A stretch of DNA of 64,000 nucleotides from Bacteroidales bacterium. Its GTDB lineage: Bacteria; Bacteroidota; Bacteroidia; Bacteroidales; VadinHA17. This document shows positions 1 to 64,000 of the stretch, in pieces. The DNA lies in assembly GCA_049792755.1 (NCBI GenBank), contig JBARBF010000135.1:25415-89414 (forward strand), read 5' to 3'. Every line of letters starts with the position of its first letter. Position 1 is the first letter of the stretch. The position numbers and the translations under genes were made by a program. A model generated the notes under the pieces. That model saw only the letters and a program-made list of their open reading frames with translations. It ran no database searches and was not told where the DNA came from.

Positions 1-2
1 TG

Positions 3-413
3 ACAGAGTTAAAGGGTCTGGTAAACTCTGAAATATTAACGGATAAAACCGGAAATGATAAAGATGTCAGCCAGCAGTCGGGCGAATATTTGCTTAAAAT
101 TCCGGATAGTTATATGAAAGGTCTTAGTCAACTTTATTTACATGTAAATTATAATGGAGATAGAGGTGAATTAAGATTCGGGTATAAACTCATATCTGAT
201 AATTTTAATAATTTTACTCCCTGGCAGATAGCTCTTAAACAGTTCGGGAACCATATTGAAGGGCAGCAATTGAAATTAAAACTCTTTCCTTTCGAACCGG
301 ATTTCAAAATTTACTTTGACAGGCAATTAAGTAAGGATGAGAAAGAAAAAACATATATCAGAAATATTGAGTTTGTTCCTGAATACAGCTTAGATCTCTT
401 GTTGGGTAACTAA
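3..413 (+). CDS. 3' end of a gene entering from the left edge; C-terminal domain of unknown function (context suggests a glycosidase accessory domain)
   Basis: The frame is open from nt 3 to the TAA at 411-413. The TTG at 90 used by the ORF track has no in-frame stop upstream, so the N-terminus lies outside the window. No diagnostic motif recognised. Confidence 0.5.
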   Translation, partial: TELKGLVNSEILTDKTGNDKDVSQQSGEYLLKIPDSYMKGLSQLYLHVNYNGDRGELRFGYKLISDNFNNFTPWQIALKQFGNHIEGQQLKLKLFPFEPDFKIYFDRQLSKDEKEKTYIRNIEFVPEYSLDLLLGN

Positions 414-429
414 AACAACGAACAATTAA

Positions 430-3288
430 ATGATCAGGGTTTTTAAATTTAGCTGGCTGATAATTTTACTCGCGGGCTGCAGTGTCAGTCCGAATGAAAT
501 CAGGGAAAAGATTTCACTCGCAGGTGAATGGAGATTCAGAATCGATTCTCTTGATAAAGGAATTGAAAACAGGTGGTATACCGATCTGGCGGTTGAAACA
601 GTGAGACTTCCAGGATCAATGGCGGAGAACGGTAAAGGTGATGAGGTTACCATTAAAACGGACTGGACCGGAGAAATAGTCGATAAGTCTTATTTCACAG
701 ATAAAAAATATGAAAAGTATCGCCAGCCCGGAAATATTAAAATTCCTTTCTGGCTGAAACCAGTTAAATATTATAAAGGAGTTGCCTGGTATCAGAAAGA
801 AGTGGAGATCCCTACAGGCTGGAATAAGAAAGATATAATTTTATTTCTTGAAAGACCACATTGGGAGTCAACCGTGTATGTCAACGGTAAGAAAGCAGGC
901 ATTGAGAACAGCCTTGCTGTTGCCCATCAGTTCAATATAACCGATCTTCTTATCCCGGGTAAAAACCTGATCAGTATAAGGATTGATAACCGGGTAGTAA
1001 TACCTATTGGCATAAATTCTCATAGTATAACGGATCACACGCAAACTAACTGGAATGGGATAGTCGGCGATATTAGTCTGATTGCAACATCAAAAGTGTC
1101 GATAAGGAATGTGAGGGTATATCCCGATCTTAAAGGAGGAAAGGCAAAGATTATTGTTGCCTTAAGCAACAAATCAGGAAGTTCCTTCAATGGGGAAATT
1201 GATGTGCAGGCCAGCATCTTTAATTCCGGTGTTTCTCAGAAACTGGCAAAATCAACACTCGTTGCCAGGACCGATTCAAATGACATTCAGCTTATTATAG
1301 ACTTTCCAATGGGAAAAGAAGTTCAGGAGTGGAGTGAGTTCAGACCTGTACTATATAAACTTTCTGTTAAACTGAGGGGCGCTAAAGGTGAGACAGTTGA
1401 TACTCAGACGGTGGATTTTGGAATGCGTAATATAAAAGCAAATGGAACACGTTTTGAGATGAATGACCGGCAGATCTTCTTAAGAGGAACTCTTGAGTGC
1501 TGTATTTTCCCTCTTACAGGTTATCCCCCCACCGATGTCAAATCGTGGTTAAAAGTGCTGCAGACCTTTAAAGATTATGGATTGAACACTGTAAGATTTC
1601 ATTCATGGTGTCCCCCGGAAGCTGCATTTATCGCAGGTGACCAGCTTGGGATGTATTTTCAGATAGAATGTTCCTCCTGGGCAAATTCCGGGACGACTAT
1701 AGGCGATGGTAAAGCGGTAGATAAATTTATTTATGAGGAGGGTGACAAGATCATCAATGCGTATGGAAACCACCCTTCATTTTGTATGCTGGCATATGGC
1801 AACGAACCTGCCGGTGCAAATCAGAATGAATACCTGGGGAAGCTTCTGACCTACTGGAAAGCTGAAGATAACAGAAGGATTTATACTTCAGGCGCCGGCT
1901 GGCCGGCAATTCCTGAAAACGATTACAACCTTACTGCTGAACCGCGCATACAACGTTGGGGTGAAGGATTGAAAAGCATAATAAACAGGGAAGCGCCACA
2001 GACTATGTTTAATTTTCATGATATTATATCAAAATATAATATACCAACGGTAAGTCATGAGATAGGACAATGGTGCGTTTACCCTGATTTCAAGGAAATA
2101 GAAAAGTATACCGGTGTACTGAAACCAACAAATTTTGAAATATTCAGGGAGTCACTTACTGAAAATAATATGGGAGATCAGGCAGAGGACTTTCTTATGG
2201 CGTCAGGAAAGCTCCAGGCATTATGCTATAAAGCTGATATTGAGGCTGCCCTTCGCACACCAGGATTTGCAGGTTTTCAATTGCTTCAGTTGCATGACTT
2301 TCCCGGACAGGGGACAGCTCTGGTAGGCGTGCTTAATCCGTTTTTTGAATCAAAGGGTTATATCACACCTGAAGAATTCAGAATGTTCTGCAATCAGACA
2401 GTTCCTCTGGCAAAAATGCCAAAAATGGTATACAGTAATAATGAGGTCTTTAAAGCAGATATTGAAATAGCACATTTTGGTGAAAAACCGATAGAAAAGG
2501 CAGAGATTATTTGTCAGGTCACAAATGATAAAGGAGAAATAATCCGTAAGGAGATCTTTACAAAGGACAAAATAGAAATTGGGAATTGTACAGAAATCGG
2601 GGGATATCAGATGGATCTATCTGACCTGGAAAAGGCACAGAAACTGACACTTGAAGTACTGTTGCCGGATACCCCATATAAGAATAGCTGGGATTTTTGG
2701 GTGTACCCTGCAGCTCAGGAGATGATGAAGGGCAGGGTTATAGTGACAGATAAACTCAACAAGAATGCTGAAGAAGAGCTGAGACGAGGAGGTTCCGTGT
2801 TATTGCTTAATTATGGAAAAGTAGGAAATGAGAAAGGAGCACAGGTAGCAATAGGTTTTTCAACAGTTTTCTGGAACACTGCCTGGACCAATAATCAACC
2901 ACCTCATACACTGGGAATTCTTTGTGATCCCAAACATCCGGTTTTCAATTACTTCCCTACTGAGTTTCACAGCAACTGGCAATGGTGGGACCCGGTTTCT
3001 CATTCTCAGGTGATGATACTCGATGACTTTCCGGCAAATTTAAAACCATTGATTCAGCCGATCGATACCTGGTTTGAAAACAAGAGACTTGCCCTGGCTT
3101 TTGAAACAAAAACAAATGGTGGCAAATTGATGGTTTGTAGTATCGATCTTATGAATATGTCTGAGGAGAGAATTGTATCAAAACAACTTTTCATTTCTAT
3201 TTTGAACTATATGAACAGCGAGGCATTTAATCCTCAGATTGATGTTGATATCAGTAAAGTGAAAGAGTTGATGACCGGTACGAAATAA
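430..3288 (+). CDS. Glycoside hydrolase family 2-like lipoprotein (952 aa)
   Basis: Lipobox LLAGC near the N-terminus. GH2 sugar-binding-domain style block GVAWYQKEVEIPTGW...ILFLERPHWESTVYVNGKKAG. TIM-barrel style AYGNEPAG and SHEIGQW candidate catalytic Glu contexts. Confidence 0.8.
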   Translation: MIRVFKFSWLIILLAGCSVSPNEIREKISLAGEWRFRIDSLDKGIENRWYTDLAVETVRLPGSMAENGKGDEVTIKTDWTGEIVDKSYFTDKKYEKYRQPGNIKIPFWLKPVKYYKGVAWYQKEVEIPTGWNKKDIILFLERPHWESTVYVNGKKAGIENSLAVAHQFNITDLLIPGKNLISIRIDNRVVIPIGINSHSITDHTQTNWNGIVGDISLIATSKVSIRNVRVYPDLKGGKAKIIVALSNKSGSSFNGEIDVQASIFNSGVSQKLAKSTLVARTDSNDIQLIIDFPMGKEVQEWSEFRPVLYKLSVKLRGAKGETVDTQTVDFGMRNIKANGTRFEMNDRQIFLRGTLECCIFPLTGYPPTDVKSWLKVLQTFKDYGLNTVRFHSWCPPEAAFIAGDQLGMYFQIECSSWANSGTTIGDGKAVDKFIYEEGDKIINAYGNHPSFCMLAYGNEPAGANQNEYLGKLLTYWKAEDNRRIYTSGAGWPAIPENDYNLTAEPRIQRWGEGLKSIINREAPQTMFNFHDIISKYNIPTVSHEIGQWCVYPDFKEIEKYTGVLKPTNFEIFRESLTENNMGDQAEDFLMASGKLQALCYKADIEAALRTPGFAGFQLLQLHDFPGQGTALVGVLNPFFESKGYITPEEFRMFCNQTVPLAKMPKMVYSNNEVFKADIEIAHFGEKPIEKAEIICQVTNDKGEIIRKEIFTKDKIEIGNCTEIGGYQMDLSDLEKAQKLTLEVLLPDTPYKNSWDFWVYPAAQEMMKGRVIVTDKLNKNAEEELRRGGSVLLLNYGKVGNEKGAQVAIGFSTVFWNTAWTNNQPPHTLGILCDPKHPVFNYFPTEFHSNWQWWDPVSHSQVMILDDFPANLKPLIQPIDTWFENKRLALAFETKTNGGKLMVCSIDLMNMSEERIVSKQLFISILNYMNSEAFNPQIDVDISKVKELMTGTK

Positions 3289-3328
3289 AAAGAGTACGCT
3301 AGAGTTTATTTTCTGAAGCGCACTCTTT
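3289..3328. terminator. Hairpin between convergent genes (putative bidirectional terminator)
   Basis: aaagagtacgc (3289-3299) pairs with gcgcactcttt (3318-3328): 11 bp with one mismatch, 18-nt loop, T-rich on both sides. Confidence 0.45.
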
Positions 3329-3345
3329 GGGAATATATATGTTGA

Positions 3346-3909
3346 TTACTTAAGATCTGCTGTAAAAAACTTGACTTCTCCGTCCATCAGAACCTGAACA
3401 GCAATTTTCCTGGTTCCTTTTGACAGTTCTACAAAGTAACTGTCAACATCGTCAAACTGGATACCGTACATTATCATATCCGTTTCGTTTGCCTCGTTAT
3501 CGTCGTAAAAAATGACCTGTCCGGGTGTATAACCAGGGTATCTGGTTTTTATTTCGTTCTGACCTTTAACAGGTAAATCGGCATAAGTTTTAAATTCAGT
3601 CGTACCTACCAGATTTCCGTCAATATCATAATATCCTTTCATCTGGTGTCCTGCTTTTGTGAACGCAACCTCATCATATGTATTAACCCTTTTCCATTGT
3701 GCATTGGTGGCATCTGGAAAGGCGACCATAAAGTTGCTCTTAGCTTTTTCATTCACCACGGTTCCTTCAAGCTTTTTAAGCGCGACTCTTTCAGCTTTCT
3801 GTTCTTTTTTAACCTCTTTGGTCTTTGCTTTGTCCGGGGTTTGTGTTTGTCCGTGCAAAACAGAAACAGCGAACAAAAACGTAATTGATAGAATAGCTAG
3901 TTTTTTCAT
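3346..3909 (-). CDS. Secreted hypothetical protein (187 aa)
   Basis: N-terminal signal peptide MKKLAILSITFLFAVSVLHG, Lys/Glu-rich linker, then a beta-rich domain. Family not recognised with certainty. Confidence 0.6.
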   Translation of the reverse strand: MKKLAILSITFLFAVSVLHGQTQTPDKAKTKEVKKEQKAERVALKKLEGTVVNEKAKSNFMVAFPDATNAQWKRVNTYDEVAFTKAGHQMKGYYDIDGNLVGTTEFKTYADLPVKGQNEIKTRYPGYTPGQVIFYDDNEANETDMIMYGIQFDDVDSYFVELSKGTRKIAVQVLMDGEVKFFTADLK

Positions 3910-4003
3910 AATAAAAATTGTTGATTAAAATATTTGGCATTATGTTTAAATAAAAGATAACAAACTTTTACCTGACAAATATATTTCTTAATCAATTTTG
4001 ATG

Positions 4004-4046
4004 GATTAATATCTGATTAATGTAAGATTAAGAAATGATTAAGAAG
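4004..4046 (-). promoter_or_regulatory. Phased direct-repeat array GATTAA(T/G) x4, read as (A/C)TTAATC on the minus strand; candidate response-regulator operator
   Basis: Copies start at 4004, 4015, 4026 and 4038 (spacing 11, 11, 12 nt), 95-135 nt upstream of the ATG at 3909. An inverted copy ttcttaatc sits at 3985-3993. Confidence 0.35.
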
Positions 4047-4182
4047 AATCCGGCCCAGATTGAACTGTTTAACCCTGGAACAGTTGAACCTGTGATTAAA
4101 ATATTCTCGTTGTATTATAAAAGGAATATCCCAGACAAATGAATTACAATAACCTGAACGGGTAAAATTTACAAATGAATGA

Positions 4183-5802
4183 TCAATCTTCTTTTATGGG
4201 GATTGAAAACATGAATTCACTTCCAGTGGTCTCGATACATTCGACCCATATCCTGCCTCCAAGTTTCTCAACAAATTCTTTGCTAAGCTTAAGGCCCAGC
4301 CCGGTTCCCTGTTCATTTTCAGTTCCGGGATTTGAATTCCTGGTGTCTAATTTGAACAACTCTTTAATCTTTTCTTCGGATATACCGATACCTGAATCTT
4401 TTACAGAAACAACGACTTCATCATTTGTTCTGGTTGTAGTGACTGCAACTCTGCCCGATTTATAAGTAAATTTCACTGCATTGCTCAGGAGGTTCCTCAG
4501 AATAGTATTGATCATGTTTTTATCAGAGTATACGAAAATATCATCTTCTGCTTTATAATACATTTTTATGTCTTTATTTGCTGCAGCTAACTGCTGGGAA
4601 GAAATATTTTCATTTATCAGATTTCTCAGGTTGACCCTCTCGGGATTTATTTTCAATAACCCTGTTTGTGACCTGGACCAGTCAAGTAAGTTCTGGAGTA
4701 TTGCATATCCCGATTTTGCTGAATCATTCAAGATAAGGGCAAGTTCCCTTATGTTTTCCGTTTCCAGGCTACCAATATTCTCATATAATAATTCAGAAGA
4801 TCCCAGAAGGCTTGTAAATGGATTTTTTAGATCGTGAGCGATGATATTGAAGAATTTGTCTTTCGTTGCATTAAGCTCTCTCAATTGGCTCTCTCTTTCG
4901 CGTAAAGCTTCTTCAGATGCCTGTCGTTGAATGTCTATTATGTTGACCGATCTGGCTGTCATCCAAACAAGTACAAGAAAGCAGATAGTGTATATAATTG
5001 CCAGCAGAATAACATCTTCTTCAGATTTGAATAAACTTGCACGGTCACCTTCTTTATGCAACCATCCGATAACCAGTGGCAAAATTATAAGGGCAGGAAT
5101 AAGTTTCCTTGCAAAAATTCCACCGGTGTTCCGGGATGTAAACGTCTTTAAAAGCCATGTTTGAGGTCTCATAAGAAAAACAGAAGTGCAGAGTGAGAAG
5201 AAGGCTATGTCGGTATTCAGAGGAATTGAAATATTGCTTAATCCGATTACTGAATTTACATCGAGTATATATTTGACAATTGTATAATAACTTATAAAGA
5301 AAACGGGGATCATTAAAAAATGTGCAATTCCTGATAATTTGTCTTCCTTTGCCAATAGTAGTAAAAGCATTGCACCTGTCAGCAAAAAATTGAAGGATGT
5401 CAAAAGTGTTATTCTTTTTTCAGGAGAGAGGAAAAAACTTAAAGAGGAATCAGCAGTCAAGGATAATTCATGACCCGTCTCAAAAGAATAGAGTAAGGCA
5501 TAAACAGAAACCAGGTTTATACAACAAATGACAGTCGCAAGAACTATTGGCAGAAGCTTCATGATAATTAAAGGTGAATCAATAAGAATAATTACAAGCG
5601 CTGAAGCTGTTATAATAAAACAAAATGCAGTCATAAGGTTCATTGATCCCAGGTGTGGGATCAGGCTTTTAAAGAGGGAAATGTTGAATATCCACCCGGC
5701 AAGATCCAGCAAGCTTAAAAACAGCGCCAAAGAAACCGATATCCATATAGCAATCTGCCTTGCCCGTGGTATACCCGATAAGAACAATCTTGTTTCTGGC
5801 AT
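4183..5802 (-). CDS. Membrane sensor histidine kinase
   Basis: Multi-helix hydrophobic N-terminal half. H-box FFNIIAHDLKNPF, N-box LLSNAVKFT, G1 VKDSGIGIS, G2 GTGLGLKLSKEF. Confidence 0.9.
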   Translation of the reverse strand: MPETRLFLSGIPRARQIAIWISVSLALFLSLLDLAGWIFNISLFKSLIPHLGSMNLMTAFCFIITASALVIILIDSPLIIMKLLPIVLATVICCINLVSVYALLYSFETGHELSLTADSSLSFFLSPEKRITLLTSFNFLLTGAMLLLLLAKEDKLSGIAHFLMIPVFFISYYTIVKYILDVNSVIGLSNISIPLNTDIAFFSLCTSVFLMRPQTWLLKTFTSRNTGGIFARKLIPALIILPLVIGWLHKEGDRASLFKSEEDVILLAIIYTICFLVLVWMTARSVNIIDIQRQASEEALRERESQLRELNATKDKFFNIIAHDLKNPFTSLLGSSELLYENIGSLETENIRELALILNDSAKSGYAILQNLLDWSRSQTGLLKINPERVNLRNLINENISSQQLAAANKDIKMYYKAEDDIFVYSDKNMINTILRNLLSNAVKFTYKSGRVAVTTTRTNDEVVVSVKDSGIGISEEKIKELFKLDTRNSNPGTENEQGTGLGLKLSKEFVEKLGGRIWVECIETTGSEFMFSIPIKED

Positions 5803-5911
5803 ATGTCCTGAAGTTTAATTTACACAGGATATTGTAATTCTCCAAAAATATTTATAAATCTGAAAATCAAAACAGATTTTATTTAACTTGCACAATTATA
5901 ACTGAAAGAAA

Positions 5912-6595
5912 ATGAAAATATTGTTGGTTGAAGATGATCCTAAAATATCATCGTTTGTAAAGATAGGCTTAGAAAGTAATAATTGTCTTGTGGACATAGC
6001 TTATGACGGTACCATTGGAGAAAAACTGGCCCTTTCAAGAAAATATGATGTCATTATTCTCGATGTTGTGATTCCCGGCATTTCGGGATTTGATTTATGT
6101 AAGAAGATCAGGAACAGTAATAATCTTACACCTGTTATAATGCTGACATCTCTTGATTCCATTGACGATAAGCTGACCGGATTTGATTGCGGGGCTGATG
6201 ATTATCTTGTAAAGCCATTCAGTTTCCAGGAACTTTTTGCACGAATAAAAGCATTGATACGCAGGAACAGGGAGGCTATAGTGAATCCGGTTTTAAAAGT
6301 CCTTGATCTTGAAGTTGATTCAATCTCAAAAAAAGTTATACGCAACGGAAAAGAAATTAATCTGACAGCCACCGAATATAAAATCCTGGAACTGCTGTTA
6401 AGCAATAAAGGTAAAGTATTTGACAGAATGAATATTGCCGAAAAAATCTGGGGTTTTTCATTTAATTCGGGAACAAATGTGATAGATGTACATATAAACT
6501 CGTTAAGGAATAAAATAGATAAAGATTTCCCTCAGAAACTGATCCATACAAAAAAAGGGTTTGGATACGTATTGAGTGAAGAACCCGAGGGGTAA
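5912..6595 (+). CDS. OmpR/PhoB-family response regulator
   Basis: Receiver domain MKILLVEDDP...DVIILDVVIPGISG...VKPF. C-terminal winged helix LTATEYKILELLL...IDVHINSLRNKID...TKKGFGY. Confidence 0.92.
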   Translation: MKILLVEDDPKISSFVKIGLESNNCLVDIAYDGTIGEKLALSRKYDVIILDVVIPGISGFDLCKKIRNSNNLTPVIMLTSLDSIDDKLTGFDCGADDYLVKPFSFQELFARIKALIRRNREAIVNPVLKVLDLEVDSISKKVIRNGKEINLTATEYKILELLLSNKGKVFDRMNIAEKIWGFSFNSGTNVIDVHINSLRNKIDKDFPQKLIHTKKGFGYVLSEEPEG

Positions 6596-6661
6596 TAAAT
6601 TTTGCCTGAACCGGAAGAAAAGATTTTTTTTTATAAGCCGACAGATAATAATGATTCACAT

Positions 6662-6701
6662 TCTTAATGGAATCTTAATCTAAAATTAATTTTGTCTTAA
6701 T
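6662..6701 (+). promoter_or_regulatory. TCTTAAT direct repeats phased at 11 and 22 nt; candidate response-regulator operator upstream of sodB
   Basis: tcttaat at 6662-6668, 6673-6679 and 6695-6701. Same core and same orientation relative to the downstream gene as the 4004-4046 array. Confidence 0.35.
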
Positions 6702-6736
6702 TATTCTCATTCCGCATACCTGTAGCTTTGATTAGC

Positions 6737-6786
6737 CGTGATTTCCATTTAATTAATCGTGATTTCTAATTGATTTAACGATCAAT
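6737..6786 (+). promoter_or_regulatory. CGTGATTTC direct repeat (21-nt phasing) followed by an ATTGAT-N6-ATCAAT palindrome in the sodB promoter region
   Basis: cgtgatttc at 6737-6745 and 6758-6766. attgatttaacgatcaat at 6769-6786, 36 nt upstream of the ATG at 6822. Confidence 0.3.
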
Positions 6787-6821
6787 ACATTGAAATACAA
6801 ACTATTAAAGCTAAATATAAA

Positions 6822-7421
6822 ATGAAATTTGAGTTATCTGAGTTGCCTTATGATTTGAATGCTCTGGAGCCATATATTTCTAAAATGACGCTTGAGCTTC
6901 ATCAATCAAAACATAATCAGGCTTATATAACTAATCTTAACAGCGAAATTGGCAGGACAAATTATAAAAACTTAGATCTGGAAACAATTATTAGAGTAGC
7001 AGATGGTCCCGTTTTTAATTATGCTGCCCAGGCATGGAATCATAAATTCTATTTTGAAGGTTTAAATCCGGAGAACCGTAAAACCCTGAAAGGCCCTTTT
7101 GCAGATTTAATTAAAAGGAATTTTGGTTCCGTCTCCTTCTTTAAAAACTCTTTTATAAAAGCCTCCTTATCATTGTTCGGAGCCGGATGGGCGTGGCTGG
7201 TCCTGAATTCGGAAGGATCCATTGAAATAATCCTGAAGTGCAATGCAGGAAATCCATTGCGTATCGGATTAGTGCCCTTATTGAACTGCGATTTATGGGA
7301 ACATGCATATTATCTCGATTATCATGACAGGAAAAAAGATTATTTAGAGGCTTTCTGGAAGCTTATTAATTGGGAAATGATTGAAAAAAGATATGATGAA
7401 AATGCTGCAATAATATATTAG
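6822..7421 (+). CDS. sodB: Fe/Mn superoxide dismutase
   Basis: LPYDLNALEPYIS. Metal-ligand contexts ELHQSKH, AAQAWNHKFY and DLWEHAYYLDY are all present. Confidence 0.95.
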   Translation: MKFELSELPYDLNALEPYISKMTLELHQSKHNQAYITNLNSEIGRTNYKNLDLETIIRVADGPVFNYAAQAWNHKFYFEGLNPENRKTLKGPFADLIKRNFGSVSFFKNSFIKASLSLFGAGWAWLVLNSEGSIEIILKCNAGNPLRIGLVPLLNCDLWEHAYYLDYHDRKKDYLEAFWKLINWEMIEKRYDENAAIIY

Positions 7422-7565
7422 TTAATTCTATGTTAAAATATTCTTTTGAAAGAATATTTGGAGATATTCAATTGTCTGATAAATATCAGGAACGATTAAA
7501 TCAGGGTAACCAGTCAGGTTAAGATTAAGAAAAAATGGTACAACTCTTATTAATACCAGCTAATC

Positions 7566-7805
7566 ATGAAAATTTATATTAAAAATATGGTGTGCCTGGG
7601 AACAAGATTTTTTGTAATCCAGGAACTCAAAGGCCTTGGTTTTAAATATAATTCATTTGAATCAGGAGAAATTGACTTTGAAGACAATTTATCACGAGCT
7701 GAGAAAAAAAAATTATACCAGTCTATGCAACAATATGGACTTGAACTGAAGTTCGTAGAAAGTGACTTATTATCTAAAATCCGGTATTCATTCCTGAACA
7801 GGTAG
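7566..7805 (+). CDS. Small protein resembling only the N-terminal HMA-like domain of Bacteroidota AraC-type regulators (stand-alone or truncated remnant)
   Basis: MKIYIKNMVC...ELKGLGF resembles the MxIxIKNMVCxRC N-terminal module recalled from AraC-family proteins. The second Cys is missing (CLGT), and no HTH domain follows before the stop at 7803-7805. Confidence 0.4.
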   Translation: MKIYIKNMVCLGTRFFVIQELKGLGFKYNSFESGEIDFEDNLSRAEKKKLYQSMQQYGLELKFVESDLLSKIRYSFLNR

Positions 7806-7896
7806 AATTTAGTAAGTTCCCGGAACCAATTTTCAAACTTACCAGGAAAACAAGGTGTGTTTTTTCTCATCAGATTATCAATAGACTAAAAAATTT

Positions 7897-8739
7897 ATGA
7901 AAAATATAATCGTTCCTATAGATTTTTCAAATGAGTCGCTTGACGGTTTGAGTATGGCTTTGATGATGGCTAAAAAGACCGGGGCAAATATTCAGATGGT
8001 TCATGTTATCGGAAAGAATATTGATAATAATGAGCTTCTTGAAAAGGAGAATCAGCTGGCAAAAAGGAAATTTGAAGGAATCCTGCAAAAATGCAAAGAT
8101 GACGGAATTATAAATTGTGCATTGAATTATACAATCAGGGAAGGCAGGATTTTCCATGAAATTACAACCCTGGCAGACAAGTTTGAAGATTCTCTGATCG
8201 TACTTTCCACTCACGGGGAATCGGGCTTTGAAGAATTGTTCATTGGAGGTAATGCCTACAAAATTGCATCACATTCGAAGAATCCTGTTATCACTGTCAG
8301 GAAATGCAAAATATCGCAAAATATTGATAAGATAGTCCTGCCTCTTGATATTACCCTTCAAACACGCGAAAAAGTTCCCTATACCGTGAAGCTTGCAAAG
8401 CTTTTTGGTTCTGAAATTCACCTGATTACGGTACGAGCATCGCATTTAAGGAGTACTGAAAAAAAACTTTATAAATATACCGAACAGGTTTGCTCTTACT
8501 TCTGGGATCATGACATTCCATATAAAGTTGAACATCTCACAGGGGGTAACCTGACTGATTTAATACTTGAGTATTCAGTTTCAGCAAATGCCGATCTTAT
8601 TTCAATAATGACCGAACAGGAGAAGAGTGTATCCAATTTACTTTTGGGAACCTATGCTCACCAGATGATAAATAAAGCCAGGATACCCGTATTATCCTTC
8701 CCGACATATCATCTGGGCAATTACGCTGAAGATTTTTAA
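7897..8739 (+). CDS. Universal stress protein, tandem UspA domains
   Basis: Two Usp halves begin IIVPIDFSNES and IVLPLDITLQT. LIVLSTHGESG nucleotide-binding-type motif. Confidence 0.85.
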   Translation: MKNIIVPIDFSNESLDGLSMALMMAKKTGANIQMVHVIGKNIDNNELLEKENQLAKRKFEGILQKCKDDGIINCALNYTIREGRIFHEITTLADKFEDSLIVLSTHGESGFEELFIGGNAYKIASHSKNPVITVRKCKISQNIDKIVLPLDITLQTREKVPYTVKLAKLFGSEIHLITVRASHLRSTEKKLYKYTEQVCSYFWDHDIPYKVEHLTGGNLTDLILEYSVSANADLISIMTEQEKSVSNLLLGTYAHQMINKARIPVLSFPTYHLGNYAEDF

Positions 8740-8770
8740 ACTTAAAACTAATTTTCATTTATCTTAACTG

Positions 8771-9544
8771 ATGAGAAAACTAAACATCCGGCCCTCATTT
8801 CTTCAAATCTTGTACCTGATAATCTTTATTATCCTGTTTGCTTTCATAATATATACTCCGACTTTAATTAAGGGTCCTGTAAGTCTGACTCCGAAATTTA
8901 TATTGGAAGAGGAAACATTTGAAGGGTTCCTCATCTGTGTTTTGTTTATTATAAGTATTTTAATCTTAAATTTATATAAACGTGAAGTTGACAAACATAA
9001 AGAACTGATAAATAAAATTAATGATGAGAAAAAGAAAGTAGAGGAGAGGCTTAACGATTCAGAAAAATATATTGCAATTATGAATGTTCAGATTCAGGAG
9101 ATTAAATCGATTTTTAATACAGTCGACAAATATCCTGAAACAAAAGACGGATTGAAAAAAGCTTTTAATTTTTTTGGTGACCGGGTAATTGGAATTGTAA
9201 ATTCAGAATGGGTGTTATTCAGAATAATTGACAACAAAAATCAGAGAACTGTATGTGAGCATTTTGGATCCAGGAAGGGATTGAAGCATAGCTATCCTCA
9301 TGTAAGCAACAAAATGATCATTGAAAAAGAAACTGTTTTACCCTACAGCTATGTAATTTCAAATCCTAAAAATTTAAATATCCTCATAGCATGCATAATG
9401 CCAATTGATAAAATCACCAATGATCAGCACGTATTTATTCAGGCAATAATAAATGAAATTACCAAGCTTTTTGTAATATTGAATTCATTGTATTACAAAA
9501 AAGAAAGTAACCTGGTTTTTGAGGATAACACCGACAAAAGATAG
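8771..9544 (+). CDS. Hypothetical membrane protein with coiled-coil segment
   Basis: Two N-terminal hydrophobic helices, a Lys/Glu-rich coiled region (KELINKINDEKKKVEERLN), and a C-terminal globular part of unknown family. Confidence 0.55.
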   Translation: MRKLNIRPSFLQILYLIIFIILFAFIIYTPTLIKGPVSLTPKFILEEETFEGFLICVLFIISILILNLYKREVDKHKELINKINDEKKKVEERLNDSEKYIAIMNVQIQEIKSIFNTVDKYPETKDGLKKAFNFFGDRVIGIVNSEWVLFRIIDNKNQRTVCEHFGSRKGLKHSYPHVSNKMIIEKETVLPYSYVISNPKNLNILIACIMPIDKITNDQHVFIQAIINEITKLFVILNSLYYKKESNLVFEDNTDKR

Positions 9545-9597
9545 AAGCTAAAGCACATTTATTCCGTTAAAACACATATGTGGATTTAATGATTGTG

Positions 9598-12500
9598 TTA
9601 ATTTTTGTCTTTATAATGAGTGAATTCATACTCTAACTCCGGATCAATATTCTGCTGTTCTGCTTTATTGTTTTTTTCCATTAGTTCTTTATGATGTGCC
9701 TTCAGCCAGGCGAGTTTCTTTTCGCCATAGGAGAACCGTGTAATTAACACATAAAGAACCGGCACAATGAATATGGCAATGCTCGAAGCAGCCAGCATCC
9801 CTCCCAGAACAGTGAATCCTATTGTTTTTCGTGCAACAGCCCCTGCCCCGGTGGCAAATACCAGCGGCATAACACCCAGTATAAATGCCATGGATGTCAT
9901 GATGATAGGTCTTAACCTCAGTCTTACGGCATCCAGCGTGGATTTAATCAATGCCTCACCCCGGTCAACTCTGATTTTTGCAAATTCCACTATGAGGATT
10001 GCATTTTTGGCCGAGAGCCCTATCAGTGTAATAAGGCCTATCTGTGCATATACATTGTTAGTAAGAGGCGGCACGCAAAACAGGATCAAAATAGCGCCAA
10101 ATGCGCTAATAGGCACTGCCAGCAGTACTGAAAATGGCACAGACCAGCTTTCGTACAATGCTGCCAGAAAAAGAAACACAAATGCAATTGAAAAAATAAA
10201 TATATAGAGAGTCATTGTCCCGGCTTTGATCTCTTCATAGCTCAGGCCTGAAAACTCATAGGTATATCCTTTAGGCAAAACCTTTTCAGCTATCGCTTTC
10301 AAAGCTTCAATAGCCTGCCCCGAGCTATAGCCCTGGGGAATTGAACCATCAACCTCTGCAGATCTGAAAATATTGAAATGCTTAATCAGTGATGGTGCTT
10401 CCGTAGTCTTGTAGCTGATCAGTGTACTGAGTGGTAACATCTGTCCCGACTGGTTCCGCACATAGTATTTGTCCATATCTGATATAAGTGCCCTGAATGT
10501 TGTATCAGCCTGTACTACAACATGAAAGGTTCGATTATACATGGTCAGGTTATTTACGAACAGGCTTCCCATATATGCCTGAATGGTTGTAAATACTTCA
10601 GAGATATTGACCCCCATTTTTTCACATTTTTCACGGTCAAGAGTAAGGTCATAACTTGGTGTATGTGCGCTGTAATAGCAAAATGCTGTTGAAATGGCCG
10701 GATTTTTATGAGCTTCGGCAATAAATTTTCTTGTCACTTTCTCAAATGCATGCACATCATCATTTGTATTACCCTGTTCGATCTGCATACTGAATCCCGC
10801 TGCCTGTCCGATTCCACGAATTGGCGGAGGCGGAATAACAACAATATCTGCATTTTTTATACCGGCTGCAAGAATCCGCTGTTTCAGGACATTCATAATG
10901 CCGGGTATTCTCTCCTGCGGTTTAACTCGCTCTTCCCACGGTTTCAGCATGCAAAAGATTGAACCACTGTTGGAAGTGAAGCCGCCGTTAATTATGTTGA
11001 GTCCGGATAAAGCAGAATAATGATTAACTCCGGGAGTGGAACCAATTATTTCCATTAACCGGGCGATAACTTCAACTGACTGGGTTGTGGAAGATGCTTC
11101 AGGTAATTGATATGTAATTAACAGACGACCTTCATCTTCGAATGGAATAAAACCAGTTGGTTTTTTCTTGAACAAAATGATAGCAGCTGCACAAATACAG
11201 ATAAGCAATATGACAACAAATTTTGAAGCTATGATTGCTCGTTTTACACCATTTGCGTACCTGTCAGTCAGGTTTTTGAACCAGACATCGAACAGGTAGA
11301 ATAATCTGGACGGCCATTTTGATTTTTTATTCAGATGAGATGGTTTTAAAAGAAGAGAGCAGAGAGCCGGGGTCAATGACAATGCAACGAAAGCGGATAG
11401 TATAACGGAAATAGCAATGGTTATTGCAAACTGTTGATAGAGACGCCCGACTATACCGGGGATAAAACCTACGGGAACAAATACGGCAGCCAGGATAAGT
11501 GCTATGGCAACCACAGGGCCGGATATATCCTTCATTGCCCTGTACGTTGCTTCTTTGGCGCTAATGTGGTACCTGTCGATATAGTGCTGTACCGCTTCCA
11601 CAACTATAATAGCATCATCCACCACAATACCTATGGCAAGCACAAAGCCGAACATTGTAAGCGTGTTAATCGTAAATCCGAATGGCAGGAAGAAGCAAAA
11701 AGTGCCTAAGATTGAAACAGGAATGGCAAGAATGGGTATTATGGCAGACCTTGGATTTTGCAGAAAGATGAAGACTACAAGTGCAACAAGACTTAATGCT
11801 TTTAGCAATGTTTTCAAGACTTCCCTCATCGACACTTTGATTATGGTAACAGACTCATATGGAACACTGTAATCAACATCAGCTGGGAAAGACTTTTTCA
11901 ATTGCTTTAATGCAGCATACACATTATTTGCCGTTTCAAGAGCATTGCTTCCCGGTGACTGAAATAACATAAGGATTGAAGCTCTCTTTCCATCAACAAA
12001 TGAGTTGCTTGAAAAGGTGAATTTACCGAGTTCAACTCTGGCTACATCTTTAAGATAAACCAGCTCTCCGGTAGAGGGAATGGTTTTAACGACAACTTTT
12101 TCAAAGTCTTTTGCATTTTTAAGCATCCCATTTACAAGAATACCAATTTCAAAAGTCTGGTCACTTTGCTGCGGCGGAGCCCCGGCGGAACCTGCTGCAA
12201 CTTGTACGTTCTGCGCATTAAGTGAGTTAATCACATCCTGGGGTGTCAGACCATGTGATGCCATCTTTTCCGGATTCAGCCAGATACGCATGCTGAACTG
12301 ATCCACACGGGCAGTAATATCCCCTACGCCCGGCACACGAAGAAGGGCGTCATTAATAAATACATTTGTGTAATTGTCGAGGAAAGTTATATTATGGGTT
12401 CCATTGGGTGAGAATACTGTTATCTGCATAAGCATATCAGGGTTTCGTGCGCGTACGGTAAGACCAAGACGACTCACTACCGATGGCAACAAAGGTGCGG

Positions 12501-12843
12501 CAATGCCCACCCTGTTCTGCACATTCAAAGCAGCTATGTGCACATTGGTCCCGACCTGGAAAGTCACGCCCACATTCATCGACCCGGTATTGGTACTTGT
12601 GCTCTGCATATATTCCATTCCGGGCGTACCATTCACCTGTTCTTCAATTGGAGTAGCCACAGTCTGTTCAACCGTCTGAGCATCGGCACCTGTGTATTGT
12701 CCACTTACTGAAACTGCCGGAGGCGAAATATTCGGGTATTGATCTATTGCCAGGTTATTAATACATATAATTCCCGATATCATTAATACTATTGATATTA
12801 CGATAGCAGTAACCGGCCTTTTGATAAAAGTGTTCGCTATCAT
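9598..12843 (-). CDS. RND (HAE1/AcrB-type) efflux permease, downstream paralog
   Basis: 1081 aa, 12-TM architecture. TM4 GIVVDDAIIVVE (proton-relay Asp pair), TM10 GLSAKNAILIVEF, RLRPIIMT. Its start ATG shares one nt with the stop of the upstream paralog (TAATG). Confidence 0.95.
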   Translation of the reverse strand: MIANTFIKRPVTAIVISIVLMISGIICINNLAIDQYPNISPPAVSVSGQYTGADAQTVEQTVATPIEEQVNGTPGMEYMQSTSTNTGSMNVGVTFQVGTNVHIAALNVQNRVGIAAPLLPSVVSRLGLTVRARNPDMLMQITVFSPNGTHNITFLDNYTNVFINDALLRVPGVGDITARVDQFSMRIWLNPEKMASHGLTPQDVINSLNAQNVQVAAGSAGAPPQQSDQTFEIGILVNGMLKNAKDFEKVVVKTIPSTGELVYLKDVARVELGKFTFSSNSFVDGKRASILMLFQSPGSNALETANNVYAALKQLKKSFPADVDYSVPYESVTIIKVSMREVLKTLLKALSLVALVVFIFLQNPRSAIIPILAIPVSILGTFCFFLPFGFTINTLTMFGFVLAIGIVVDDAIIVVEAVQHYIDRYHISAKEATYRAMKDISGPVVAIALILAAVFVPVGFIPGIVGRLYQQFAITIAISVILSAFVALSLTPALCSLLLKPSHLNKKSKWPSRLFYLFDVWFKNLTDRYANGVKRAIIASKFVVILLICICAAAIILFKKKPTGFIPFEDEGRLLITYQLPEASSTTQSVEVIARLMEIIGSTPGVNHYSALSGLNIINGGFTSNSGSIFCMLKPWEERVKPQERIPGIMNVLKQRILAAGIKNADIVVIPPPPIRGIGQAAGFSMQIEQGNTNDDVHAFEKVTRKFIAEAHKNPAISTAFCYYSAHTPSYDLTLDREKCEKMGVNISEVFTTIQAYMGSLFVNNLTMYNRTFHVVVQADTTFRALISDMDKYYVRNQSGQMLPLSTLISYKTTEAPSLIKHFNIFRSAEVDGSIPQGYSSGQAIEALKAIAEKVLPKGYTYEFSGLSYEEIKAGTMTLYIFIFSIAFVFLFLAALYESWSVPFSVLLAVPISAFGAILILFCVPPLTNNVYAQIGLITLIGLSAKNAILIVEFAKIRVDRGEALIKSTLDAVRLRLRPIIMTSMAFILGVMPLVFATGAGAVARKTIGFTVLGGMLAASSIAIFIVPVLYVLITRFSYGEKKLAWLKAHHKELMEKNNKAEQQNIDPELEYEFTHYKDKN

Positions 12844-15800
12844 TACTGGACAGGCTTATTTAAATTACGGGATTTTTGTATCTCGTATTCTAATTCAGCA
12901 TCAATATTTTGCTGTTCTACTTTCTGAGCTTTCTCCATCAGCTCTTCATGATGAGCCAGAAGATAATCTAGTCTTTTTTTGCCATACGACAATCGTGTAA
13001 TAATTACGAAAAGCACAGGTACCATAAATATGGCTATTGAAGTAGCAGCTAGCATGCCGCTGATAACAGTAAACCCGATGGTTCTGCGTGCAATGGCCCC
13101 GGCACCCGTGGCAAAAACAAGTGGCAGCACTCCTAAAATAAAAGCCATCGAAGTCATAACTATTGGTCGCAAACGCAGCTTTACTGCTTCGAGAACAGAT
13201 TTTAAAAGCTCCTCTCCGCGGTCAACGCGTACCTTTGCAAATTCAACTATCAGGATTGCATTTTTGGCTGCAAGTCCGATCAGTGTTACAAGACCGATCT
13301 GTGCATAAACATTGTTTGTGATTCCGGGCAGGAAGCTAAGCATAAGAATTGATCCAAATGCACCAATAGGTACCGCAAGTAAGACAGAAAAAGGCACTGA
13401 CCAGCTTTCGTACAATGCTGCCAGGAAAAGGAAAACAAAGGTAATTGAGAATATAAAGATATAAATGGTCGTTGAACCTGCCTTTAGTTCTTCATAGCTA
13501 AGACCTGAAAACTCATATCCATACCCCTGAGGCAAAGTTTTATCAGCTATCCTTTTCAGGGCTGCGAGTGTCTGAGAGCTGCTGAATCCTGCGGCTGAGG
13601 CTCCGTCTATTTCTGCAGAACGGAAAATATTAAAATGAGATATAAGTGGTGCGGCCTCTGTCGGCTTATAACTTATAAGTGTTCCAAGCGGGAGCATTTC
13701 ACCGGCCTGGTTTCGCACATAATATTTGTTCATATCCGATATAAATGCACGATACATCGTATCTGCCTGAATAACAACATGAAATGTGCGGTTATAAGTT
13801 GTGAAATCATTAATATACAGACTCCCCATATAAGCCTGAATGGTCGTAAACACGTCTGCTATATTAACTCCCAGCTTTTCGCATTTTTCCCTGTCTAGTG
13901 TCAGATTGTAATTAGGTGTGCGGGCTGAATAAAAACTGTAGGCATGCGATATTGCGGGATCTTTATTTGCCTGGACTAAAAAGTTGTCTACCAGCTTTTC
14001 GAAGGCATGTATATCGTCATTTGTGTTCTTTTGTTCTATCTGGAAGCTGAAACCGACAGTTGCCCCTACTCCAGGAATAGGAGAGGGCTGAATAACTTCA
14101 ATACTGGCATTTCTTATATTTGCTTCATTAATACTATTTTGCATTACACCAATAATCCCGGGGACCTGTTCACTTGATTTCTTCCGTTCATCCCATGGTT
14201 TAAGCTGGCAATAAATGGTTCCGCAATTGGAATTAGTTGCATTGGTTACGACATTCAGCCCGGATAATGCAGCATAATGTCCGACTCCGGGCGTTGATTC
14301 TATGATTTTCATTAACCTGGTCATTACTTCAACCGATTGGGCAGTTGAGGAAGCCGGAGGTAACTGAAAAGTAACATACAGATTGCCATCATCTTCGGAA
14401 GGAATAAATCCTGTAGACTTGTTTTTAAATAAGAACAGGGTGGCGGTACATATACATAAAAGTAATATTACAACATACCGTGATGCCTTTATACTGCGCT
14501 TTACTCCACCGGAATACTTGTCAGTCACCCTCGCAAACCAGTTATTAAAATAATAGAAAATTATGCCGGCTCTTTTAGAGTTCTTGTACGTATTTGAAGG
14601 TCGCAAGAGCAGGGTGCATAATGCGGGTGTCAGAGATAATGCAATAAAAGCGGACAGTACCACAGAGATGGCAATTGTTATTGCGAATTGCTGATATAAG
14701 CGGCCTACTATACCGGGCATAAAACCGACCGGAACAAATACAGCTGCAAGAATAAGGGCAATGGCTACCACAGGAGCTGATATGTCTTTCATAGCCAGAT
14801 ATGTAGCTTCTTTGGCAGACATATGCCGGTCATCTATATAATGCTGCACTGCTTCCACAACAATAATGGCATCATCAACAACAATACCTATAGCAAGTAC
14901 AAAGCCGAACATGGTGAGAGTATTGATTGTAAACCCCAATGGGATGAAAAAGCAGAATGTACCTAATATGGAAACAGGAATGGCCAGAACAGGAATTAAA
15001 CTCGAACGAAAATTTTGAAGGAATAAAAATACAACCAGAGCCACCAGACCTAAAGTTTTAAGCAAAGTAAAAACCACGTCGTGCATTGAAACTTTTATGA
15101 CTGTGACCGATTCGAATGGAACTTTATAATCGACATCGGTAGGAAATGATTCTTTAAGTCGAGCGAGGACAGAATAAACTCCATTTGCAGTTTCGAGCGC
15201 GTTGCTGCCGGGAGCCTGGTAAATAAGCAGGTAAGATGCCCGTTTACCATCAACAAATGAGTTGCTTGAAAAAGTGAATTTGCCCAGTTCTACCCTTGCA
15301 ACATCTTTAAGGTGCACAAGTTCGCCTGTTGCCGGATTTGTTTTTACAATAATATTTTCAAAATCGGAGACTTTGCTTAATCTTCCGTTTACCAGGATAC
15401 CCAATTCAAATGTTTGAGTCTTCTGCTGCGGTGGCACTCCTGCAGAGCCGGCTGCTACCTGTACATTTTGAGCATTCAGTGAGTTAATAACATCCTGCGG
15501 TGTCAGGCTATAGGAAGCCATTTTCTCAGGATTCATCCAAATCCTCATGCTGAAATCATCGGTAAACCTGTTGATGCTCCCTACTCCCGGAACACGCAGC
15601 AGAGCATCCTGAACAAAAATATTGGTATAATTATCAAGAAATGTGATCGCATGTGTTCCTTTTGGCGCATAGATGGCTACCATCATAAGCATACTTGGAT
15701 TAACGGCTCTAACTGTAAGCCCCAGCCGGCTAACCACTGCCGGCAGAAGAGGTGTTGCAATACTTACACGGTTCTGAACATCAAGCGTCGCAATATCAAT

Positions 15801-16100
15801 ATTGGTTCCGATCTTAAATGTAACGTTCAGCGACATCAAGCCATTGTTGGTACTGTTGCTTTGCATATACTCCATCCCGGGAGTCCCGTTAACCTGTTGT
15901 TCGATTGGAGTGGCAACAGTTTGCTCAACTGTTTGAGCATCTGCCCCGGTAAACTGCCCGTTTACCTGCACTACCGGAGGTGTAATATCAGGATATTGAT
16001 CTATCGGCAAAATCAGGATACAGATTATACCTGTTATCACTAACACGATAGATATAACCATAGCAGTTACAGGCCTTTTTATGAAGGTGTTGGCGATCAT
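12843..16100 (-). CDS. RND (HAE1/AcrB-type) efflux permease, upstream paralog
   Basis: 1085 aa. Same motifs (GIVVDDAIIVVE, GLAAKNAILIVEF, RLRPIVMT). Long blocks identical to the downstream paralog. Confidence 0.95.
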   Translation of the reverse strand: MIANTFIKRPVTAMVISIVLVITGIICILILPIDQYPDITPPVVQVNGQFTGADAQTVEQTVATPIEQQVNGTPGMEYMQSNSTNNGLMSLNVTFKIGTNIDIATLDVQNRVSIATPLLPAVVSRLGLTVRAVNPSMLMMVAIYAPKGTHAITFLDNYTNIFVQDALLRVPGVGSINRFTDDFSMRIWMNPEKMASYSLTPQDVINSLNAQNVQVAAGSAGVPPQQKTQTFELGILVNGRLSKVSDFENIIVKTNPATGELVHLKDVARVELGKFTFSSNSFVDGKRASYLLIYQAPGSNALETANGVYSVLARLKESFPTDVDYKVPFESVTVIKVSMHDVVFTLLKTLGLVALVVFLFLQNFRSSLIPVLAIPVSILGTFCFFIPLGFTINTLTMFGFVLAIGIVVDDAIIVVEAVQHYIDDRHMSAKEATYLAMKDISAPVVAIALILAAVFVPVGFMPGIVGRLYQQFAITIAISVVLSAFIALSLTPALCTLLLRPSNTYKNSKRAGIIFYYFNNWFARVTDKYSGGVKRSIKASRYVVILLLCICTATLFLFKNKSTGFIPSEDDGNLYVTFQLPPASSTAQSVEVMTRLMKIIESTPGVGHYAALSGLNVVTNATNSNCGTIYCQLKPWDERKKSSEQVPGIIGVMQNSINEANIRNASIEVIQPSPIPGVGATVGFSFQIEQKNTNDDIHAFEKLVDNFLVQANKDPAISHAYSFYSARTPNYNLTLDREKCEKLGVNIADVFTTIQAYMGSLYINDFTTYNRTFHVVIQADTMYRAFISDMNKYYVRNQAGEMLPLGTLISYKPTEAAPLISHFNIFRSAEIDGASAAGFSSSQTLAALKRIADKTLPQGYGYEFSGLSYEELKAGSTTIYIFIFSITFVFLFLAALYESWSVPFSVLLAVPIGAFGSILMLSFLPGITNNVYAQIGLVTLIGLAAKNAILIVEFAKVRVDRGEELLKSVLEAVKLRLRPIVMTSMAFILGVLPLVFATGAGAIARRTIGFTVISGMLAATSIAIFMVPVLFVIITRLSYGKKRLDYLLAHHEELMEKAQKVEQQNIDAELEYEIQKSRNLNKPVQ

Positions 16101-16103
16101 CGT

Positions 16104-17318
16104 TTATCGGTGCATATTAGTCTTTCCGGAAGTGGTGTCTTTTCCAGTCCTGTCTGCTGAGCGGGCATTTGAGACTGTTATCTGTGATCCATCGTGAAGG
16201 GACTGGACTCCGTCAACAATAATTTTATCACCTTCCCTTATCCCGCTTTTTATGATAACATTTGCTCCGATTGTGGTCCCTTGTTGTACTTTCTTTTCTG
16301 CTGCAAATAATAATTTTTTCTGTGCAGGATAGTTTTCCCTGACGTCTTCATCTCCCGGCTTTCCCAAAACAGAGTCCTTTGCAACATATACAAAATATTC
16401 TCCCATCTGCTCAACAACAGCTCTGTTTGGTATCAGCAGCTGCGGCGTTGAATCCTGATTATGGACCCTGACAACGCAGCTCATTCCGGCTCTCAAACTG
16501 TATTCAGGATTTGGAAAAACAAGCCTTATCCTTATTGATCCGGTCTGGGGATCTACTGCCCTGTCAATGACGGAAATCTTTCCACCAGAAGGATATACTG
16601 AATTATCTGGTAATATGAGGGTAAAGAGAGAATCAGTGGAATTATATTTGTTTTTTTGAAGATTTTCAAAATACGACAGCTGCTTTTCATTTATTAAGAA
16701 ATCAACCCCGATCGGATCGTCGCTTGAGATTGTGTTTAGTATTGTCTGTCCGGGTGTTGTATAATCTCCGGGTTTAACCTGACTAAAACCGATCGTACCG
16801 TCAAATGGAGCAGTAATAATTGAATAAGTCAGGTTAGTTTTAGAGTTATTGAATGTCTCAGCTGCAGATTTATAGGAATTCTTTGCATTTTCCAGAGTTA
16901 TCATTGCATGATCATAAAGCTGTTTTGCAACCGCCTGATTATTATTCAGGTATTCATAGCGATCAGCATCCTGCTGTGCTTGTTTCAGATTCCCTTCTTC
17001 AACTTTTAAATTGGCAGCGGCTGCATTATAGTTGCTCTCATAGATCCGTCTGTCAATTTCATATAATTTTTCACCCTTTCTTACGTGACTGCCTTCCTTG
17101 AAAAATATTCCGGTTATGTAGCCTTGCACCTGTGAAAGAAGATTAACCTGAAAGAGAGCAACCGTAGTTGAAGTGTATCTGTCGAAATATACAACCGGAC
17201 GGGCTTTTACTGTAACCAGATTAACAGGGATGATCATTGGTGGAGGTGACTTCTTTTGTTTGCATGAAGAGAGAAGCAGGCAACAAATAAATGCAAGGGT
17301 CAGGTTCGATCTGTACAT
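16104..17318 (-). CDS. RND efflux periplasmic adaptor (membrane fusion protein) lipoprotein
   Basis: Lipobox LLLSSC. Lipoyl/barrel-sandwich block VQGYITGIFFKEGSHVRKGEKLYEID, alpha-hairpin region, APFDGTIG. Confidence 0.9.
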   Translation of the reverse strand: MYRSNLTLAFICCLLLSSCKQKKSPPPMIIPVNLVTVKARPVVYFDRYTSTTVALFQVNLLSQVQGYITGIFFKEGSHVRKGEKLYEIDRRIYESNYNAAAANLKVEEGNLKQAQQDADRYEYLNNNQAVAKQLYDHAMITLENAKNSYKSAAETFNNSKTNLTYSIITAPFDGTIGFSQVKPGDYTTPGQTILNTISSDDPIGVDFLINEKQLSYFENLQKNKYNSTDSLFTLILPDNSVYPSGGKISVIDRAVDPQTGSIRIRLVFPNPEYSLRAGMSCVVRVHNQDSTPQLLIPNRAVVEQMGEYFVYVAKDSVLGKPGDEDVRENYPAQKKLLFAAEKKVQQGTTIGANVIIKSGIREGDKIIVDGVQSLHDGSQITVSNARSADRTGKDTTSGKTNMHR

Positions 17319-17340
17319 ATGCGGGATTGTTATTAATGAG

Positions 17341-18711
17341 CTATTTATTATATGGAATTATGCCGACTGCTTTTTCCAGATCGATTTTGCTTGACAAAAG
17401 CTGGAATAAAGCGTTTATGTATCCTGTCTCGGCTGATATCAGATTCGATTCAGCCACTAAAATATTCAGGTATGCCACTATGCCCTGTTTATACTGAAGT
17501 GATAATATCCGGAATACATCTTTTGCCCTGGTTTCATTATCTTTCAGGATATGGAGATTATACAGGTTGCTTTTATAACCGGCCAGAGCTGAGGTGTACT
17601 CAGTATATATTTGTGATTTCAATTTACTCACGTCCCAATCTGCGAGCTGTTCCTGCAACTTCGACTTATGAACGCTTTCTATACGTGATAAACCGGTGAA
17701 CAACGGGAAACTAAATGTTAACCCGATGTAGGAATACGGATATGCGGAATTAAAAAGGGCGGAAGCTGTATTATTTTCATATTCATAATAATAATTATAA
17801 ATGGCAGATAAGGTTGGCAGGAATGAAAGTTTATCATAGTTTGTCTGCTGATGCAGCAATTTTTTCAAAGTCTGAAGTTGCTGATATTCGATACGTTTTT
17901 CATATTGTAAAAGCTGTGTGGTATCGAACGCTATTTCCTGCATCATCTGAACAGTATCAAATGCTATATTGAACTGCTGCTCTGCAGGATAACCCATTGT
18001 TTGCTTTAAAACAGCATAAGCCGGAACTATGCTTTCATTCTGCTGCTTAAGTTGTGCTTTTGAATTATTAAGCGTGATAATTGCTTGTTCATAATCAGTT
18101 ACATCTGCAATGCCTCCCACATATTGATGGTAAGCATCCAGAACGCTTCTGCCCAGACGGGCAGTATCTTCCTTCAAAACATTTATTTGTTCAAGCGTAA
18201 ACAGAAGATTATAAAAGGATTTGCTCACACTTGATACAATATTTATTTTGGCGCTGTCAGTCACCTGTTCTGCCTGCTGTACATATAATGGCGCTTTCCT
18301 GGCAGAGTACACAAGTTGCGGGTTAAATATTGTCTGCGAAGCAGATAACACCGGGACAAAACTATTGGACACACCGGTATGTGTCTGAACTGGCGGCCCG
18401 CCGGGAACTGTTTGATTAGGAACAAATGATGTTGGCAATTGATTGTAATGTAACAGGTTTCCGGAAAGATTTACCTGTGGCAACCAGCCTGAAAGGTTAA
18501 TTCGATTAGTGATTTTAGCAATATTCAGATTTATTAAAGACTGATTAAGTGCAGGCTGGTGTTGAAAAGCAAAATCGATGCATTGTGCAAGCGTGAAAGT
18601 CTGCAGAGAGTCTGATTTATTGTTTTTTTGTGAATAGGAACAAGTTGAAATATTTAAAATGACGGAAATGAAAAAAATAAGCGGCTTTGTCCTATACATG
18701 GTAATCATCAT
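17341..18711 (-). CDS. TolC-family outer membrane efflux protein
   Basis: Signal peptide. N-terminal FTLAQCIDFAFQHQPALNQ. Two-repeat OEP architecture. First gene of the RND operon. Confidence 0.88.
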   Translation of the reverse strand: MMITMYRTKPLIFFISVILNISTCSYSQKNNKSDSLQTFTLAQCIDFAFQHQPALNQSLINLNIAKITNRINLSGWLPQVNLSGNLLHYNQLPTSFVPNQTVPGGPPVQTHTGVSNSFVPVLSASQTIFNPQLVYSARKAPLYVQQAEQVTDSAKINIVSSVSKSFYNLLFTLEQINVLKEDTARLGRSVLDAYHQYVGGIADVTDYEQAIITLNNSKAQLKQQNESIVPAYAVLKQTMGYPAEQQFNIAFDTVQMMQEIAFDTTQLLQYEKRIEYQQLQTLKKLLHQQTNYDKLSFLPTLSAIYNYYYEYENNTASALFNSAYPYSYIGLTFSFPLFTGLSRIESVHKSKLQEQLADWDVSKLKSQIYTEYTSALAGYKSNLYNLHILKDNETRAKDVFRILSLQYKQGIVAYLNILVAESNLISAETGYINALFQLLSSKIDLEKAVGIIPYNK

Positions 18712-18960
18712 AATAAATTAAAACAATAAAAGCATTATTAAGTTCGAATCAGGAATATAAGAGAATAATCAATAAAAATCATCATTCCTTTTTATAATAT
18801 TTCTCACATTTAGTGCTATTCTGGTAAAGTGAATCATTTCATTGAGTGGATAACTTAGAGGGGCGCTACTTAAGAGTTTAATACTTTTTTTGTACTGTTA
18901 GATCTTAAACAAATACAAATTTAATTTGTTTAATTAAAAACAGACAAATATATAACTATC

Positions 18961-19602
18961 ATGAAAACAATTAAAAAATCAGGGATTACCTTTATAACTA
19001 TGATCTTTATTACTGCTTTAGCCAGTGTTTATTCTACTTCACTGCAGGCTCAGGGGAGACAATATACAAATCCGGTCTGGGCACCTGCCTATTTCGCGGG
19101 AGTGAGATATTATTATATTCCGGATATCGAAACATTCTATGATTTGGAAAACCAGGATTTTGTTTACCTCGATGATGGACAATGGCAATTCTCAGATGGA
19201 TTGCCCCCCATCTATAGCGGATTTGATCTGTATAATGCATATGTTGTGGCATTGGATCTGAATGTTTTCCAACCCTGGATGCATTTTCACCTTTATGTTT
19301 CAAATTATCCCAGATACTATTACCGAAACCTTTATAACAAGACTGATATAGCAAATATCAGAGGATTCAACGAAAATCAACGGAAACCATTCTACTGGAC
19401 ACCGGAAGCCAAAACCAGGTTAACAGAAGCACATAAAACGAATGCGGCAGTACAAAAAACCCGTACAACAAGACCTGCTCAAAATATAAACTACTATGGG
19501 AAAAACATCGGACAACCTGTAAGAGTCCGGTCACAAATGAGAGAAAATACACAGGCAGGACATGTTAAAGGTAATACACAGGGAGGATATGAAAAACGTT
19601 AG
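18961..19602 (+). CDS. Secreted hypothetical protein, Tyr/aromatic-rich
   Basis: Signal peptide ...TALASVYSTSLQA. No recognised catalytic motif. Confidence 0.55.
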   Translation: MKTIKKSGITFITMIFITALASVYSTSLQAQGRQYTNPVWAPAYFAGVRYYYIPDIETFYDLENQDFVYLDDGQWQFSDGLPPIYSGFDLYNAYVVALDLNVFQPWMHFHLYVSNYPRYYYRNLYNKTDIANIRGFNENQRKPFYWTPEAKTRLTEAHKTNAAVQKTRTTRPAQNINYYGKNIGQPVRVRSQMRENTQAGHVKGNTQGGYEKR

Positions 19603-19634
19603 TTAATACTTTGACTATAAAAGTATAATAAAAT

Positions 19635-19677
19635 GATAATGCCTTATGAGGAAATCCTGATAAGGCATTATCTTTTT
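19635..19677. terminator. Rho-independent terminator between convergent genes
   Basis: Perfect 12-bp stem, gataatgcctta (19635-19646) with taaggcattatc (19661-19672), followed by ttttt (19673-19677). Confidence 0.8.
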
Positions 19678-19709
19678 CCTATTCATTTGCGTTAACTCAG
19701 AGCAAGTTT

Positions 19710-20930
19710 CTATTCATATCTCAGAGCATCTATGGGATCGAGGCTCGCTGCTTTTCTGGCAGGATACCAGCCAAAGAACACTCCGATAACCGTACATACT
19801 GCAAATGACAGAATCTCCGAACTTGGCAATACAACTACCGGCCATGACATCGTTGTTCCGATTATCTTTGAAGCTGCAATGCCAAGCAGAATTCCTATTA
19901 CACCTCCTGTAAGGCTGAGCAGAATTGATTCGGTAAGGAATTGCAGTAAAATATCAAATCCTTTCCCTCCTATTGCCATGCGCAGACCAATTTCCCTGGT
20001 TCTTTCTGTCACGGAAACGTACATAATGTTCATGATGCCAATCCCTCCGACGAGGAGAGAAATTCCGGCTATGGCGCCAAGTAAAATTGTCAGAATATTA
20101 CTAACGGAACTGAAGGTGGATAATAATTCCGTCTGGTTCCTGATTGTAAAATCATCCTGATCAGACGCTTTTATTTTGTGAGTTCTTCTTACAGTTTCTT
20201 CAATCTGGGTAGCAGCAATGGTGGTAGATTTTGAATCGACGGCCGATGTATAGATACTCTGAACCCAGGTGATTGCAAGCACTCTTTTCTGAACCGTAGT
20301 ATATGGTGCCAGAATTAAGTCATCCTGGTCTTGTCCGAAAGTATTCAATCCTTTTGCATCAAGCACTCCTATTACGAGGAAAGGTATTTTTTTGAATCTT
20401 ATAACCTGCCCGACCGGATCTGCACCTTCACCAAATAAATTCTTTACGACTGTTTGTCCCATAAGACAAACTTTTGCGGCGCTGCTAAGTTCTCTTTCAG
20501 TAAACATCCTTCCGTTTGTTACCGATCGTTCCCTTATCTGCAGGTAACTTTCATTTTCGCCATAAAGAGATGTCGGCCAGTTTAATGCTCCAAATACTGC
20601 TTGTCCGTTGCCACGCACTTCAGGTGAGGCTAATAGTACGGCAGGGCAATCTGAGAGTATGGCGCTAACATCCGTTTCTTTCAGACTCTGCATTGTAGAA
20701 GCTCCGAACTGAACTCCCCCTCTCTGCTGTGATCCCGGAACCACGGTAACAAGGTTCAATCCCATTCCTGCTATTTGTTGCTGTATGCTGAGCTTGGATC
20801 CCTGACCTATTCCAAGCATGGCAATGACCGAAGCAACACCTATAATTATACCAAGCATTGTCAGAAAGGCCCTGAGCTTGTTTCTTAACAATGCATTCAT
20901 TGCAATTTTCAAAAGGTTTTTAATACTCAT
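19710..20930 (-). CDS. MacB-type ABC exporter permease (FtsX domain)
   Basis: N-terminal TM LRAFLTMLGIIIGVASVIAM, large periplasmic domain, C-terminal FtsX helices, REIGLRMAIGGKG, PARKAASLDPIDALRYE. Confidence 0.9.
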   Translation of the reverse strand: MSIKNLLKIAMNALLRNKLRAFLTMLGIIIGVASVIAMLGIGQGSKLSIQQQIAGMGLNLVTVVPGSQQRGGVQFGASTMQSLKETDVSAILSDCPAVLLASPEVRGNGQAVFGALNWPTSLYGENESYLQIRERSVTNGRMFTERELSSAAKVCLMGQTVVKNLFGEGADPVGQVIRFKKIPFLVIGVLDAKGLNTFGQDQDDLILAPYTTVQKRVLAITWVQSIYTSAVDSKSTTIAATQIEETVRRTHKIKASDQDDFTIRNQTELLSTFSSVSNILTILLGAIAGISLLVGGIGIMNIMYVSVTERTREIGLRMAIGGKGFDILLQFLTESILLSLTGGVIGILLGIAASKIIGTTMSWPVVVLPSSEILSFAVCTVIGVFFGWYPARKAASLDPIDALRYE

Positions 20931-20944
20931 TGTTCCTCTGTTAT

Positions 20945-21685
20945 CTAATCTGCTTCGAGTGGAATACTGGCTAACATTTCGAGTGCATTAATTCTGTCTT
21001 TTACTTCGCTCTCTCTCAATATTACACCATCCTTAAAAATTATATTTCGGGTTGCACATCTGGCAATGTCCGGTTCATGAGTCACAAAGACAATTGTCTT
21101 GCCTTTGTTATTCAGCTCCTGAAAAAGAGCCATGATTTCATAAGATGTCCGGGTATCAAGGTTTCCAGTAGCTTCATCGGCAAGAATTACCACAGGATCA
21201 TTGACAAGCGATCTGGCAATAGCAACTCTCTGTTGCTGGCCTCCTGAAAGCTGGTTCGGTTTATGATGCATCCTGTCAGAAAGTCCTACTGAATCAAGAG
21301 CTGCTTTTGCTCTCTCAATTCTCTCCCTGGTTTTTACTGTTTTATTGTACAGGAGAGGCAATTCGACATTGTCAAGTGCATTTGTTCGCGGCAGAAGATT
21401 ATAAGTCTGAAAGACGAAACCTAGTTTCTGGTTTCTGAGACCAGATAGTTCGTTTTTACTCAGCGAAGAAATGCTGATTCCGTCAAGAATATATTCTCCT
21501 TCAGTTGGTTTATCAAGACATCCTATAATGTTCAGCATCGTTGATTTTCCCGATCCGCTGGCTCCCATTATAGCCACAAATTCACCTTCATTAACAACCA
21601 TATCAACTCCTCTGAGAGCATGGACTGTTACTTCTCCTACATAATAATCTTTTTTCAGCTTTACTATTTCAATCAGCTTTTTCAT
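20945..21685 (-). CDS. MacB/LolD-type ABC transporter ATP-binding protein
   Basis: Walker [10 protein letters not shown], signature [15 protein letters not shown], Walker [13 protein letters not shown]-loop VTHEP. Start moved to the ATG at 21685 ([10 protein letters not shown]), because the track's upstream extension overlaps the adaptor gene. Confidence 0.92.
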
Positions 21686-21701
21686 AAATGTGATATCAGT
21701 T

Positions 21702-23054
21702 TTATCGTCCTCTTCCGCCTGCCGGTCTTGTTGGCATAAACGGACTTGTTGTAGTTGGTGCAGCTGCAGTAGTAGTACTTGATTTTCCGCCAAGAGTCAT
21801 TGAAAGAATAACCTCATCACCTTCTTTGAGGCCAAATTTTATTTCAGCATTACTACCGTCTATAGCTCCGGTTGCAACACGTACTCGACGAACCTTGTCT
21901 CCTTCTTTTACCCAGACAACAACAGGTTTTTTACCTGCCTGACCGCCTGCCTGGAATCCTCCGGGATTAGGTTGATTTGCTGCTGTTCCGGGTGTTGCAC
22001 CTGTACTACCAGTTCCGGTTGTTCCTCCTGTTCCTGCTGTTCCAGGTGTTCCACCCGTTCCTGCCGGTCTGCCAGCGCCACCCGTTCCCTGCCTCTGTCC
22101 CATTGGATTGTTCTTCATGTACTCAGCTAAAAAGGGAGCATCCGGAGTAAATCTTAAGGCTTTTCCGGGTACTGTAAGCACACTGTCTACCTTCTGAACA
22201 AGAACGGTTATGTTTGCAGTCATTCCGGGCATAAGTTTCTTTTCAGGATTGGGTGCGTTCACTATTACGGTATATGTGACGACATTTGATGTTACAATCG
22301 GCTGTAATCTGATCTGCCTTACATCTCCCTTAAATATCTCGGTAGGAAAAGCATCGACAGTAAAATCAACAGGTTGTCCTTGTTTGACCTGTCCGATATC
22401 AGCCTCATCAACATTTGCTTCAACGTGCATCTGCGTCAGGTCATTTGCAACCGTAAACAGGTTCGGTGTACTGAAGCTGGATGCCACAGTCTGACCCTGA
22501 TCTACGGCCCGGTTAAGGACAACACCAAGAATTGGTGAAGTAATATAAGCATAGTTGAGGTTAACAACAGCTTTGTCATACCCTGCCTGGGCAGTCTTAA
22601 GATTAGCGCGCGCAGTTGAATAATTGTATTTTACCTGGTCGTAATCAGCCTGTGCGATAAGTTTTTTATCAAGCAAAGCCTGGTACCTTTCGAATGTTGC
22701 ACCCTGATATTCCATTTCACCTTTTGATTGGTCCAACGAGGCCTGAGACTGCCGGACCTGGGTCTGTAAAGGCGTCGTGTCCAGTACTGCCAGAAGTTGA
22801 TGTTTTTTTACAACTGAATTGAAGTCTACAAATATTTTATTTATTACGCCTGATACCTGAGTGCCTATTAAGACTGTTGTATCAGCTTCCAGCGTTCCTG
22901 TCGCTGTAATGGTATTAATGATAGTACCCTTTTTAACCTGTGTGGTCTCAAAAGAATACTCTTTTGATCCTTTCTTGCACGAACCGGCTAAAATGACATC
23001 CAGTGCAATTAGTGCGACAATTACTGTCTTTGTAAAATTTCTCCTGCTCTTCAT
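21702..23054 (-). CDS. MacA/HlyD-type periplasmic adaptor lipoprotein with a Gly/Thr/Pro-rich insert
   Basis: Lipobox LAGSC. Barrel-sandwich and coiled-coil hairpin regions. Low-complexity stretch GTGGAGRPAGTGGTPGTAGTGGTTGTGSTGATPGTAANQPNPGG and tail SSTTTAAAPTTTSPF...GGRGR. Confidence 0.88.
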   Translation of the reverse strand: MKSRRNFTKTVIVALIALDVILAGSCKKGSKEYSFETTQVKKGTIINTITATGTLEADTTVLIGTQVSGVINKIFVDFNSVVKKHQLLAVLDTTPLQTQVRQSQASLDQSKGEMEYQGATFERYQALLDKKLIAQADYDQVKYNYSTARANLKTAQAGYDKAVVNLNYAYITSPILGVVLNRAVDQGQTVASSFSTPNLFTVANDLTQMHVEANVDEADIGQVKQGQPVDFTVDAFPTEIFKGDVRQIRLQPIVTSNVVTYTVIVNAPNPEKKLMPGMTANITVLVQKVDSVLTVPGKALRFTPDAPFLAEYMKNNPMGQRQGTGGAGRPAGTGGTPGTAGTGGTTGTGSTGATPGTAANQPNPGGFQAGGQAGKKPVVVWVKEGDKVRRVRVATGAIDGSNAEIKFGLKEGDEVILSMTLGGKSSTTTAAAPTTTSPFMPTRPAGGRGR

Positions 23055-23077
23055 TATAATTCTGATTATTTGATTTT

Positions 23078-24451
23078 TTATTTATTCTTATTATTGAATG
23101 ACAAAGGCTGACCTGCATAAAAATCAAGTATTTTGTAACTGAAGATCAATGCATATTTTGACTGAAGAAAAGTGCTTTGAGATGCAATAAAAGTTGTTTT
23201 CTGAATCAAAAAATCAACTGAGCTCATTAACCCCCTGTCATACTTTTCACTTGCTACATCGTAAGATTCCTTCACTGCCTGGTAAGCTTCAACGCTAGCC
23301 TCATATTCAATCTGGTTTGAGACTACATTCTGACATGCCTGTTCAATAGCTTTCCTGAGAATATCCTTTGTATAAAGTTCATTCAGTTCTGCATTATTCA
23401 AGTTCAGCTTTGCAACTTCGACTCCTGTTTTGACCTGCCTGTTCTGATATATTGGAATTGAAGCTGACAGACCTATTGAAGGGCTTACATTGTTCTTAAG
23501 CTGATCACCGAATGTGGTACCAGGCCGGTAACTTGTTGAATAACTCGTTTGATAACCCGAATATGAAGTTGATATGCCTGCATTTACAGAAAGATTAGGG
23601 TAATAATTAGCCTTTGCCAGATCAATACCGATCTCTGAACTTTTTTTGGTTAGTTCTGCATTTTTAACTTCAGGTTTTATCCCCAGGGCAGTCTGATAAA
23701 TTTCTATTGGATCAGGCATCCTTTTTTGATTTATAAGGCTGTCAAGATTTGGGTGTTGTATCTGGAAGTTATTGTTTATTGGAAACTCCATTATCTGCAT
23801 CAATGCTATCCTGTTTATTGCCAGCTGGCTTTGTGCAGTTGCAAGAGTCTGTTTTTCGGTGGCCAGCTGAGATTTTACCTGCAGATAATCTGAATTTGCT
23901 ATTGCACCGAGTTTCAGTCTCTCACCTGCCAGGTTCAGTTGTTCTGCCAGCGAAGCTATCTGATCTGTATCGTTTTTGACCTGTTCCTCAGAATAGAGAA
24001 CCTGCAGATAGGCGTTCAGCACGTTAAGACTAACGGTTTCTTTAATTACCTCGATATTATATTGAGATGCTTCATAATTGGTCTCAGTCAGCTTTACATT
24101 ATTACGAATCTTCGATCCGTTATAGATTGTCATAGCAGAACTGGCTGAAATATTTACTCCGTCAGTTCCTTTGAAAGTAGTAGCTCCGGTTGTGGAATTT
24201 ACAACATTGTTCCAGTTGTAACTCTGTCGGGCGGAACTGCTCAGATAAGGATACCATGACGATTTTGCCAGTAACTGGCTCTCATTGCTTATGCTACTGC
24301 TTACCTGAGCCTGTTGCACCTGTATATTCTTCTGCAGAGCATACTGTATGCAATCATCAACGGACCAGACTTTTTGCTGGGCATTTAAATAGCATCCGGA
24401 TGTGATGCTTATAAAACATGATATTATTAAGATAGAAAATCTGGTATTCAT
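23078..24451 (-). CDS. TolC-family outer membrane efflux protein
   Basis: Signal peptide. WSVDDCIQYALQKNIQVQQ N-terminal block. OEP two-repeat pattern. First gene of the ABC-type efflux operon. Confidence 0.88.
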   Translation of the reverse strand: MNTRFSILIISCFISITSGCYLNAQQKVWSVDDCIQYALQKNIQVQQAQVSSSISNESQLLAKSSWYPYLSSSARQSYNWNNVVNSTTGATTFKGTDGVNISASSAMTIYNGSKIRNNVKLTETNYEASQYNIEVIKETVSLNVLNAYLQVLYSEEQVKNDTDQIASLAEQLNLAGERLKLGAIANSDYLQVKSQLATEKQTLATAQSQLAINRIALMQIMEFPINNNFQIQHPNLDSLINQKRMPDPIEIYQTALGIKPEVKNAELTKKSSEIGIDLAKANYYPNLSVNAGISTSYSGYQTSYSTSYRPGTTFGDQLKNNVSPSIGLSASIPIYQNRQVKTGVEVAKLNLNNAELNELYTKDILRKAIEQACQNVVSNQIEYEASVEAYQAVKESYDVASEKYDRGLMSSVDFLIQKTTFIASQSTFLQSKYALIFSYKILDFYAGQPLSFNNKNK

Positions 24452-24829
24452 TTTTTGTGATTTTGGTCTATTGGTTTTTTATTATAGTATCTGTTTAATC
24501 TTCCGATTTTTTTGTTCCTCTGAGTTAGTAGTTTTCAGTAAAGGTTCTTATAAAGACATATCCGGTATCAATTTTATTCCTCGATATTGAACGGGTGATG
24601 AAAGTTTAACGTATTTTAACTATTTGTTATCATAATTATCCTGTTAACATAATTGAACTCAAAAAGTTTAAACCATATGAAACAAAAAACTCAAACAGGT
24701 AATATTCTTTTTCAACCCATTCAATTATATAAATAGTTAAATATTTTTATCTATCCGGCAATATTTTCATTAATACTCTGTTATTAAAATAAAAAAAACG
24801 TTGTTCATATAATAGATTAAATCTGAATA

Positions 24830-25153
24830 ATGAAAAATATTAAAAATCGCTGTTTGCTTGTTTTTTTTCTTGCAATATCTGTTTTTAGTCAGAGCTGTAA
24901 TAAAGGAAGCTCTGCATCAGGCTCATTATATACTCCAACAACCTCCGATGTAACATCAAATGCGACATTAGCTGAACTACAACAGGGTCGTACATTGTAC
25001 GTGAATAATTGTGGCAGATGTCATGGACTCTATTCACCTGATAATTATAGTGCCGCACAATGGAAAAGCATACTGAATAATATGGCACCAAATACCAGTT
25101 TGTCGGCATCAGATATTCTATTGGTCACCAAGTATGTCACAAGGGGCAACTAA
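24830..25153 (+). CDS. Small c-type cytochrome lipoprotein
   Basis: Lipobox SQSC. Single haem-binding CGRCH motif with a downstream Met (NNMAP) as candidate axial ligand. Confidence 0.7.
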   Translation: MKNIKNRCLLVFFLAISVFSQSCNKGSSASGSLYTPTTSDVTSNATLAELQQGRTLYVNNCGRCHGLYSPDNYSAAQWKSILNNMAPNTSLSASDILLVTKYVTRGN

Positions 25154-25640
25154 TTTCAGCAAAAAGAATACTACTCCGGCTTTGTCAAAGTTGGATCAAT
25201 AACTAAATTTGGACCTGGCAACGCAGACCAGGAACATGTTATTGGATAATTTTAAAATCAATACTCTATTGCTTTTTTCTGTCTGCGTTGGAGGGGTGTC
25301 TGCTATAATATTGCTTTTTTATGGATTGTTCGTCAGGTATCCGGGAAAGGTAAATAAAGAACAATCTGTTTCATTGGATGTTTGAGTCCGATTGACAATC
25401 AAGCCTTATTCCTAAACGACTTCTTCAAATTTATTATAAGATATTATCTAAAAATATTTATATTTTTCTGTAATTTCGTATTGTTCCTTAAATCCATTAA
25501 GCAGGAACAGGCGTTGACTTATAAATTTTCAAAACAGATCCAATTACTTGTATGCCAAAGGGATTATAAAAAATAAGCTTCAACTCCAATATACATTAGA
25601 ATAATTGGCCAAATAAAAAAACAAAACCAGAAAATAGAAT

Positions 25641-28145
25641 ATGAATATAAAAAAGAATCTTTTCGGGGTTTTTCACTCATTGTTTTTACGTTCAGTACTG
25701 CTTAGCATCATATCATGCTTCTTCCTCACCGTTACAAACGGACAGCCGACGAATGCTGGCAGAACTTCATCTGGTAAACAACCTGATGTTTCCCGATCAG
25801 CAATATCCGGGTCTGAACCGAGGGAAATTATTCCTTTTGATAAAGACTGGAGCTTCTGGCTGGGAGATGATCCTGCTGCCAGGCTTCCCGGTTTCAACGA
25901 CAAGAGCTGGCGCATTCTTGATCTGCCCCACGACTGGAGTATCGAAAGCGCAATTAATCCACCTCCTGAAGGCGAAGGGAATGGAGGCTTTTTCTCGCAC
26001 GGCATAGCATGGTACCGGAAAGAATTTACATCTCCCGACACGACCAGAAAGGTCGTTATAGAATTTGATGGTGTTTATATGAATAGCGAAGTATGGATAA
26101 ATGGTCAGTTCCTGGGGCGCAGGCCCTATGGTTTTATAGGTTTTCGCTACGACCTTACTGAATATCTTAATAAAAACGGATTCCCAAACATTCTGGCTGT
26201 GCGTGTCGATGATTCGTCAGAACCGGCCCTGAGATGGTACGCCGGTTCAGGCATATACCGGCATATACGGTTAATCTCCACCGGTTATACACATTTCCGG
26301 CTCGATGGTGGCATTAGCATCACTACGCCTGAGATTTCTTCTGAGAAAGCCATTGTTAAGGCCGATTATATAATTGATCCTGATTTTTTCACATACCAGG
26401 AGCAACTGGTCTGGTCCCGGGATGTTTGGAAAGCAAAACCCGTGAGTCGGGAAATAACGCTCATAAGCAGTGTATTGTCACCTGACGGGGATGTTATTTC
26501 AAGCAGCGAATCGAAACTTGCCCTTCAAAGCATGCACCCGGGTCAATCAGCAACTCATAAGGTAATGGTACCGAAACCTCGTCTCTGGTGCGACAAAACT
26601 CCAATCCTGTACAAATTACGCAGTACATTGATGCTCGAAGGACAAAAACTCGATGAGACCGTCACAACCTTCGGAATTCGCAGTCTTAAATTCGACCCCG
26701 ACAGCGGATTGTTCGTAAACGGCAGATCGGTCAAACTAAAAGGCGTATGCCTGCATCAGGATGCCGGCTCTTTCGGGAATGCTGTACCAATTGCAATTTG
26801 GGCTTATCGCCTTAGCCTCCTGAAAGAGATGGGTTGCAATGCCATTCGAACGAGCCATCATCCTTTTGCTCCGGAGTTTTATGATCTCTGTGATCAGCTT
26901 GGCTTCTATGTTTTTGATGAGGCCTTTGATGAGTGGACACGCGACTGGCCTTACAACTATACTGAGAACCCCCGTGGCAAATCAAAATACGGATATCATC
27001 TCTATTTTAACCAATGGTACGAAACGGACCTTCGTTCTATGTTGCGGCGCGATAGAAATCATCCATGTGTGATTCTCTACAGTATTGGTAATGAGATCCC
27101 CAACCAGTTAAATGATGATGGATGGAAACTGGCAAAAAAGTTGATAGCTATATGTCACGAAGAAGATTCAACTCGTCCGGCCACTTCTGCCTGTGACCAG
27201 TCATTTGTTTCCTCACGAAACGGGTTCATGAAAGAGCTCGACATTGCCGGTTATAATTATATCGACCGTCTTTATGGTGACAGCACATATGTACCCGAAC
27301 ACAGACGTTTTCCTCACCGGGTATTCCTGGGAACCGAGACTGGCAGTCAAATACATTACTGGCTGGGTGTACGGGATAATAAATATGTTATCGGTGACTT
27401 TATATGGACAGGCATTGACTATCTAGGAGAAACAGGAAAATTTCCAAGCCGGGGAAACAGGTCAGGTTTCATAGATATCGCCGGAGGGAAAAAGCCTGGC
27501 TTCTATCAGCGTAAAGCCTATTGGAAAGAAGATCCGGCGTTGCAGCTATTCGTACTCACCGGGGAGAAACCAGAAAATTCCTGGCAATTCCAGCCTGCAA
27601 TGCTCAAATGGAACTGGCCGGCAAAAACAAATGTCACAGTACGGGCTGCTGCCAATTGCGATGAAGTCGAATTGTTTCTCAATAATCATTCGCTGGGGCG
27701 AAAGGTTGTATCTCACAACATTTATTCAGCCGACTGGAGTATGGAATTTAAACCCGGAGAACTTAAAGCAATTGGTTTTACCAAAGGCCTGCCGGTGGCA
27801 GAATCCAAACTTGTTACTACCGGAGCAGAGGCAAAGCTGCAGATCACTCCGATAAACCTGCCGGTCGCAAGTGATCTCGTTTTGTTCGAAGTTGAGGTAA
27901 CCGACAAAACCGGTTTAAATGTGACTGATGCAACTGATGCCGTAACAGTGAATGTCGAAAGTTCAGGCCGTCTTATTGGTCTTGACACCGGCGAACTGGT
28001 TTATGACGGACTGTTCAAAACCAATGTGCGAAATGCATACCAGGGTCGTCTGCTTGTAACTGTACAACGGACAGAGCCGACTGGAGAAATTCGCCTTACG
28101 GCCACTGCGTCCGGGCTTTCTATGGCCACTATTACAACAAAGTGA
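25641..28145 (+). CDS. Glycoside hydrolase family 2 (beta-galactosidase-type)
   Basis: DWSFWLGDD, WRILDLPHDWSIE, GIAWYRKEF, FDGVYMNSEVWINGQFLG, NAIRTSHHP, SIGNEIPN (acid/base Glu context). Confidence 0.88.
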   Translation: MNIKKNLFGVFHSLFLRSVLLSIISCFFLTVTNGQPTNAGRTSSGKQPDVSRSAISGSEPREIIPFDKDWSFWLGDDPAARLPGFNDKSWRILDLPHDWSIESAINPPPEGEGNGGFFSHGIAWYRKEFTSPDTTRKVVIEFDGVYMNSEVWINGQFLGRRPYGFIGFRYDLTEYLNKNGFPNILAVRVDDSSEPALRWYAGSGIYRHIRLISTGYTHFRLDGGISITTPEISSEKAIVKADYIIDPDFFTYQEQLVWSRDVWKAKPVSREITLISSVLSPDGDVISSSESKLALQSMHPGQSATHKVMVPKPRLWCDKTPILYKLRSTLMLEGQKLDETVTTFGIRSLKFDPDSGLFVNGRSVKLKGVCLHQDAGSFGNAVPIAIWAYRLSLLKEMGCNAIRTSHHPFAPEFYDLCDQLGFYVFDEAFDEWTRDWPYNYTENPRGKSKYGYHLYFNQWYETDLRSMLRRDRNHPCVILYSIGNEIPNQLNDDGWKLAKKLIAICHEEDSTRPATSACDQSFVSSRNGFMKELDIAGYNYIDRLYGDSTYVPEHRRFPHRVFLGTETGSQIHYWLGVRDNKYVIGDFIWTGIDYLGETGKFPSRGNRSGFIDIAGGKKPGFYQRKAYWKEDPALQLFVLTGEKPENSWQFQPAMLKWNWPAKTNVTVRAAANCDEVELFLNNHSLGRKVVSHNIYSADWSMEFKPGELKAIGFTKGLPVAESKLVTTGAEAKLQITPINLPVASDLVLFEVEVTDKTGLNVTDATDAVTVNVESSGRLIGLDTGELVYDGLFKTNVRNAYQGRLLVTVQRTEPTGEIRLTATASGLSMATITTK

Positions 28146-28193
28146 TTACAGTTTCTATAAGATGATAAATGATAAATCAGGAATAATATTAAA

Positions 28194-29831
28194 ATGAAAA
28201 AATTTGTAATGATGAAAATTTTAAAAATCAGGGCAATGGCATTATTAATGTCATTGCTGTTTGTAGCAACGGTCTGGGGTCAGACAGGTGTCGGAACTAT
28301 ACCGAAGATTATAGAAAAAGACGGGCATCATGCTCTTATTGTGGACGGACAGCCTTTCCTGATGCTTGGCGGACAGGCTCATAACTCAAGTGGCTGGCCC
28401 GGTATGCTGCCTCAGGTTTGGTGTGCGATAGAATACATGCATGCAAACACTCTTGAAGTTCCAATTTACTGGGAACAGATTGAAGCACAGCCGGGGAAGT
28501 TTGATTTTTCACTTGTGGATACCCTTCTTAAACAGGGCAGGGATCACAAGGTGCACCTTGTACTTCTCTGGTTTGCTTCCTGGAAAAACGGAAGCAGTCA
28601 CTACATGCCCGAATGGATGAAGCGTGAGCCTTCAAAATATCCCAACATAACCGGCCGTAACGGACAACCCGTCGATTCGCCTTCACCTCACACCAAAGCC
28701 GCCATGGAAGCTGACGCAAAAGCTTTTGCAGAGGTAATGGGTCATTTAAAGACAGCTGACCCGCAGCACACAGTTCTAATGGTTCAGGTTGAGAATGAAC
28801 CAGGTGCATGGGGAAGCGTCAGGGATTTTTCCCCGGCTGCCCAAAAGCTTTTTGAAAGCCCTGTTCCGGCAGAATTGCTTAAACCCGAAGTCCTTAAGGC
28901 ACTTAATAAGCCTGTCGTATCCGGCGGTACCTGGAAAGAAGTGTTCGGTAACGATGCTGATGAGTATTTTCATGCCTGGTCGGTTGCCCATTATATCGGG
29001 TATGTTGCGGCAGCCGGAAAAGCCGTATATTCATTACCGTTATATGTAAATGCGGCATTGCGTGATCCGCTCACCAACCCAAGCGCAACCACTTATGAGA
29101 GTGGCGGTGCCACCGACAATGTGATCCCCATATGGAAGGCAGCAGCTCCGGCTGTCGATCTTTTAGCGCCTGATATTTATTTGCAGGAAAGTGAAAGGGC
29201 CCTGAAAGTGATTGAACTTTATGACCGTCCTGATAATACCTTATTTGTACCTGAGACAGGCTCCAACGAGGAATTTGCAAGGTATTTTTATGCGGTGCTT
29301 GCCCATGGAGGAATTGGTTTTTCACCTTTTGGCATAGATGATAATGGTCCGGGCTCAAAGAAACCTGATACAGAAGAACGTCTGGCGCCTGTAGCGCAGG
29401 AATATGCCATGGCTGGCCCTATGATGAGAGAACTGGCAAAATGGGCTTTTGAAGGAAAAATCAAGGCGGTTGTTGAGCGCGAGGATCATGCTGTACAGAC
29501 AATCGACCTGGGATCATGGCAGGCTATAATATCGTTTGGAGATTCAGGTTGGCGGTCTGAGAAAACAAACTCACGGCCCATTGGCAAAGCGATGATTGTT
29601 CAGCTAGGTGAAAACGAATTTGTGTTGATCGGAAGTCTTTGCCATTTTACTTTTAAGCCTCTTGGGGTTAATGCCGGAAAAGCATGGCAATATCTTAAAG
29701 TGGAAGAGGGCGAGTATGAAAAGGGGGTTTTCAAACTGCTGCGTATCCGTAACGGTGATGAAACCGACTGGGGTGGACCACGCATAGGTGCTGTTCCGGC
29801 AATATTACATACCACATTGATATTAAGGTAA
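28194..29831 (+). CDS. GH35/GH42-like TIM-barrel glycosidase (resembles proteins I recall as annotated DUF5597-domain containing)
   Basis: Signal peptide. PIYWEQIEAQPGKFDF, LVLLWFASWKNG, VQVENEPG (acid/base Glu context). Family name is from memory and unverified. Confidence 0.65.
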   Translation: MKKFVMMKILKIRAMALLMSLLFVATVWGQTGVGTIPKIIEKDGHHALIVDGQPFLMLGGQAHNSSGWPGMLPQVWCAIEYMHANTLEVPIYWEQIEAQPGKFDFSLVDTLLKQGRDHKVHLVLLWFASWKNGSSHYMPEWMKREPSKYPNITGRNGQPVDSPSPHTKAAMEADAKAFAEVMGHLKTADPQHTVLMVQVENEPGAWGSVRDFSPAAQKLFESPVPAELLKPEVLKALNKPVVSGGTWKEVFGNDADEYFHAWSVAHYIGYVAAAGKAVYSLPLYVNAALRDPLTNPSATTYESGGATDNVIPIWKAAAPAVDLLAPDIYLQESERALKVIELYDRPDNTLFVPETGSNEEFARYFYAVLAHGGIGFSPFGIDDNGPGSKKPDTEERLAPVAQEYAMAGPMMRELAKWAFEGKIKAVVEREDHAVQTIDLGSWQAIISFGDSGWRSEKTNSRPIGKAMIVQLGENEFVLIGSLCHFTFKPLGVNAGKAWQYLKVEEGEYEKGVFKLLRIRNGDETDWGGPRIGAVPAILHTTLILR

Positions 29832-30043
29832 CTATGAGTTACCCGGGATTTCTGTCTCTGAGTACTATTGATGTTTATCCGGAGGAGAGCTATTTCACAA
29901 TCGTATTGCTTCTTTAATCAACGATTGAGATCACTATATGCTTCTCATTCGTTCATTAAAAGCAAGAAGCCACTGTTATTTGGTTTTTCTGATTACCTTT
30001 ATATCTTCCTTAAATCTTAATCGTTAAAAATTAAAAAGTAAAA

Positions 30044-30946
30044 ATGATGACAGTAATTGTAGTAGGTATTATTATTCTCATTATCGGGTTTGTCGCTGCC
30101 AAAGCAGATGAACCGATGTTGCGAAAATACAGATCGATGATTAAAACAGCAGGCGTAATTGTCATCCTGATCGGATTGTCAATAGCATGCGTTGTTCAGG
30201 TCGAACCAGGTCAGGTAGGTGTCCAGAAGTTGTTTGGCAAAGTGAACAATAATATCCTTGAAAGCGGATTGAATATCATTAATCCATTGGTACAGGTAGT
30301 TATGTTCGATGTACGAACCGAAAACTATACAATGTCCGGAGTACAGGATGAAGGCGCAAAGCAGGGAGATGATGCAATTCGTGTTCTGACTGCAGACGGA
30401 CTCGAAGTAGTTATTGATCTAACTGTCCTGTATAAAGTAATTCCAACCGAAGCACCAAGGATCCTCAAAGAGGTTGGAACCGATTACAGGAATGTTCTTG
30501 TTCGTCCAATCTGCCGTACAAAAATCAGGGATAATGCAGTCTATTATGATGCTGTTGCACTTTACTCCACCAAGAGGGATGAATTTCAATCAAAAATATT
30601 TACTACGATTGAAACAAACTTCAAAGAAAGAGGGTTACTTCTGGAGCAACTTTTAGTAAGAAATATTACCCTGCCTGCATCAGTAAAAGCTTCTATTGAA
30701 TCAAAAATAAATGCCGAACAGGATGCACAGAAAATGCAATTTGTATTGCAAAAGGAGACACAGGAAGCACAAAGAAAGAGAGTTGAGGCTCAGGGTATTG
30801 CCGATTATCAGAAAATATTAAGCACAGGACTTAGCGACAAACTGTTGCAGTACGAAATGATCAAAGCAATTACCAATTCACCTAATGCTAAACTGATCTT
30901 CATGACGAACGGGAAAAATCTTCCAATGATGGTGGATAGTAAATAA
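30044..30946 (+). CDS. SPFH/Band 7 (prohibitin/HflC-like) membrane protein
   Basis: N-terminal TM helices. VEPGQVGVQKLFGKV, VLTADGLEVVIDLTVLYKV, C-terminal coiled coil AQRKRVEAQGIADYQK. Confidence 0.85.
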   Translation: MMTVIVVGIIILIIGFVAAKADEPMLRKYRSMIKTAGVIVILIGLSIACVVQVEPGQVGVQKLFGKVNNNILESGLNIINPLVQVVMFDVRTENYTMSGVQDEGAKQGDDAIRVLTADGLEVVIDLTVLYKVIPTEAPRILKEVGTDYRNVLVRPICRTKIRDNAVYYDAVALYSTKRDEFQSKIFTTIETNFKERGLLLEQLLVRNITLPASVKASIESKINAEQDAQKMQFVLQKETQEAQRKRVEAQGIADYQKILSTGLSDKLLQYEMIKAITNSPNAKLIFMTNGKNLPMMVDSK

Positions 30947-31110
30947 CTTTTGATTTTTAAGCCCCTTGTCCCGCTGTGGCGGGACATCCCACTGAAGGTG
31001 GACTAAATTGTGGAATTAAGAATATTTATTCTAAGATACAGTAATAAGCCCCCCTTTAGGAGGGAATGGGGGGCAATTCGAAAGATAAACTGCTTATTTG
31101 GGGGCTAATA

Positions 31111-31150
31111 AAGTCCGTAAGCAACAAGTAATAGTTCTTACGGACTTTTT
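31111..31150. terminator. Rho-independent terminator between convergent genes
   Basis: aagtccgtaag (31111-31121) pairs with cttacggactt (31137-31147). T-run to 31150. Confidence 0.7.
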
Positions 31151-31187
31151 GCAGACCTGGGCTTAAATGATGACCTACATATTGAAT

Positions 31188-32531
31188 TTAATTCAGATCA
31201 ACGATTAAGTCATTATCCTTAGGTGGTAAATCGGTATAAAGTCCATATATTATATTTGCCAGATCGGGTGAGATGGCAGAAATGGCCTCAATCTCTTCAT
31301 TGGCATCTGTTGAAAGAGTCTCATCTCCTGCAAAATGAGCCATCATAGATTCGGCAAAAACCGGAGAAATCTGAGTTGCAACATCTTCAGGCACATTATA
31401 AGGTGCATTCATCAGCATATATTTAGCCTGAATTTCAAACCCGTTGAATGAAAAGGCTTTTTCATAGTCAGGAAAGCTAACCCCATTTAATCCGGGATAG
31501 TTTATGTGTTCGATATGTTTTGTTTTGATATATAGCTTATTATTGACAAGATTAATAATTCTGTACGGAGAAGCATAAATCACGGGGGAGCCGGTCTCAA
31601 TATCAACCAGTGAAAGGTTACCAAGAGTGCGTTGAGTTGCATCGTTGGCATGGAAATGACCTGTGAACATTACTTTTAAGCCTGCTTTGATAAACTCATC
31701 AGCCCGGGCACCCCAGTTATCGACCAGATAATCAGGGAATATTACAGACTCACCCATGAAATGCTCCACAATACCATGATGCATCATTCCAATTACGGTT
31801 TTGCCCTTTGCGCTGGCATCAGCGAGCTGTTTTTTTGCCCATTGCATGGTAGCATCTTTTATATTACCTGCCACTACACAAAATTGAGGTGTATTGTTAT
31901 AATATTCATTTGCGTCTAAAGCAAGAATACGCAGGTCTTTAAAGGGTTCAGAAACATAACTTAATGAGTTGGGATCTTTCGCAATAGCAGTCTTGTAACC
32001 AAAGTCGGCATACAACGATTTAAAGTTTTCAGGAGTGATGGTTGGCACTGAAACAGTGTTATCTCCGTTAAATAACTTCGCATCAGGATTATTAATATCA
32101 TGGTTCCCCGGTATAACGAGAACTTTAATATGATTTAAACTTAAAATCTGTAATTGTTTTATAACCGATTTGTGACTGACAAGCTCACCATCTTTGGTCA
32201 GATCGCCTGAAATCAACACAAGATCGGGTTTTTCAATCAATAAATTATGAATGATTTGCTGAAGGATAGCGCTGCTTTCAGCAAGCAATTTGGGATCCTG
32301 CATCAGGTACATCTGAAACGCAGTTCCATCTGCCTTAAGTAGCGATGGGTCCATTAAATGTAAGTCAGATAATACGGCAATTTTTACCGTTTTGGAATTA
32401 ATGCAGAAGTCGCCATTTCCGTCTTTAGAAACCGGCTGCAACCGAAAATTCTGGTCCTCTTTGTTACAGGCGACAATGGCGAGTAACATAAAAATGGGAA
32501 CAAAAAATCTAATTTTTTTCATAGAAATCAT
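31188..32531 (-). CDS. Calcineurin-like metallophosphoesterase lipoprotein
   Basis: Lipobox AIVAC. Phosphoesterase motifs IAVLSDLHL, GDLTKDGE, GNHD, MMHHG, GHFHAND. An alternative ATG lies at 32522. Confidence 0.85.
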   Translation of the reverse strand: MISMKKIRFFVPIFMLLAIVACNKEDQNFRLQPVSKDGNGDFCINSKTVKIAVLSDLHLMDPSLLKADGTAFQMYLMQDPKLLAESSAILQQIIHNLLIEKPDLVLISGDLTKDGELVSHKSVIKQLQILSLNHIKVLVIPGNHDINNPDAKLFNGDNTVSVPTITPENFKSLYADFGYKTAIAKDPNSLSYVSEPFKDLRILALDANEYYNNTPQFCVVAGNIKDATMQWAKKQLADASAKGKTVIGMMHHGIVEHFMGESVIFPDYLVDNWGARADEFIKAGLKVMFTGHFHANDATQRTLGNLSLVDIETGSPVIYASPYRIINLVNNKLYIKTKHIEHINYPGLNGVSFPDYEKAFSFNGFEIQAKYMLMNAPYNVPEDVATQISPVFAESMMAHFAGDETLSTDANEEIEAISAISPDLANIIYGLYTDLPPKDNDLIVDLN

Positions 32532-32543
32532 TTTTAGTCTGTC

Positions 32544-32606
32544 TACTCTTATAGCTTTTCGACATTCGCTCCGTACTCTTTAAAGGATTTTCAGGGATCT
32601 CCTAAT
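32544..32606 (-). repeat. 63-nt conserved intergenic element, copy A (partner at 35349-35410)
   Basis: Hand alignment gives 55 matches in 63 columns with one 1-nt gap. Shared core tactctttaaaggattttcagg. Confidence 0.8.
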
Positions 32607-32631
32607 TTGCACGCTTACAGGCAGGCAATTT

Positions 32632-33366
32632 TTATCTTATTTTACCAAATTCGAGTCTGATGATAAATCCGGCAATACTCTTTTCATGATTTAAGTTTGC
32701 ATATCCGGTTAAACCGATTCCTATATATCTCGAGATTAAGCTTAAGTCAATCTCAATCGGTATGGCAGGAGCCAAAATATGTTCCGTTTTATATGAGTCA
32801 AATTCAAACAATCCGTATATTCCGGGATTTCTTTCCAGAAATGCGCCTCTTTTTACACCTCCAATTAACCCCAATCCACCGGATATTGATAAACGTACTA
32901 TTTTTGATTTGGAAACCCTTCCGTAGAGAAAGCCGATGTCATAAAATTTTTCTCCCGGTACCGGGCCAAAAAGATTGAACTCAGATTCGCGAATAAATCT
33001 AAGCTTCCAGTTATTTCCATTCTTCAGAAAGTTTGCATCTGCAAAAAAAACAAAGCCTGCAGCTCCTTTATTACCCTCCGGACTACTCGCATAGTAACCT
33101 CCTAATCCAAAATCTCCGTACAAATTAATGGTTTTCTTATTTTCATTCAGAAACGTTGTATCCAGGGTGCAATTCCCAAACCTGTCATCAATAAATGCCG
33201 CTGATTTAAGATAAGATTCTTGCAGCATTTTATTCTTGCTCGGATAGTTGCAAAAGGCCAAGCCGGAATGAGCCATAAGATTTATACAAAGCATTAAAAT
33301 ATAGAAGGAAAAGGAAGCTCTGTAACTTTCAGAGGGATACTTTTTAGTCGAAATTTCTTTTTTCAT
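32632..33366 (-). CDS. Hypothetical exported protein, probable outer-membrane beta-barrel
   Basis: Hydrophobic N-terminal segment. Alternating Gly/aromatic beta-strand-like pattern (GLGGYYAS, GFVFFADA, GLGLIGG, GIGLTGYANL). No known family recognised. Confidence 0.5.
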   Translation of the reverse strand: MKKEISTKKYPSESYRASFSFYILMLCINLMAHSGLAFCNYPSKNKMLQESYLKSAAFIDDRFGNCTLDTTFLNENKKTINLYGDFGLGGYYASSPEGNKGAAGFVFFADANFLKNGNNWKLRFIRESEFNLFGPVPGEKFYDIGFLYGRVSKSKIVRLSISGGLGLIGGVKRGAFLERNPGIYGLFEFDSYKTEHILAPAIPIEIDLSLISRYIGIGLTGYANLNHEKSIAGFIIRLEFGKIR

Positions 33367-33406
33367 AATATTCTGATTAAGCTCAGGTTGATACTATTAC
33401 TTATAT

Positions 33407-33428
33407 GAAATCCAATAATCGGGCCAAG
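33407..33428 (-). promoter_or_regulatory. Candidate sigma54 (-24/-12) promoter
   Basis: Minus strand reads cTTGGCCCGATTATTGGatttc. TGGCCCG-N4-TTGG versus the consensus TGGCACG-N4-TTGC. 19/22 identical to the 41882-41903 block, and about 45 nt upstream of the ATG at 33366. Confidence 0.5.
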
Positions 33429-33490
33429 TCATATATAGATATGATATACATGTATTTAGAAAAAATAAGCTTTCTTAACCGGATTATTTT

Positions 33491-33530
33491 TGTAGCGTTT
33501 TGCTACAGTTCATTGATTCGTAATACTACA
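33491..33530 (-). promoter_or_regulatory. Candidate enhancer (UAS) block with TGTAGC-N5-GCTACA palindrome
   Basis: tgtagcgttttgctacagttcattgattcgtaatactaca. 32/40 identical to 41966-42005. The gap to the TGG of the -24 element is the same 65 nt as in the other copy. Confidence 0.5.
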
Positions 33531-33588
33531 CTGGAATGACGTTGTCAATACATCCACCGAGGAGTTATTCCAGTTACTTTTGCTGTCT

Positions 33589-34062
33589 TCAATGATTCCC
33601 TGTGAAATTTAAACCCATATCACCGGAAGATAAAAAAATAATACCCCCTACAATCATAAAGATTACAAAACCAGAGATTCCGGCAAGTAATATAGTTCCA
33701 ATTACATCAACTTTTGCGATTTCAACCTTAGCTATACCATCAACAGGTATACTTAGATTCTTCTCCTTATTGATTTTCATGATTGAATCTGATGAGAGAT
33801 ATATATGAATTTTTTTGCCTATCTGACGGGAATCTTGAATCGTGTCTATTTTACCTGATAGGATCCCATTCGTGATAATGGTATTACCAAGCAGGTATTT
33901 TGAATTTTGGCCATGTATTATATAAGAATACCTGATAGAATCGGAAACAGGAAGATTAGAACTCAAAATAGTTTTGTAACTGTAGCAACCTGAAAGCTGT
34001 ATCAGCAGAAGGAAGATCATCGATACAGAAACGGATTTCATTAATTGTGTATGTTTTTTCAT
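33589..34062 (-). CDS. Hypothetical lipoprotein with C-terminal TM segment
   Basis: Lipobox QLSGC. C-terminal hydrophobic stretch GTILLAGISGFVIFMIVGGIIFL. Confidence 0.5.
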   Translation of the reverse strand: MKKHTQLMKSVSVSMIFLLLIQLSGCYSYKTILSSNLPVSDSIRYSYIIHGQNSKYLLGNTIITNGILSGKIDTIQDSRQIGKKIHIYLSSDSIMKINKEKNLSIPVDGIAKVEIAKVDVIGTILLAGISGFVIFMIVGGIIFLSSGDMGLNFTGNH

Positions 34063-34080
34063 AAATCTTCAACAATAGAC

Positions 34081-34560
34081 TCAAAAATTATATGTCAATC
34101 TTAATCCCGGGCAGGATGACCGGTTAATACGGCTTAAAACTATAGTCGGTGAAATATCCAGTGATCCGAAAGAAGGATAATTTTTCCTGAGGACTGAATT
34201 GATCCTTCCGATCCGCCCCAGATAAGCGATGCTGGCAATCGAACCTCCGATCAGTATCCCGATGCCGGTTACCATACCAACTTTATTGACCCCTTCATCG
34301 CCAAGTATTTGTTCTATAATGGTCGGATCATCACTCATTCCAGGAGCCAGGTATTTAAATACAAGAAATAGAGCTCCTCCTGATCCGGCTATAATGCCGG
34401 ACGTCAGAAGACTACTTTTAGAATTTAACAATGATTCCTCAAGTTGCTCTTTTGAAAGAGAATTAATATCCGTAACCTGATATTTTTTAAGATACCATTG
34501 TCCGTATGAATTGATAAATAAGAATAACAATAGAAACGCTGATATAACTACTTTTTTCAT
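34081..34560 (-). CDS. Hypothetical exported/membrane protein
   Basis: Signal peptide MKKVVISAFLLLFLFINSYG. Two Gly-rich hydrophobic segments. C-terminal ...LTYNF. Confidence 0.5.
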   Translation of the reverse strand: MKKVVISAFLLLFLFINSYGQWYLKKYQVTDINSLSKEQLEESLLNSKSSLLTSGIIAGSGGALFLVFKYLAPGMSDDPTIIEQILGDEGVNKVGMVTGIGILIGGSIASIAYLGRIGRINSVLRKNYPSFGSLDISPTIVLSRINRSSCPGLRLTYNF

Positions 34561-34668
34561 ATGGATTAATTAAGAATTAGTACTTCATCTGAAATATTAT
34601 TATAATAAAGCTAAGAAAGACATTGGGACAATTCAAAAAAATCTTATCACTCAATGAACATGGAGCAT

Positions 34669-35325
34669 CTAGTTGGAACCCAGTAACACCGTGAAACCAA
34701 GTTTGAAAGCTATCGTTCCCTGGACTGTCCTTTCATCATTCGGATTATTCTCCTTTGCTTTTACTGATGTCGAATTATAACCAGCCATCATATCGAATGT
34801 AACTTTATCACCAAGTTTTACGGCCAGCCCGGCTCCTCCTCCAAATGACGTGAGACTGTTCTTATTTGAACTACTGGAATATGGATCTTCATATTTGTTT
34901 GTCTCTGATCCAAATAGACTACTTATCTCAAAGAAAGGCATAACCTTACTTCCTGAAATATAATATCGGATAAATGGTCCCAAACCAAAGGAAGTGGTAT
35001 TATATTTACCTCCGCTCTTAGGCTTATCAGTGGAAGTTCCAATATACATATTCAATCCCACAGCTAAATTGTTAATAATAAAATATCCGAACTTAGGCAA
35101 AAGATTTAATGTTGTTACCTTCGTCACATCGGGATCAACAGATGCTGTTGAATTCCCTTTGTATTTAATAGTGGAAAATCCCAGGCTCATCAGGTCTGAT
35201 CCGTAATTGATATACCCGAATGATGTTGAAAGACCAATTAGTGATCTGCCTTTGTTTACTTGCGCTTCGGTTACTGATAAGGAAATTAAGCACAAAACTG
35301 TAATTAACATAGTTACTTTTTTCAT
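34669..35325 (-). CDS. Outer-membrane beta-barrel (OmpW/porin-like) protein
   Basis: Start set at ATG 35325 (MKKVTMLITVLCLISLSVTEAQ signal). Alternating beta-strand pattern. C-terminal ...FKLGFTVLLGSN. Confidence 0.65.
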   Translation of the reverse strand: MKKVTMLITVLCLISLSVTEAQVNKGRSLIGLSTSFGYINYGSDLMSLGFSTIKYKGNSTASVDPDVTKVTTLNLLPKFGYFIINNLAVGLNMYIGTSTDKPKSGGKYNTTSFGLGPFIRYYISGSKVMPFFEISSLFGSETNKYEDPYSSSSNKNSLTSFGGGAGLAVKLGDKVTFDMMAGYNSTSVKAKENNPNDERTVQGTIAFKLGFTVLLGSN

Positions 35326-35348
35326 GATATGAAATATTGAATTTTGCT

Positions 35349-35410
35349 TACTCTTAAGTTTTTCAGCATTCACTCCCTACTCTTTAAAGGATTTTCAGGT
35401 ATCTCCTTAT
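35349..35410 (-). repeat. 63-nt conserved intergenic element, copy B (partner at 32544-32606)
   Basis: See copy A. Lies 26 nt after the stop at 35437 and 24 nt before the ATG at 35325. Confidence 0.8.
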
Positions 35411-35436
35411 AAGGTTATATATAAAATTACATATTG

Positions 35437-36525
35437 TCAGTTCAACATCGGCACATTTGTTTTCAGTCTGCCATGAATCCTGCGGAAAATATCAACGATA
35501 TCAGGTCCGGTGATAGTAAGCCCGTGGTTCTTTAGTCCGACTTCTGTTCTTTCAGGCGAAGATGTCTTTTTCAGGAGTTTAACGACATTTTCAGCCAGTT
35601 CCCTTGTACCGCACGGATAGCTTTGAGAACTGCAAAGAACATCATCTATCCATGCATGCACATGAACTATGGCACCTGTTTTGGGAAATTCCCTGTAAAT
35701 CATGTAATGTTCGATGGCATCGACTGAAACTCTGATTCTTGGATCATATTCAGGTGGAACTGAAACAAGCATCTCACCGGCTTCTTTGTCAAAACCTTTG
35801 ACCAGAAGCATATCTTTTCCGATCCCTTTCAGGTTTGATTTGTCAACTCCGCGGGCAGTCATCCAGTAGGAGGTACCTCCAATGTTATGGTTCATATTCC
35901 TGATACTGAGATTACCGTAGCTTAGTCCTTTAATCTGGTAAAGTCTGTACAACTGATCAATAAGATCCTTGTCCAGGAATTCTATCAATGGAAATGGCGC
36001 CGGCAGAACCCCAAGATTGTGCAGTACCCTTCCAAAAGCTTTTAAATCTTCAATTTCAGGGATTATTTCATTTTCCTCCAGAATAAGATCATCAAAAATT
36101 TTGTTCCTTAATACAAAATGAGAACTGATAACAGGGTACATGTATTTGTACATATTATCAGGATCATAATTGAATTCAGTGAACCCGACCTCCGGAGTGA
36201 TACTGTAGGCTTTAGGATGTTCTTTTCCATCCTTAAGTGAAATGCAAAAGAGAATATTGGATATACTCTTTACCAATGCCACATAACATGATGCTTTAAG
36301 ATCAGGTACATAATCTTTAACTAAAGTAATTGAAACAACCATTTCTTCCTGGCATTTCCTCCTGAAAGCTTTAGGTGATTCCAGATCAATAATATTCAGG
36401 ACAAAACTGGAATTTTCATCCGATGATACCTGTTCATTGCCTTTTTTTGCAATTTCCCCGGTTAATTTATTAGCCAGGTACAAAAGTTCAGGACAATCAG
36501 ACACTCTGTTAACTTTAAATTTCAT
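35437..36525 (-). CDS. Class II aldolase/adducin-fold protein with an unrecognised N-terminal domain
   Basis: C-terminal half has GNLSIR...WMTARGVDK, SVDAIEHYMIY, GAIVHVHAW (His-rich metal-site context) and LKNHGLTITGPD. Confidence 0.6.
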   Translation of the reverse strand: MKFKVNRVSDCPELLYLANKLTGEIAKKGNEQVSSDENSSFVLNIIDLESPKAFRRKCQEEMVVSITLVKDYVPDLKASCYVALVKSISNILFCISLKDGKEHPKAYSITPEVGFTEFNYDPDNMYKYMYPVISSHFVLRNKIFDDLILEENEIIPEIEDLKAFGRVLHNLGVLPAPFPLIEFLDKDLIDQLYRLYQIKGLSYGNLSIRNMNHNIGGTSYWMTARGVDKSNLKGIGKDMLLVKGFDKEAGEMLVSVPPEYDPRIRVSVDAIEHYMIYREFPKTGAIVHVHAWIDDVLCSSQSYPCGTRELAENVVKLLKKTSSPERTEVGLKNHGLTITGPDIVDIFRRIHGRLKTNVPMLN

Positions 36526-36553
36526 AGCTAAAGAATTTTATTTTACTTTCATA

Positions 36554-37939
36554 TTAAATCGTATCAAGAGAGATCATATGATCAAATGACTCTCTCTCTC
36601 TGAGAAGTCTGTGACCGCCATTAACAACGGAAACGATTGCCGGCCGGGGAAATCCAAAAGAAGATTCCCAGGAAGTAAAATATGCTCCGCTGTCAAGAAT
36701 AGCTAACATCTCACCTGCAGCCACCTTTGGCATTACCTTGTTTCTGTATACAACATCAGCAGAAAAACAGCCGGGTCCGGTAATTGTCACCTTTTCTGAA
36801 GCTTTTCTCCTGACATCATTGCATAAAACAACTTCATGGTGTTCATAATATGTAGGCATGGTTAAAGTTCCGATTCCGGCATCTGCAACAAGCCACTTTT
36901 TCAGACCTATCCGGTCCTTTACCTGATGTATCCTTAAAAGCAATATCTGATTGGGACCTGTTATACATCTCCCTGGTTCTAAAATCAGTTCAGGGATTTT
37001 CTTATCACCAAAAAGAGAAAGGATACCTTTCGTAACAGAATCAGCAAAATGTATAAAAGATAATTTCCTGTTTACCGATCCTCCGGAATTGAGTAAATCG
37101 AATGCCTGATATAATAACAATTCCAAAGTTGTCATTTCACGAGAATTGGGTACGCCCAATCCTCCTCCAATATCAAGCACCTCAACTCTGAATCCTGATT
37201 TTTCAGCATCATTTATGATTCTTTTAAGCCCTATAAGCGCTTTTCTGTAATCATCTGTATTTTGAATACCGGAACCGATATGGAAATGAAACCCTCTGAA
37301 CCTGACTCGTTTCATTTCTCTGATTTTTTCAAATGCAGCTATGACCTCGCCACTTTTCGGATCCAGACCGAAAGGAGAATCCGTGCGGCTGCCGGCAGAG
37401 CTTCCACTGTTCATACCTGACGGAACAAAATCAGGATTTATCCTGAACAAAACTTCAGCGCTTTTATTAAGGGTATTGCAAATGCAATCAATCTTTTCAA
37501 GCTCAAAAAGCGAATCGACATTTATGAACCGGATATTATTTTCAATACAAGCTTCTATGAGCTTGTCTGTTTTATAAGGTCCGTTGACAATTATATCATT
37601 GCCTGAATATCCCAGTTTAAGAGCCAGCATCAGCTCAAACTCACTCATTACTTCAGCTTTGATGCCTTCCTGCTTTATGATCTTAATTATACCGGGAACA
37701 GGATTACATTTAAATGCATAATGAACTGATACTGTCCCCGGATATTTTAATTTTATCTTTCTCAGAAATGATTCAGCAGTAGCACCCAACCTTGTTTCAT
37801 TAACCACATGAAGTGGTGTTCCATAAATATGACCAAGCTCTAATGTGTTACATCCTCCTATAATAAGCTCTCCGCTCTTGTTAGCATCAAGACCCCAACC
37901 TTTTATCAACTCGCTTAATATCATTTTATCATACAACAT
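36554..37939 (-). CDS. Fold-type III PLP-dependent decarboxylase (Orn/DAP/Arg decarboxylase family)
   Basis: YAFKCNP (PLP-Lys context), HFHIGSG, LDIGGGLG, EPGR, GPGCFSADV, LDSGAY. Confidence 0.85.
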   Translation of the reverse strand: MLYDKMILSELIKGWGLDANKSGELIIGGCNTLELGHIYGTPLHVVNETRLGATAESFLRKIKLKYPGTVSVHYAFKCNPVPGIIKIIKQEGIKAEVMSEFELMLALKLGYSGNDIIVNGPYKTDKLIEACIENNIRFINVDSLFELEKIDCICNTLNKSAEVLFRINPDFVPSGMNSGSSAGSRTDSPFGLDPKSGEVIAAFEKIREMKRVRFRGFHFHIGSGIQNTDDYRKALIGLKRIINDAEKSGFRVEVLDIGGGLGVPNSREMTTLELLLYQAFDLLNSGGSVNRKLSFIHFADSVTKGILSLFGDKKIPELILEPGRCITGPNQILLLRIHQVKDRIGLKKWLVADAGIGTLTMPTYYEHHEVVLCNDVRRKASEKVTITGPGCFSADVVYRNKVMPKVAAGEMLAILDSGAYFTSWESSFGFPRPAIVSVVNGGHRLLRERESFDHMISLDTI

Positions 37940-37948
37940 ATCCTTAGT

Positions 37949-39055
37949 TTATAACTGTTTTGAATAAATAGCGAAATGTTTGCCGGGACTCATCTCCAGT
38001 AAACCGGCAAGACTTTTTCCAAGGTTTTCATCTGAAATCCAGGTTGTGGATAATGTTGAGTAATTCCTGAATATTTTGACCGCAGATCTTAGTATCAAAG
38101 CAAATACCCGTTTATTCCTGAATGCTTTTTTTATTCCAGCAGTAAAAATTACAAGTTCTTTAATGTTTCTTCTTCTCCATAACAATCCGGGAATGTGCCA
38201 TGACCTGATTCTGCCGTCATGGTATTTAAGTAAGCTGTTAATGTTTAAAACTAACTGTGTCGCACCTACAGGTTTCCCTTTATATTCTGCGATCAATATA
38301 AGCCCTGGTCTGGTACCAATAAAGAGATACTTTGCAGAGAACATATATTCCTTTAATGAAAGCGGAAGGAAAAACTTGTTATCCTCAAATGCATCATTAT
38401 TGATATCTCGCAATATGTCCAGATCTCTTTTAAATCTGAGAATATTAAACTTCCTGATGGTGATATCACTGCTGATAGTATCTTTTTCAGGGACCTTGTA
38501 TTTCTTATCAAGCGTCGCTGAAATGTTGCTATTAATCCTGGTATGAAACAGGTTTGATTCGGAAAAGCCTGCCCCTTTAATCAATCCGGGATAGTAAGAA
38601 GGATTATATGTTTCGAAGAAAACAGGAGGCGAATTATAGTTATCCAATAAGATTCCCAGTTCAGAATAGTGATTTGGATTAAATGGTCCTTCAAGATATT
38701 CGGCACCGGCTGCCCTGCTATCAGCTTCGATTTTTTCAAACAGACATTTCACCGCAAGGCAGTCATCGGGTGAGTCGAAAAAACCAAAAAAGGCTGACTT
38801 CTTATTCCATTTTGTCCAGTGAAGATGGTTTATTACCATTATTGATCTGCAAACAGGCTTTCCATCGGAATAGCAGACGTAAATCTTTAAAGAAGCATAT
38901 AAGAAATATGGATTCTTCAGTGGATCAAGAACTCTCACTATTTCGGAACGCTGGGGAGAAATCCAGTTCGGATCGTTACGATAGATTTCCTTAGGAATTG
39001 AAAGAAAATCATCCAAACCATCTTTTATTGTTATTTCTTTGACTAATAATGACAT
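37949..39055 (-). CDS. GNAT-fold-like acyltransferase family protein (uncharacterised subfamily)
   Basis: N-terminal FLSIPKEIYRNDPNWISP...NPYF, FFGFFDS, EGPFNPNHYSELGILL and YNPSYYPGLIKGAGF match a pattern I recall from proteins annotated as N-acetyltransferase. Overlaps the upstream gene by 13 nt. Confidence 0.5.
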   Translation of the reverse strand: MSLLVKEITIKDGLDDFLSIPKEIYRNDPNWISPQRSEIVRVLDPLKNPYFLYASLKIYVCYSDGKPVCRSIMVINHLHWTKWNKKSAFFGFFDSPDDCLAVKCLFEKIEADSRAAGAEYLEGPFNPNHYSELGILLDNYNSPPVFFETYNPSYYPGLIKGAGFSESNLFHTRINSNISATLDKKYKVPEKDTISSDITIRKFNILRFKRDLDILRDINNDAFEDNKFFLPLSLKEYMFSAKYLFIGTRPGLILIAEYKGKPVGATQLVLNINSLLKYHDGRIRSWHIPGLLWRRRNIKELVIFTAGIKKAFRNKRVFALILRSAVKIFRNYSTLSTTWISDENLGKSLAGLLEMSPGKHFAIYSKQL

Positions 39056-40911
39056 ATATTCTTATTTATTCGTTCTACCACATATGCCTTATAAATAAAG
39101 GAGCGATCTCTCCTGCTTAGCATATCTGACAAACTCATATCGGGAATTATCTGATCTGCAAACATTTCAGGACGATTTCTTGTCACAAGATGGTTTCGAT
39201 ATGTTATAACCGCACCATCCTTTCCACTCCTGAGGGTCTCCAACAGCAGAAGTGTAAACTCCTCAACCGACATCCACTCAAAAATGTTTGTGAAATTGAA
39301 TTTTGAAATTGTATTTGCCGGCAGAGATCTTAAAAACTCCTGACAGCCAGAAGTGACTATTTCAACACGATCGAGGCGGGTACGGATTTTGTTATAATTT
39401 TCTTCTTTCAGGTAAACAGGTAAACTACCATTGAAATAGTTTCCGGAAAGAATATATGCCAGAAAATAATTATCTCTTACCGGTAGTTCTGTCAGAGCTT
39501 TTCTGACTGCCGAACGATAGTATTTTTCAAAAGAGAATGACGGCTCAAGATATTTATAGAAAGCTTTATCGAACAACATGCTTGCAAAGGCACGACTTAA
39601 GAATATCCGGCAAAACAGCTTCCATCTGAAATTATCCCACTTCTTTTTGAACAGAATTCTTTGTTCTTCAACAGATGAGGCATTAAACATCTCATTGATA
39701 ATTTTCTTACCTATAAGAATTCTGAATACCTTTTTCAGCAGATGCATATATCTCTCATATTTTCCACAATGGATGATGCCGAGGTTTATATCAGCCTTTT
39801 TTTTGCTCCAGTACGTCTGCGCTTCTTCAGAAAGAACAGGTTTGATTCTTTCATAGAATTCCCATCGGCATAATGAATGCCGTACTCCGAAGAATTCGAG
39901 AATTTCTTTGTATTCAAGTGTTTTAAAGGCACCAATTTTAAGTGAGAGAAGATAATTCTGATACCGGTTCATATCGAGACATATCACTTTTGCAGGATCA
40001 TCAATGAGGAATGCCAGTGCATTGCACCCACCAGATGTAATTGAAAAAATTGTGTCACCGGGTTTTGTTCTGAAAGCAATTCTGTCTATCTCCGGATCTT
40101 CCCAGCATTGAGCATATAATATGTCCCTGAAAACTTTTGAACGGCTGAAATCCCTGCTTTTAAATGATGATTTTTCCTTCTCCGCGATATCTTTTGAAAT
40201 GCCTATAATTATATGAATTACAGCCCAGTCTATTACAGCCGGAAGTCCGATCAGAATGGCAATAATAAACTTACCGGTGAATGATGCAACTATCAGGCCC
40301 GATATAAAGAGAACATATTGGGCGTTATGGCGGAATCCATCATAGTTTATACGAAAATTCAAAGGAACCTTAAAAAGATTCTTTATTTGTTCTAAACCAG
40401 GTATGAGATCCGGAATTGAATGGACATAATCAGTATAAGTACTTCCAAATTCTGTTGCCAGTTTTTCTTCTTCATATTTAATAAGCTGGCGGTAATGCAG
40501 GAATATAAGAACCGGTATCAATAAACCGACAGGTTTCAAACACAACGACAGAGCTGTAAATGCTATCAGGTCAGCAAAATAAATAGGATTCCTTACAAAA
40601 TTATATGGCCCGGTAAGATTCAGTCTGCTGTTTTGAATCCGGAATGTCATAACGGTTTTTGAAGTCAGAATGCTTCCGGCCCACATCCGGATCAGAGAAG
40701 CAATCAGCACAAATAAAGCTATGATAAAATATCCCAGGCGAATTGATATACCTGCAGGCAATCTGAACCAGCTGCCTGCAATTTCTAATGTAGATTGCGT
40801 ATTTTTAAATGATAAAAAAGACAGGATTGTGAAAATAGAAACTATTGAAAGAGAAATGAAAATTCTTATTTCAAACCATGTTTTTCGAACTTTAACCAAA
40901 AGAGACTTCAT
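39043..40911 (-). CDS. Fusion protein: N-terminal ICMT/PEMT-like membrane methyltransferase plus C-terminal BtaA-like (DUF3419-type) SAM:diacylglycerol 3-amino-3-carboxypropyl transferase domain
   Basis: N-terminal part: RMWAGSIL...TGPYNFVRNPIYFADLIAF...YEEEKLATEFGSTYTDY. Middle: extra TM helices. C-terminal part: YAQCWEDPEIDRIAF...GDTIFSITSGGCNALAFL...VICLDMNRYQNYLLSLK...FFG. Confidence 0.7.
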   Translation of the reverse strand: MKSLLVKVRKTWFEIRIFISLSIVSIFTILSFLSFKNTQSTLEIAGSWFRLPAGISIRLGYFIIALFVLIASLIRMWAGSILTSKTVMTFRIQNSRLNLTGPYNFVRNPIYFADLIAFTALSLCLKPVGLLIPVLIFLHYRQLIKYEEEKLATEFGSTYTDYVHSIPDLIPGLEQIKNLFKVPLNFRINYDGFRHNAQYVLFISGLIVASFTGKFIIAILIGLPAVIDWAVIHIIIGISKDIAEKEKSSFKSRDFSRSKVFRDILYAQCWEDPEIDRIAFRTKPGDTIFSITSGGCNALAFLIDDPAKVICLDMNRYQNYLLSLKIGAFKTLEYKEILEFFGVRHSLCRWEFYERIKPVLSEEAQTYWSKKKADINLGIIHCGKYERYMHLLKKVFRILIGKKIINEMFNASSVEEQRILFKKKWDNFRWKLFCRIFLSRAFASMLFDKAFYKYLEPSFSFEKYYRSAVRKALTELPVRDNYFLAYILSGNYFNGSLPVYLKEENYNKIRTRLDRVEIVTSGCQEFLRSLPANTISKFNFTNIFEWMSVEEFTLLLLETLRSGKDGAVITYRNHLVTRNRPEMFADQIIPDMSLSDMLSRRDRSFIYKAYVVERINKNICHY

Positions 40912-40930
40912 ATCATAAAATGTTTATATT

Positions 40931-41860
40931 TCAAGCTTTAACCATGATTGCTGCGGGTAAAATTTCTATATCAAAGGGAGATTTTCCAAACAGCTCCCCG
41001 TCGCTTTCCAGAGAAATCTCAACGTCTGACATGATCCTCAGTTTTTTACACCTTTTTATCGAACAATGAGGTGACATAACATGCGTTCCCGAGTATACTT
41101 TTGAAAGATTCATGATTCTCTGGCCTGTCTTCATATCATTTATAGATAATACATCAAAAAGACCATCATTAAGTTTTGCATCAGGGGTAAGTTTCATCCC
41201 TCCCGCACATTCGGAACCGTTCCCTACGACAAGACCGATAAGCAATAATTCCTGAAATGGTTCATCATCGAATCCAACCATTAGTGGCAGAGGTTTCATA
41301 AACATCGCCAAAACTGTGGCAGCAAATCCGAAAGCTAACGGACCTCCAAAAATTTTAGCTTTTTTTCCGACAAGCGAAGCGACCTCATTGCCAATACCGA
41401 TCTGGCACTCATTTACAAACAACCGGTTGACTGTATTACCTGAATTATCATGGCAGGAAACACTGCCCAGATCCAATGCCCTGAATCCAGACTGAAGAAG
41501 CTGTTCAATCTGCTGTCCGGTCGAATGAGGGATGTTAAGAGTTCTGGCATAACCACCCCCTGTTCCACAATTTATCACTCCCAGTTCACAAAATGGATTT
41601 AATGGTTTCCCTTCCAGAAAAAATCCATTAACAACTTCATTTATTGTTCCATCACCGCCTACTGCAATTATCATAGAAGCACCATCAGTAATAGCTTTTC
41701 TGGTAATGAACGTTGCTTCATCTTTTTCTCCGGTAAAAACGATAGTTATCTCAAAGTCGCATGAACTCTTGATTTTCTGTAATAAGGACTGTGATATTCT
41801 TTTTGCCTTTCCGTTTCCTGCAGTCGGATTAATCACGATATGAACATATTTACTATCCAT
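40931..41860 (-). CDS. Diacylglycerol-kinase-fold lipid kinase (YegS/DAGK catalytic domain family)
   Basis: Start set at ATG 41860 (MDSKYVHIVINPTAGNGKA). IIAVGGDGTINEVVNG. The track's TTG start at 41890 would overlap the promoter-like block. Confidence 0.8.
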   Translation of the reverse strand: MDSKYVHIVINPTAGNGKAKRISQSLLQKIKSSCDFEITIVFTGEKDEATFITRKAITDGASMIIAVGGDGTINEVVNGFFLEGKPLNPFCELGVINCGTGGGYARTLNIPHSTGQQIEQLLQSGFRALDLGSVSCHDNSGNTVNRLFVNECQIGIGNEVASLVGKKAKIFGGPLAFGFAATVLAMFMKPLPLMVGFDDEPFQELLLIGLVVGNGSECAGGMKLTPDAKLNDGLFDVLSINDMKTGQRIMNLSKVYSGTHVMSPHCSIKRCKKLRIMSDVEISLESDGELFGKSPFDIEILPAAIMVKA

Positions 41861-41881
41861 TTTATTTGTTTTTAGAACAAT

Positions 41882-41903
41882 GAAATTCAATTATCGGGCC
41901 AAT
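41882..41903 (-). promoter_or_regulatory. Candidate sigma54 (-24/-12) promoter of the five-gene operon
   Basis: Minus strand reads aTTGGCCCGATAATTGAatttc. TGGCCCG-N4-TTGA. The -12 element lies about 27 nt upstream of the ATG at 41860. Confidence 0.5.
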
Positions 41904-41965
41904 CTGTATAACAGTAAGATCTACAACTATATATAACAGTATTTGATTTTAATATGAACTAAAAA

Positions 41966-42005
41966 TGTAGCGTTTTGCGACAAATAATTGATTCAGAACG
42001 CTACA
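41966..42005 (-). promoter_or_regulatory. Candidate enhancer (UAS) block: TGTAGCGTT...AACGCTACA inverted repeat
   Basis: tgtagcgttttgcgacaaataattgattcagaacgctaca. Lies 65 nt from the -24 TGG and 59 nt upstream of the divergent regulator ATG at 42064. Confidence 0.5.
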
Positions 42006-42063
42006 ATTATTATCTTTACTAATATTTGGTTGTTGACAGCAAATAATCATTCATATACCTTAC

Positions 42064-43449
42064 ATGAAATCAGACAGATCTGGTAGCATATTGGTCGTTG
42101 ACGATGATAATGATGTTTTATATACAGCGAGGCTTGTATTGAGAGGACTGTTCGACAAAGTTGATACCCTCGATAGTCCGGGCTTAATACCCGATTATCT
42201 GAAATCATGCAAGTACGATGTGATTTTACTTGACATGAATTATACCCGTGGCAGCACATCAGGTAAAGAAGGTTTGGAGTGGCTCGGAAAAATACTCCAG
42301 ATTGATCCTGCTGCTAAAATATTGACCACAACCGCTTATGGTGAAATCAACCTGGCGGTCCAGGCTATGAAAAAAGGTTCTGTCGATTTCATTACGAAAC
42401 CATGGAACAAAGAACAGCTGGTTACATCTGTCAGCAATGTTTTAGCCCAGAACCAGGGAGAGAGAAATGTCAGCAAGATTAAAGGAAGTAAGAACGGACA
42501 AGTAAATCAAGGGAACAATAAGTACCCTGAAGTTATCAGCAGGTCTCCCATAATGGCTAAAATCAAGGAAACCATAAAAACAGTAGCTTCAACAGATGCC
42601 AATGTTTTGATACTTGGAGAAAATGGAACAGGTAAAGAGCTGGCAGCCTGGGCTTTGCACAGTGAATCATTAAGAAGCCGGAATTCCTTTGTTCACGTCG
42701 ATCTGGGTTCAATACCGGATACTCTTTTTGAAGCTGAATTATTCGGCCATACCCGTGGTGCTTTTACAGATGCAAAGGAAGAACGGGCCGGAAGATTTGA
42801 AGCAGCTTCCGGCGGAACATTATTCCTCGATGAGATTGGAAACCTCACAATGCCTTTACAGGCAAAGATTCTTACTGCAATTCAGAACAGGGAGGTAGTC
42901 AGAATAGGAAGCAATCATACTATTCCTGTTAATGTCAGACTTATATCTGCCACGAATATGCCCTTGTACGAAATGGCTGATTCATTCCAATTCAGGCAGG
43001 ACCTTCTTTATCGTATTAACACTGTTGAAATTACACTTCCGCCACTTAGGGAAAGAAAAGAAGATATAAACCTCCTGGCAGATTATTACCTGGAACTTTT
43101 TTCAGGACAATACGGCAGACAAGGGATAAAACTGACGGACGAAACGCTACAGAAACTCAAAGAATACCACTGGCCGGGAAATATCAGAGAACTTGCCCAC
43201 GCAATTGAAAGAGCAGTTATTCTTTGCAAAAGCGAAACTCTTAATCCTGACGATTTTATCCTGAGAACCAGATCTGTGCCGGCTCAATTGTCGGATGAAC
43301 CTTCTGTGCGTGTTGAAGATTATGAAAAAATGGCAATCAGCAATGCAATGACCAAACATAACGGGAATCTTTCGAAAGCGGCGGATGAAATGGGTATTGC
43401 AAGGAGTACTCTCTACCGCAAGATTTCACGATTCGGGATTAATAACTGA
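42064..43449 (+). CDS. Sigma54-dependent (NtrC-family) response regulator / bacterial enhancer-binding protein
   Basis: Receiver ILVVDDDNDVL...DVILLDMNY...KPW. AAA+ Walker A GENGTGKE, sigma54-contact loop GAFTDA (variant of GAFTGA), LFLDEIG, WPGNIREL. C-terminal HTH GNLSKAADEMGIARSTLYRKI. Confidence 0.92.
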   Translation: MKSDRSGSILVVDDDNDVLYTARLVLRGLFDKVDTLDSPGLIPDYLKSCKYDVILLDMNYTRGSTSGKEGLEWLGKILQIDPAAKILTTTAYGEINLAVQAMKKGSVDFITKPWNKEQLVTSVSNVLAQNQGERNVSKIKGSKNGQVNQGNNKYPEVISRSPIMAKIKETIKTVASTDANVLILGENGTGKELAAWALHSESLRSRNSFVHVDLGSIPDTLFEAELFGHTRGAFTDAKEERAGRFEAASGGTLFLDEIGNLTMPLQAKILTAIQNREVVRIGSNHTIPVNVRLISATNMPLYEMADSFQFRQDLLYRINTVEITLPPLRERKEDINLLADYYLELFSGQYGRQGIKLTDETLQKLKEYHWPGNIRELAHAIERAVILCKSETLNPDDFILRTRSVPAQLSDEPSVRVEDYEKMAISNAMTKHNGNLSKAADEMGIARSTLYRKISRFGINN

Positions 43450-43520
43450 ATAGACTTTAAGATGAATAATGAACATTAATTTTGTTGAGACCTGACATAG
43501 AATATTAAAGAAAAGTCAAA

Positions 43521-44957
43521 ATGCAGAATATCTGGAATTACGTCTCAAACTTCGGAACAAAAGGAGAGGAAGAGCAATTAAGCCGGAGAACCATTGTTCT
43601 TACAAATCAGCTGAATTTTGTGGTGCTCATCACTATGTTGTTATTGCTGATATATACTCTCATTGGACAAAGGCTCACTCATAATATACTTTCTTACGGA
43701 ACACTACGGGTGGCGCTGACACTTATCCTAAGCTTCCTCAACCTGGTTGTTGCCAGGTATGGCTACACTAAAATAAGCCGGCTGTCGCTGATTTTCCTTC
43801 CCTCGATAGTTTTCCTGCTAGGTCCAACTCTTATAGGATATGTTCAGGAGGAAGAATTTACTTACTATCCCTATGTTGTTATTGGGATCTCTATAATTCC
43901 GCAGTTGCTTGTGCATCCGCGCAAAGAGAAATTTATTTACTGGTTTTCTCTCTCATTTTATTTTCTGTTGGTAATATTTATAGACAGAATCATGGTTCAT
44001 TTTGGCAAACCCGAGCTGGTCGAGTCTTATATGAACAGCTATCCGATTGTCGAGAGAATAAATACTTTTTATCTCTATTACAAAATTGCCCAAATTGCTC
44101 TATTCCTGTTTATTAATGCAGGTATTTTTTATCTCAGGTTAATTAATTTCCGGTTTGAGGCTGAGTTGAGCGGTAAGAACAGCGAACTTAACGCGCAAAA
44201 TAAAGAGCTGAAAGAACAAAAAGATGAAATAGAACGTCAGAAAGATGAACTGATAAGCAAAGAGATAAATACCTGGCAAAAGCTTGTTAAAATTATATCT
44301 CATGAGATAGTGAATTCAGCCATTCCCATAACCAACCTTGCAGGGATGACTGCTCAAATGCTTGAAGATGAGTCGGGGTTAGTTCAAAAGCCGGAAAAAA
44401 TAGGCGAAGAGGTGACCGATGATATTCATCATAGCTTAAGAATTATTGAATCAAGAACACAGGGATTGATTAATTTTGTAAAGGCTACAAAAAGTCTCAC
44501 AGACATTCCGAAACCAAACCTGAGGAAGATTTCCGTGGCTGATCTGTTCGAGAGGATTTTCATACTGTACAAGGCTAAATTTAAGGAAAAAAGGGTAAAG
44601 TTTGAAAAGGAAGTTATTCCTCCGGACCTTTTTATTGAAGCTGATCTGGAACTTATTGAACAGGTAATCATAAATCTTTTTCAGAATGCTCTGGAAGCAA
44701 TGCAGGAAACATCAGATCCTCACCTTTCAATTATCGGGAAAAATGAATCTGGTCATGTTCAGATATCAATTTCTGATAATGGTATAGGAATTGGTGATGA
44801 GGTACTTGAACGTATATTCCTTCCTTTTTATTCCACAAAAGCTAACAGCTCGGGTATAGGTCTGAGTCTTTCACAACAGATCATGTTGTTGCATCATGCC
44901 CGTATTGAAGTAAGTTCAACTATAAATAAGGGTGCAACTTTTACAATGATATTTTAA
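43521..44957 (+). CDS. Membrane sensor histidine kinase (NtrB/AtoS-like H-box)
   Basis: Six or so N-terminal hydrophobic helices, coiled coil, H-box IISHEIVNSAIPI, N-box NLFQNALEAM, G1 SDNGIGIG, G2 SSGIGLSLSQQI. Confidence 0.9.
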   Translation: MQNIWNYVSNFGTKGEEEQLSRRTIVLTNQLNFVVLITMLLLLIYTLIGQRLTHNILSYGTLRVALTLILSFLNLVVARYGYTKISRLSLIFLPSIVFLLGPTLIGYVQEEEFTYYPYVVIGISIIPQLLVHPRKEKFIYWFSLSFYFLLVIFIDRIMVHFGKPELVESYMNSYPIVERINTFYLYYKIAQIALFLFINAGIFYLRLINFRFEAELSGKNSELNAQNKELKEQKDEIERQKDELISKEINTWQKLVKIISHEIVNSAIPITNLAGMTAQMLEDESGLVQKPEKIGEEVTDDIHHSLRIIESRTQGLINFVKATKSLTDIPKPNLRKISVADLFERIFILYKAKFKEKRVKFEKEVIPPDLFIEADLELIEQVIINLFQNALEAMQETSDPHLSIIGKNESGHVQISISDNGIGIGDEVLERIFLPFYSTKANSSGIGLSLSQQIMLLHHARIEVSSTINKGATFTMIF

Positions 44958-45134
44958 AGTTCATCAGGTTTATTTGTATCCCAATATCTCTTCCTGAAAG
45001 ACGGAGCTATTGAAAAAATCTTTTTTAACCGTAGAGGGCATAACACTCAACTTAAGGATTTATTAATTTTAAGGATGCTGAAAATCAATTAAAAATGTTT
45101 ATACGATCCACTTACATGGTACTTTATCGTAGTC

Positions 45135-45388
45135 GGCCTCTCCCCAAACCCCTCCCCCAAGGTGGGAGAGGCCTTAATTCAGGATAAATGTGTATATTTT
45201 AGATGAAAGCATGGGAATAATAAAGAAGGTATCGGAATCAAAGTTCTCCGGTTTATAAATAGCCAGATTTTGCATGATAGCGATATAACAGTTGAAAAGT
45301 TAAATGGTACTATTAAAGAATTAACTACAACATCCTGAATGATCTTCCCCCGCTCACTTCGGGAGAGGGGGAATGAGGGGGAGAGGCC
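45135..45388. repeat. 254-bp palindromic (MITE-like) element with GC-rich terminal hairpins
   Basis: Ends ggcctctcccc (45135-) and ggggagaggcc (-45388) are inverted. Inner inverted pair attcaggat (45177-45185) with atcctgaat (45332-45340). The left end itself forms a perfect 10-bp hairpin (45135-45144 with 45164-45173). Confidence 0.55.
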
Positions 45389-45445
45389 GTTAAATCAAAC
45401 TAAACAAAATCCTTAGGTTAACGGCTATTCCCCAAAAGAGTGAGT

Positions 45446-46846
45446 TTATTTGACATGAGAGTCTGTCTCTGTTTTATTTTCCTCCACTTCCTCGTTACTT
45501 TCAAGTTTTGCAAACTGGAGAGGCTTTTTAAAGAAATTTGTGCGGTATGCCCCGTAAATCAAACCTACTGAAAGCCAGCTTATGCCTACGATCTTAGCTT
45601 TAATCCCAAGACTGAACCAGAGGTAAAGGCATATTGAAAAACCAAGAAGAGGAACAATAAAATGTGTAAATTTTTTGTGTTCTCCGCGCACAAAATAGTG
45701 CATGAATGAAGATATATTGACCCCCATGAAGGCAACCAGAGCTCCGAAGTTGAGGAGCTGAGCGCCCAGGGGATAGCTTAGTACAAAAACGCCGCCAAGA
45801 ATTATCACCCCAATTAGAATAATATTATTTGATGGAATTCGTGTTTTTGGATTTATTTTTGCAAAGAACTTACCGGGAATAGCATTATCTCTTCCCATTC
45901 CATAAAGCAGACGTCCGGCTCCCAGATGAGCGCCTGCACCTGATCCTATTGTTGCAACAAGCAATGCCATGTTGACTGTCTGGAAAAGCCAGGGACCACC
46001 GGCTCTTTTAGCTATAAAGCAAAATGCAGTATCCTGGTCGGGAAAAGTTGAAGCTGCCTGAGGCCAGACAAGCTGAGCGAAATATACCTGCACAGATGCC
46101 AGAATACCGGTAATAATACAAACCAGTACTGTGGCCAGAAGTATGTTACGCCGGGGGTTGTGAACCTCTTCCGATAGAGTTGAAATACCATCAAAACCTA
46201 TATAAGTAAGAACCGCAAGTGAAGCACCGGCCGAGACTGAAGAAAACGTAAATGTATTAGGATCATAAAAAGGCTTTGTCCATTCTCCGGCATTTGCCGG
46301 GGGATTTAAAAAGAGATAACGTACTGCAGCTCCCAGGAAAAGAATAATAACCACTCCAAGACCGGCAGCAATTATAGTGTTTGTACGCGAACTTGATTCA
46401 ATTCCGCGGAGGTTCATGGCTGTAAAGAGACATGTAAAGGCAACGGCATAAACTCCGAAAGGTATTTCAGGAATCAGGTTTATTGCAGCTTTGCTGATCC
46501 AGATCACGCATATAATCGGATTCATGATATAATCAAAAATCATTCCCCAGCCGACAAAATACCCCAGCGAGGGATGAATTTCCCTGCTGACATATGTATA
46601 TGCTGAACCGGCGCTTGGATAAACATTTGCCATACGTCCGTAACTGATTGCAGTGAAAAGCATGGCAACCATTCCAATCAGTATGGTCGTAACTACATGA
46701 CCTTTTGCAAGGCTTGCTGCAGCGCCGTATAATGGCATAGGGGCAGTAGGCTGGATAAGAATAATCCCGTATAATACCAGTGCGGATAATCCGAGAACAC
46801 GTTTCAGACCCGGACCTGATGGAGATGAAGTATGGTTATCACTCAT
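45446..46846 (-). CDS. APC-superfamily amino acid/polyamine permease
   Basis: 466 aa, about 12 hydrophobic helices, typical APC N-terminal block LKRVLGLSALVLYGIILIQPTAP. Substrate not assignable. Confidence 0.8.
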   Translation of the reverse strand: MSDNHTSSPSGPGLKRVLGLSALVLYGIILIQPTAPMPLYGAAASLAKGHVVTTILIGMVAMLFTAISYGRMANVYPSAGSAYTYVSREIHPSLGYFVGWGMIFDYIMNPIICVIWISKAAINLIPEIPFGVYAVAFTCLFTAMNLRGIESSSRTNTIIAAGLGVVIILFLGAAVRYLFLNPPANAGEWTKPFYDPNTFTFSSVSAGASLAVLTYIGFDGISTLSEEVHNPRRNILLATVLVCIITGILASVQVYFAQLVWPQAASTFPDQDTAFCFIAKRAGGPWLFQTVNMALLVATIGSGAGAHLGAGRLLYGMGRDNAIPGKFFAKINPKTRIPSNNIILIGVIILGGVFVLSYPLGAQLLNFGALVAFMGVNISSFMHYFVRGEHKKFTHFIVPLLGFSICLYLWFSLGIKAKIVGISWLSVGLIYGAYRTNFFKKPLQFAKLESNEEVEENKTETDSHVK

Positions 46847-47033
46847 ATGGCTGAATTATAAAAAAGATAATGACCATAAACCTAATAATTATAAACAGAA
46901 TTAAACTAGCTGGTTGCAATAAAATTGTCACAAATTATTTTTTGCAATTCGTTTTGCTGTAATGCCTGTCAATTTATTTAATTAACTTTATTACCCGCAA
47001 AATAAGTTTTTATTAACTATTATATCCTGCAAT

Positions 47034-49619
47034 ATGAAAACACGCATTGTCTTAACATTCAGCTTATTGATTGCTATTGGCATTTACTGTCGAGGACAAA
47101 TTCCTTCAGGCGAAAAGCTTATTCTTAAAGACAACTGGGCAATACAGTCGTCCAAAGAGATTAAATCAGATGCAAAAGCTATTTCTACAATTGGTTTCAA
47201 AACCGATGGATGGTACACTACCTCTGTTCCAACAACCGTTCTGGCTGCACTGGTTGCAAACAAAGTATACCCCGATCCATACTATGGAACCAACATCAAT
47301 AATCTTCCTGGCATTATTCCTTATCCGAAAAGGGATATGCCTGATGGCAGTCCGTTTAAAGTTGCATGGTGGTACCGTACGGAGTTTAAAATACCTGCCG
47401 ATTATAAAAAAATGCATACCTGGCTGCAATTCCACAGCATCAACTATAAGGCCAATATATGGCTAAACGGTAAACTAATTGCCGATACTACCACCGTCGA
47501 AGGCGCCTATCGCCTGTATAATCTTGACATCACCAAGACTGCCTTGCCAGGTGAAAATAATTGCCTGGCTCTCGAGATATTTCCTCCAAAAAAAATGGAT
47601 CTTACCATTACATGGGTTGACTGGAATCCCACTACACCCGACAGAGGCATGGGCATCTGGTACGATGTTTCCCTTCATGCAACGGGTGATGTGGCGATTG
47701 AAAATCCTCAGATAATAACGAAGCTTAATCTTCCGTCAACCGATCAGGCCAGATTAACTATTACAGCAGAGTTAAGAAATGCCGGAGAGAAAAAGATAAC
47801 AGGAGTACTTAAAGGCACTATCGAGAACATCTCTCTCTCACAGGAGATTGTTCTTGAAGCAGGAGAAGCAAAAATGGTGAGCTTTTTACCTGAGACATTT
47901 CCCCAGCTGGTAGTGGCAAATCCCCGACTCTGGTGGCCACACACTGTCGGACCCCAGAATCTTTATGACCTGAATCTCAGTTTTGAAGAATCTGGAAAAA
48001 CAACTGATACTAAAAAGATCCGGTTTGGCATCCGGGAGATCACCACCTGGATGAACAATTTCGATAAACAGCATACAAAAGTATTCCAGGTAAATGGAAA
48101 GAATATTGTAATCAGAGGAGGAGGATATGTCCAGGACCTGATGTTGCGTCCGTCAAACGAAAGGATAGATGCTGATCTTATGTATGCAAAGCACATGAAT
48201 CTTAATGCTTTAAGGATGGAAGCCCCTCGCGGATCAGATTATCTGTTTGAAAGATGCGATGAAGAGGGTATTCTGGTGATGGTCGGCTGGTGTTGCTGCA
48301 GTGCCTGGGAAGGATGGAAAAACTGGACACCTCATACCGGGGATGTAGCCGAGGCCAGCTGGAAAGATCTGATTGTTCATCTGCGTAACCATCCCTCTGT
48401 TTTGACCTGGTTGTACGGAAGCGATAATTTCCCGCCCGCTGAGATTGAAAAGCGATATTTAAAAGTATTGGATGCATATGACAACACTCGTCCTTCCGAA
48501 TCTTCAGCAACTCAAGCTCCCAGTTCAGTTGCAGGGATAACAGGGGTTCATATGGGACCATATCCGAATGTTTATGCATATGAAACTCCTTCATTCTGGT
48601 ATACAAAACTTGAATTTAATACGGAAGCAGGTCCGACAGGCGAACAAATTCCTCCAATTGAGACAATGAGAATGATGATGCCTGAAAAGGATTTGTGGCC
48701 GATGAGTCCATCGTGGGATCTGCGTCTGCATAAAGCATTTTATCCAATTGCCAGGGCAGCTCTTGAATCCCGTTATGGTAAACCGACCGGTGTGGAAGAG
48801 TATTGTGTGAAATCACAAGTGTTTCAGAATGAGGCAGTAAAGGCTATGTTCGAAGCATTTGCCGGTAATAAGTACCGTTCCAGCGGGATTATTTACTGGA
48901 TGTATAATTCCGCATGGCCCAAGATGTACTGGCAGTTATATGACTATTACTTTATGCCCAACGGAGCTTTCTATGGAGCAAAAAATGCCTGCGAACCTAT
49001 TCATATCCAGTACTGTTATGATGACCATTCAGTTAAAATTGTGAATAGCTATTATCATGATTTCAATGGACTTATTGCAAAAGTGAAAATTTTCGATTTT
49101 AATATGAAGGAAGTCTCTTCGAAAAAGATGGACGCCAGGGTATCAGCTGATGGGAGTGAGAAGATTTTTACAGTTGAACCTCCCAGGGATATTACAAAAG
49201 TTTATTTTCTGAAACTTGAATTACAGGATACAACGGGAAAACCGGTGTCTTCCAATTTCTACTGGTTAAGCTCGAATGGTGATGAGAAGGCTGATTTTAC
49301 AGATCTTAATAAACTTCCTTTGGCAACTGTAAGTGTTACTGCATCGGCTATTCAAAAGGAAGGAAATAAATGCAAATTAGCTGTTACAATTGAAAACACC
49401 GGAACAGGTCTTGCTTTTGCCGTTAATCCAAAGATTCTGAAACTGACTTCAAAAGATCCTGTATTACCGGTATTCTGGGAAGATAATTATGTTTCTCTGC
49501 TTCCGAAGGAAAAAAGGACACTGGAGGTTGAATACGATTTGAAAAACCTCGATGGTGAAAAGCCTCTTTTAAAAGTTGACGGTTGGAATGTCAGTGCAAT
49601 AGAAAAGGAGATTAAATAG
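47034..49619 (+). CDS. Glycoside hydrolase family 2 (beta-mannosidase / exo-beta-glucosaminidase-like subgroup)
   Basis: Signal peptide. LKDNWAIQSS...DGWYTTSVPTTVLAALV...PDPYYG N-terminal block. WWYRTEF, FHSINYKANIWLNG, LNALRMEAPRG, WLYGSDNFPP. Confidence 0.8.
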   Translation: MKTRIVLTFSLLIAIGIYCRGQIPSGEKLILKDNWAIQSSKEIKSDAKAISTIGFKTDGWYTTSVPTTVLAALVANKVYPDPYYGTNINNLPGIIPYPKRDMPDGSPFKVAWWYRTEFKIPADYKKMHTWLQFHSINYKANIWLNGKLIADTTTVEGAYRLYNLDITKTALPGENNCLALEIFPPKKMDLTITWVDWNPTTPDRGMGIWYDVSLHATGDVAIENPQIITKLNLPSTDQARLTITAELRNAGEKKITGVLKGTIENISLSQEIVLEAGEAKMVSFLPETFPQLVVANPRLWWPHTVGPQNLYDLNLSFEESGKTTDTKKIRFGIREITTWMNNFDKQHTKVFQVNGKNIVIRGGGYVQDLMLRPSNERIDADLMYAKHMNLNALRMEAPRGSDYLFERCDEEGILVMVGWCCCSAWEGWKNWTPHTGDVAEASWKDLIVHLRNHPSVLTWLYGSDNFPPAEIEKRYLKVLDAYDNTRPSESSATQAPSSVAGITGVHMGPYPNVYAYETPSFWYTKLEFNTEAGPTGEQIPPIETMRMMMPEKDLWPMSPSWDLRLHKAFYPIARAALESRYGKPTGVEEYCVKSQVFQNEAVKAMFEAFAGNKYRSSGIIYWMYNSAWPKMYWQLYDYYFMPNGAFYGAKNACEPIHIQYCYDDHSVKIVNSYYHDFNGLIAKVKIFDFNMKEVSSKKMDARVSADGSEKIFTVEPPRDITKVYFLKLELQDTTGKPVSSNFYWLSSNGDEKADFTDLNKLPLATVSVTASAIQKEGNKCKLAVTIENTGTGLAFAVNPKILKLTSKDPVLPVFWEDNYVSLLPKEKRTLEVEYDLKNLDGEKPLLKVDGWNVSAIEKEIK

Positions 49620-49626
49620 TCCCTTT

Positions 49627-50751
49627 CTATTTTACTCCATCAATATACCTGTTGCCGACAATTAATTTTCGCATTTCGAGCATATTGATCGGACCCTGGT
49701 TCCTGTATATAACATTACCTCCCTGTTCAATGAGTAAAGTGTAAGGTAAGGCCCCGGACCACTGGTGGTCAATAGCTTCAACAAGAGCAGAATTATTATC
49801 GCTGTTGAAAATATAGTTCTTGTTCGACGCCTCATTCTTTTGCAGAAACTTTAATACATTGTCTTTCCCTGATAATTTATCAGCATTTATTGAAATGAAT
49901 TCAAACTGACGGCTGCGGTATATTCTGTCTAGAATCACAAAATCAGGAAACTCCAGGACACAGGGGCCACACCAGGAGGCCCAGACATTAATAAGCCTCA
50001 ATTTGTCAGCTTTGTTTCTGATCAGCTCTTTTATTCCGGAAGAATCTATGTTTTCAATTATAACAGGCAATTCTGACCATTCTTTATAGAGTTTTTTTGT
50101 TCCCTCAGTTTTCCATGCCCATTTTGTAGAACATCCAAACACCTTTGTTACAGGTTTTTCTATTTTTCTTCCTATGAGAATTGCGTCTATAGCATTTTGT
50201 AATAATTCACCTTTCCCTTTTTCCATTGATTCGTCAATGCAACCAACATATTGAAGTTTACGGTCCGTGTCGAATACAAAAGCATGTGGTGTGGCCATCG
50301 GACCATATGCTATGGCTGTTTTCTGATCATCTCCGTCATAGAGATACGGGAATTTGAACCCTTTGTCTTTGGCACGTATTTTCATCTCATCAAATGAATC
50401 GCCCAGATCGGACCATCCCTGTTCCCAAAAATTGAGCGATTTGGAACTATTTGGCGATATTACGACCAATGCCACTCCTTTTGATGTGTACTTGTTATAT
50501 ATATCAATAAGCCTGTCCTGGTAAGCCTGTGCAGTAGGGCAGTGGTTGCAGCTGAAAACGATAACCAACACTTTTGAAGAAGCAAAATCAGCCAGAGCAT
50601 AATTTTTATCATCTACTCCTTTAAGAGCAAAATCAGGAGCCTGAGCCCCGATTTCGAGAGTTTTAGGTTCAGGATGTGAGTCCTGGCCAACTGTGACATA
50701 TCCGGAAAATACGATTGGCAGAATTGCAAGAAGTAATTGTTTCGTTTTCAT
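49627..50751 (-). CDS. Two-domain thioredoxin-fold (redoxin/TlpA-like) protein
   Basis: Signal peptide. First domain FSCNHCPTA. Second domain WASWCGPCVLEFP (CxxC). Confidence 0.8.
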   Translation of the reverse strand: MKTKQLLLAILPIVFSGYVTVGQDSHPEPKTLEIGAQAPDFALKGVDDKNYALADFASSKVLVIVFSCNHCPTAQAYQDRLIDIYNKYTSKGVALVVISPNSSKSLNFWEQGWSDLGDSFDEMKIRAKDKGFKFPYLYDGDDQKTAIAYGPMATPHAFVFDTDRKLQYVGCIDESMEKGKGELLQNAIDAILIGRKIEKPVTKVFGCSTKWAWKTEGTKKLYKEWSELPVIIENIDSSGIKELIRNKADKLRLINVWASWCGPCVLEFPDFVILDRIYRSRQFEFISINADKLSGKDNVLKFLQKNEASNKNYIFNSDNNSALVEAIDHQWSGALPYTLLIEQGGNVIYRNQGPINMLEMRKLIVGNRYIDGVK

Positions 50752-51024
50752 CTGGTTAAATATTTATTCCATTGGATTCCTACTCTTTGTTGCTGACTTT
50801 TTATAACCGGCTTTTGGATATCTGATTTTCATCAAGTCCGAGTACCTCAATATTTTTGAATTTTTGATGATACTTCAAAATTAACTATTTTGGGAATAAG
50901 AAGGAATATTTGTTGGCAAACGCAGCTTTTTATATAATGAGGATGTCGATGAGATTGAAAAAATAAAAACCTTAAATTTGAATTTTGTGTGTATTTATTG
51001 AAATCATTAATTCTGTAAAGAGTT

Positions 51025-51507
51025 ATGTTAAAGATATTAACTCTGCCCTTATTTATTTTTTTTCAGCAAATGCCCGTAACATTTACCGGCATTGAATATA
51101 TACAGGGTACTGATTCACTTAAAGTATCTGTCAGGATCAATTATGAATTTTTTCTTCGCGATTACCAGCAGACTATATTTGATGATCTTGATCTTGAGGT
51201 TTTGCGCAGTTTCAAACCGTTCCCTTCTGATTTGGCCAACAATTACCTGAACTCAAAAATAAACATTCTTGCTGACAAAAAACTGATTGTAGGGAAGCTG
51301 CTAAAGACAGAAGAAAATGATGCGGATGTCAGGTTCAGTATCCTATACCGTGTAGATAAGAAGCTGAAAAGCATAACTGTGAGAAATACCATTCTTACCG
51401 GGTTATACAGCAATGTGGAAAATCTCATTATTATCAGGAGCAGAAATTATGATTCAGAAATGAAGTTTACCCAGGAACACAATGAGGAGACCTTCTTTAT
51501 AAAATAA
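51025..51507 (+). CDS. Small hypothetical protein, paralog 1 of a tandem pair
   Basis: 160 aa, alignable with the next gene (MLKILTLPLF.. with MLKVLILNAL.., SLKVSVRINYEFFLRDYQ with TLKVFFRMYLDDFLRDYK). Confidence 0.6.
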   Translation: MLKILTLPLFIFFQQMPVTFTGIEYIQGTDSLKVSVRINYEFFLRDYQQTIFDDLDLEVLRSFKPFPSDLANNYLNSKINILADKKLIVGKLLKTEENDADVRFSILYRVDKKLKSITVRNTILTGLYSNVENLIIIRSRNYDSEMKFTQEHNEETFFIK

Positions 51508-51551
51508 CAGAATAAATATGCTCCGTTATTTTGACATGAATTATTAATAAG

Positions 51552-52031
51552 ATGTTAAAAGTCTTAATTTTAAATGCTTTGCTTTTTTTTCATCCCGTGC
51601 ATGTTACCCTGATAACTATAAACCAGGCTCGGGAAAGTGATACTCTGAAGGTATTTTTCCGAATGTACTTAGATGACTTCCTAAGGGACTATAAATTGTA
51701 CGATCCTGCTTTTAAACCTGAGAAAAATGGTGAAACTGACAAAATTCCTGATGAGCTGATCAAAAAGTATTTCAACGACAGAGTTCAGATTTACATTAAT
51801 CATAAACTACTACCAGGCAGTCTCTCAAAGGTCTCGACTGACAGTTATGAAATACGCCTCGACCTTGTTTACCAATCAGATAAAAGGCCAAGGAATTTCA
51901 AAATCAGAAATCAGATTCTGATCAGCCTCTATAGCGACCAGGCAAATATGGTCTATTTGAATATCAACAAATATGAGAATGCAATAAAGCTTACGGTTGA
52001 TCATTTTGATGAAGAGCTCAAAGTGAAGTGA
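51552..52031 (+). CDS. Small hypothetical protein, paralog 2 of a tandem pair
   Basis: 159 aa. N-terminal HPVHVT motif, absent from paralog 1 (QQMPVT). Confidence 0.6.
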   Translation: MLKVLILNALLFFHPVHVTLITINQARESDTLKVFFRMYLDDFLRDYKLYDPAFKPEKNGETDKIPDELIKKYFNDRVQIYINHKLLPGSLSKVSTDSYEIRLDLVYQSDKRPRNFKIRNQILISLYSDQANMVYLNINKYENAIKLTVDHFDEELKVK

Positions 52032-52193
52032 AAAGATATCTGTTCAGAAGAAGGGTTAGGCTAGAGGGGGATTATTTTCAATGATCCCATTGGGGAGAAC
52101 CTTGCAAAGCTTAAATGAACACTTCGGGTTTTATTAATTTTCCCTCATCTCCTTCAGAAAGCAAGCTTTCTTCAGAGCTTCGGCAAAATAAAT

Positions 52194-52214
52194 AATCCCG
52201 CCGTTGGCGGGATT
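52194..52214 (-). terminator. Rho-independent terminator downstream of tRNA-Ser
   Basis: aatcccgcc-gtt-ggcgggatt hairpin, followed on the minus strand by ATTTATTTTG. Confidence 0.7.
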
Positions 52215-52226
52215 CATTTAAGCTTT

Positions 52227-52315
<89 letters not shown>

Positions 52316-52381
52316 TTAATTTATGCAATGGGGTTAAAAACAGGGGCGCAAATTACAAAAATATTTTTACAAAACTAACCG

Positions 52382-53416
52382 TCAGGAAATTTCTCCTGCC
52401 AACGATACATTCAGTGATTGTACAACTTTTTCCTTTGATGAATATCTGCCCAGAAGGTGCATTAATTTTGTAACAGATGCCTCAGATGTTATGTCTTTCC
52501 CACTGATGACTCCTGCAGCAAGCATTTGCCGGCTTGTTTCATATAATCCCATTTCAACACTGCCCCCATGACACTGCGTAACATTAAGTATTATTCCACC
52601 TTTATCAATATACTGTCTCAAATCATCAATAAACCACTGATAGGTCGGAGCATTTCCCGATCCGAATGTCTCTATTATAAGGCCTCTTAATCCTTCAGTA
52701 TTTGTAACAGCATTTAGAAGTTTTCTGTTAATACCGGGGAATAGTTTAAGAATAGCAACATTTGTATCAAACCCTTTATGGACAACAAGTTTTTCATCTT
52801 TTAACGGGTAGTGAATCAGATTATTAAAATATTTTAAATGTAAACCGACCTCAGCGAGTGGGTGGTAATTAGGAGAATTGAAGGCATCAAAATGTTCTGC
52901 GCTTATTTTTGTTGAACGATTTCCGCGTGTAAGTTTATTATCAAAAAATATACAAACCTCGGGGACAGCAGGCATTCCATTTTCCCTTGCTGCAGCGAAC
53001 TCAATAGCCGTTATCAGATTCTCCCTTCCATCGGTTCGTAAGACACCTATCGGCAGCTGGGACCCGGTAAGAATGACCGGTTTTCCAAGGTTTTCAAGCA
53101 TAAAACTCAATGCTGAAGCCGAATATGCCATTGTATCTGTACCATGCAATATTACAAAACCGTCAAATTCATCATAGCCATTTTCAATTATCTCAGCCAT
53201 CTTAACCCATACTCCCGGATCGATATTTGACGAATCATTAACCGGATCAAATGAAATTGAATGAAGTTCGTAACCGAAATTTCTCAGTTCAGGCACATGA
53301 TCTGTCAGATGCCGGAAATCAATTGGCACCAGCGATCCGCTCTTCGGATCATGTACCATACCGATAGTTCCTCCAGTATAAATTATAAGAACTGAGATAT
53401 GCTCTTTATTTTCCAT
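52382..53416 (-). CDS. ansA: L-asparaginase, type I
   Basis: VLIIYTGGTIGM (catalytic Thr motif), ILHGTDTM, length 344 aa without a signal peptide. Confidence 0.9.
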   Translation of the reverse strand: MENKEHISVLIIYTGGTIGMVHDPKSGSLVPIDFRHLTDHVPELRNFGYELHSISFDPVNDSSNIDPGVWVKMAEIIENGYDEFDGFVILHGTDTMAYSASALSFMLENLGKPVILTGSQLPIGVLRTDGRENLITAIEFAAARENGMPAVPEVCIFFDNKLTRGNRSTKISAEHFDAFNSPNYHPLAEVGLHLKYFNNLIHYPLKDEKLVVHKGFDTNVAILKLFPGINRKLLNAVTNTEGLRGLIIETFGSGNAPTYQWFIDDLRQYIDKGGIILNVTQCHGGSVEMGLYETSRQMLAAGVISGKDITSEASVTKLMHLLGRYSSKEKVVQSLNVSLAGEIS

Positions 53417-53423
53417 TTTAGTG

Positions 53424-54190
53424 TCACAGATTAAAAAGTCTGACCGAATTTGAGTAAGTAATTGATGCTACATCTTCTTCTTTTAAACCAAGAATATCTG
53501 CCAGTTTTTTATTTATTATGCAAATATAGGAACTCTCATTCCTTTTTCCTCTGAATGGCACCGGAGCCAGATAAGGAGAATCCGTTTCAAGAACAATATT
53601 TTCAGGACCAATTTCACTGATAACATTATTCATTCCTGAATTTTTAAAAGTCACAATTCCGCCGATCCCGAGTTTAAATCCCATTTCTATAGCTGTCTCC
53701 GCTTCTTTTAAATTGCCGGAAAAAGCGTGGAAAACACCGTTCAATTTTTTCCCTTTAAATTCTTCGAGTATTGAAAATACCTCAGGAAATGCTTCCCTTG
53801 AGTGTATCACAACGGGTAACTCCTCACCTGATGCAAATGCAAGTTGTCTTCTGAAAGAAATCAATTGTTCTTTCAGAAAGGTTTTATCCCAATAAAGATC
53901 GATACCTATTTCTCCGACAGCAACAAATTTATGTTTTGTGACTAGTGTTTCCAGGCTATCAAGCTGTGAGAGATAATCTTCTCTGACCGATGTGGGATGA
54001 AGTCCTGTCATAGGAAAACAGATACCCCGGTATCTGTTCACTGCTGCAAGCATCTGGTCAACAGACCGTACATCAATGTTTGGTAACAGCATTTTTGAAA
54101 TACCGTTGCTAACAGCTCTGCTTACCACTTCATCCCTGTCGGTATCGAATTCCGGAAGATATAAATGTGTATGAGTATCAATAAACTGCA

Positions 54191-54191
<1 letters not shown>
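53424..54191 (-). CDS. tatD: TatD-family metal-dependent hydrolase
   Basis: FIDTHTHL, GEIGIDLYW, VIHSR, VFHAFSG, ETDSPYL. The ATG at 54191 shares one nt with the gdhA stop (TGATG). Confidence 0.9.
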
Positions 54192-55546
<1,355 letters not shown>

Positions 55547-55761
55547 TTAAAAGATTAATTGGAGGTATAAAAGTATAAAAACAAAAGGAGAAATCACTAA
55601 TTAATTGATCTTTTGACTAAGTGTCATTTTAACTCCCCGGAGATTCCTCATCCAGCCGAAGCGGGACCCGGAGCGTCAGCAGTGGATCTCCTTATCTTTT
55701 TCTGACATTATGCTAAGAGAGAAGTAAATAAACTACAAACGCGAAACGAGAAAGATTGAAT

Positions 55762-56868
55762 TTATACAGTGCGATAAAGATTCCCCGGAGAACATTTTAA
55801 TAATCCTTTAAACTCCATCTGAAGCAGGAGGGATGACAATTTGTAAACCGGAATAACAAGCGATCTGCAAATTGAATCAATTGTTAGTTCTCCTTGTTTC
55901 GAAAGCAGCTCAAATATAATCTTCTCATTATCATCAAGTTCTGAAAACAATGTTCTCTGTACTGCTGGCACTGAATTCTCAGGTTGCCAGCCAAGAAAAT
56001 ATTCAATATCATCGGAAGATTCTGCAAGAATTGCTTTGTTGTTCTTGATCAGACTGTTGCAGCCTGCTGCCCACTGATCATCGGGCCGTCCGGGTATGGC
56101 AAAAACATCCCGGTTATATGAGTTGGCAATATCTGCGGTAATAAGGGCGCCTCCTTTAATTCCGGATTCGATCACAACAGTAGCATCTGCCAGTCCTGCT
56201 ATAATCCGATTCCTTTTCAGGAAATTATTGCGCTCGGGAAGGGCATCTGAAAGGAAATCAGTCACCAGACCACCTTTGTTCACCATGGCCTTAGCAGTTG
56301 CAGCATGAATTGCGGGATAGGTGGTCTTAAATCCATGCGCCAATACTCCGATTGTCTGAATACTATTAGACAAAGCTGCTTTATGCGATGTAATATCAAT
56401 TCCATAAGCAAGACCACTTACAATTATAAGATCAGGATGACCGGCCGCAAGCCCGGCAATAATTTTCTCACATAATTCTTTTCCCCGTGTGGTAGCATTA
56501 CGTGTACCTACTACACTTAATATTTTTGGAGCATCGAGATTACAATTGCCTTTGAAGAAAAACACAACAGGGGAATCATCACACTGTCTTAGCCTGAAAG
56601 GATAATCAGTATCGAGATAAAAGTGAGTTTTGATATTACTCTTTGTTACATATTCAGCCTCTTTTTCCGCAGCTTCGAGATAAGCTCTGTCACTTATATA
56701 TTTTGCAATACCTGAACCAATTCCTGGTATTTTGATTAGATTTCTGTATGATTCATGAAATATTGGTTCTACGCTTCCAAAATGAGACACCAGTTTTCTG
56801 GCATTGATATCACCAATACGAGGTATTAAACCTAAGGCAATTTTATACTTTAGTGGCACCTCTGACAT
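55762..56868 (-). CDS. dprA: DNA-processing protein DprA
   Basis: VVGTRNATTRGKE, SGLAYGIDITSHKAAL, GGALITADIA, C-terminal winged-helix-like tail. Start set at ATG 56868, since the track start at 56892 is TTG. Confidence 0.88.
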   Translation of the reverse strand: MSEVPLKYKIALGLIPRIGDINARKLVSHFGSVEPIFHESYRNLIKIPGIGSGIAKYISDRAYLEAAEKEAEYVTKSNIKTHFYLDTDYPFRLRQCDDSPVVFFFKGNCNLDAPKILSVVGTRNATTRGKELCEKIIAGLAAGHPDLIIVSGLAYGIDITSHKAALSNSIQTIGVLAHGFKTTYPAIHAATAKAMVNKGGLVTDFLSDALPERNNFLKRNRIIAGLADATVVIESGIKGGALITADIANSYNRDVFAIPGRPDDQWAAGCNSLIKNNKAILAESSDDIEYFLGWQPENSVPAVQRTLFSELDDNEKIIFELLSKQGELTIDSICRSLVIPVYKLSSLLLQMEFKGLLKCSPGNLYRTV

Positions 56869-56955
56869 AGCACAAGAAATTGAGACAATCAAAGTTAAAA
56901 AAAAGAGCCGGATAACCAGCTCTTCTCTTTCCTAAAAATAATTCAATATTCAAAA

Positions 56956-57076
56956 TGTTGCTTGTTGCTTGTTACTGGTTCTTGACCTTAACCTTAACCT
57001 TAACCTTAACCTTAACCTTAACCTTAACCTTAACCTATACCTTAACCTATACCTCACGCCTCACGCCTCAAACCTT
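56956..57076. repeat. Compound microsatellite: (TGTTGCT) about 4 copies, (ACCTTA) 8 perfect plus about 4 degenerate copies, (CCTCACG) about 3 copies
   Basis: Heptamers at 56956-56983. Perfect hexamers at 56985-57032, then acctat/acctta/acctat/acctca to 57056. cctcacg cctcacg cctcaaa to about 57073. Confidence 0.9.
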
Positions 57077-57079
57077 TCC

Positions 57080-58417
57080 TTAGATCACTCCCATATCCAG
57101 CATTGAATTTGCAACCTTCAGGAATCCAGCAATATTGGCACCTTTTACATAATCTATATAACCATCCTCTCTCTTGCCATGGCTTACGCACTGTCCATGA
57201 ATATTGCACATGATTTCATGAAGACGGCTATCAACCTCCTGCCTGTTCCAGCGGAGTTTCATTGAGTTTTGAGTCATTTCCAGACCTGACGTAGCTACAC
57301 CGCCGGCATTAGATGCTTTTCCGGGGGCAAATAGCAGGCCATTCTTCTGAATAATCTCAACTGCTTCGGGTGTACTTGGCATATTTGCTCCTTCACAGAT
57401 ACAAATACAACCATTATTAATAAGTTTTTGAGCATCTTCTCCGGTCAACTCATTCTGTGTTGCACATGGGAGAGCAATATCTACTTTAACCTCCCACGGA
57501 TGCTTCCCTTCATGAAATTCAACACCTTCAAATGCATAAGAATAAGGCTTAACGACATCTTCATTAGAAGCACGTAGCTCAAGCATATATTCTATTTTTT
57601 TTCCTGAAATTCCTTCGGAGTCATATACATAACCATCAGGACCTGAGATAGTAACAACTTTGCCGCCTAATTCTGTTGCCTTAAGTGCAGCACCCCATGC
57701 GACATTTCCAAAACCACTGATTGCCACTCTTTTCCCTTTGAATGATTCCCCTTTTGTGGCTAACATCTCTTTGGCAAAGTAGACGCAACCAAAACCTGTC
57801 GCTTCGGGACGAACCAGAGAACCTCCCCAGTTACTCCCTTTTCCTGTAAGAACACCTGTATGTTCTCCGGCAAGCCTCTTATACATGCCATACAAAAAAC
57901 CGATTTCACGGCCACCCACACCAATATCTCCGGCAGGGACATCGGTTTCCGGACCGATATATTTCCAAAGTTCAAGCATAAATGACTGGCAGAAACGCAT
58001 AACCTCAGCATTAGATTTTCCTTTGGGATCAAAATCAGAACCACCTTTGGCGCCTCCCATCGGAAGGGTTGTAAGTGCATTCTTAAATATCTGCTCAAAT
58101 CCCAGGAACTTCAGAATTGAAAGATTCACACTCGGGTGAAAACGCAGGCCTCCCTTGTAAGGACCTATTGCGTTATTGAACTGTATACGGTAACCAAGAT
58201 TTACTTTCACATTTCCTTCATCATCAACCCAAGGAACTTTAAAAGTAATAGCCCGGTCAGGCTCAATAATACGCTCAATAATGTTAGCAGATTCAAACTG
58301 CGGGTTTTCATTATAAACCTCTTCGATTGACTCCAGTACCTCTTTTACTGCCTGTAAATACTCAACCTCTCCCGGATGCTTTTTTTCGAGGTTGTTCATG
58401 ATTTTATCTACATTCAT
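57080..58417 (-). CDS. gdhB: Glutamate dehydrogenase, NAD-type fingerprint (second paralog)
   Basis: [26 protein letters not shown]. Dinucleotide fold ISGFGNVAWGAA...VTISGPDGY resembles the pattern I recall from the Clostridium symbiosum NAD-GDH. The symbol follows Bacteroides usage and is tentative. Confidence 0.85.
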   Translation of the reverse strand: MNVDKIMNNLEKKHPGEVEYLQAVKEVLESIEEVYNENPQFESANIIERIIEPDRAITFKVPWVDDEGNVKVNLGYRIQFNNAIGPYKGGLRFHPSVNLSILKFLGFEQIFKNALTTLPMGGAKGGSDFDPKGKSNAEVMRFCQSFMLELWKYIGPETDVPAGDIGVGGREIGFLYGMYKRLAGEHTGVLTGKGSNWGGSLVRPEATGFGCVYFAKEMLATKGESFKGKRVAISGFGNVAWGAALKATELGGKVVTISGPDGYVYDSEGISGKKIEYMLELRASNEDVVKPYSYAFEGVEFHEGKHPWEVKVDIALPCATQNELTGEDAQKLINNGCICICEGANMPSTPEAVEIIQKNGLLFAPGKASNAGGVATSGLEMTQNSMKLRWNRQEVDSRLHEIMCNIHGQCVSHGKREDGYIDYVKGANIAGFLKVANSMLDMGVI

Positions 58418-58522
58418 TATTTTAAATTTTAGTTATGATATTGCTTATAAATAATTGAAGCAAATTTGAGATTGTTTAAAGTCATTAAAAATGATAAATC
58501 TCATGTTATCAGATGATAACCT

Positions 58523-59005
58523 TCACACAGCAGGTGTTAACCCATTTAGCGATTTTATGACTTTTTCCTTCTCTGTCCGTGTCAGGGCACTTATGTAAAC
58601 CGGCGGATAATTCGCAATTCCTCCCTGAACTTTCTGAAAAAGGGTTATACTCTGGATGAATCCAAAAAACCTGGTTTCAATCTTATATCCTGAAAATGTA
58701 GTTTTATTAATCTCAACAGAATTTTTCCTGCCTCCCGCTATGCCTGCTGTAAAATATCTGAATATTAAATAATCTCCTTCGTCAGAATAACTGATGAACT
58801 GATAATTGAGAACAATGGGAATGAGAGCAAGAATGACCCAGACTCCAATAAGGATCACGGTCCAGAAGCTCTCGTTAAAACCAAGAAACGGAAATTTTAT
58901 CAACTTTGCCACATATGCAATGGCAAGGTAACCCAGTAACAAAACGGTGGCTCCGAAGAGTTTTATTCTGAGACTTATAATAGTCTTGCTGTTATCGAAA
59001 GTCAT
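58523..59005 (-). CDS. Hypothetical membrane protein
   Basis: Two hydrophobic helices followed by a small soluble domain. No motif recognised. Confidence 0.5.
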   Translation of the reverse strand: MTFDNSKTIISLRIKLFGATVLLLGYLAIAYVAKLIKFPFLGFNESFWTVILIGVWVILALIPIVLNYQFISYSDEGDYLIFRYFTAGIAGGRKNSVEINKTTFSGYKIETRFFGFIQSITLFQKVQGGIANYPPVYISALTRTEKEKVIKSLNGLTPAV

Positions 59006-59077
59006 GGTAAATTTTTAAATATAATTAGTGTTTTTTTTTGGACTTCGAGGTGTCATGCCATGGCGTGGCCAAGACAA

Positions 59078-59518
59078 TTATCTTTTTGTTTTAAAAAACC
59101 TTATAAGCAGTTCCCTGCATTCTCTTTCCAGCACCCCTGATTCTGCAATCGTTTTAGGATGTAATAATAAATCTGAGATGGTTCTGTATCCTTTTTTTTC
59201 ATCTGAAGCTCCAAAGACCAGTACCTTGGCCTGGCTCCAGCCTATGGCTCCGGCACACATCGCACAAGGCTCCAGGGTCACATAAATAGTACAATCTTCA
59301 AGATATTTTCCTCCGAGCCAGTTAGAGGCAGAAGTTATAGCCTGCATCTCGGCATGAGCTGTCGGATCTCTCAGTGTTTCAGTAAGATTATGTGCTCTGG
59401 CAATAATTATATTGTTGCATACAACTACAGCACCAACCGGTACTTCCTGTTTGTCAAATGCTTTATTTGCTTCAGTAAGAGCTGCTCTCATGAACTGCTC
59501 TTTATCACTCTGAGTCAT
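59078..59518 (-). CDS. tadA: tRNA-specific adenosine deaminase
   Basis: CDA-fold zinc motifs HAEMQAI and PCAMCAGAI. 146 aa. Confidence 0.92.
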   Translation of the reverse strand: MTQSDKEQFMRAALTEANKAFDKQEVPVGAVVVCNNIIIARAHNLTETLRDPTAHAEMQAITSASNWLGGKYLEDCTIYVTLEPCAMCAGAIGWSQAKVLVFGASDEKKGYRTISDLLLHPKTIAESGVLERECRELLIRFFKTKR

Positions 59519-59578
59519 GAATCAGGTTTTTGACCTCTAAAAATAGAAAGAAAATCGAAATATGTAATCTTTTTGTCA

Positions 59579-61552
59579 TTAGTAGAGATCTCTTACAGGT
59601 CCGTCAGATGTCGGAAGTGTAAATTTAAACTCACTGGCTTTTCCGTCATTCTTACTCTCCACCCATATTTTCCCGCTATGCTTTTCTACAAATTCTTTGC
59701 ATAGCAATAATCCTAAGATTGTTCCTTTTTCTTCTGCTTTGCCCAGTGTTGTGTGAATTTCTGAAATATTGAACAAGTTCGCTAAATAAGCCGGGGTTAA
59801 TTCCAATCCGCTGTTTAAAATTGAAACTGTTGTATTTGATTGTGTCTGCTGAGCAGAAATATTGATCTGACCGTCATGACTGGTAAATTCTATTGCATTC
59901 GACACAAGATTCCTCATTATGGTCTTCAACATATAAATGTCGGCATATACTGTCAGCTCATCTTCTGCAAAATGATTGATTTTAATATTTTTTGCATCAG
60001 CATGGGGTTTAAGAATTGAAACTGCATCCTGACTGATTTTTTTCAGGTTGATTCTCTGCGGTTCATAAGCTATTTTTCCCTGGTTAATTCTTGTCCATTG
60101 GAGCATATTATCAAGAAGGCTGTAAAGGTTAGTGGCTGATTTGCTCATCATGACAGCCATCTTCTGGATCTCTTTAAGTGGCAATGTATCCAGCTCCTCA
60201 GCCATCAGTTTTGCAAAATTGTTGAATAAGCTGAATGGAGTGTACAGGTATTGGGCAATAACAGAGTAAAATTTGTCTTTTTCAGAGCTTATCCTTAGTA
60301 ATTCTTTTTCATATCGCTTAACCTCTGTAACATCTCTGATAACCGAACAAAACAAATGATACCCGTTCAATGCAATAGGAAACACCGTGCTTTGAATATT
60401 TCTTTTCTTTTCAGAATCAACTGGCAAAATTTCACTATCTATAATCTGATTAAATATCTCGGGTGTTGTTTGTGTTACAATTCCTTTAATTAAATTATCA
60501 ATTCTTGCCTTGTCTTTGGTTGAAGGTGGATTGAGTTCATATAGAACATCCTCAACATTTCTGTTTAAGGTCTCTTCAGCTTTCAATCCGGAAAGCAGTT
60601 CAGCTCCTTTGTTCCAAATAATTATTTTCCCCTGCTCATCAAAAACAATAATTACATCGTTGATCTGGTTAATTATTTCTCTCAATTTTGTTTCACTGTC
60701 TCTTAGCTCTTGTTCCGCATGCTTTCGCTCGGAGATATTCCTGGCCAGAATTGTACAACCAATAATCTTATGCTTTTCATTACCAATAGGATTTAAGAAA
60801 ACTTCATAAAAGGCAATATTAGAATCTCCAAAAGTTTGTATAACTGAATTGGATTCACCTTTAAAAGCATTATCAATGTTTACCTTTAACAGCTTTCTGT
60901 CATCATCTGAAGAAATATATTCCAGAAAATTCATCCCGATTTTAATATCTGCATTATATGCAAACTTCATTGAATCAATATGAGCTTTATTGAAATACAA
61001 ATAATGATAATTCCTGTCGATTGAAAAGATTATTGTGTCTTTCTGACTTTCAATACTGGAGGTCAAAAGTAACTGCGATTCTTTAAGCTCTTCCTCTTTC
61101 TTTTTACGATCGGTGATGTCAATAACATTTGCCAGGAAATATGGATTATTTTTTTTCTGTATAAATGGCGAAATAGTTACGTTGACGTTGATCAATTTTC
61201 CATTTTTATGGCGAAAGGTAAGGTCAAATCCTTCTTTAGGCGCACTATTGTTAATCGTTTGACGCAAAGCATTATTTATGTTTTCCAGGTCTTGTTGATC
61301 CCAGTATACATACGGAGGATACTTTCCTAAAAGTTCATCTTCATCCCATCCTAACATTTTACAAAATGACGCATTAACATAAACCTGTTTTCCTTTATCA
61401 TCAACCACTGCTATGCCACTCGACATTGAATTTTCAATTGCTGTTCTGAATGACATTTCTTTTTGTAAATTGGCTACATTTGAACGGGATGTCAGGTTAC
61501 TTATAGTGAGTTCCAGATCTTTTATTCTTTGTTCATATTGATTCTCATCCAT
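59579..61552 (-). CDS. Multi-PAS histidine-kinase-like protein with degenerate phosphoacceptor and ATP-binding motifs
   Basis: Three PAS-like repeats. The HisKA-equivalent block KDKFYSVIAQYLYTPF has Gln where the paralogous kinase at 4183-5802 has His (KDKFFNIIAHDLKNPF). G1 is ILNSGLEL versus VKDSGIGI. G2 is GTILGL versus GTGLGL. Confidence 0.8.
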   Translation of the reverse strand: MDENQYEQRIKDLELTISNLTSRSNVANLQKEMSFRTAIENSMSSGIAVVDDKGKQVYVNASFCKMLGWDEDELLGKYPPYVYWDQQDLENINNALRQTINNSAPKEGFDLTFRHKNGKLINVNVTISPFIQKKNNPYFLANVIDITDRKKKEEELKESQLLLTSSIESQKDTIIFSIDRNYHYLYFNKAHIDSMKFAYNADIKIGMNFLEYISSDDDRKLLKVNIDNAFKGESNSVIQTFGDSNIAFYEVFLNPIGNEKHKIIGCTILARNISERKHAEQELRDSETKLREIINQINDVIIVFDEQGKIIIWNKGAELLSGLKAEETLNRNVEDVLYELNPPSTKDKARIDNLIKGIVTQTTPEIFNQIIDSEILPVDSEKKRNIQSTVFPIALNGYHLFCSVIRDVTEVKRYEKELLRISSEKDKFYSVIAQYLYTPFSLFNNFAKLMAEELDTLPLKEIQKMAVMMSKSATNLYSLLDNMLQWTRINQGKIAYEPQRINLKKISQDAVSILKPHADAKNIKINHFAEDELTVYADIYMLKTIMRNLVSNAIEFTSHDGQINISAQQTQSNTTVSILNSGLELTPAYLANLFNISEIHTTLGKAEEKGTILGLLLCKEFVEKHSGKIWVESKNDGKASEFKFTLPTSDGPVRDLY

Positions 61553-61916
61553 AATATTCTGTTTTAATCTTCACAGGAAAAACATCAACTACTCCATTGT
61601 AAGAATACGCTTTACTTACCCCACTTAATCAAGATAACCTGAATTTGTGCAGTTTGAAATTCTCAAAAAAAAAAGAACAGGAAACAGTGAAAACAGATAA
61701 TCTGAGAAAAACCGACCGATAATAATTAATATGTGTTCTTCTCATTATGTTTTGTTTTACCAACACAAAAAATTTAGTTTTGTTCATTCATATAGTGAGG
61801 TATTCATAATAAGTAAGTTTAATATCCAGAAATGCCTTATTGCAAAATTGCTTCTGGAACCAAACCCGCTGGTTAAACATAAATTATTATTTTTGCTGAA
61901 ACTTAAAAATAAATAA

Positions 61917-63674
61917 ATGTACAGGACAAACACTTGCGGTGAGTTAAACATAAATAATTCAGGTCAGGAGATAACTTTATGCGGATGGATTCAGAAATCA
62001 AGGGACCTTGGCGGAATGACCTTTATCGATCTTCGCGACAGATATGGGATAACCCAGCTTGTTTTTAATATGGAGACCAATAAGGAGATATGTGAAAAAG
62101 CACGTAAGTTGGGACGTGAATTTGTTGTACAGGCCAAAGGTAAGGTAAGAGAGAGGAGTAACAAGAACCTTAAGATGGTTACAGGTGAAATAGAGATTGA
62201 GGTCAATGAGCTCAACATACTGAACAGGAGCGAGATCCCTCCTTTCACTATTGAAGAAGAAACCGATGGAGGAGAAGAGTTGAGAATGAAGTATCGTTAC
62301 CTCGACCTAAGGCGGTCTACAGTTAAAAATAATATTCTGCTTCGCCACAGGGTGGCACAGGAAGTCCGTAAATATTTGGATTCGAAGGATTTTGTTGAGG
62401 TTGAAACACCTGTCCTTATTAAATCCACACCGGAAGGAGCCCGCGATTTTGTTGTACCTTCAAGAATGCAACCCGGTACCTTTTATGCATTACCTCAATC
62501 ACCCCAGACTTTAAAACAGCTGCTGATGGTAGCAGGTTTTGACAGATATTATCAGATAGTTAAGTGTTTCAGAGACGAGGATCTGAGGGCTGACAGACAA
62601 CCTGAGTTTTCACAGATTGACTGTGAGATGTCTTTTGTTGAAAGAAACGATATTCTGGATACGTTTGAAGGTCTCGCAAAGTATCTTTTTAAACAGATCA
62701 GAGGAGTAGAATTCAGCGAACCATTTATGAGACTGCCGTATAAGGATGCGATGAATTTCTATGGGTCAGATAAACCTGACCTGCGTTTTGAAATGAGATT
62801 GAAAGATTTGTCAGGCATTGTCAAAGGTCATAATTTTGCTGTATTTGACACTTCAGAATACATTGGAGGTCTATGTGCTGAGAAATGTTCGGAATATACC
62901 AGAAAACAGATTGACGAACTGACTGAGTTTGTAAAAAGGCCACAGATAGGCGCTAAGGGGTTTATATATTTAAGGTATAATTCAGATGGAAGCTTTAAGA
63001 CGTCGGCAGACAAGTTTTATTCACCTGAGGATTTTAAGAATTGGACTGATATAATGAATGCTAAACCGGGAGACCTTATTCTTATACTTGCGGGAGAGAA
63101 AAAGAAGACACTGAACGCACTTTCTGAACTCAGGCTTGAAATGGGGAACAGACTGGGATTAAGAAGTAAAGACAGGTTTATTCCGTTATGGGTAGTCGAC
63201 TTTCCTCTTCTTGAATGGGATGAAGAGTCAAAGAGGTTTTATGCAATGCATCACCCTTTTACTTCTCCCGTACCTGAAGACCTTCCTTTTATGGAATCAG
63301 ATCCGGGGAAAGTAAGAGCCAATGCATATGATCTTGTAATCAACGGTGTTGAAATCGGAGGCGGGTCAATAAGGATTCATGATGCTGCTGTTCAGAAATT
63401 GATGTTCAAAGTCCTCGGATTCAGCGATGAAGAGGCGAATGAGCAATTTGGCTTCCTGCTGAATGCTTTCAAATTCGGTGCTCCGCCTCATGGTGGCATT
63501 GCCTTTGGCTTTGACAGGTGGGTAGCTATGTTCGGAGGTCAGGATACAATCCGCGATTTCATAGCATTCCCAAAAAATAATTCAGGACGTGATGTTATGC
63601 TTGATACTCCGTCACAGATATCCAATAAACAACTAGATGAATTGCATTTAATTATTGGAGTAAAAAATAAATAA
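61917..63674 (+). CDS. aspS: Aspartate--tRNA ligase
   Basis: OB-fold N-terminal domain FIDLRDRYG. Class II motifs [28 protein letters not shown]. Confidence 0.95.
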
Positions 63675-63681
63675 AGATTTC

Positions 63682-64000
63682 TTACTGATTCTGAGTCTTG
63701 GTTTTAATAAGGACAACACCACCGTAGGCTCTGGTCCCGTAAATTGCAGCAGCTGATCCCTTGAGCACCTCAATTGATTTGACTGACGTAGGAGGTATAT
63801 TAGGAATGGCATCCATAGAAACCCCATCTACTACAATCAGGGCCGGAACACTGCCAAATAGATCCTGAGAATTCTGAATTACTACGGTTGAACCAATAAC
63901 TTTTACGCCGGAAACTTCCCTTTGAATCATTTCACCTATTGTAGCATATGAGGCATATTTTTTATTTGTTCCATCAATTTTGTTGACGTCAGTAGTCACA
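63682..64000 (-). CDS. 3' end of a gene running off the right edge; C-terminus resembles a TonB-dependent-receptor plug segment
   Basis: The frame is open to the window edge (the track's M is a GTG at 63999). ALIVVDGVSMD...SVKSIEVLKGSAAAIYGTRAYGGVVLIKTK matches the plug-domain pattern, but the protein stops right after it. Confidence 0.5.
   Translation of the reverse strand, partial: VTTDVNKIDGTNKKYASYATIGEMIQREVSGVKVIGSTVVIQNSQDLFGSVPALIVVDGVSMDAIPNIPPTSVKSIEVLKGSAAAIYGTRAYGGVVLIKTKTQNQ

Follow-up and report, generated by a model that had tools for sequence, protein, structure and literature searches.

A conserved, probably sigma-54-dependent control region between a lipid operon and an NtrC-family regulator gene in uncultured Bacteroidales

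The 64,000-nucleotide stretch of Bacteroidales DNA analysed here (the window) contains a five-gene core lipid operon and, divergent from it, the genes of an NtrC-family regulator and a membrane histidine kinase. An initial annotation had placed a sigma-54-type promoter and a palindromic enhancer in the DNA between them, which raises the question of whether this intergenic region is a genuine regulatory switch and, if so, of what kind. As judged by comparison of related sequences, it is a real, conserved switch of an ordinary bacterial kind, of which two promoter positions depart from the textbook pattern. Very probably, it is the control region of a sigma-54-dependent regulon that a two-component system governs in uncultured Bacteroidales. 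The comparative evidence set out below strongly supports the reading as an enhancer with a sigma-54-type promoter.

The divergent gene (42064..43449, plus strand) encodes an NtrC-family response regulator and sigma-54 activator with the Pfam domains Response_reg, Sigma54_activat, AAA_lid_14 and HTH_8, in agreement with its earlier identification as an enhancer-binding protein from a GENGTGKE motif, a GAFTDA loop and a Fis-type helix-turn-helix, all of which are present. The receiver domain (PF00072, residues 9-123) has the residues D13/D14, D57 and K112, as found by inspection of the translation. The AAA+ domain (PF00158, E 2e-61) contains Walker A GENGTGKE, a Walker B region LFLDEIG and the GAFTDA loop, and the Fis-type helix-turn-helix (PF02954, E 4e-13) covers residues 417-457. 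Both GAFTDA and the recognition helix RSTLYRKI were invariant in 16/16 sampled orthologues. GAFTDA is listed as a variant compatible with activation and is present in the characterised Desulfovibrio activator DVU2106 (PMC4641369). Over its full length the regulator matched the structures of Aquifex NtrC4 (4l4u, the best match, E 4e-79), ZraR (1ojl, E 2e-75) and NtrC1 (1ny5). None of the NCBIfam equivalogs NtrC, ZraR, AtoC, PrsR, GlrR and NtrX scored above its curated cutoff (bits/cutoff: PrsR TIGR02915, 370/502.6; AtoC, 331/714; NtrC TIGR01818, 316/559; ZraR, 314/760), and we therefore regard the regulator as an unnamed member of the family. An identical protein is recorded as the 'sigma-54 dependent transcriptional regulator' of a Bacteroidales MAG, and homologues were found in more than 100 orthologue clusters, all with at least 72% identity and mostly from JGI and ENA metagenomes, so that this set contained no paralogues for comparison.

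The membrane histidine kinase that had been noted after the regulator is encoded by an open reading frame with a HATPase_c domain (43521..44957, plus strand), is co-conserved with the regulator and is its presumed partner. It matched AtoS, ZraS and similar kinases in part, each time with a score below cutoff. The first gene of the operon (40931..41860, minus strand) encodes a YegS/DAGK-family lipid kinase (Pfam DAGK_cat and YegS_C; TIGR00147, 157 bits, above the cutoff of 118.65). The four remaining genes of the core (35437..40911, minus strand) encode a fusion of PEMT/ICMT and DUF3419 (BtaA-like) domains, a 368-aa protein without family match, a PLP-dependent decarboxylase and a class II aldolase-like protein. 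No description of this bacterial five-gene cluster was found in the literature on DUF3419 and BtaA.

The sigma-54-type -24/-12 element before the lipid operon (hereafter site A) has the sequence TGGCCCGATAATTGA and lies on the minus strand at 41887..41901, where the initial annotation had placed it (41901..41887 in the reading direction of that strand). It differs from TGGCACG-N4-TTGC by two mismatches, the fifth base being C instead of A and the last base A instead of C. Between its 3' end and the ATG at 41860 we measured 27 nt, equal to the distance of about 27 nt reported earlier. Transcription is predicted to start near 41875. The predicted leader of site A is short (about 15 nt), A-rich and without a Shine-Dalgarno sequence, as is usual for Bacteroidota (PMC9723704).

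Within the window, TGGCACG-N4-TTGC matched eight times with two or fewer mismatches, against 9.9 matches expected. On a sigma-54 matrix built from 29 intergenic ChIP-supported Salmonella sites (PMC3844500 Table 3), site A scored 11.3 bits and ranked second among about 128,000 positions in the window, while 4.3 matches as good as this one are expected per 64 kb (range overall, 4-7). When perfect inverted repeats of 9 nt were counted with loops of up to 30 nt, 31 overlapping matches resulted, about 14 of them distinct, compared with 12.9 +/- 4.2 matches in simulations under a first-order Markov model. Because the promoter match and the inverted repeat each occur at chance frequency when taken alone, the case rests on repetition and conservation. 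In related genomes and metagenomes the composite module was found at 52 sites, of which 40-41 are distinct according to the segment that is compared; this is far beyond chance.

Comparison of these sites defines a promoter with a regulon consensus of TGGCCYGATWRTTGR or, over 36 distinct 28-mers, T-TGGCCYGATWRTTGRATTYC. With the T of TGG numbered -26, the bases TGGC, G-20, A-19 and TTG at -15..-13 were invariant in the 36 distinct promoters, and T-18 was present in 35/36. TGGC, with its GG at -25/-24, was specified in the search patterns, and its occurrence in 36/36 should be read accordingly; it is also present in both copies in the window. TTG stood in exact register in 36/36, including sites whose search pattern had left it open. 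Position -12 was A in 23 promoters, G in 13 and C in none, and position -22 was C in 35/36. The departure at -12 is fixed across the regulon together with the C at -22, and is no accident of the copy at site A.

The 40-nt block upstream of the promoter, tgtagcgttttgcgacaaataattgattcagaacgctaca, was confirmed at 41966-42005 with its perfect 9-nt inverted ends TGTAGCGTT and AACGCTACA, separated from TGG by 64 nt. It had been taken for a palindromic site of the kind bound by enhancer-binding proteins. Comparison supports its role as such a site, but two putative 17-bp activator sites of 6-N5-6 geometry in an overall dyad arrangement are a better reading of the block than a single 40-nt palindrome. 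The distal site (41989..42005, minus strand; TGTAGCGTTCTGAATCA) has the consensus TGTAGC-N5-GAATCA, or more fully TGTAGC-RTTCT-GAATCA, spans -130..-114 and is centred at about -122. The proximal site (41966..41982, minus strand; TGTCGCAAAACGCTACA; consensus TGTAGC-AAAAC-GCTACA) spans -107..-91 with its centre at about -99, and a 6-nt joiner connects the two. The distal site, which was never part of the metagenome search pattern, was present in 34/35 distinct blocks. Read on the other strand (TGATTC-AGAAC-GCTACA), it equals the proximal site at 13/17 positions, so that the two are inverted copies of each other, which accounts for the perfect outer arms of the block. Changes in the outer 9-bp arms break the pairing, their covariation being below that of the shuffled control, and in the proximal 6-bp stem double changes are confined to one sequence, where they give G-U wobble only. 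Such uncompensated changes fit a site for a dimeric protein and not a hairpin. Both sites lie about 100-125 bp upstream of the promoter, within the range of about 80-150 bp taken for enhancer-binding proteins, and the gap between block and TGG is fixed, at 64 nt in 34/40 distinct sites and 63 or 65 nt in the rest.

Between block and promoter lies a conserved A/T-rich element of 27 nt (41907..41933, minus strand; about -58 to -32; TATATAGTTGTAGATCTTACTGTTATA) with the consensus TATATA.CTGT.TATCTTAT.GTTATA. It is kept across 40 distinct sites, including non-orthologous promoters, whereas the distal half of the gap is not. By inspection, its core TATCTTATTGTTA agrees with the IHF consensus WATCAANNNNTTR at 7/9 specified positions, which makes the element a candidate site for a bending protein of the IHF/HU type. 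On the other side of the block, the sequence ATTATTATCTTTACTAATATTTG (42006..42028, plus strand) adjoins the distal site, lies 36-58 nt before the start codon of the regulator gene and is nearly invariant in loci with the regulator. It is a candidate housekeeping-type promoter of the regulator operon, and since the distal site adjoins it, binding of the regulator may, speculatively, affect the regulator's own promoter. For the opposite direction, towards the regulator gene, a possible sigma-54 promoter (TGGTTGTTGACAGCA, 42027-42041) was rejected on account of its wrong spacing (GG-N9-GC) and, by inspection, its lack of conservation in orthologues.

The module occurs a second time in the window, at 33412-33530 (site B), with the same block layout and length and an identical 64-nt gap. 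Its block (33491..33530, minus strand) is TGTAGTATTACGAATCAATGAACTGTAGCAAAACGCTACA, composed of TGTAGTATTACGAATCA-ATGAAC-TGTAGCAAAACGCTACA, and is followed by an A/T-rich element (33432..33458, minus strand) and, 64 nt after the block, by the -24/-12 element TGGCCCGATTATTGG (33412..33426, minus strand), from which transcription is predicted to start near 33400. The block, the A/T-rich stretch and 21/23 bases next to and within the promoter (TTGGCCCGATWATTGRATTTCAT) are common to sites A and B, which are dissimilar in the distal half of the gap. TGGCCCGATTATTGG is the sole other promoter match in the window that is intergenic and correctly oriented, and it ranked fourth in the window on the Salmonella matrix. 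The genes downstream of it (31188..33366, minus strand) are unrelated to the lipid operon and encode a 244-aa protein without family match and, after it, a metallophosphoesterase of 447 aa whose N-terminus is of the lipoprotein type; in other genomes, too, the module stands before orthologues of both. The block of site B lies 59 nt past the stop codon of the gene upstream. No regulator gene stands beside the non-operon copies in the window and in two of the related loci. Copies of the module without an adjacent regulator gene suggest that the block serves in activation and is more than a site through which the regulator controls its own gene. A third candidate module, a match with one mismatch at 47440-47454, was discarded, being intragenic and without a block upstream.

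For comparison with related loci, the 622-aa fusion protein of the operon was scanned against one genome per species, which gave 67 loci, all from uncultured organisms; the best match (83% identity) came from a Bacteroidales MAG from a fen. The five-gene core was syntenic in most of the 67 loci, which belonged to Bacteroidota, Ignavibacteriota, Aminicenantes, WOR-3, Calditrichia and Nitrospirota, and the divergent regulator-kinase pair was confined to the closest Bacteroidales clade. Where the DNA before the lipid kinase gene extended over at least 400 nt (53 loci), the promoter motif was present in 11/11 operon loci with the NtrC-family regulator and in 0/42 without it. The nominal Fisher P of about 1e-11 overstates the independence of these counts, as the 11 positive loci form one clade; more generally, all supporting loci come from one uncultured Bacteroidales clade, and the counts are thus not phylogenetically independent. 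Together with the recurrence of the module, this co-occurrence lends comparative support to the earlier proposal that the regulator-kinase pair is the candidate regulator of the operon. Operons without the regulator have other sequences at this place. Four regulator-less Bacteroidales loci carry a TAnnTTTG box of the Bacteroidetes type instead, which is absent within 150 nt of the gene start in all 11 loci with the regulator, and three further regulator-less Bacteroidales loci have the near-match TAACTTTAC. In other phyla, direct repeats of T(T/G)ACA at a spacing of 11 bp occur in about half of the loci; those of the Ignavibacteriota group lie just past the end of an OmpR-type response-regulator gene.

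A regular expression for the promoter only, run over all loci and the window, gave 17 matches, 16 of which have the block 63-65 nt upstream; they include sites before orthologues of the 244-aa gene and before orthologues of an outer-membrane beta-barrel gene. Metagenomes were scanned with the pattern TGTAGC-N5-GCTACA-N62-66-TGGCCNGAT, in which the distal site and the -12 element were left open. This gave 42 loci, 41 of which were analysed; 36 had TTG at -15..-13, and all but one of these had the distal TGTAGC-N5-GAATCA. One locus, on a frameshifted contig, has a 1-nt promoter deletion and retains the distal site and gene context of the other module loci. Four loci, two of them with identical module sequences, have neither TTG nor the distal site and serve as chance controls. 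Wherever the flanking DNA sufficed, an open reading frame on the same strand started 25-170 nt downstream. The genes that follow the module in the metagenome loci belong to about a dozen unrelated families. Its targets include the lipid-kinase operon, the 447-aa metallophosphoesterase lipoprotein, an outer-membrane beta-barrel protein, a short-chain dehydrogenase, several family-less proteins with hydrophobic, signal-peptide-like N-termini and a 393-aa protein without family match. The regulator gene starts 161-165 nt from TGG in nearly all loci, and on several metagenome contigs a divergent regulator at about 162 nt faces a gene other than the lipid kinase. The position of the regulator being kept while the opposite gene varies, regulator and module form the conserved unit.

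How far the promoter departs from known sigma-54 sites can be judged against Salmonella, where intergenic sites have A at -22 in 29/29 cases and C at -12 in 25/29 (PMC3844500). At -22, an A:T pair contacted by sigma-54 is thus replaced in the regulon by C in 35/36 promoters. Accordingly low are the scores of the regulon promoters on the Salmonella matrix, at 10-11 bits compared with 16-24 bits for real Salmonella promoters. Four of the 29 ChIP-supported Salmonella promoters lack C at -12, and one of these is TTGA (PMC3844500); STM0649.S has the sequence TGGCACGCCTTTTGATTA, and pspA and pspG have TTGT (PMC3844500 Table 3). Both TTGA at -12 and TGGCCTGAT are therefore found among ChIP-supported sigma-54 sites of that organism (PMC3844500 Table 3), and TGGCC occurs in ChIP-enriched intragenic sites, e.g. 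proP TGGCCTGATTTTTGC (PMC3844500). The initial annotation had considered that TTGA or TTGG in place of TTGC might be incompatible with sigma-54. The ChIP-supported sites contradict this for Salmonella; for the present lineage the reservation stands. In Flavobacterium psychrophilum, also a member of the Bacteroidota, typical -24/-12 promoters have been reported (PMC9723704), so that a phylum-wide change in specificity cannot be invoked to excuse the departures of the regulon. Besides the two module copies, no second sigma-54 promoter and no other enhancer-binding protein were found in the 64-kb window, and rpoN is absent from it. Nor was another sigma-54 promoter of the lineage found when 1.17 Mb of fetched loci were scanned with the matrix, which returned almost only intragenic matches. 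As its table columns were read, PMC12316311 S1 lists rpoN in 27/27 surveyed Bacteroidia genera; the promoter table S2 of that study has no entry for Bacteroides, Flavobacterium or Porphyromonas, and the supplement labelled seed DNA matrix contains protein motifs.

These departures are the main argument for a reading in which the regulator does bind the block, yet TGGCCYGATWRTTGR is no sigma-54 promoter. The regulator would then activate or repress a housekeeping-sigma promoter, as TyrR and the NtrC of Rhodobacter capsulatus do, and the conserved 15-mer would be the site of another protein. The C at -22 and the purine found at -12 in 36/36 replace canonical bases that contact sigma-54, and the low matrix scores point the same way. 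On the other hand, the invariant TGGC and G-20, with TTG following at a distance of exactly 9 nt, agree with the pattern of sigma-54 sites, and the fixed gap of 63-65 nt puts the activator sites near -99 and -122, a classic enhancer distance. Relatives of these activators that act on sigma-70 promoters have lost the sigma-54 contact loop, which is intact here in all 16 regulator orthologues sampled. Furthermore, the TAnnTTTG box occurs in none of the 11 regulator loci, and no sigma-70-like site was seen in the window's copy of site A. We consider this reading improbable. Very improbable is that the block serves mainly for autoregulation, as operator of the divergent genes of regulator and kinase, and lies near the lipid promoter by coincidence. 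The contact of the distal site with the conserved AT-rich sequence before the regulator gene and the nearly constant 161-165 nt between the regulator start and TGG would agree with such a function, yet upstream of other genes, too, the block stands 64 nt from the promoter motif, and in the window and in two related loci these copies have no neighbouring regulator gene. Autoregulation may thus be an added function of the block, but cannot be its main one.

That the module is a dispersed repeat, a structured RNA or a terminator hairpin without enhancer function is suggested by its several copies per genome, by the proximal site, which on paper folds into a 6-bp stem closed by a 5-nt loop, and by the place of the site B block, 59 nt beyond the stop codon of the gene before it. 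We nevertheless hold this to be extremely unlikely. The copies have unrelated sequences in the distal half of the gap and are therefore no recent duplicates of a repeat; the changes in the arms are uncompensated, with outer 9-bp covariation lower than in shuffles and wobble-only double changes in the stem of one sequence; no conserved T-run follows the stem; and the module always points to the start of a downstream gene. Finally, AT-rich intergenic DNA might by coincidence combine a weak -24/-12 match with a 9-nt inverted repeat, each of which occurs in the window about as often as expected. The probability of this is practically negligible for a composite with fixed spacing at 52 sites (40-41 distinct) that tracks the regulator gene perfectly.

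Under the preferred reading, that of a sigma-54-dependent regulon under a two-component system, the membrane histidine kinase (43521-44957) would respond to a signal by phosphorylating D57 of the regulator (42064-43449). Dimers of the regulator would then bind the two 17-bp sites at about -122 and -99 through the Fis-type helix-turn-helix and assemble an active AAA+ ring. With the intervening DNA bent or looped, probably with the help of the A/T-rich element at about -58 to -32, the GAFTDA loops would touch sigma-54 RNA polymerase in the closed complex at TGGCCYGATWRTTGR, and ATP hydrolysis would open the promoter. The regulator would thus bind directly, and transcription would depend on sigma-54, start near 41875 at site A and read into the lipid-kinase/BtaA-like/decarboxylase operon. 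The same regulator would act at site B (33412-33530), with a start near 33400, and in related genomes before the genes of the metallophosphoesterase lipoprotein, of predicted exported or outer-membrane-like proteins and of the short-chain dehydrogenase. Overlap of the distal site with the putative regulator promoter may add autoregulation. With lipid, lipoprotein and exported targets, the regulon looks like an envelope-remodelling programme.

The promoters have C at -22 and a purine at -12, and the regulator always has GAFTDA instead of GAFTGA. On this basis the regulon could be conceived as a self-contained sigma-54 sub-system with a promoter grammar of its own, controlling an envelope-remodelling programme that includes an undescribed BtaA-like/decarboxylase pathway for lipid head groups. 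It might then reflect either a lineage-specific change in how the sigma-54 of this clade reads DNA, or a 'lock' on the closed complex that has been deliberately weakened, so as to be tuned to one activator and insulated for it. We regard this reading, with both its variants, as tentative and rather doubtful. Independently of it, more than 35 natural sigma-54-type promoters without the canonical A at -22 and C at -12 provide material for asking how much of the consensus sigma-54 needs.

The proposed assignment would give an uncharacterised, widely conserved five-gene lipid operon a concrete regulatory input, consisting of a membrane histidine kinase and an NtrC-type activator, and would define a small envelope regulon in Bacteroidales of peat and wetlands. 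It also points to regulatory rewiring, as one and the same operon is found behind a sigma-54 module in a single clade, behind a housekeeping-type box in some related Bacteroidales, or behind OmpR-type direct repeats in other phyla. A sigma-54-type module and its regulon do not overturn current understanding; what goes beyond the routine is that the non-canonical promoter bases are fixed, that the regulon is directed at the envelope, and that modules of other types take the place of this one in other lineages with the same operon.

Among known systems, NtrC/glnAp2 of enteric bacteria resembles the present one in the domain order of the regulator (receiver, AAA+ sigma-54 domain, Fis-type helix-turn-helix) and in its two dyad-symmetric 17-bp 6-N5-6 sites about 100-125 bp upstream of a -24/-12 promoter. 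NtrC itself recognises TGCACC-N5-GGTGCA, likewise of 6-N5-6 geometry, and the centres of its sites at glnAp2 are about 32 bp apart, whereas the half-site here is TGTAGC and the centres are 23 bp apart. The regulator is no NtrC orthologue (TIGR01818, 316 bits, below 559), its promoter lacks A at -22 and C at -12, and its targets are lipid and envelope genes and not those of nitrogen assimilation. The upstream activating sequence of NifA, TGT-N10-ACA, is another dyad bound by an enhancer-binding protein at a distance of about 100 bp upstream, and an IHF site frequently lies between it and the promoter. The present module likewise has a TGT...ACA dyad about 100 bp upstream and an A/T-rich candidate bend site between dyad and promoter, but the spacing is TGT-N11-ACA (17 bp) with extended TGTAGC half-sites, and the regulator has a receiver domain in place of the GAF domain of NifA.

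In PrsK/PrsR, the enhancer-binding-protein system associated with PEP-CTERM and exosortase, PrsR (TIGR02915) is the best NCBIfam match of the regulator, with 370 bits over its full length, and the decarboxylase of the operon weakly resembles the exosortase-associated PLP decarboxylase TIGR03099. Both scores are below the curated cutoffs (370 vs 502.6 and 145 vs 478), and neither exosortase nor PEP-CTERM genes were seen in the vicinity of the locus. ZraSR/zraP, a sigma-54 two-component system of E. coli and Salmonella for envelope stress, resembles the locus in its layout, in which the regulator operon and the target diverge from a common intergenic region containing the binding sites, and in its envelope-related targets. 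Many orthologues of the regulator have been named 'HydG' (= ZraR) by JGI annotators, and the ZraR structure 1ojl is matched at E 2e-75, although the regulator scores below the ZraR cutoff (314 vs 760 bits). Different from ZraSR, the regulator gene here precedes the kinase gene, and the kinase has a multi-pass membrane N-terminus with no periplasmic domain recognised by Pfam. Also different from ZraSR/zraP, no conserved -24/-12 element faces the regulator gene here, so that one arm only of this divergent region appears to be sigma-54-dependent.

The lipid operon of the window (35437-41860, minus strand) is a cluster of five genes, encoding a YegS-like lipid kinase, a fusion of PEMT/ICMT and DUF3419 (BtaA-like) domains, a 368-aa protein without a family match, a PLP-dependent decarboxylase and a class II aldolase/MtnB-like protein. 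Comparison of the loci carrying a related operon (L001-L067) revealed that its synteny spans at least six phyla, all of them represented by uncultured bacteria, and our literature searches on DUF3419 and BtaA retrieved no published description of such a cluster. This combination of genes suggests, speculatively, the synthesis of a lipid whose aminocarboxypropyl or aminopropyl head group derives from SAM. A 447-aa metallophosphoesterase with a lipoprotein-type N-terminus (31188-32531, minus strand) may have a functional link to this pathway, for example in head-group or phosphate turnover. Its gene immediately follows the lipid operon in several genomes, and in four metagenome contigs (L072, L087, L090 and L105) it is directly preceded by the regulatory module of paired 17-bp activator sites and a sigma-54-type promoter.

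The promoter of metagenome contig L083 (TGG of the -24 half at position 367 of the oriented contig) is the sole promoter of the regulon type that has the proximal 17-bp site and lacks the distal one, which suggests that one activator site can suffice. In locus L041, from a related Bacteroidales MAG, a canonical-looking -24/-12 element, TGGTATAAATTTTGCATA, lies on the minus strand at a distance of 127 nt from the high-coordinate end. The ORF that begins 53 nt downstream of it encodes a protein with a signal-peptide-like N-terminus. If real, this element would argue for canonical sigma-54 promoters in the wider group.

A dyad of the type ATTTGC-N9-GCAAAT (42024-42046, plus strand; ATTTGGTTGTTGACAGCAAAT) is located in the stretch from the distal activator site to the start codon of the NtrC-family regulator gene. 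It is kept in most regulator-bearing loci and is almost perfect in L007, with self-complementarity at 17 of 18 bases. The dyad could form a 5'-UTR hairpin or serve as the operator of another factor. At the other end of the regulatory gene pair, an amino-acid permease gene (45446-46846, minus strand) is convergent with the histidine kinase gene. The permease is syntenic and 94-97% identical in L001, L002, L004, L085 and L090, far above the 74-90% identity of the adjacent kinase in the same loci; the 82% identity in L097 concerns a short fragment only.

In some Bacteroidales relatives without the regulator, a TAnnTTTG box that mostly reads TAACTTTG occurs within approximately 60 nt of the gene start, at the place where the sigma-54 module would be (exact in L010, L018, L040 and L057; near-matches in L009, L011 and L015). 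TAnnTTTG is the housekeeping -7 element of Bacteroidetes. In Ignavibacteriota and other non-Bacteroidales loci (L029, L032, L038, L042-L053, L056, L059 and L066), T(T/G)ACA is directly repeated, in two or three copies with an 11-bp period, approximately 100 nt ahead of the lipid-kinase gene. Within the Ignavibacteriota group, an OmpR/PhoB-family response-regulator gene precedes the repeats, and in L048 a gene for a large multi-pass kinase additionally lies upstream of this regulator gene. The direct repeats resemble PhoP/OmpR-type boxes; judging from them and from the regulator gene, the two-component control of the same lipid operon is predicted to be of another class in the repeat-bearing loci.
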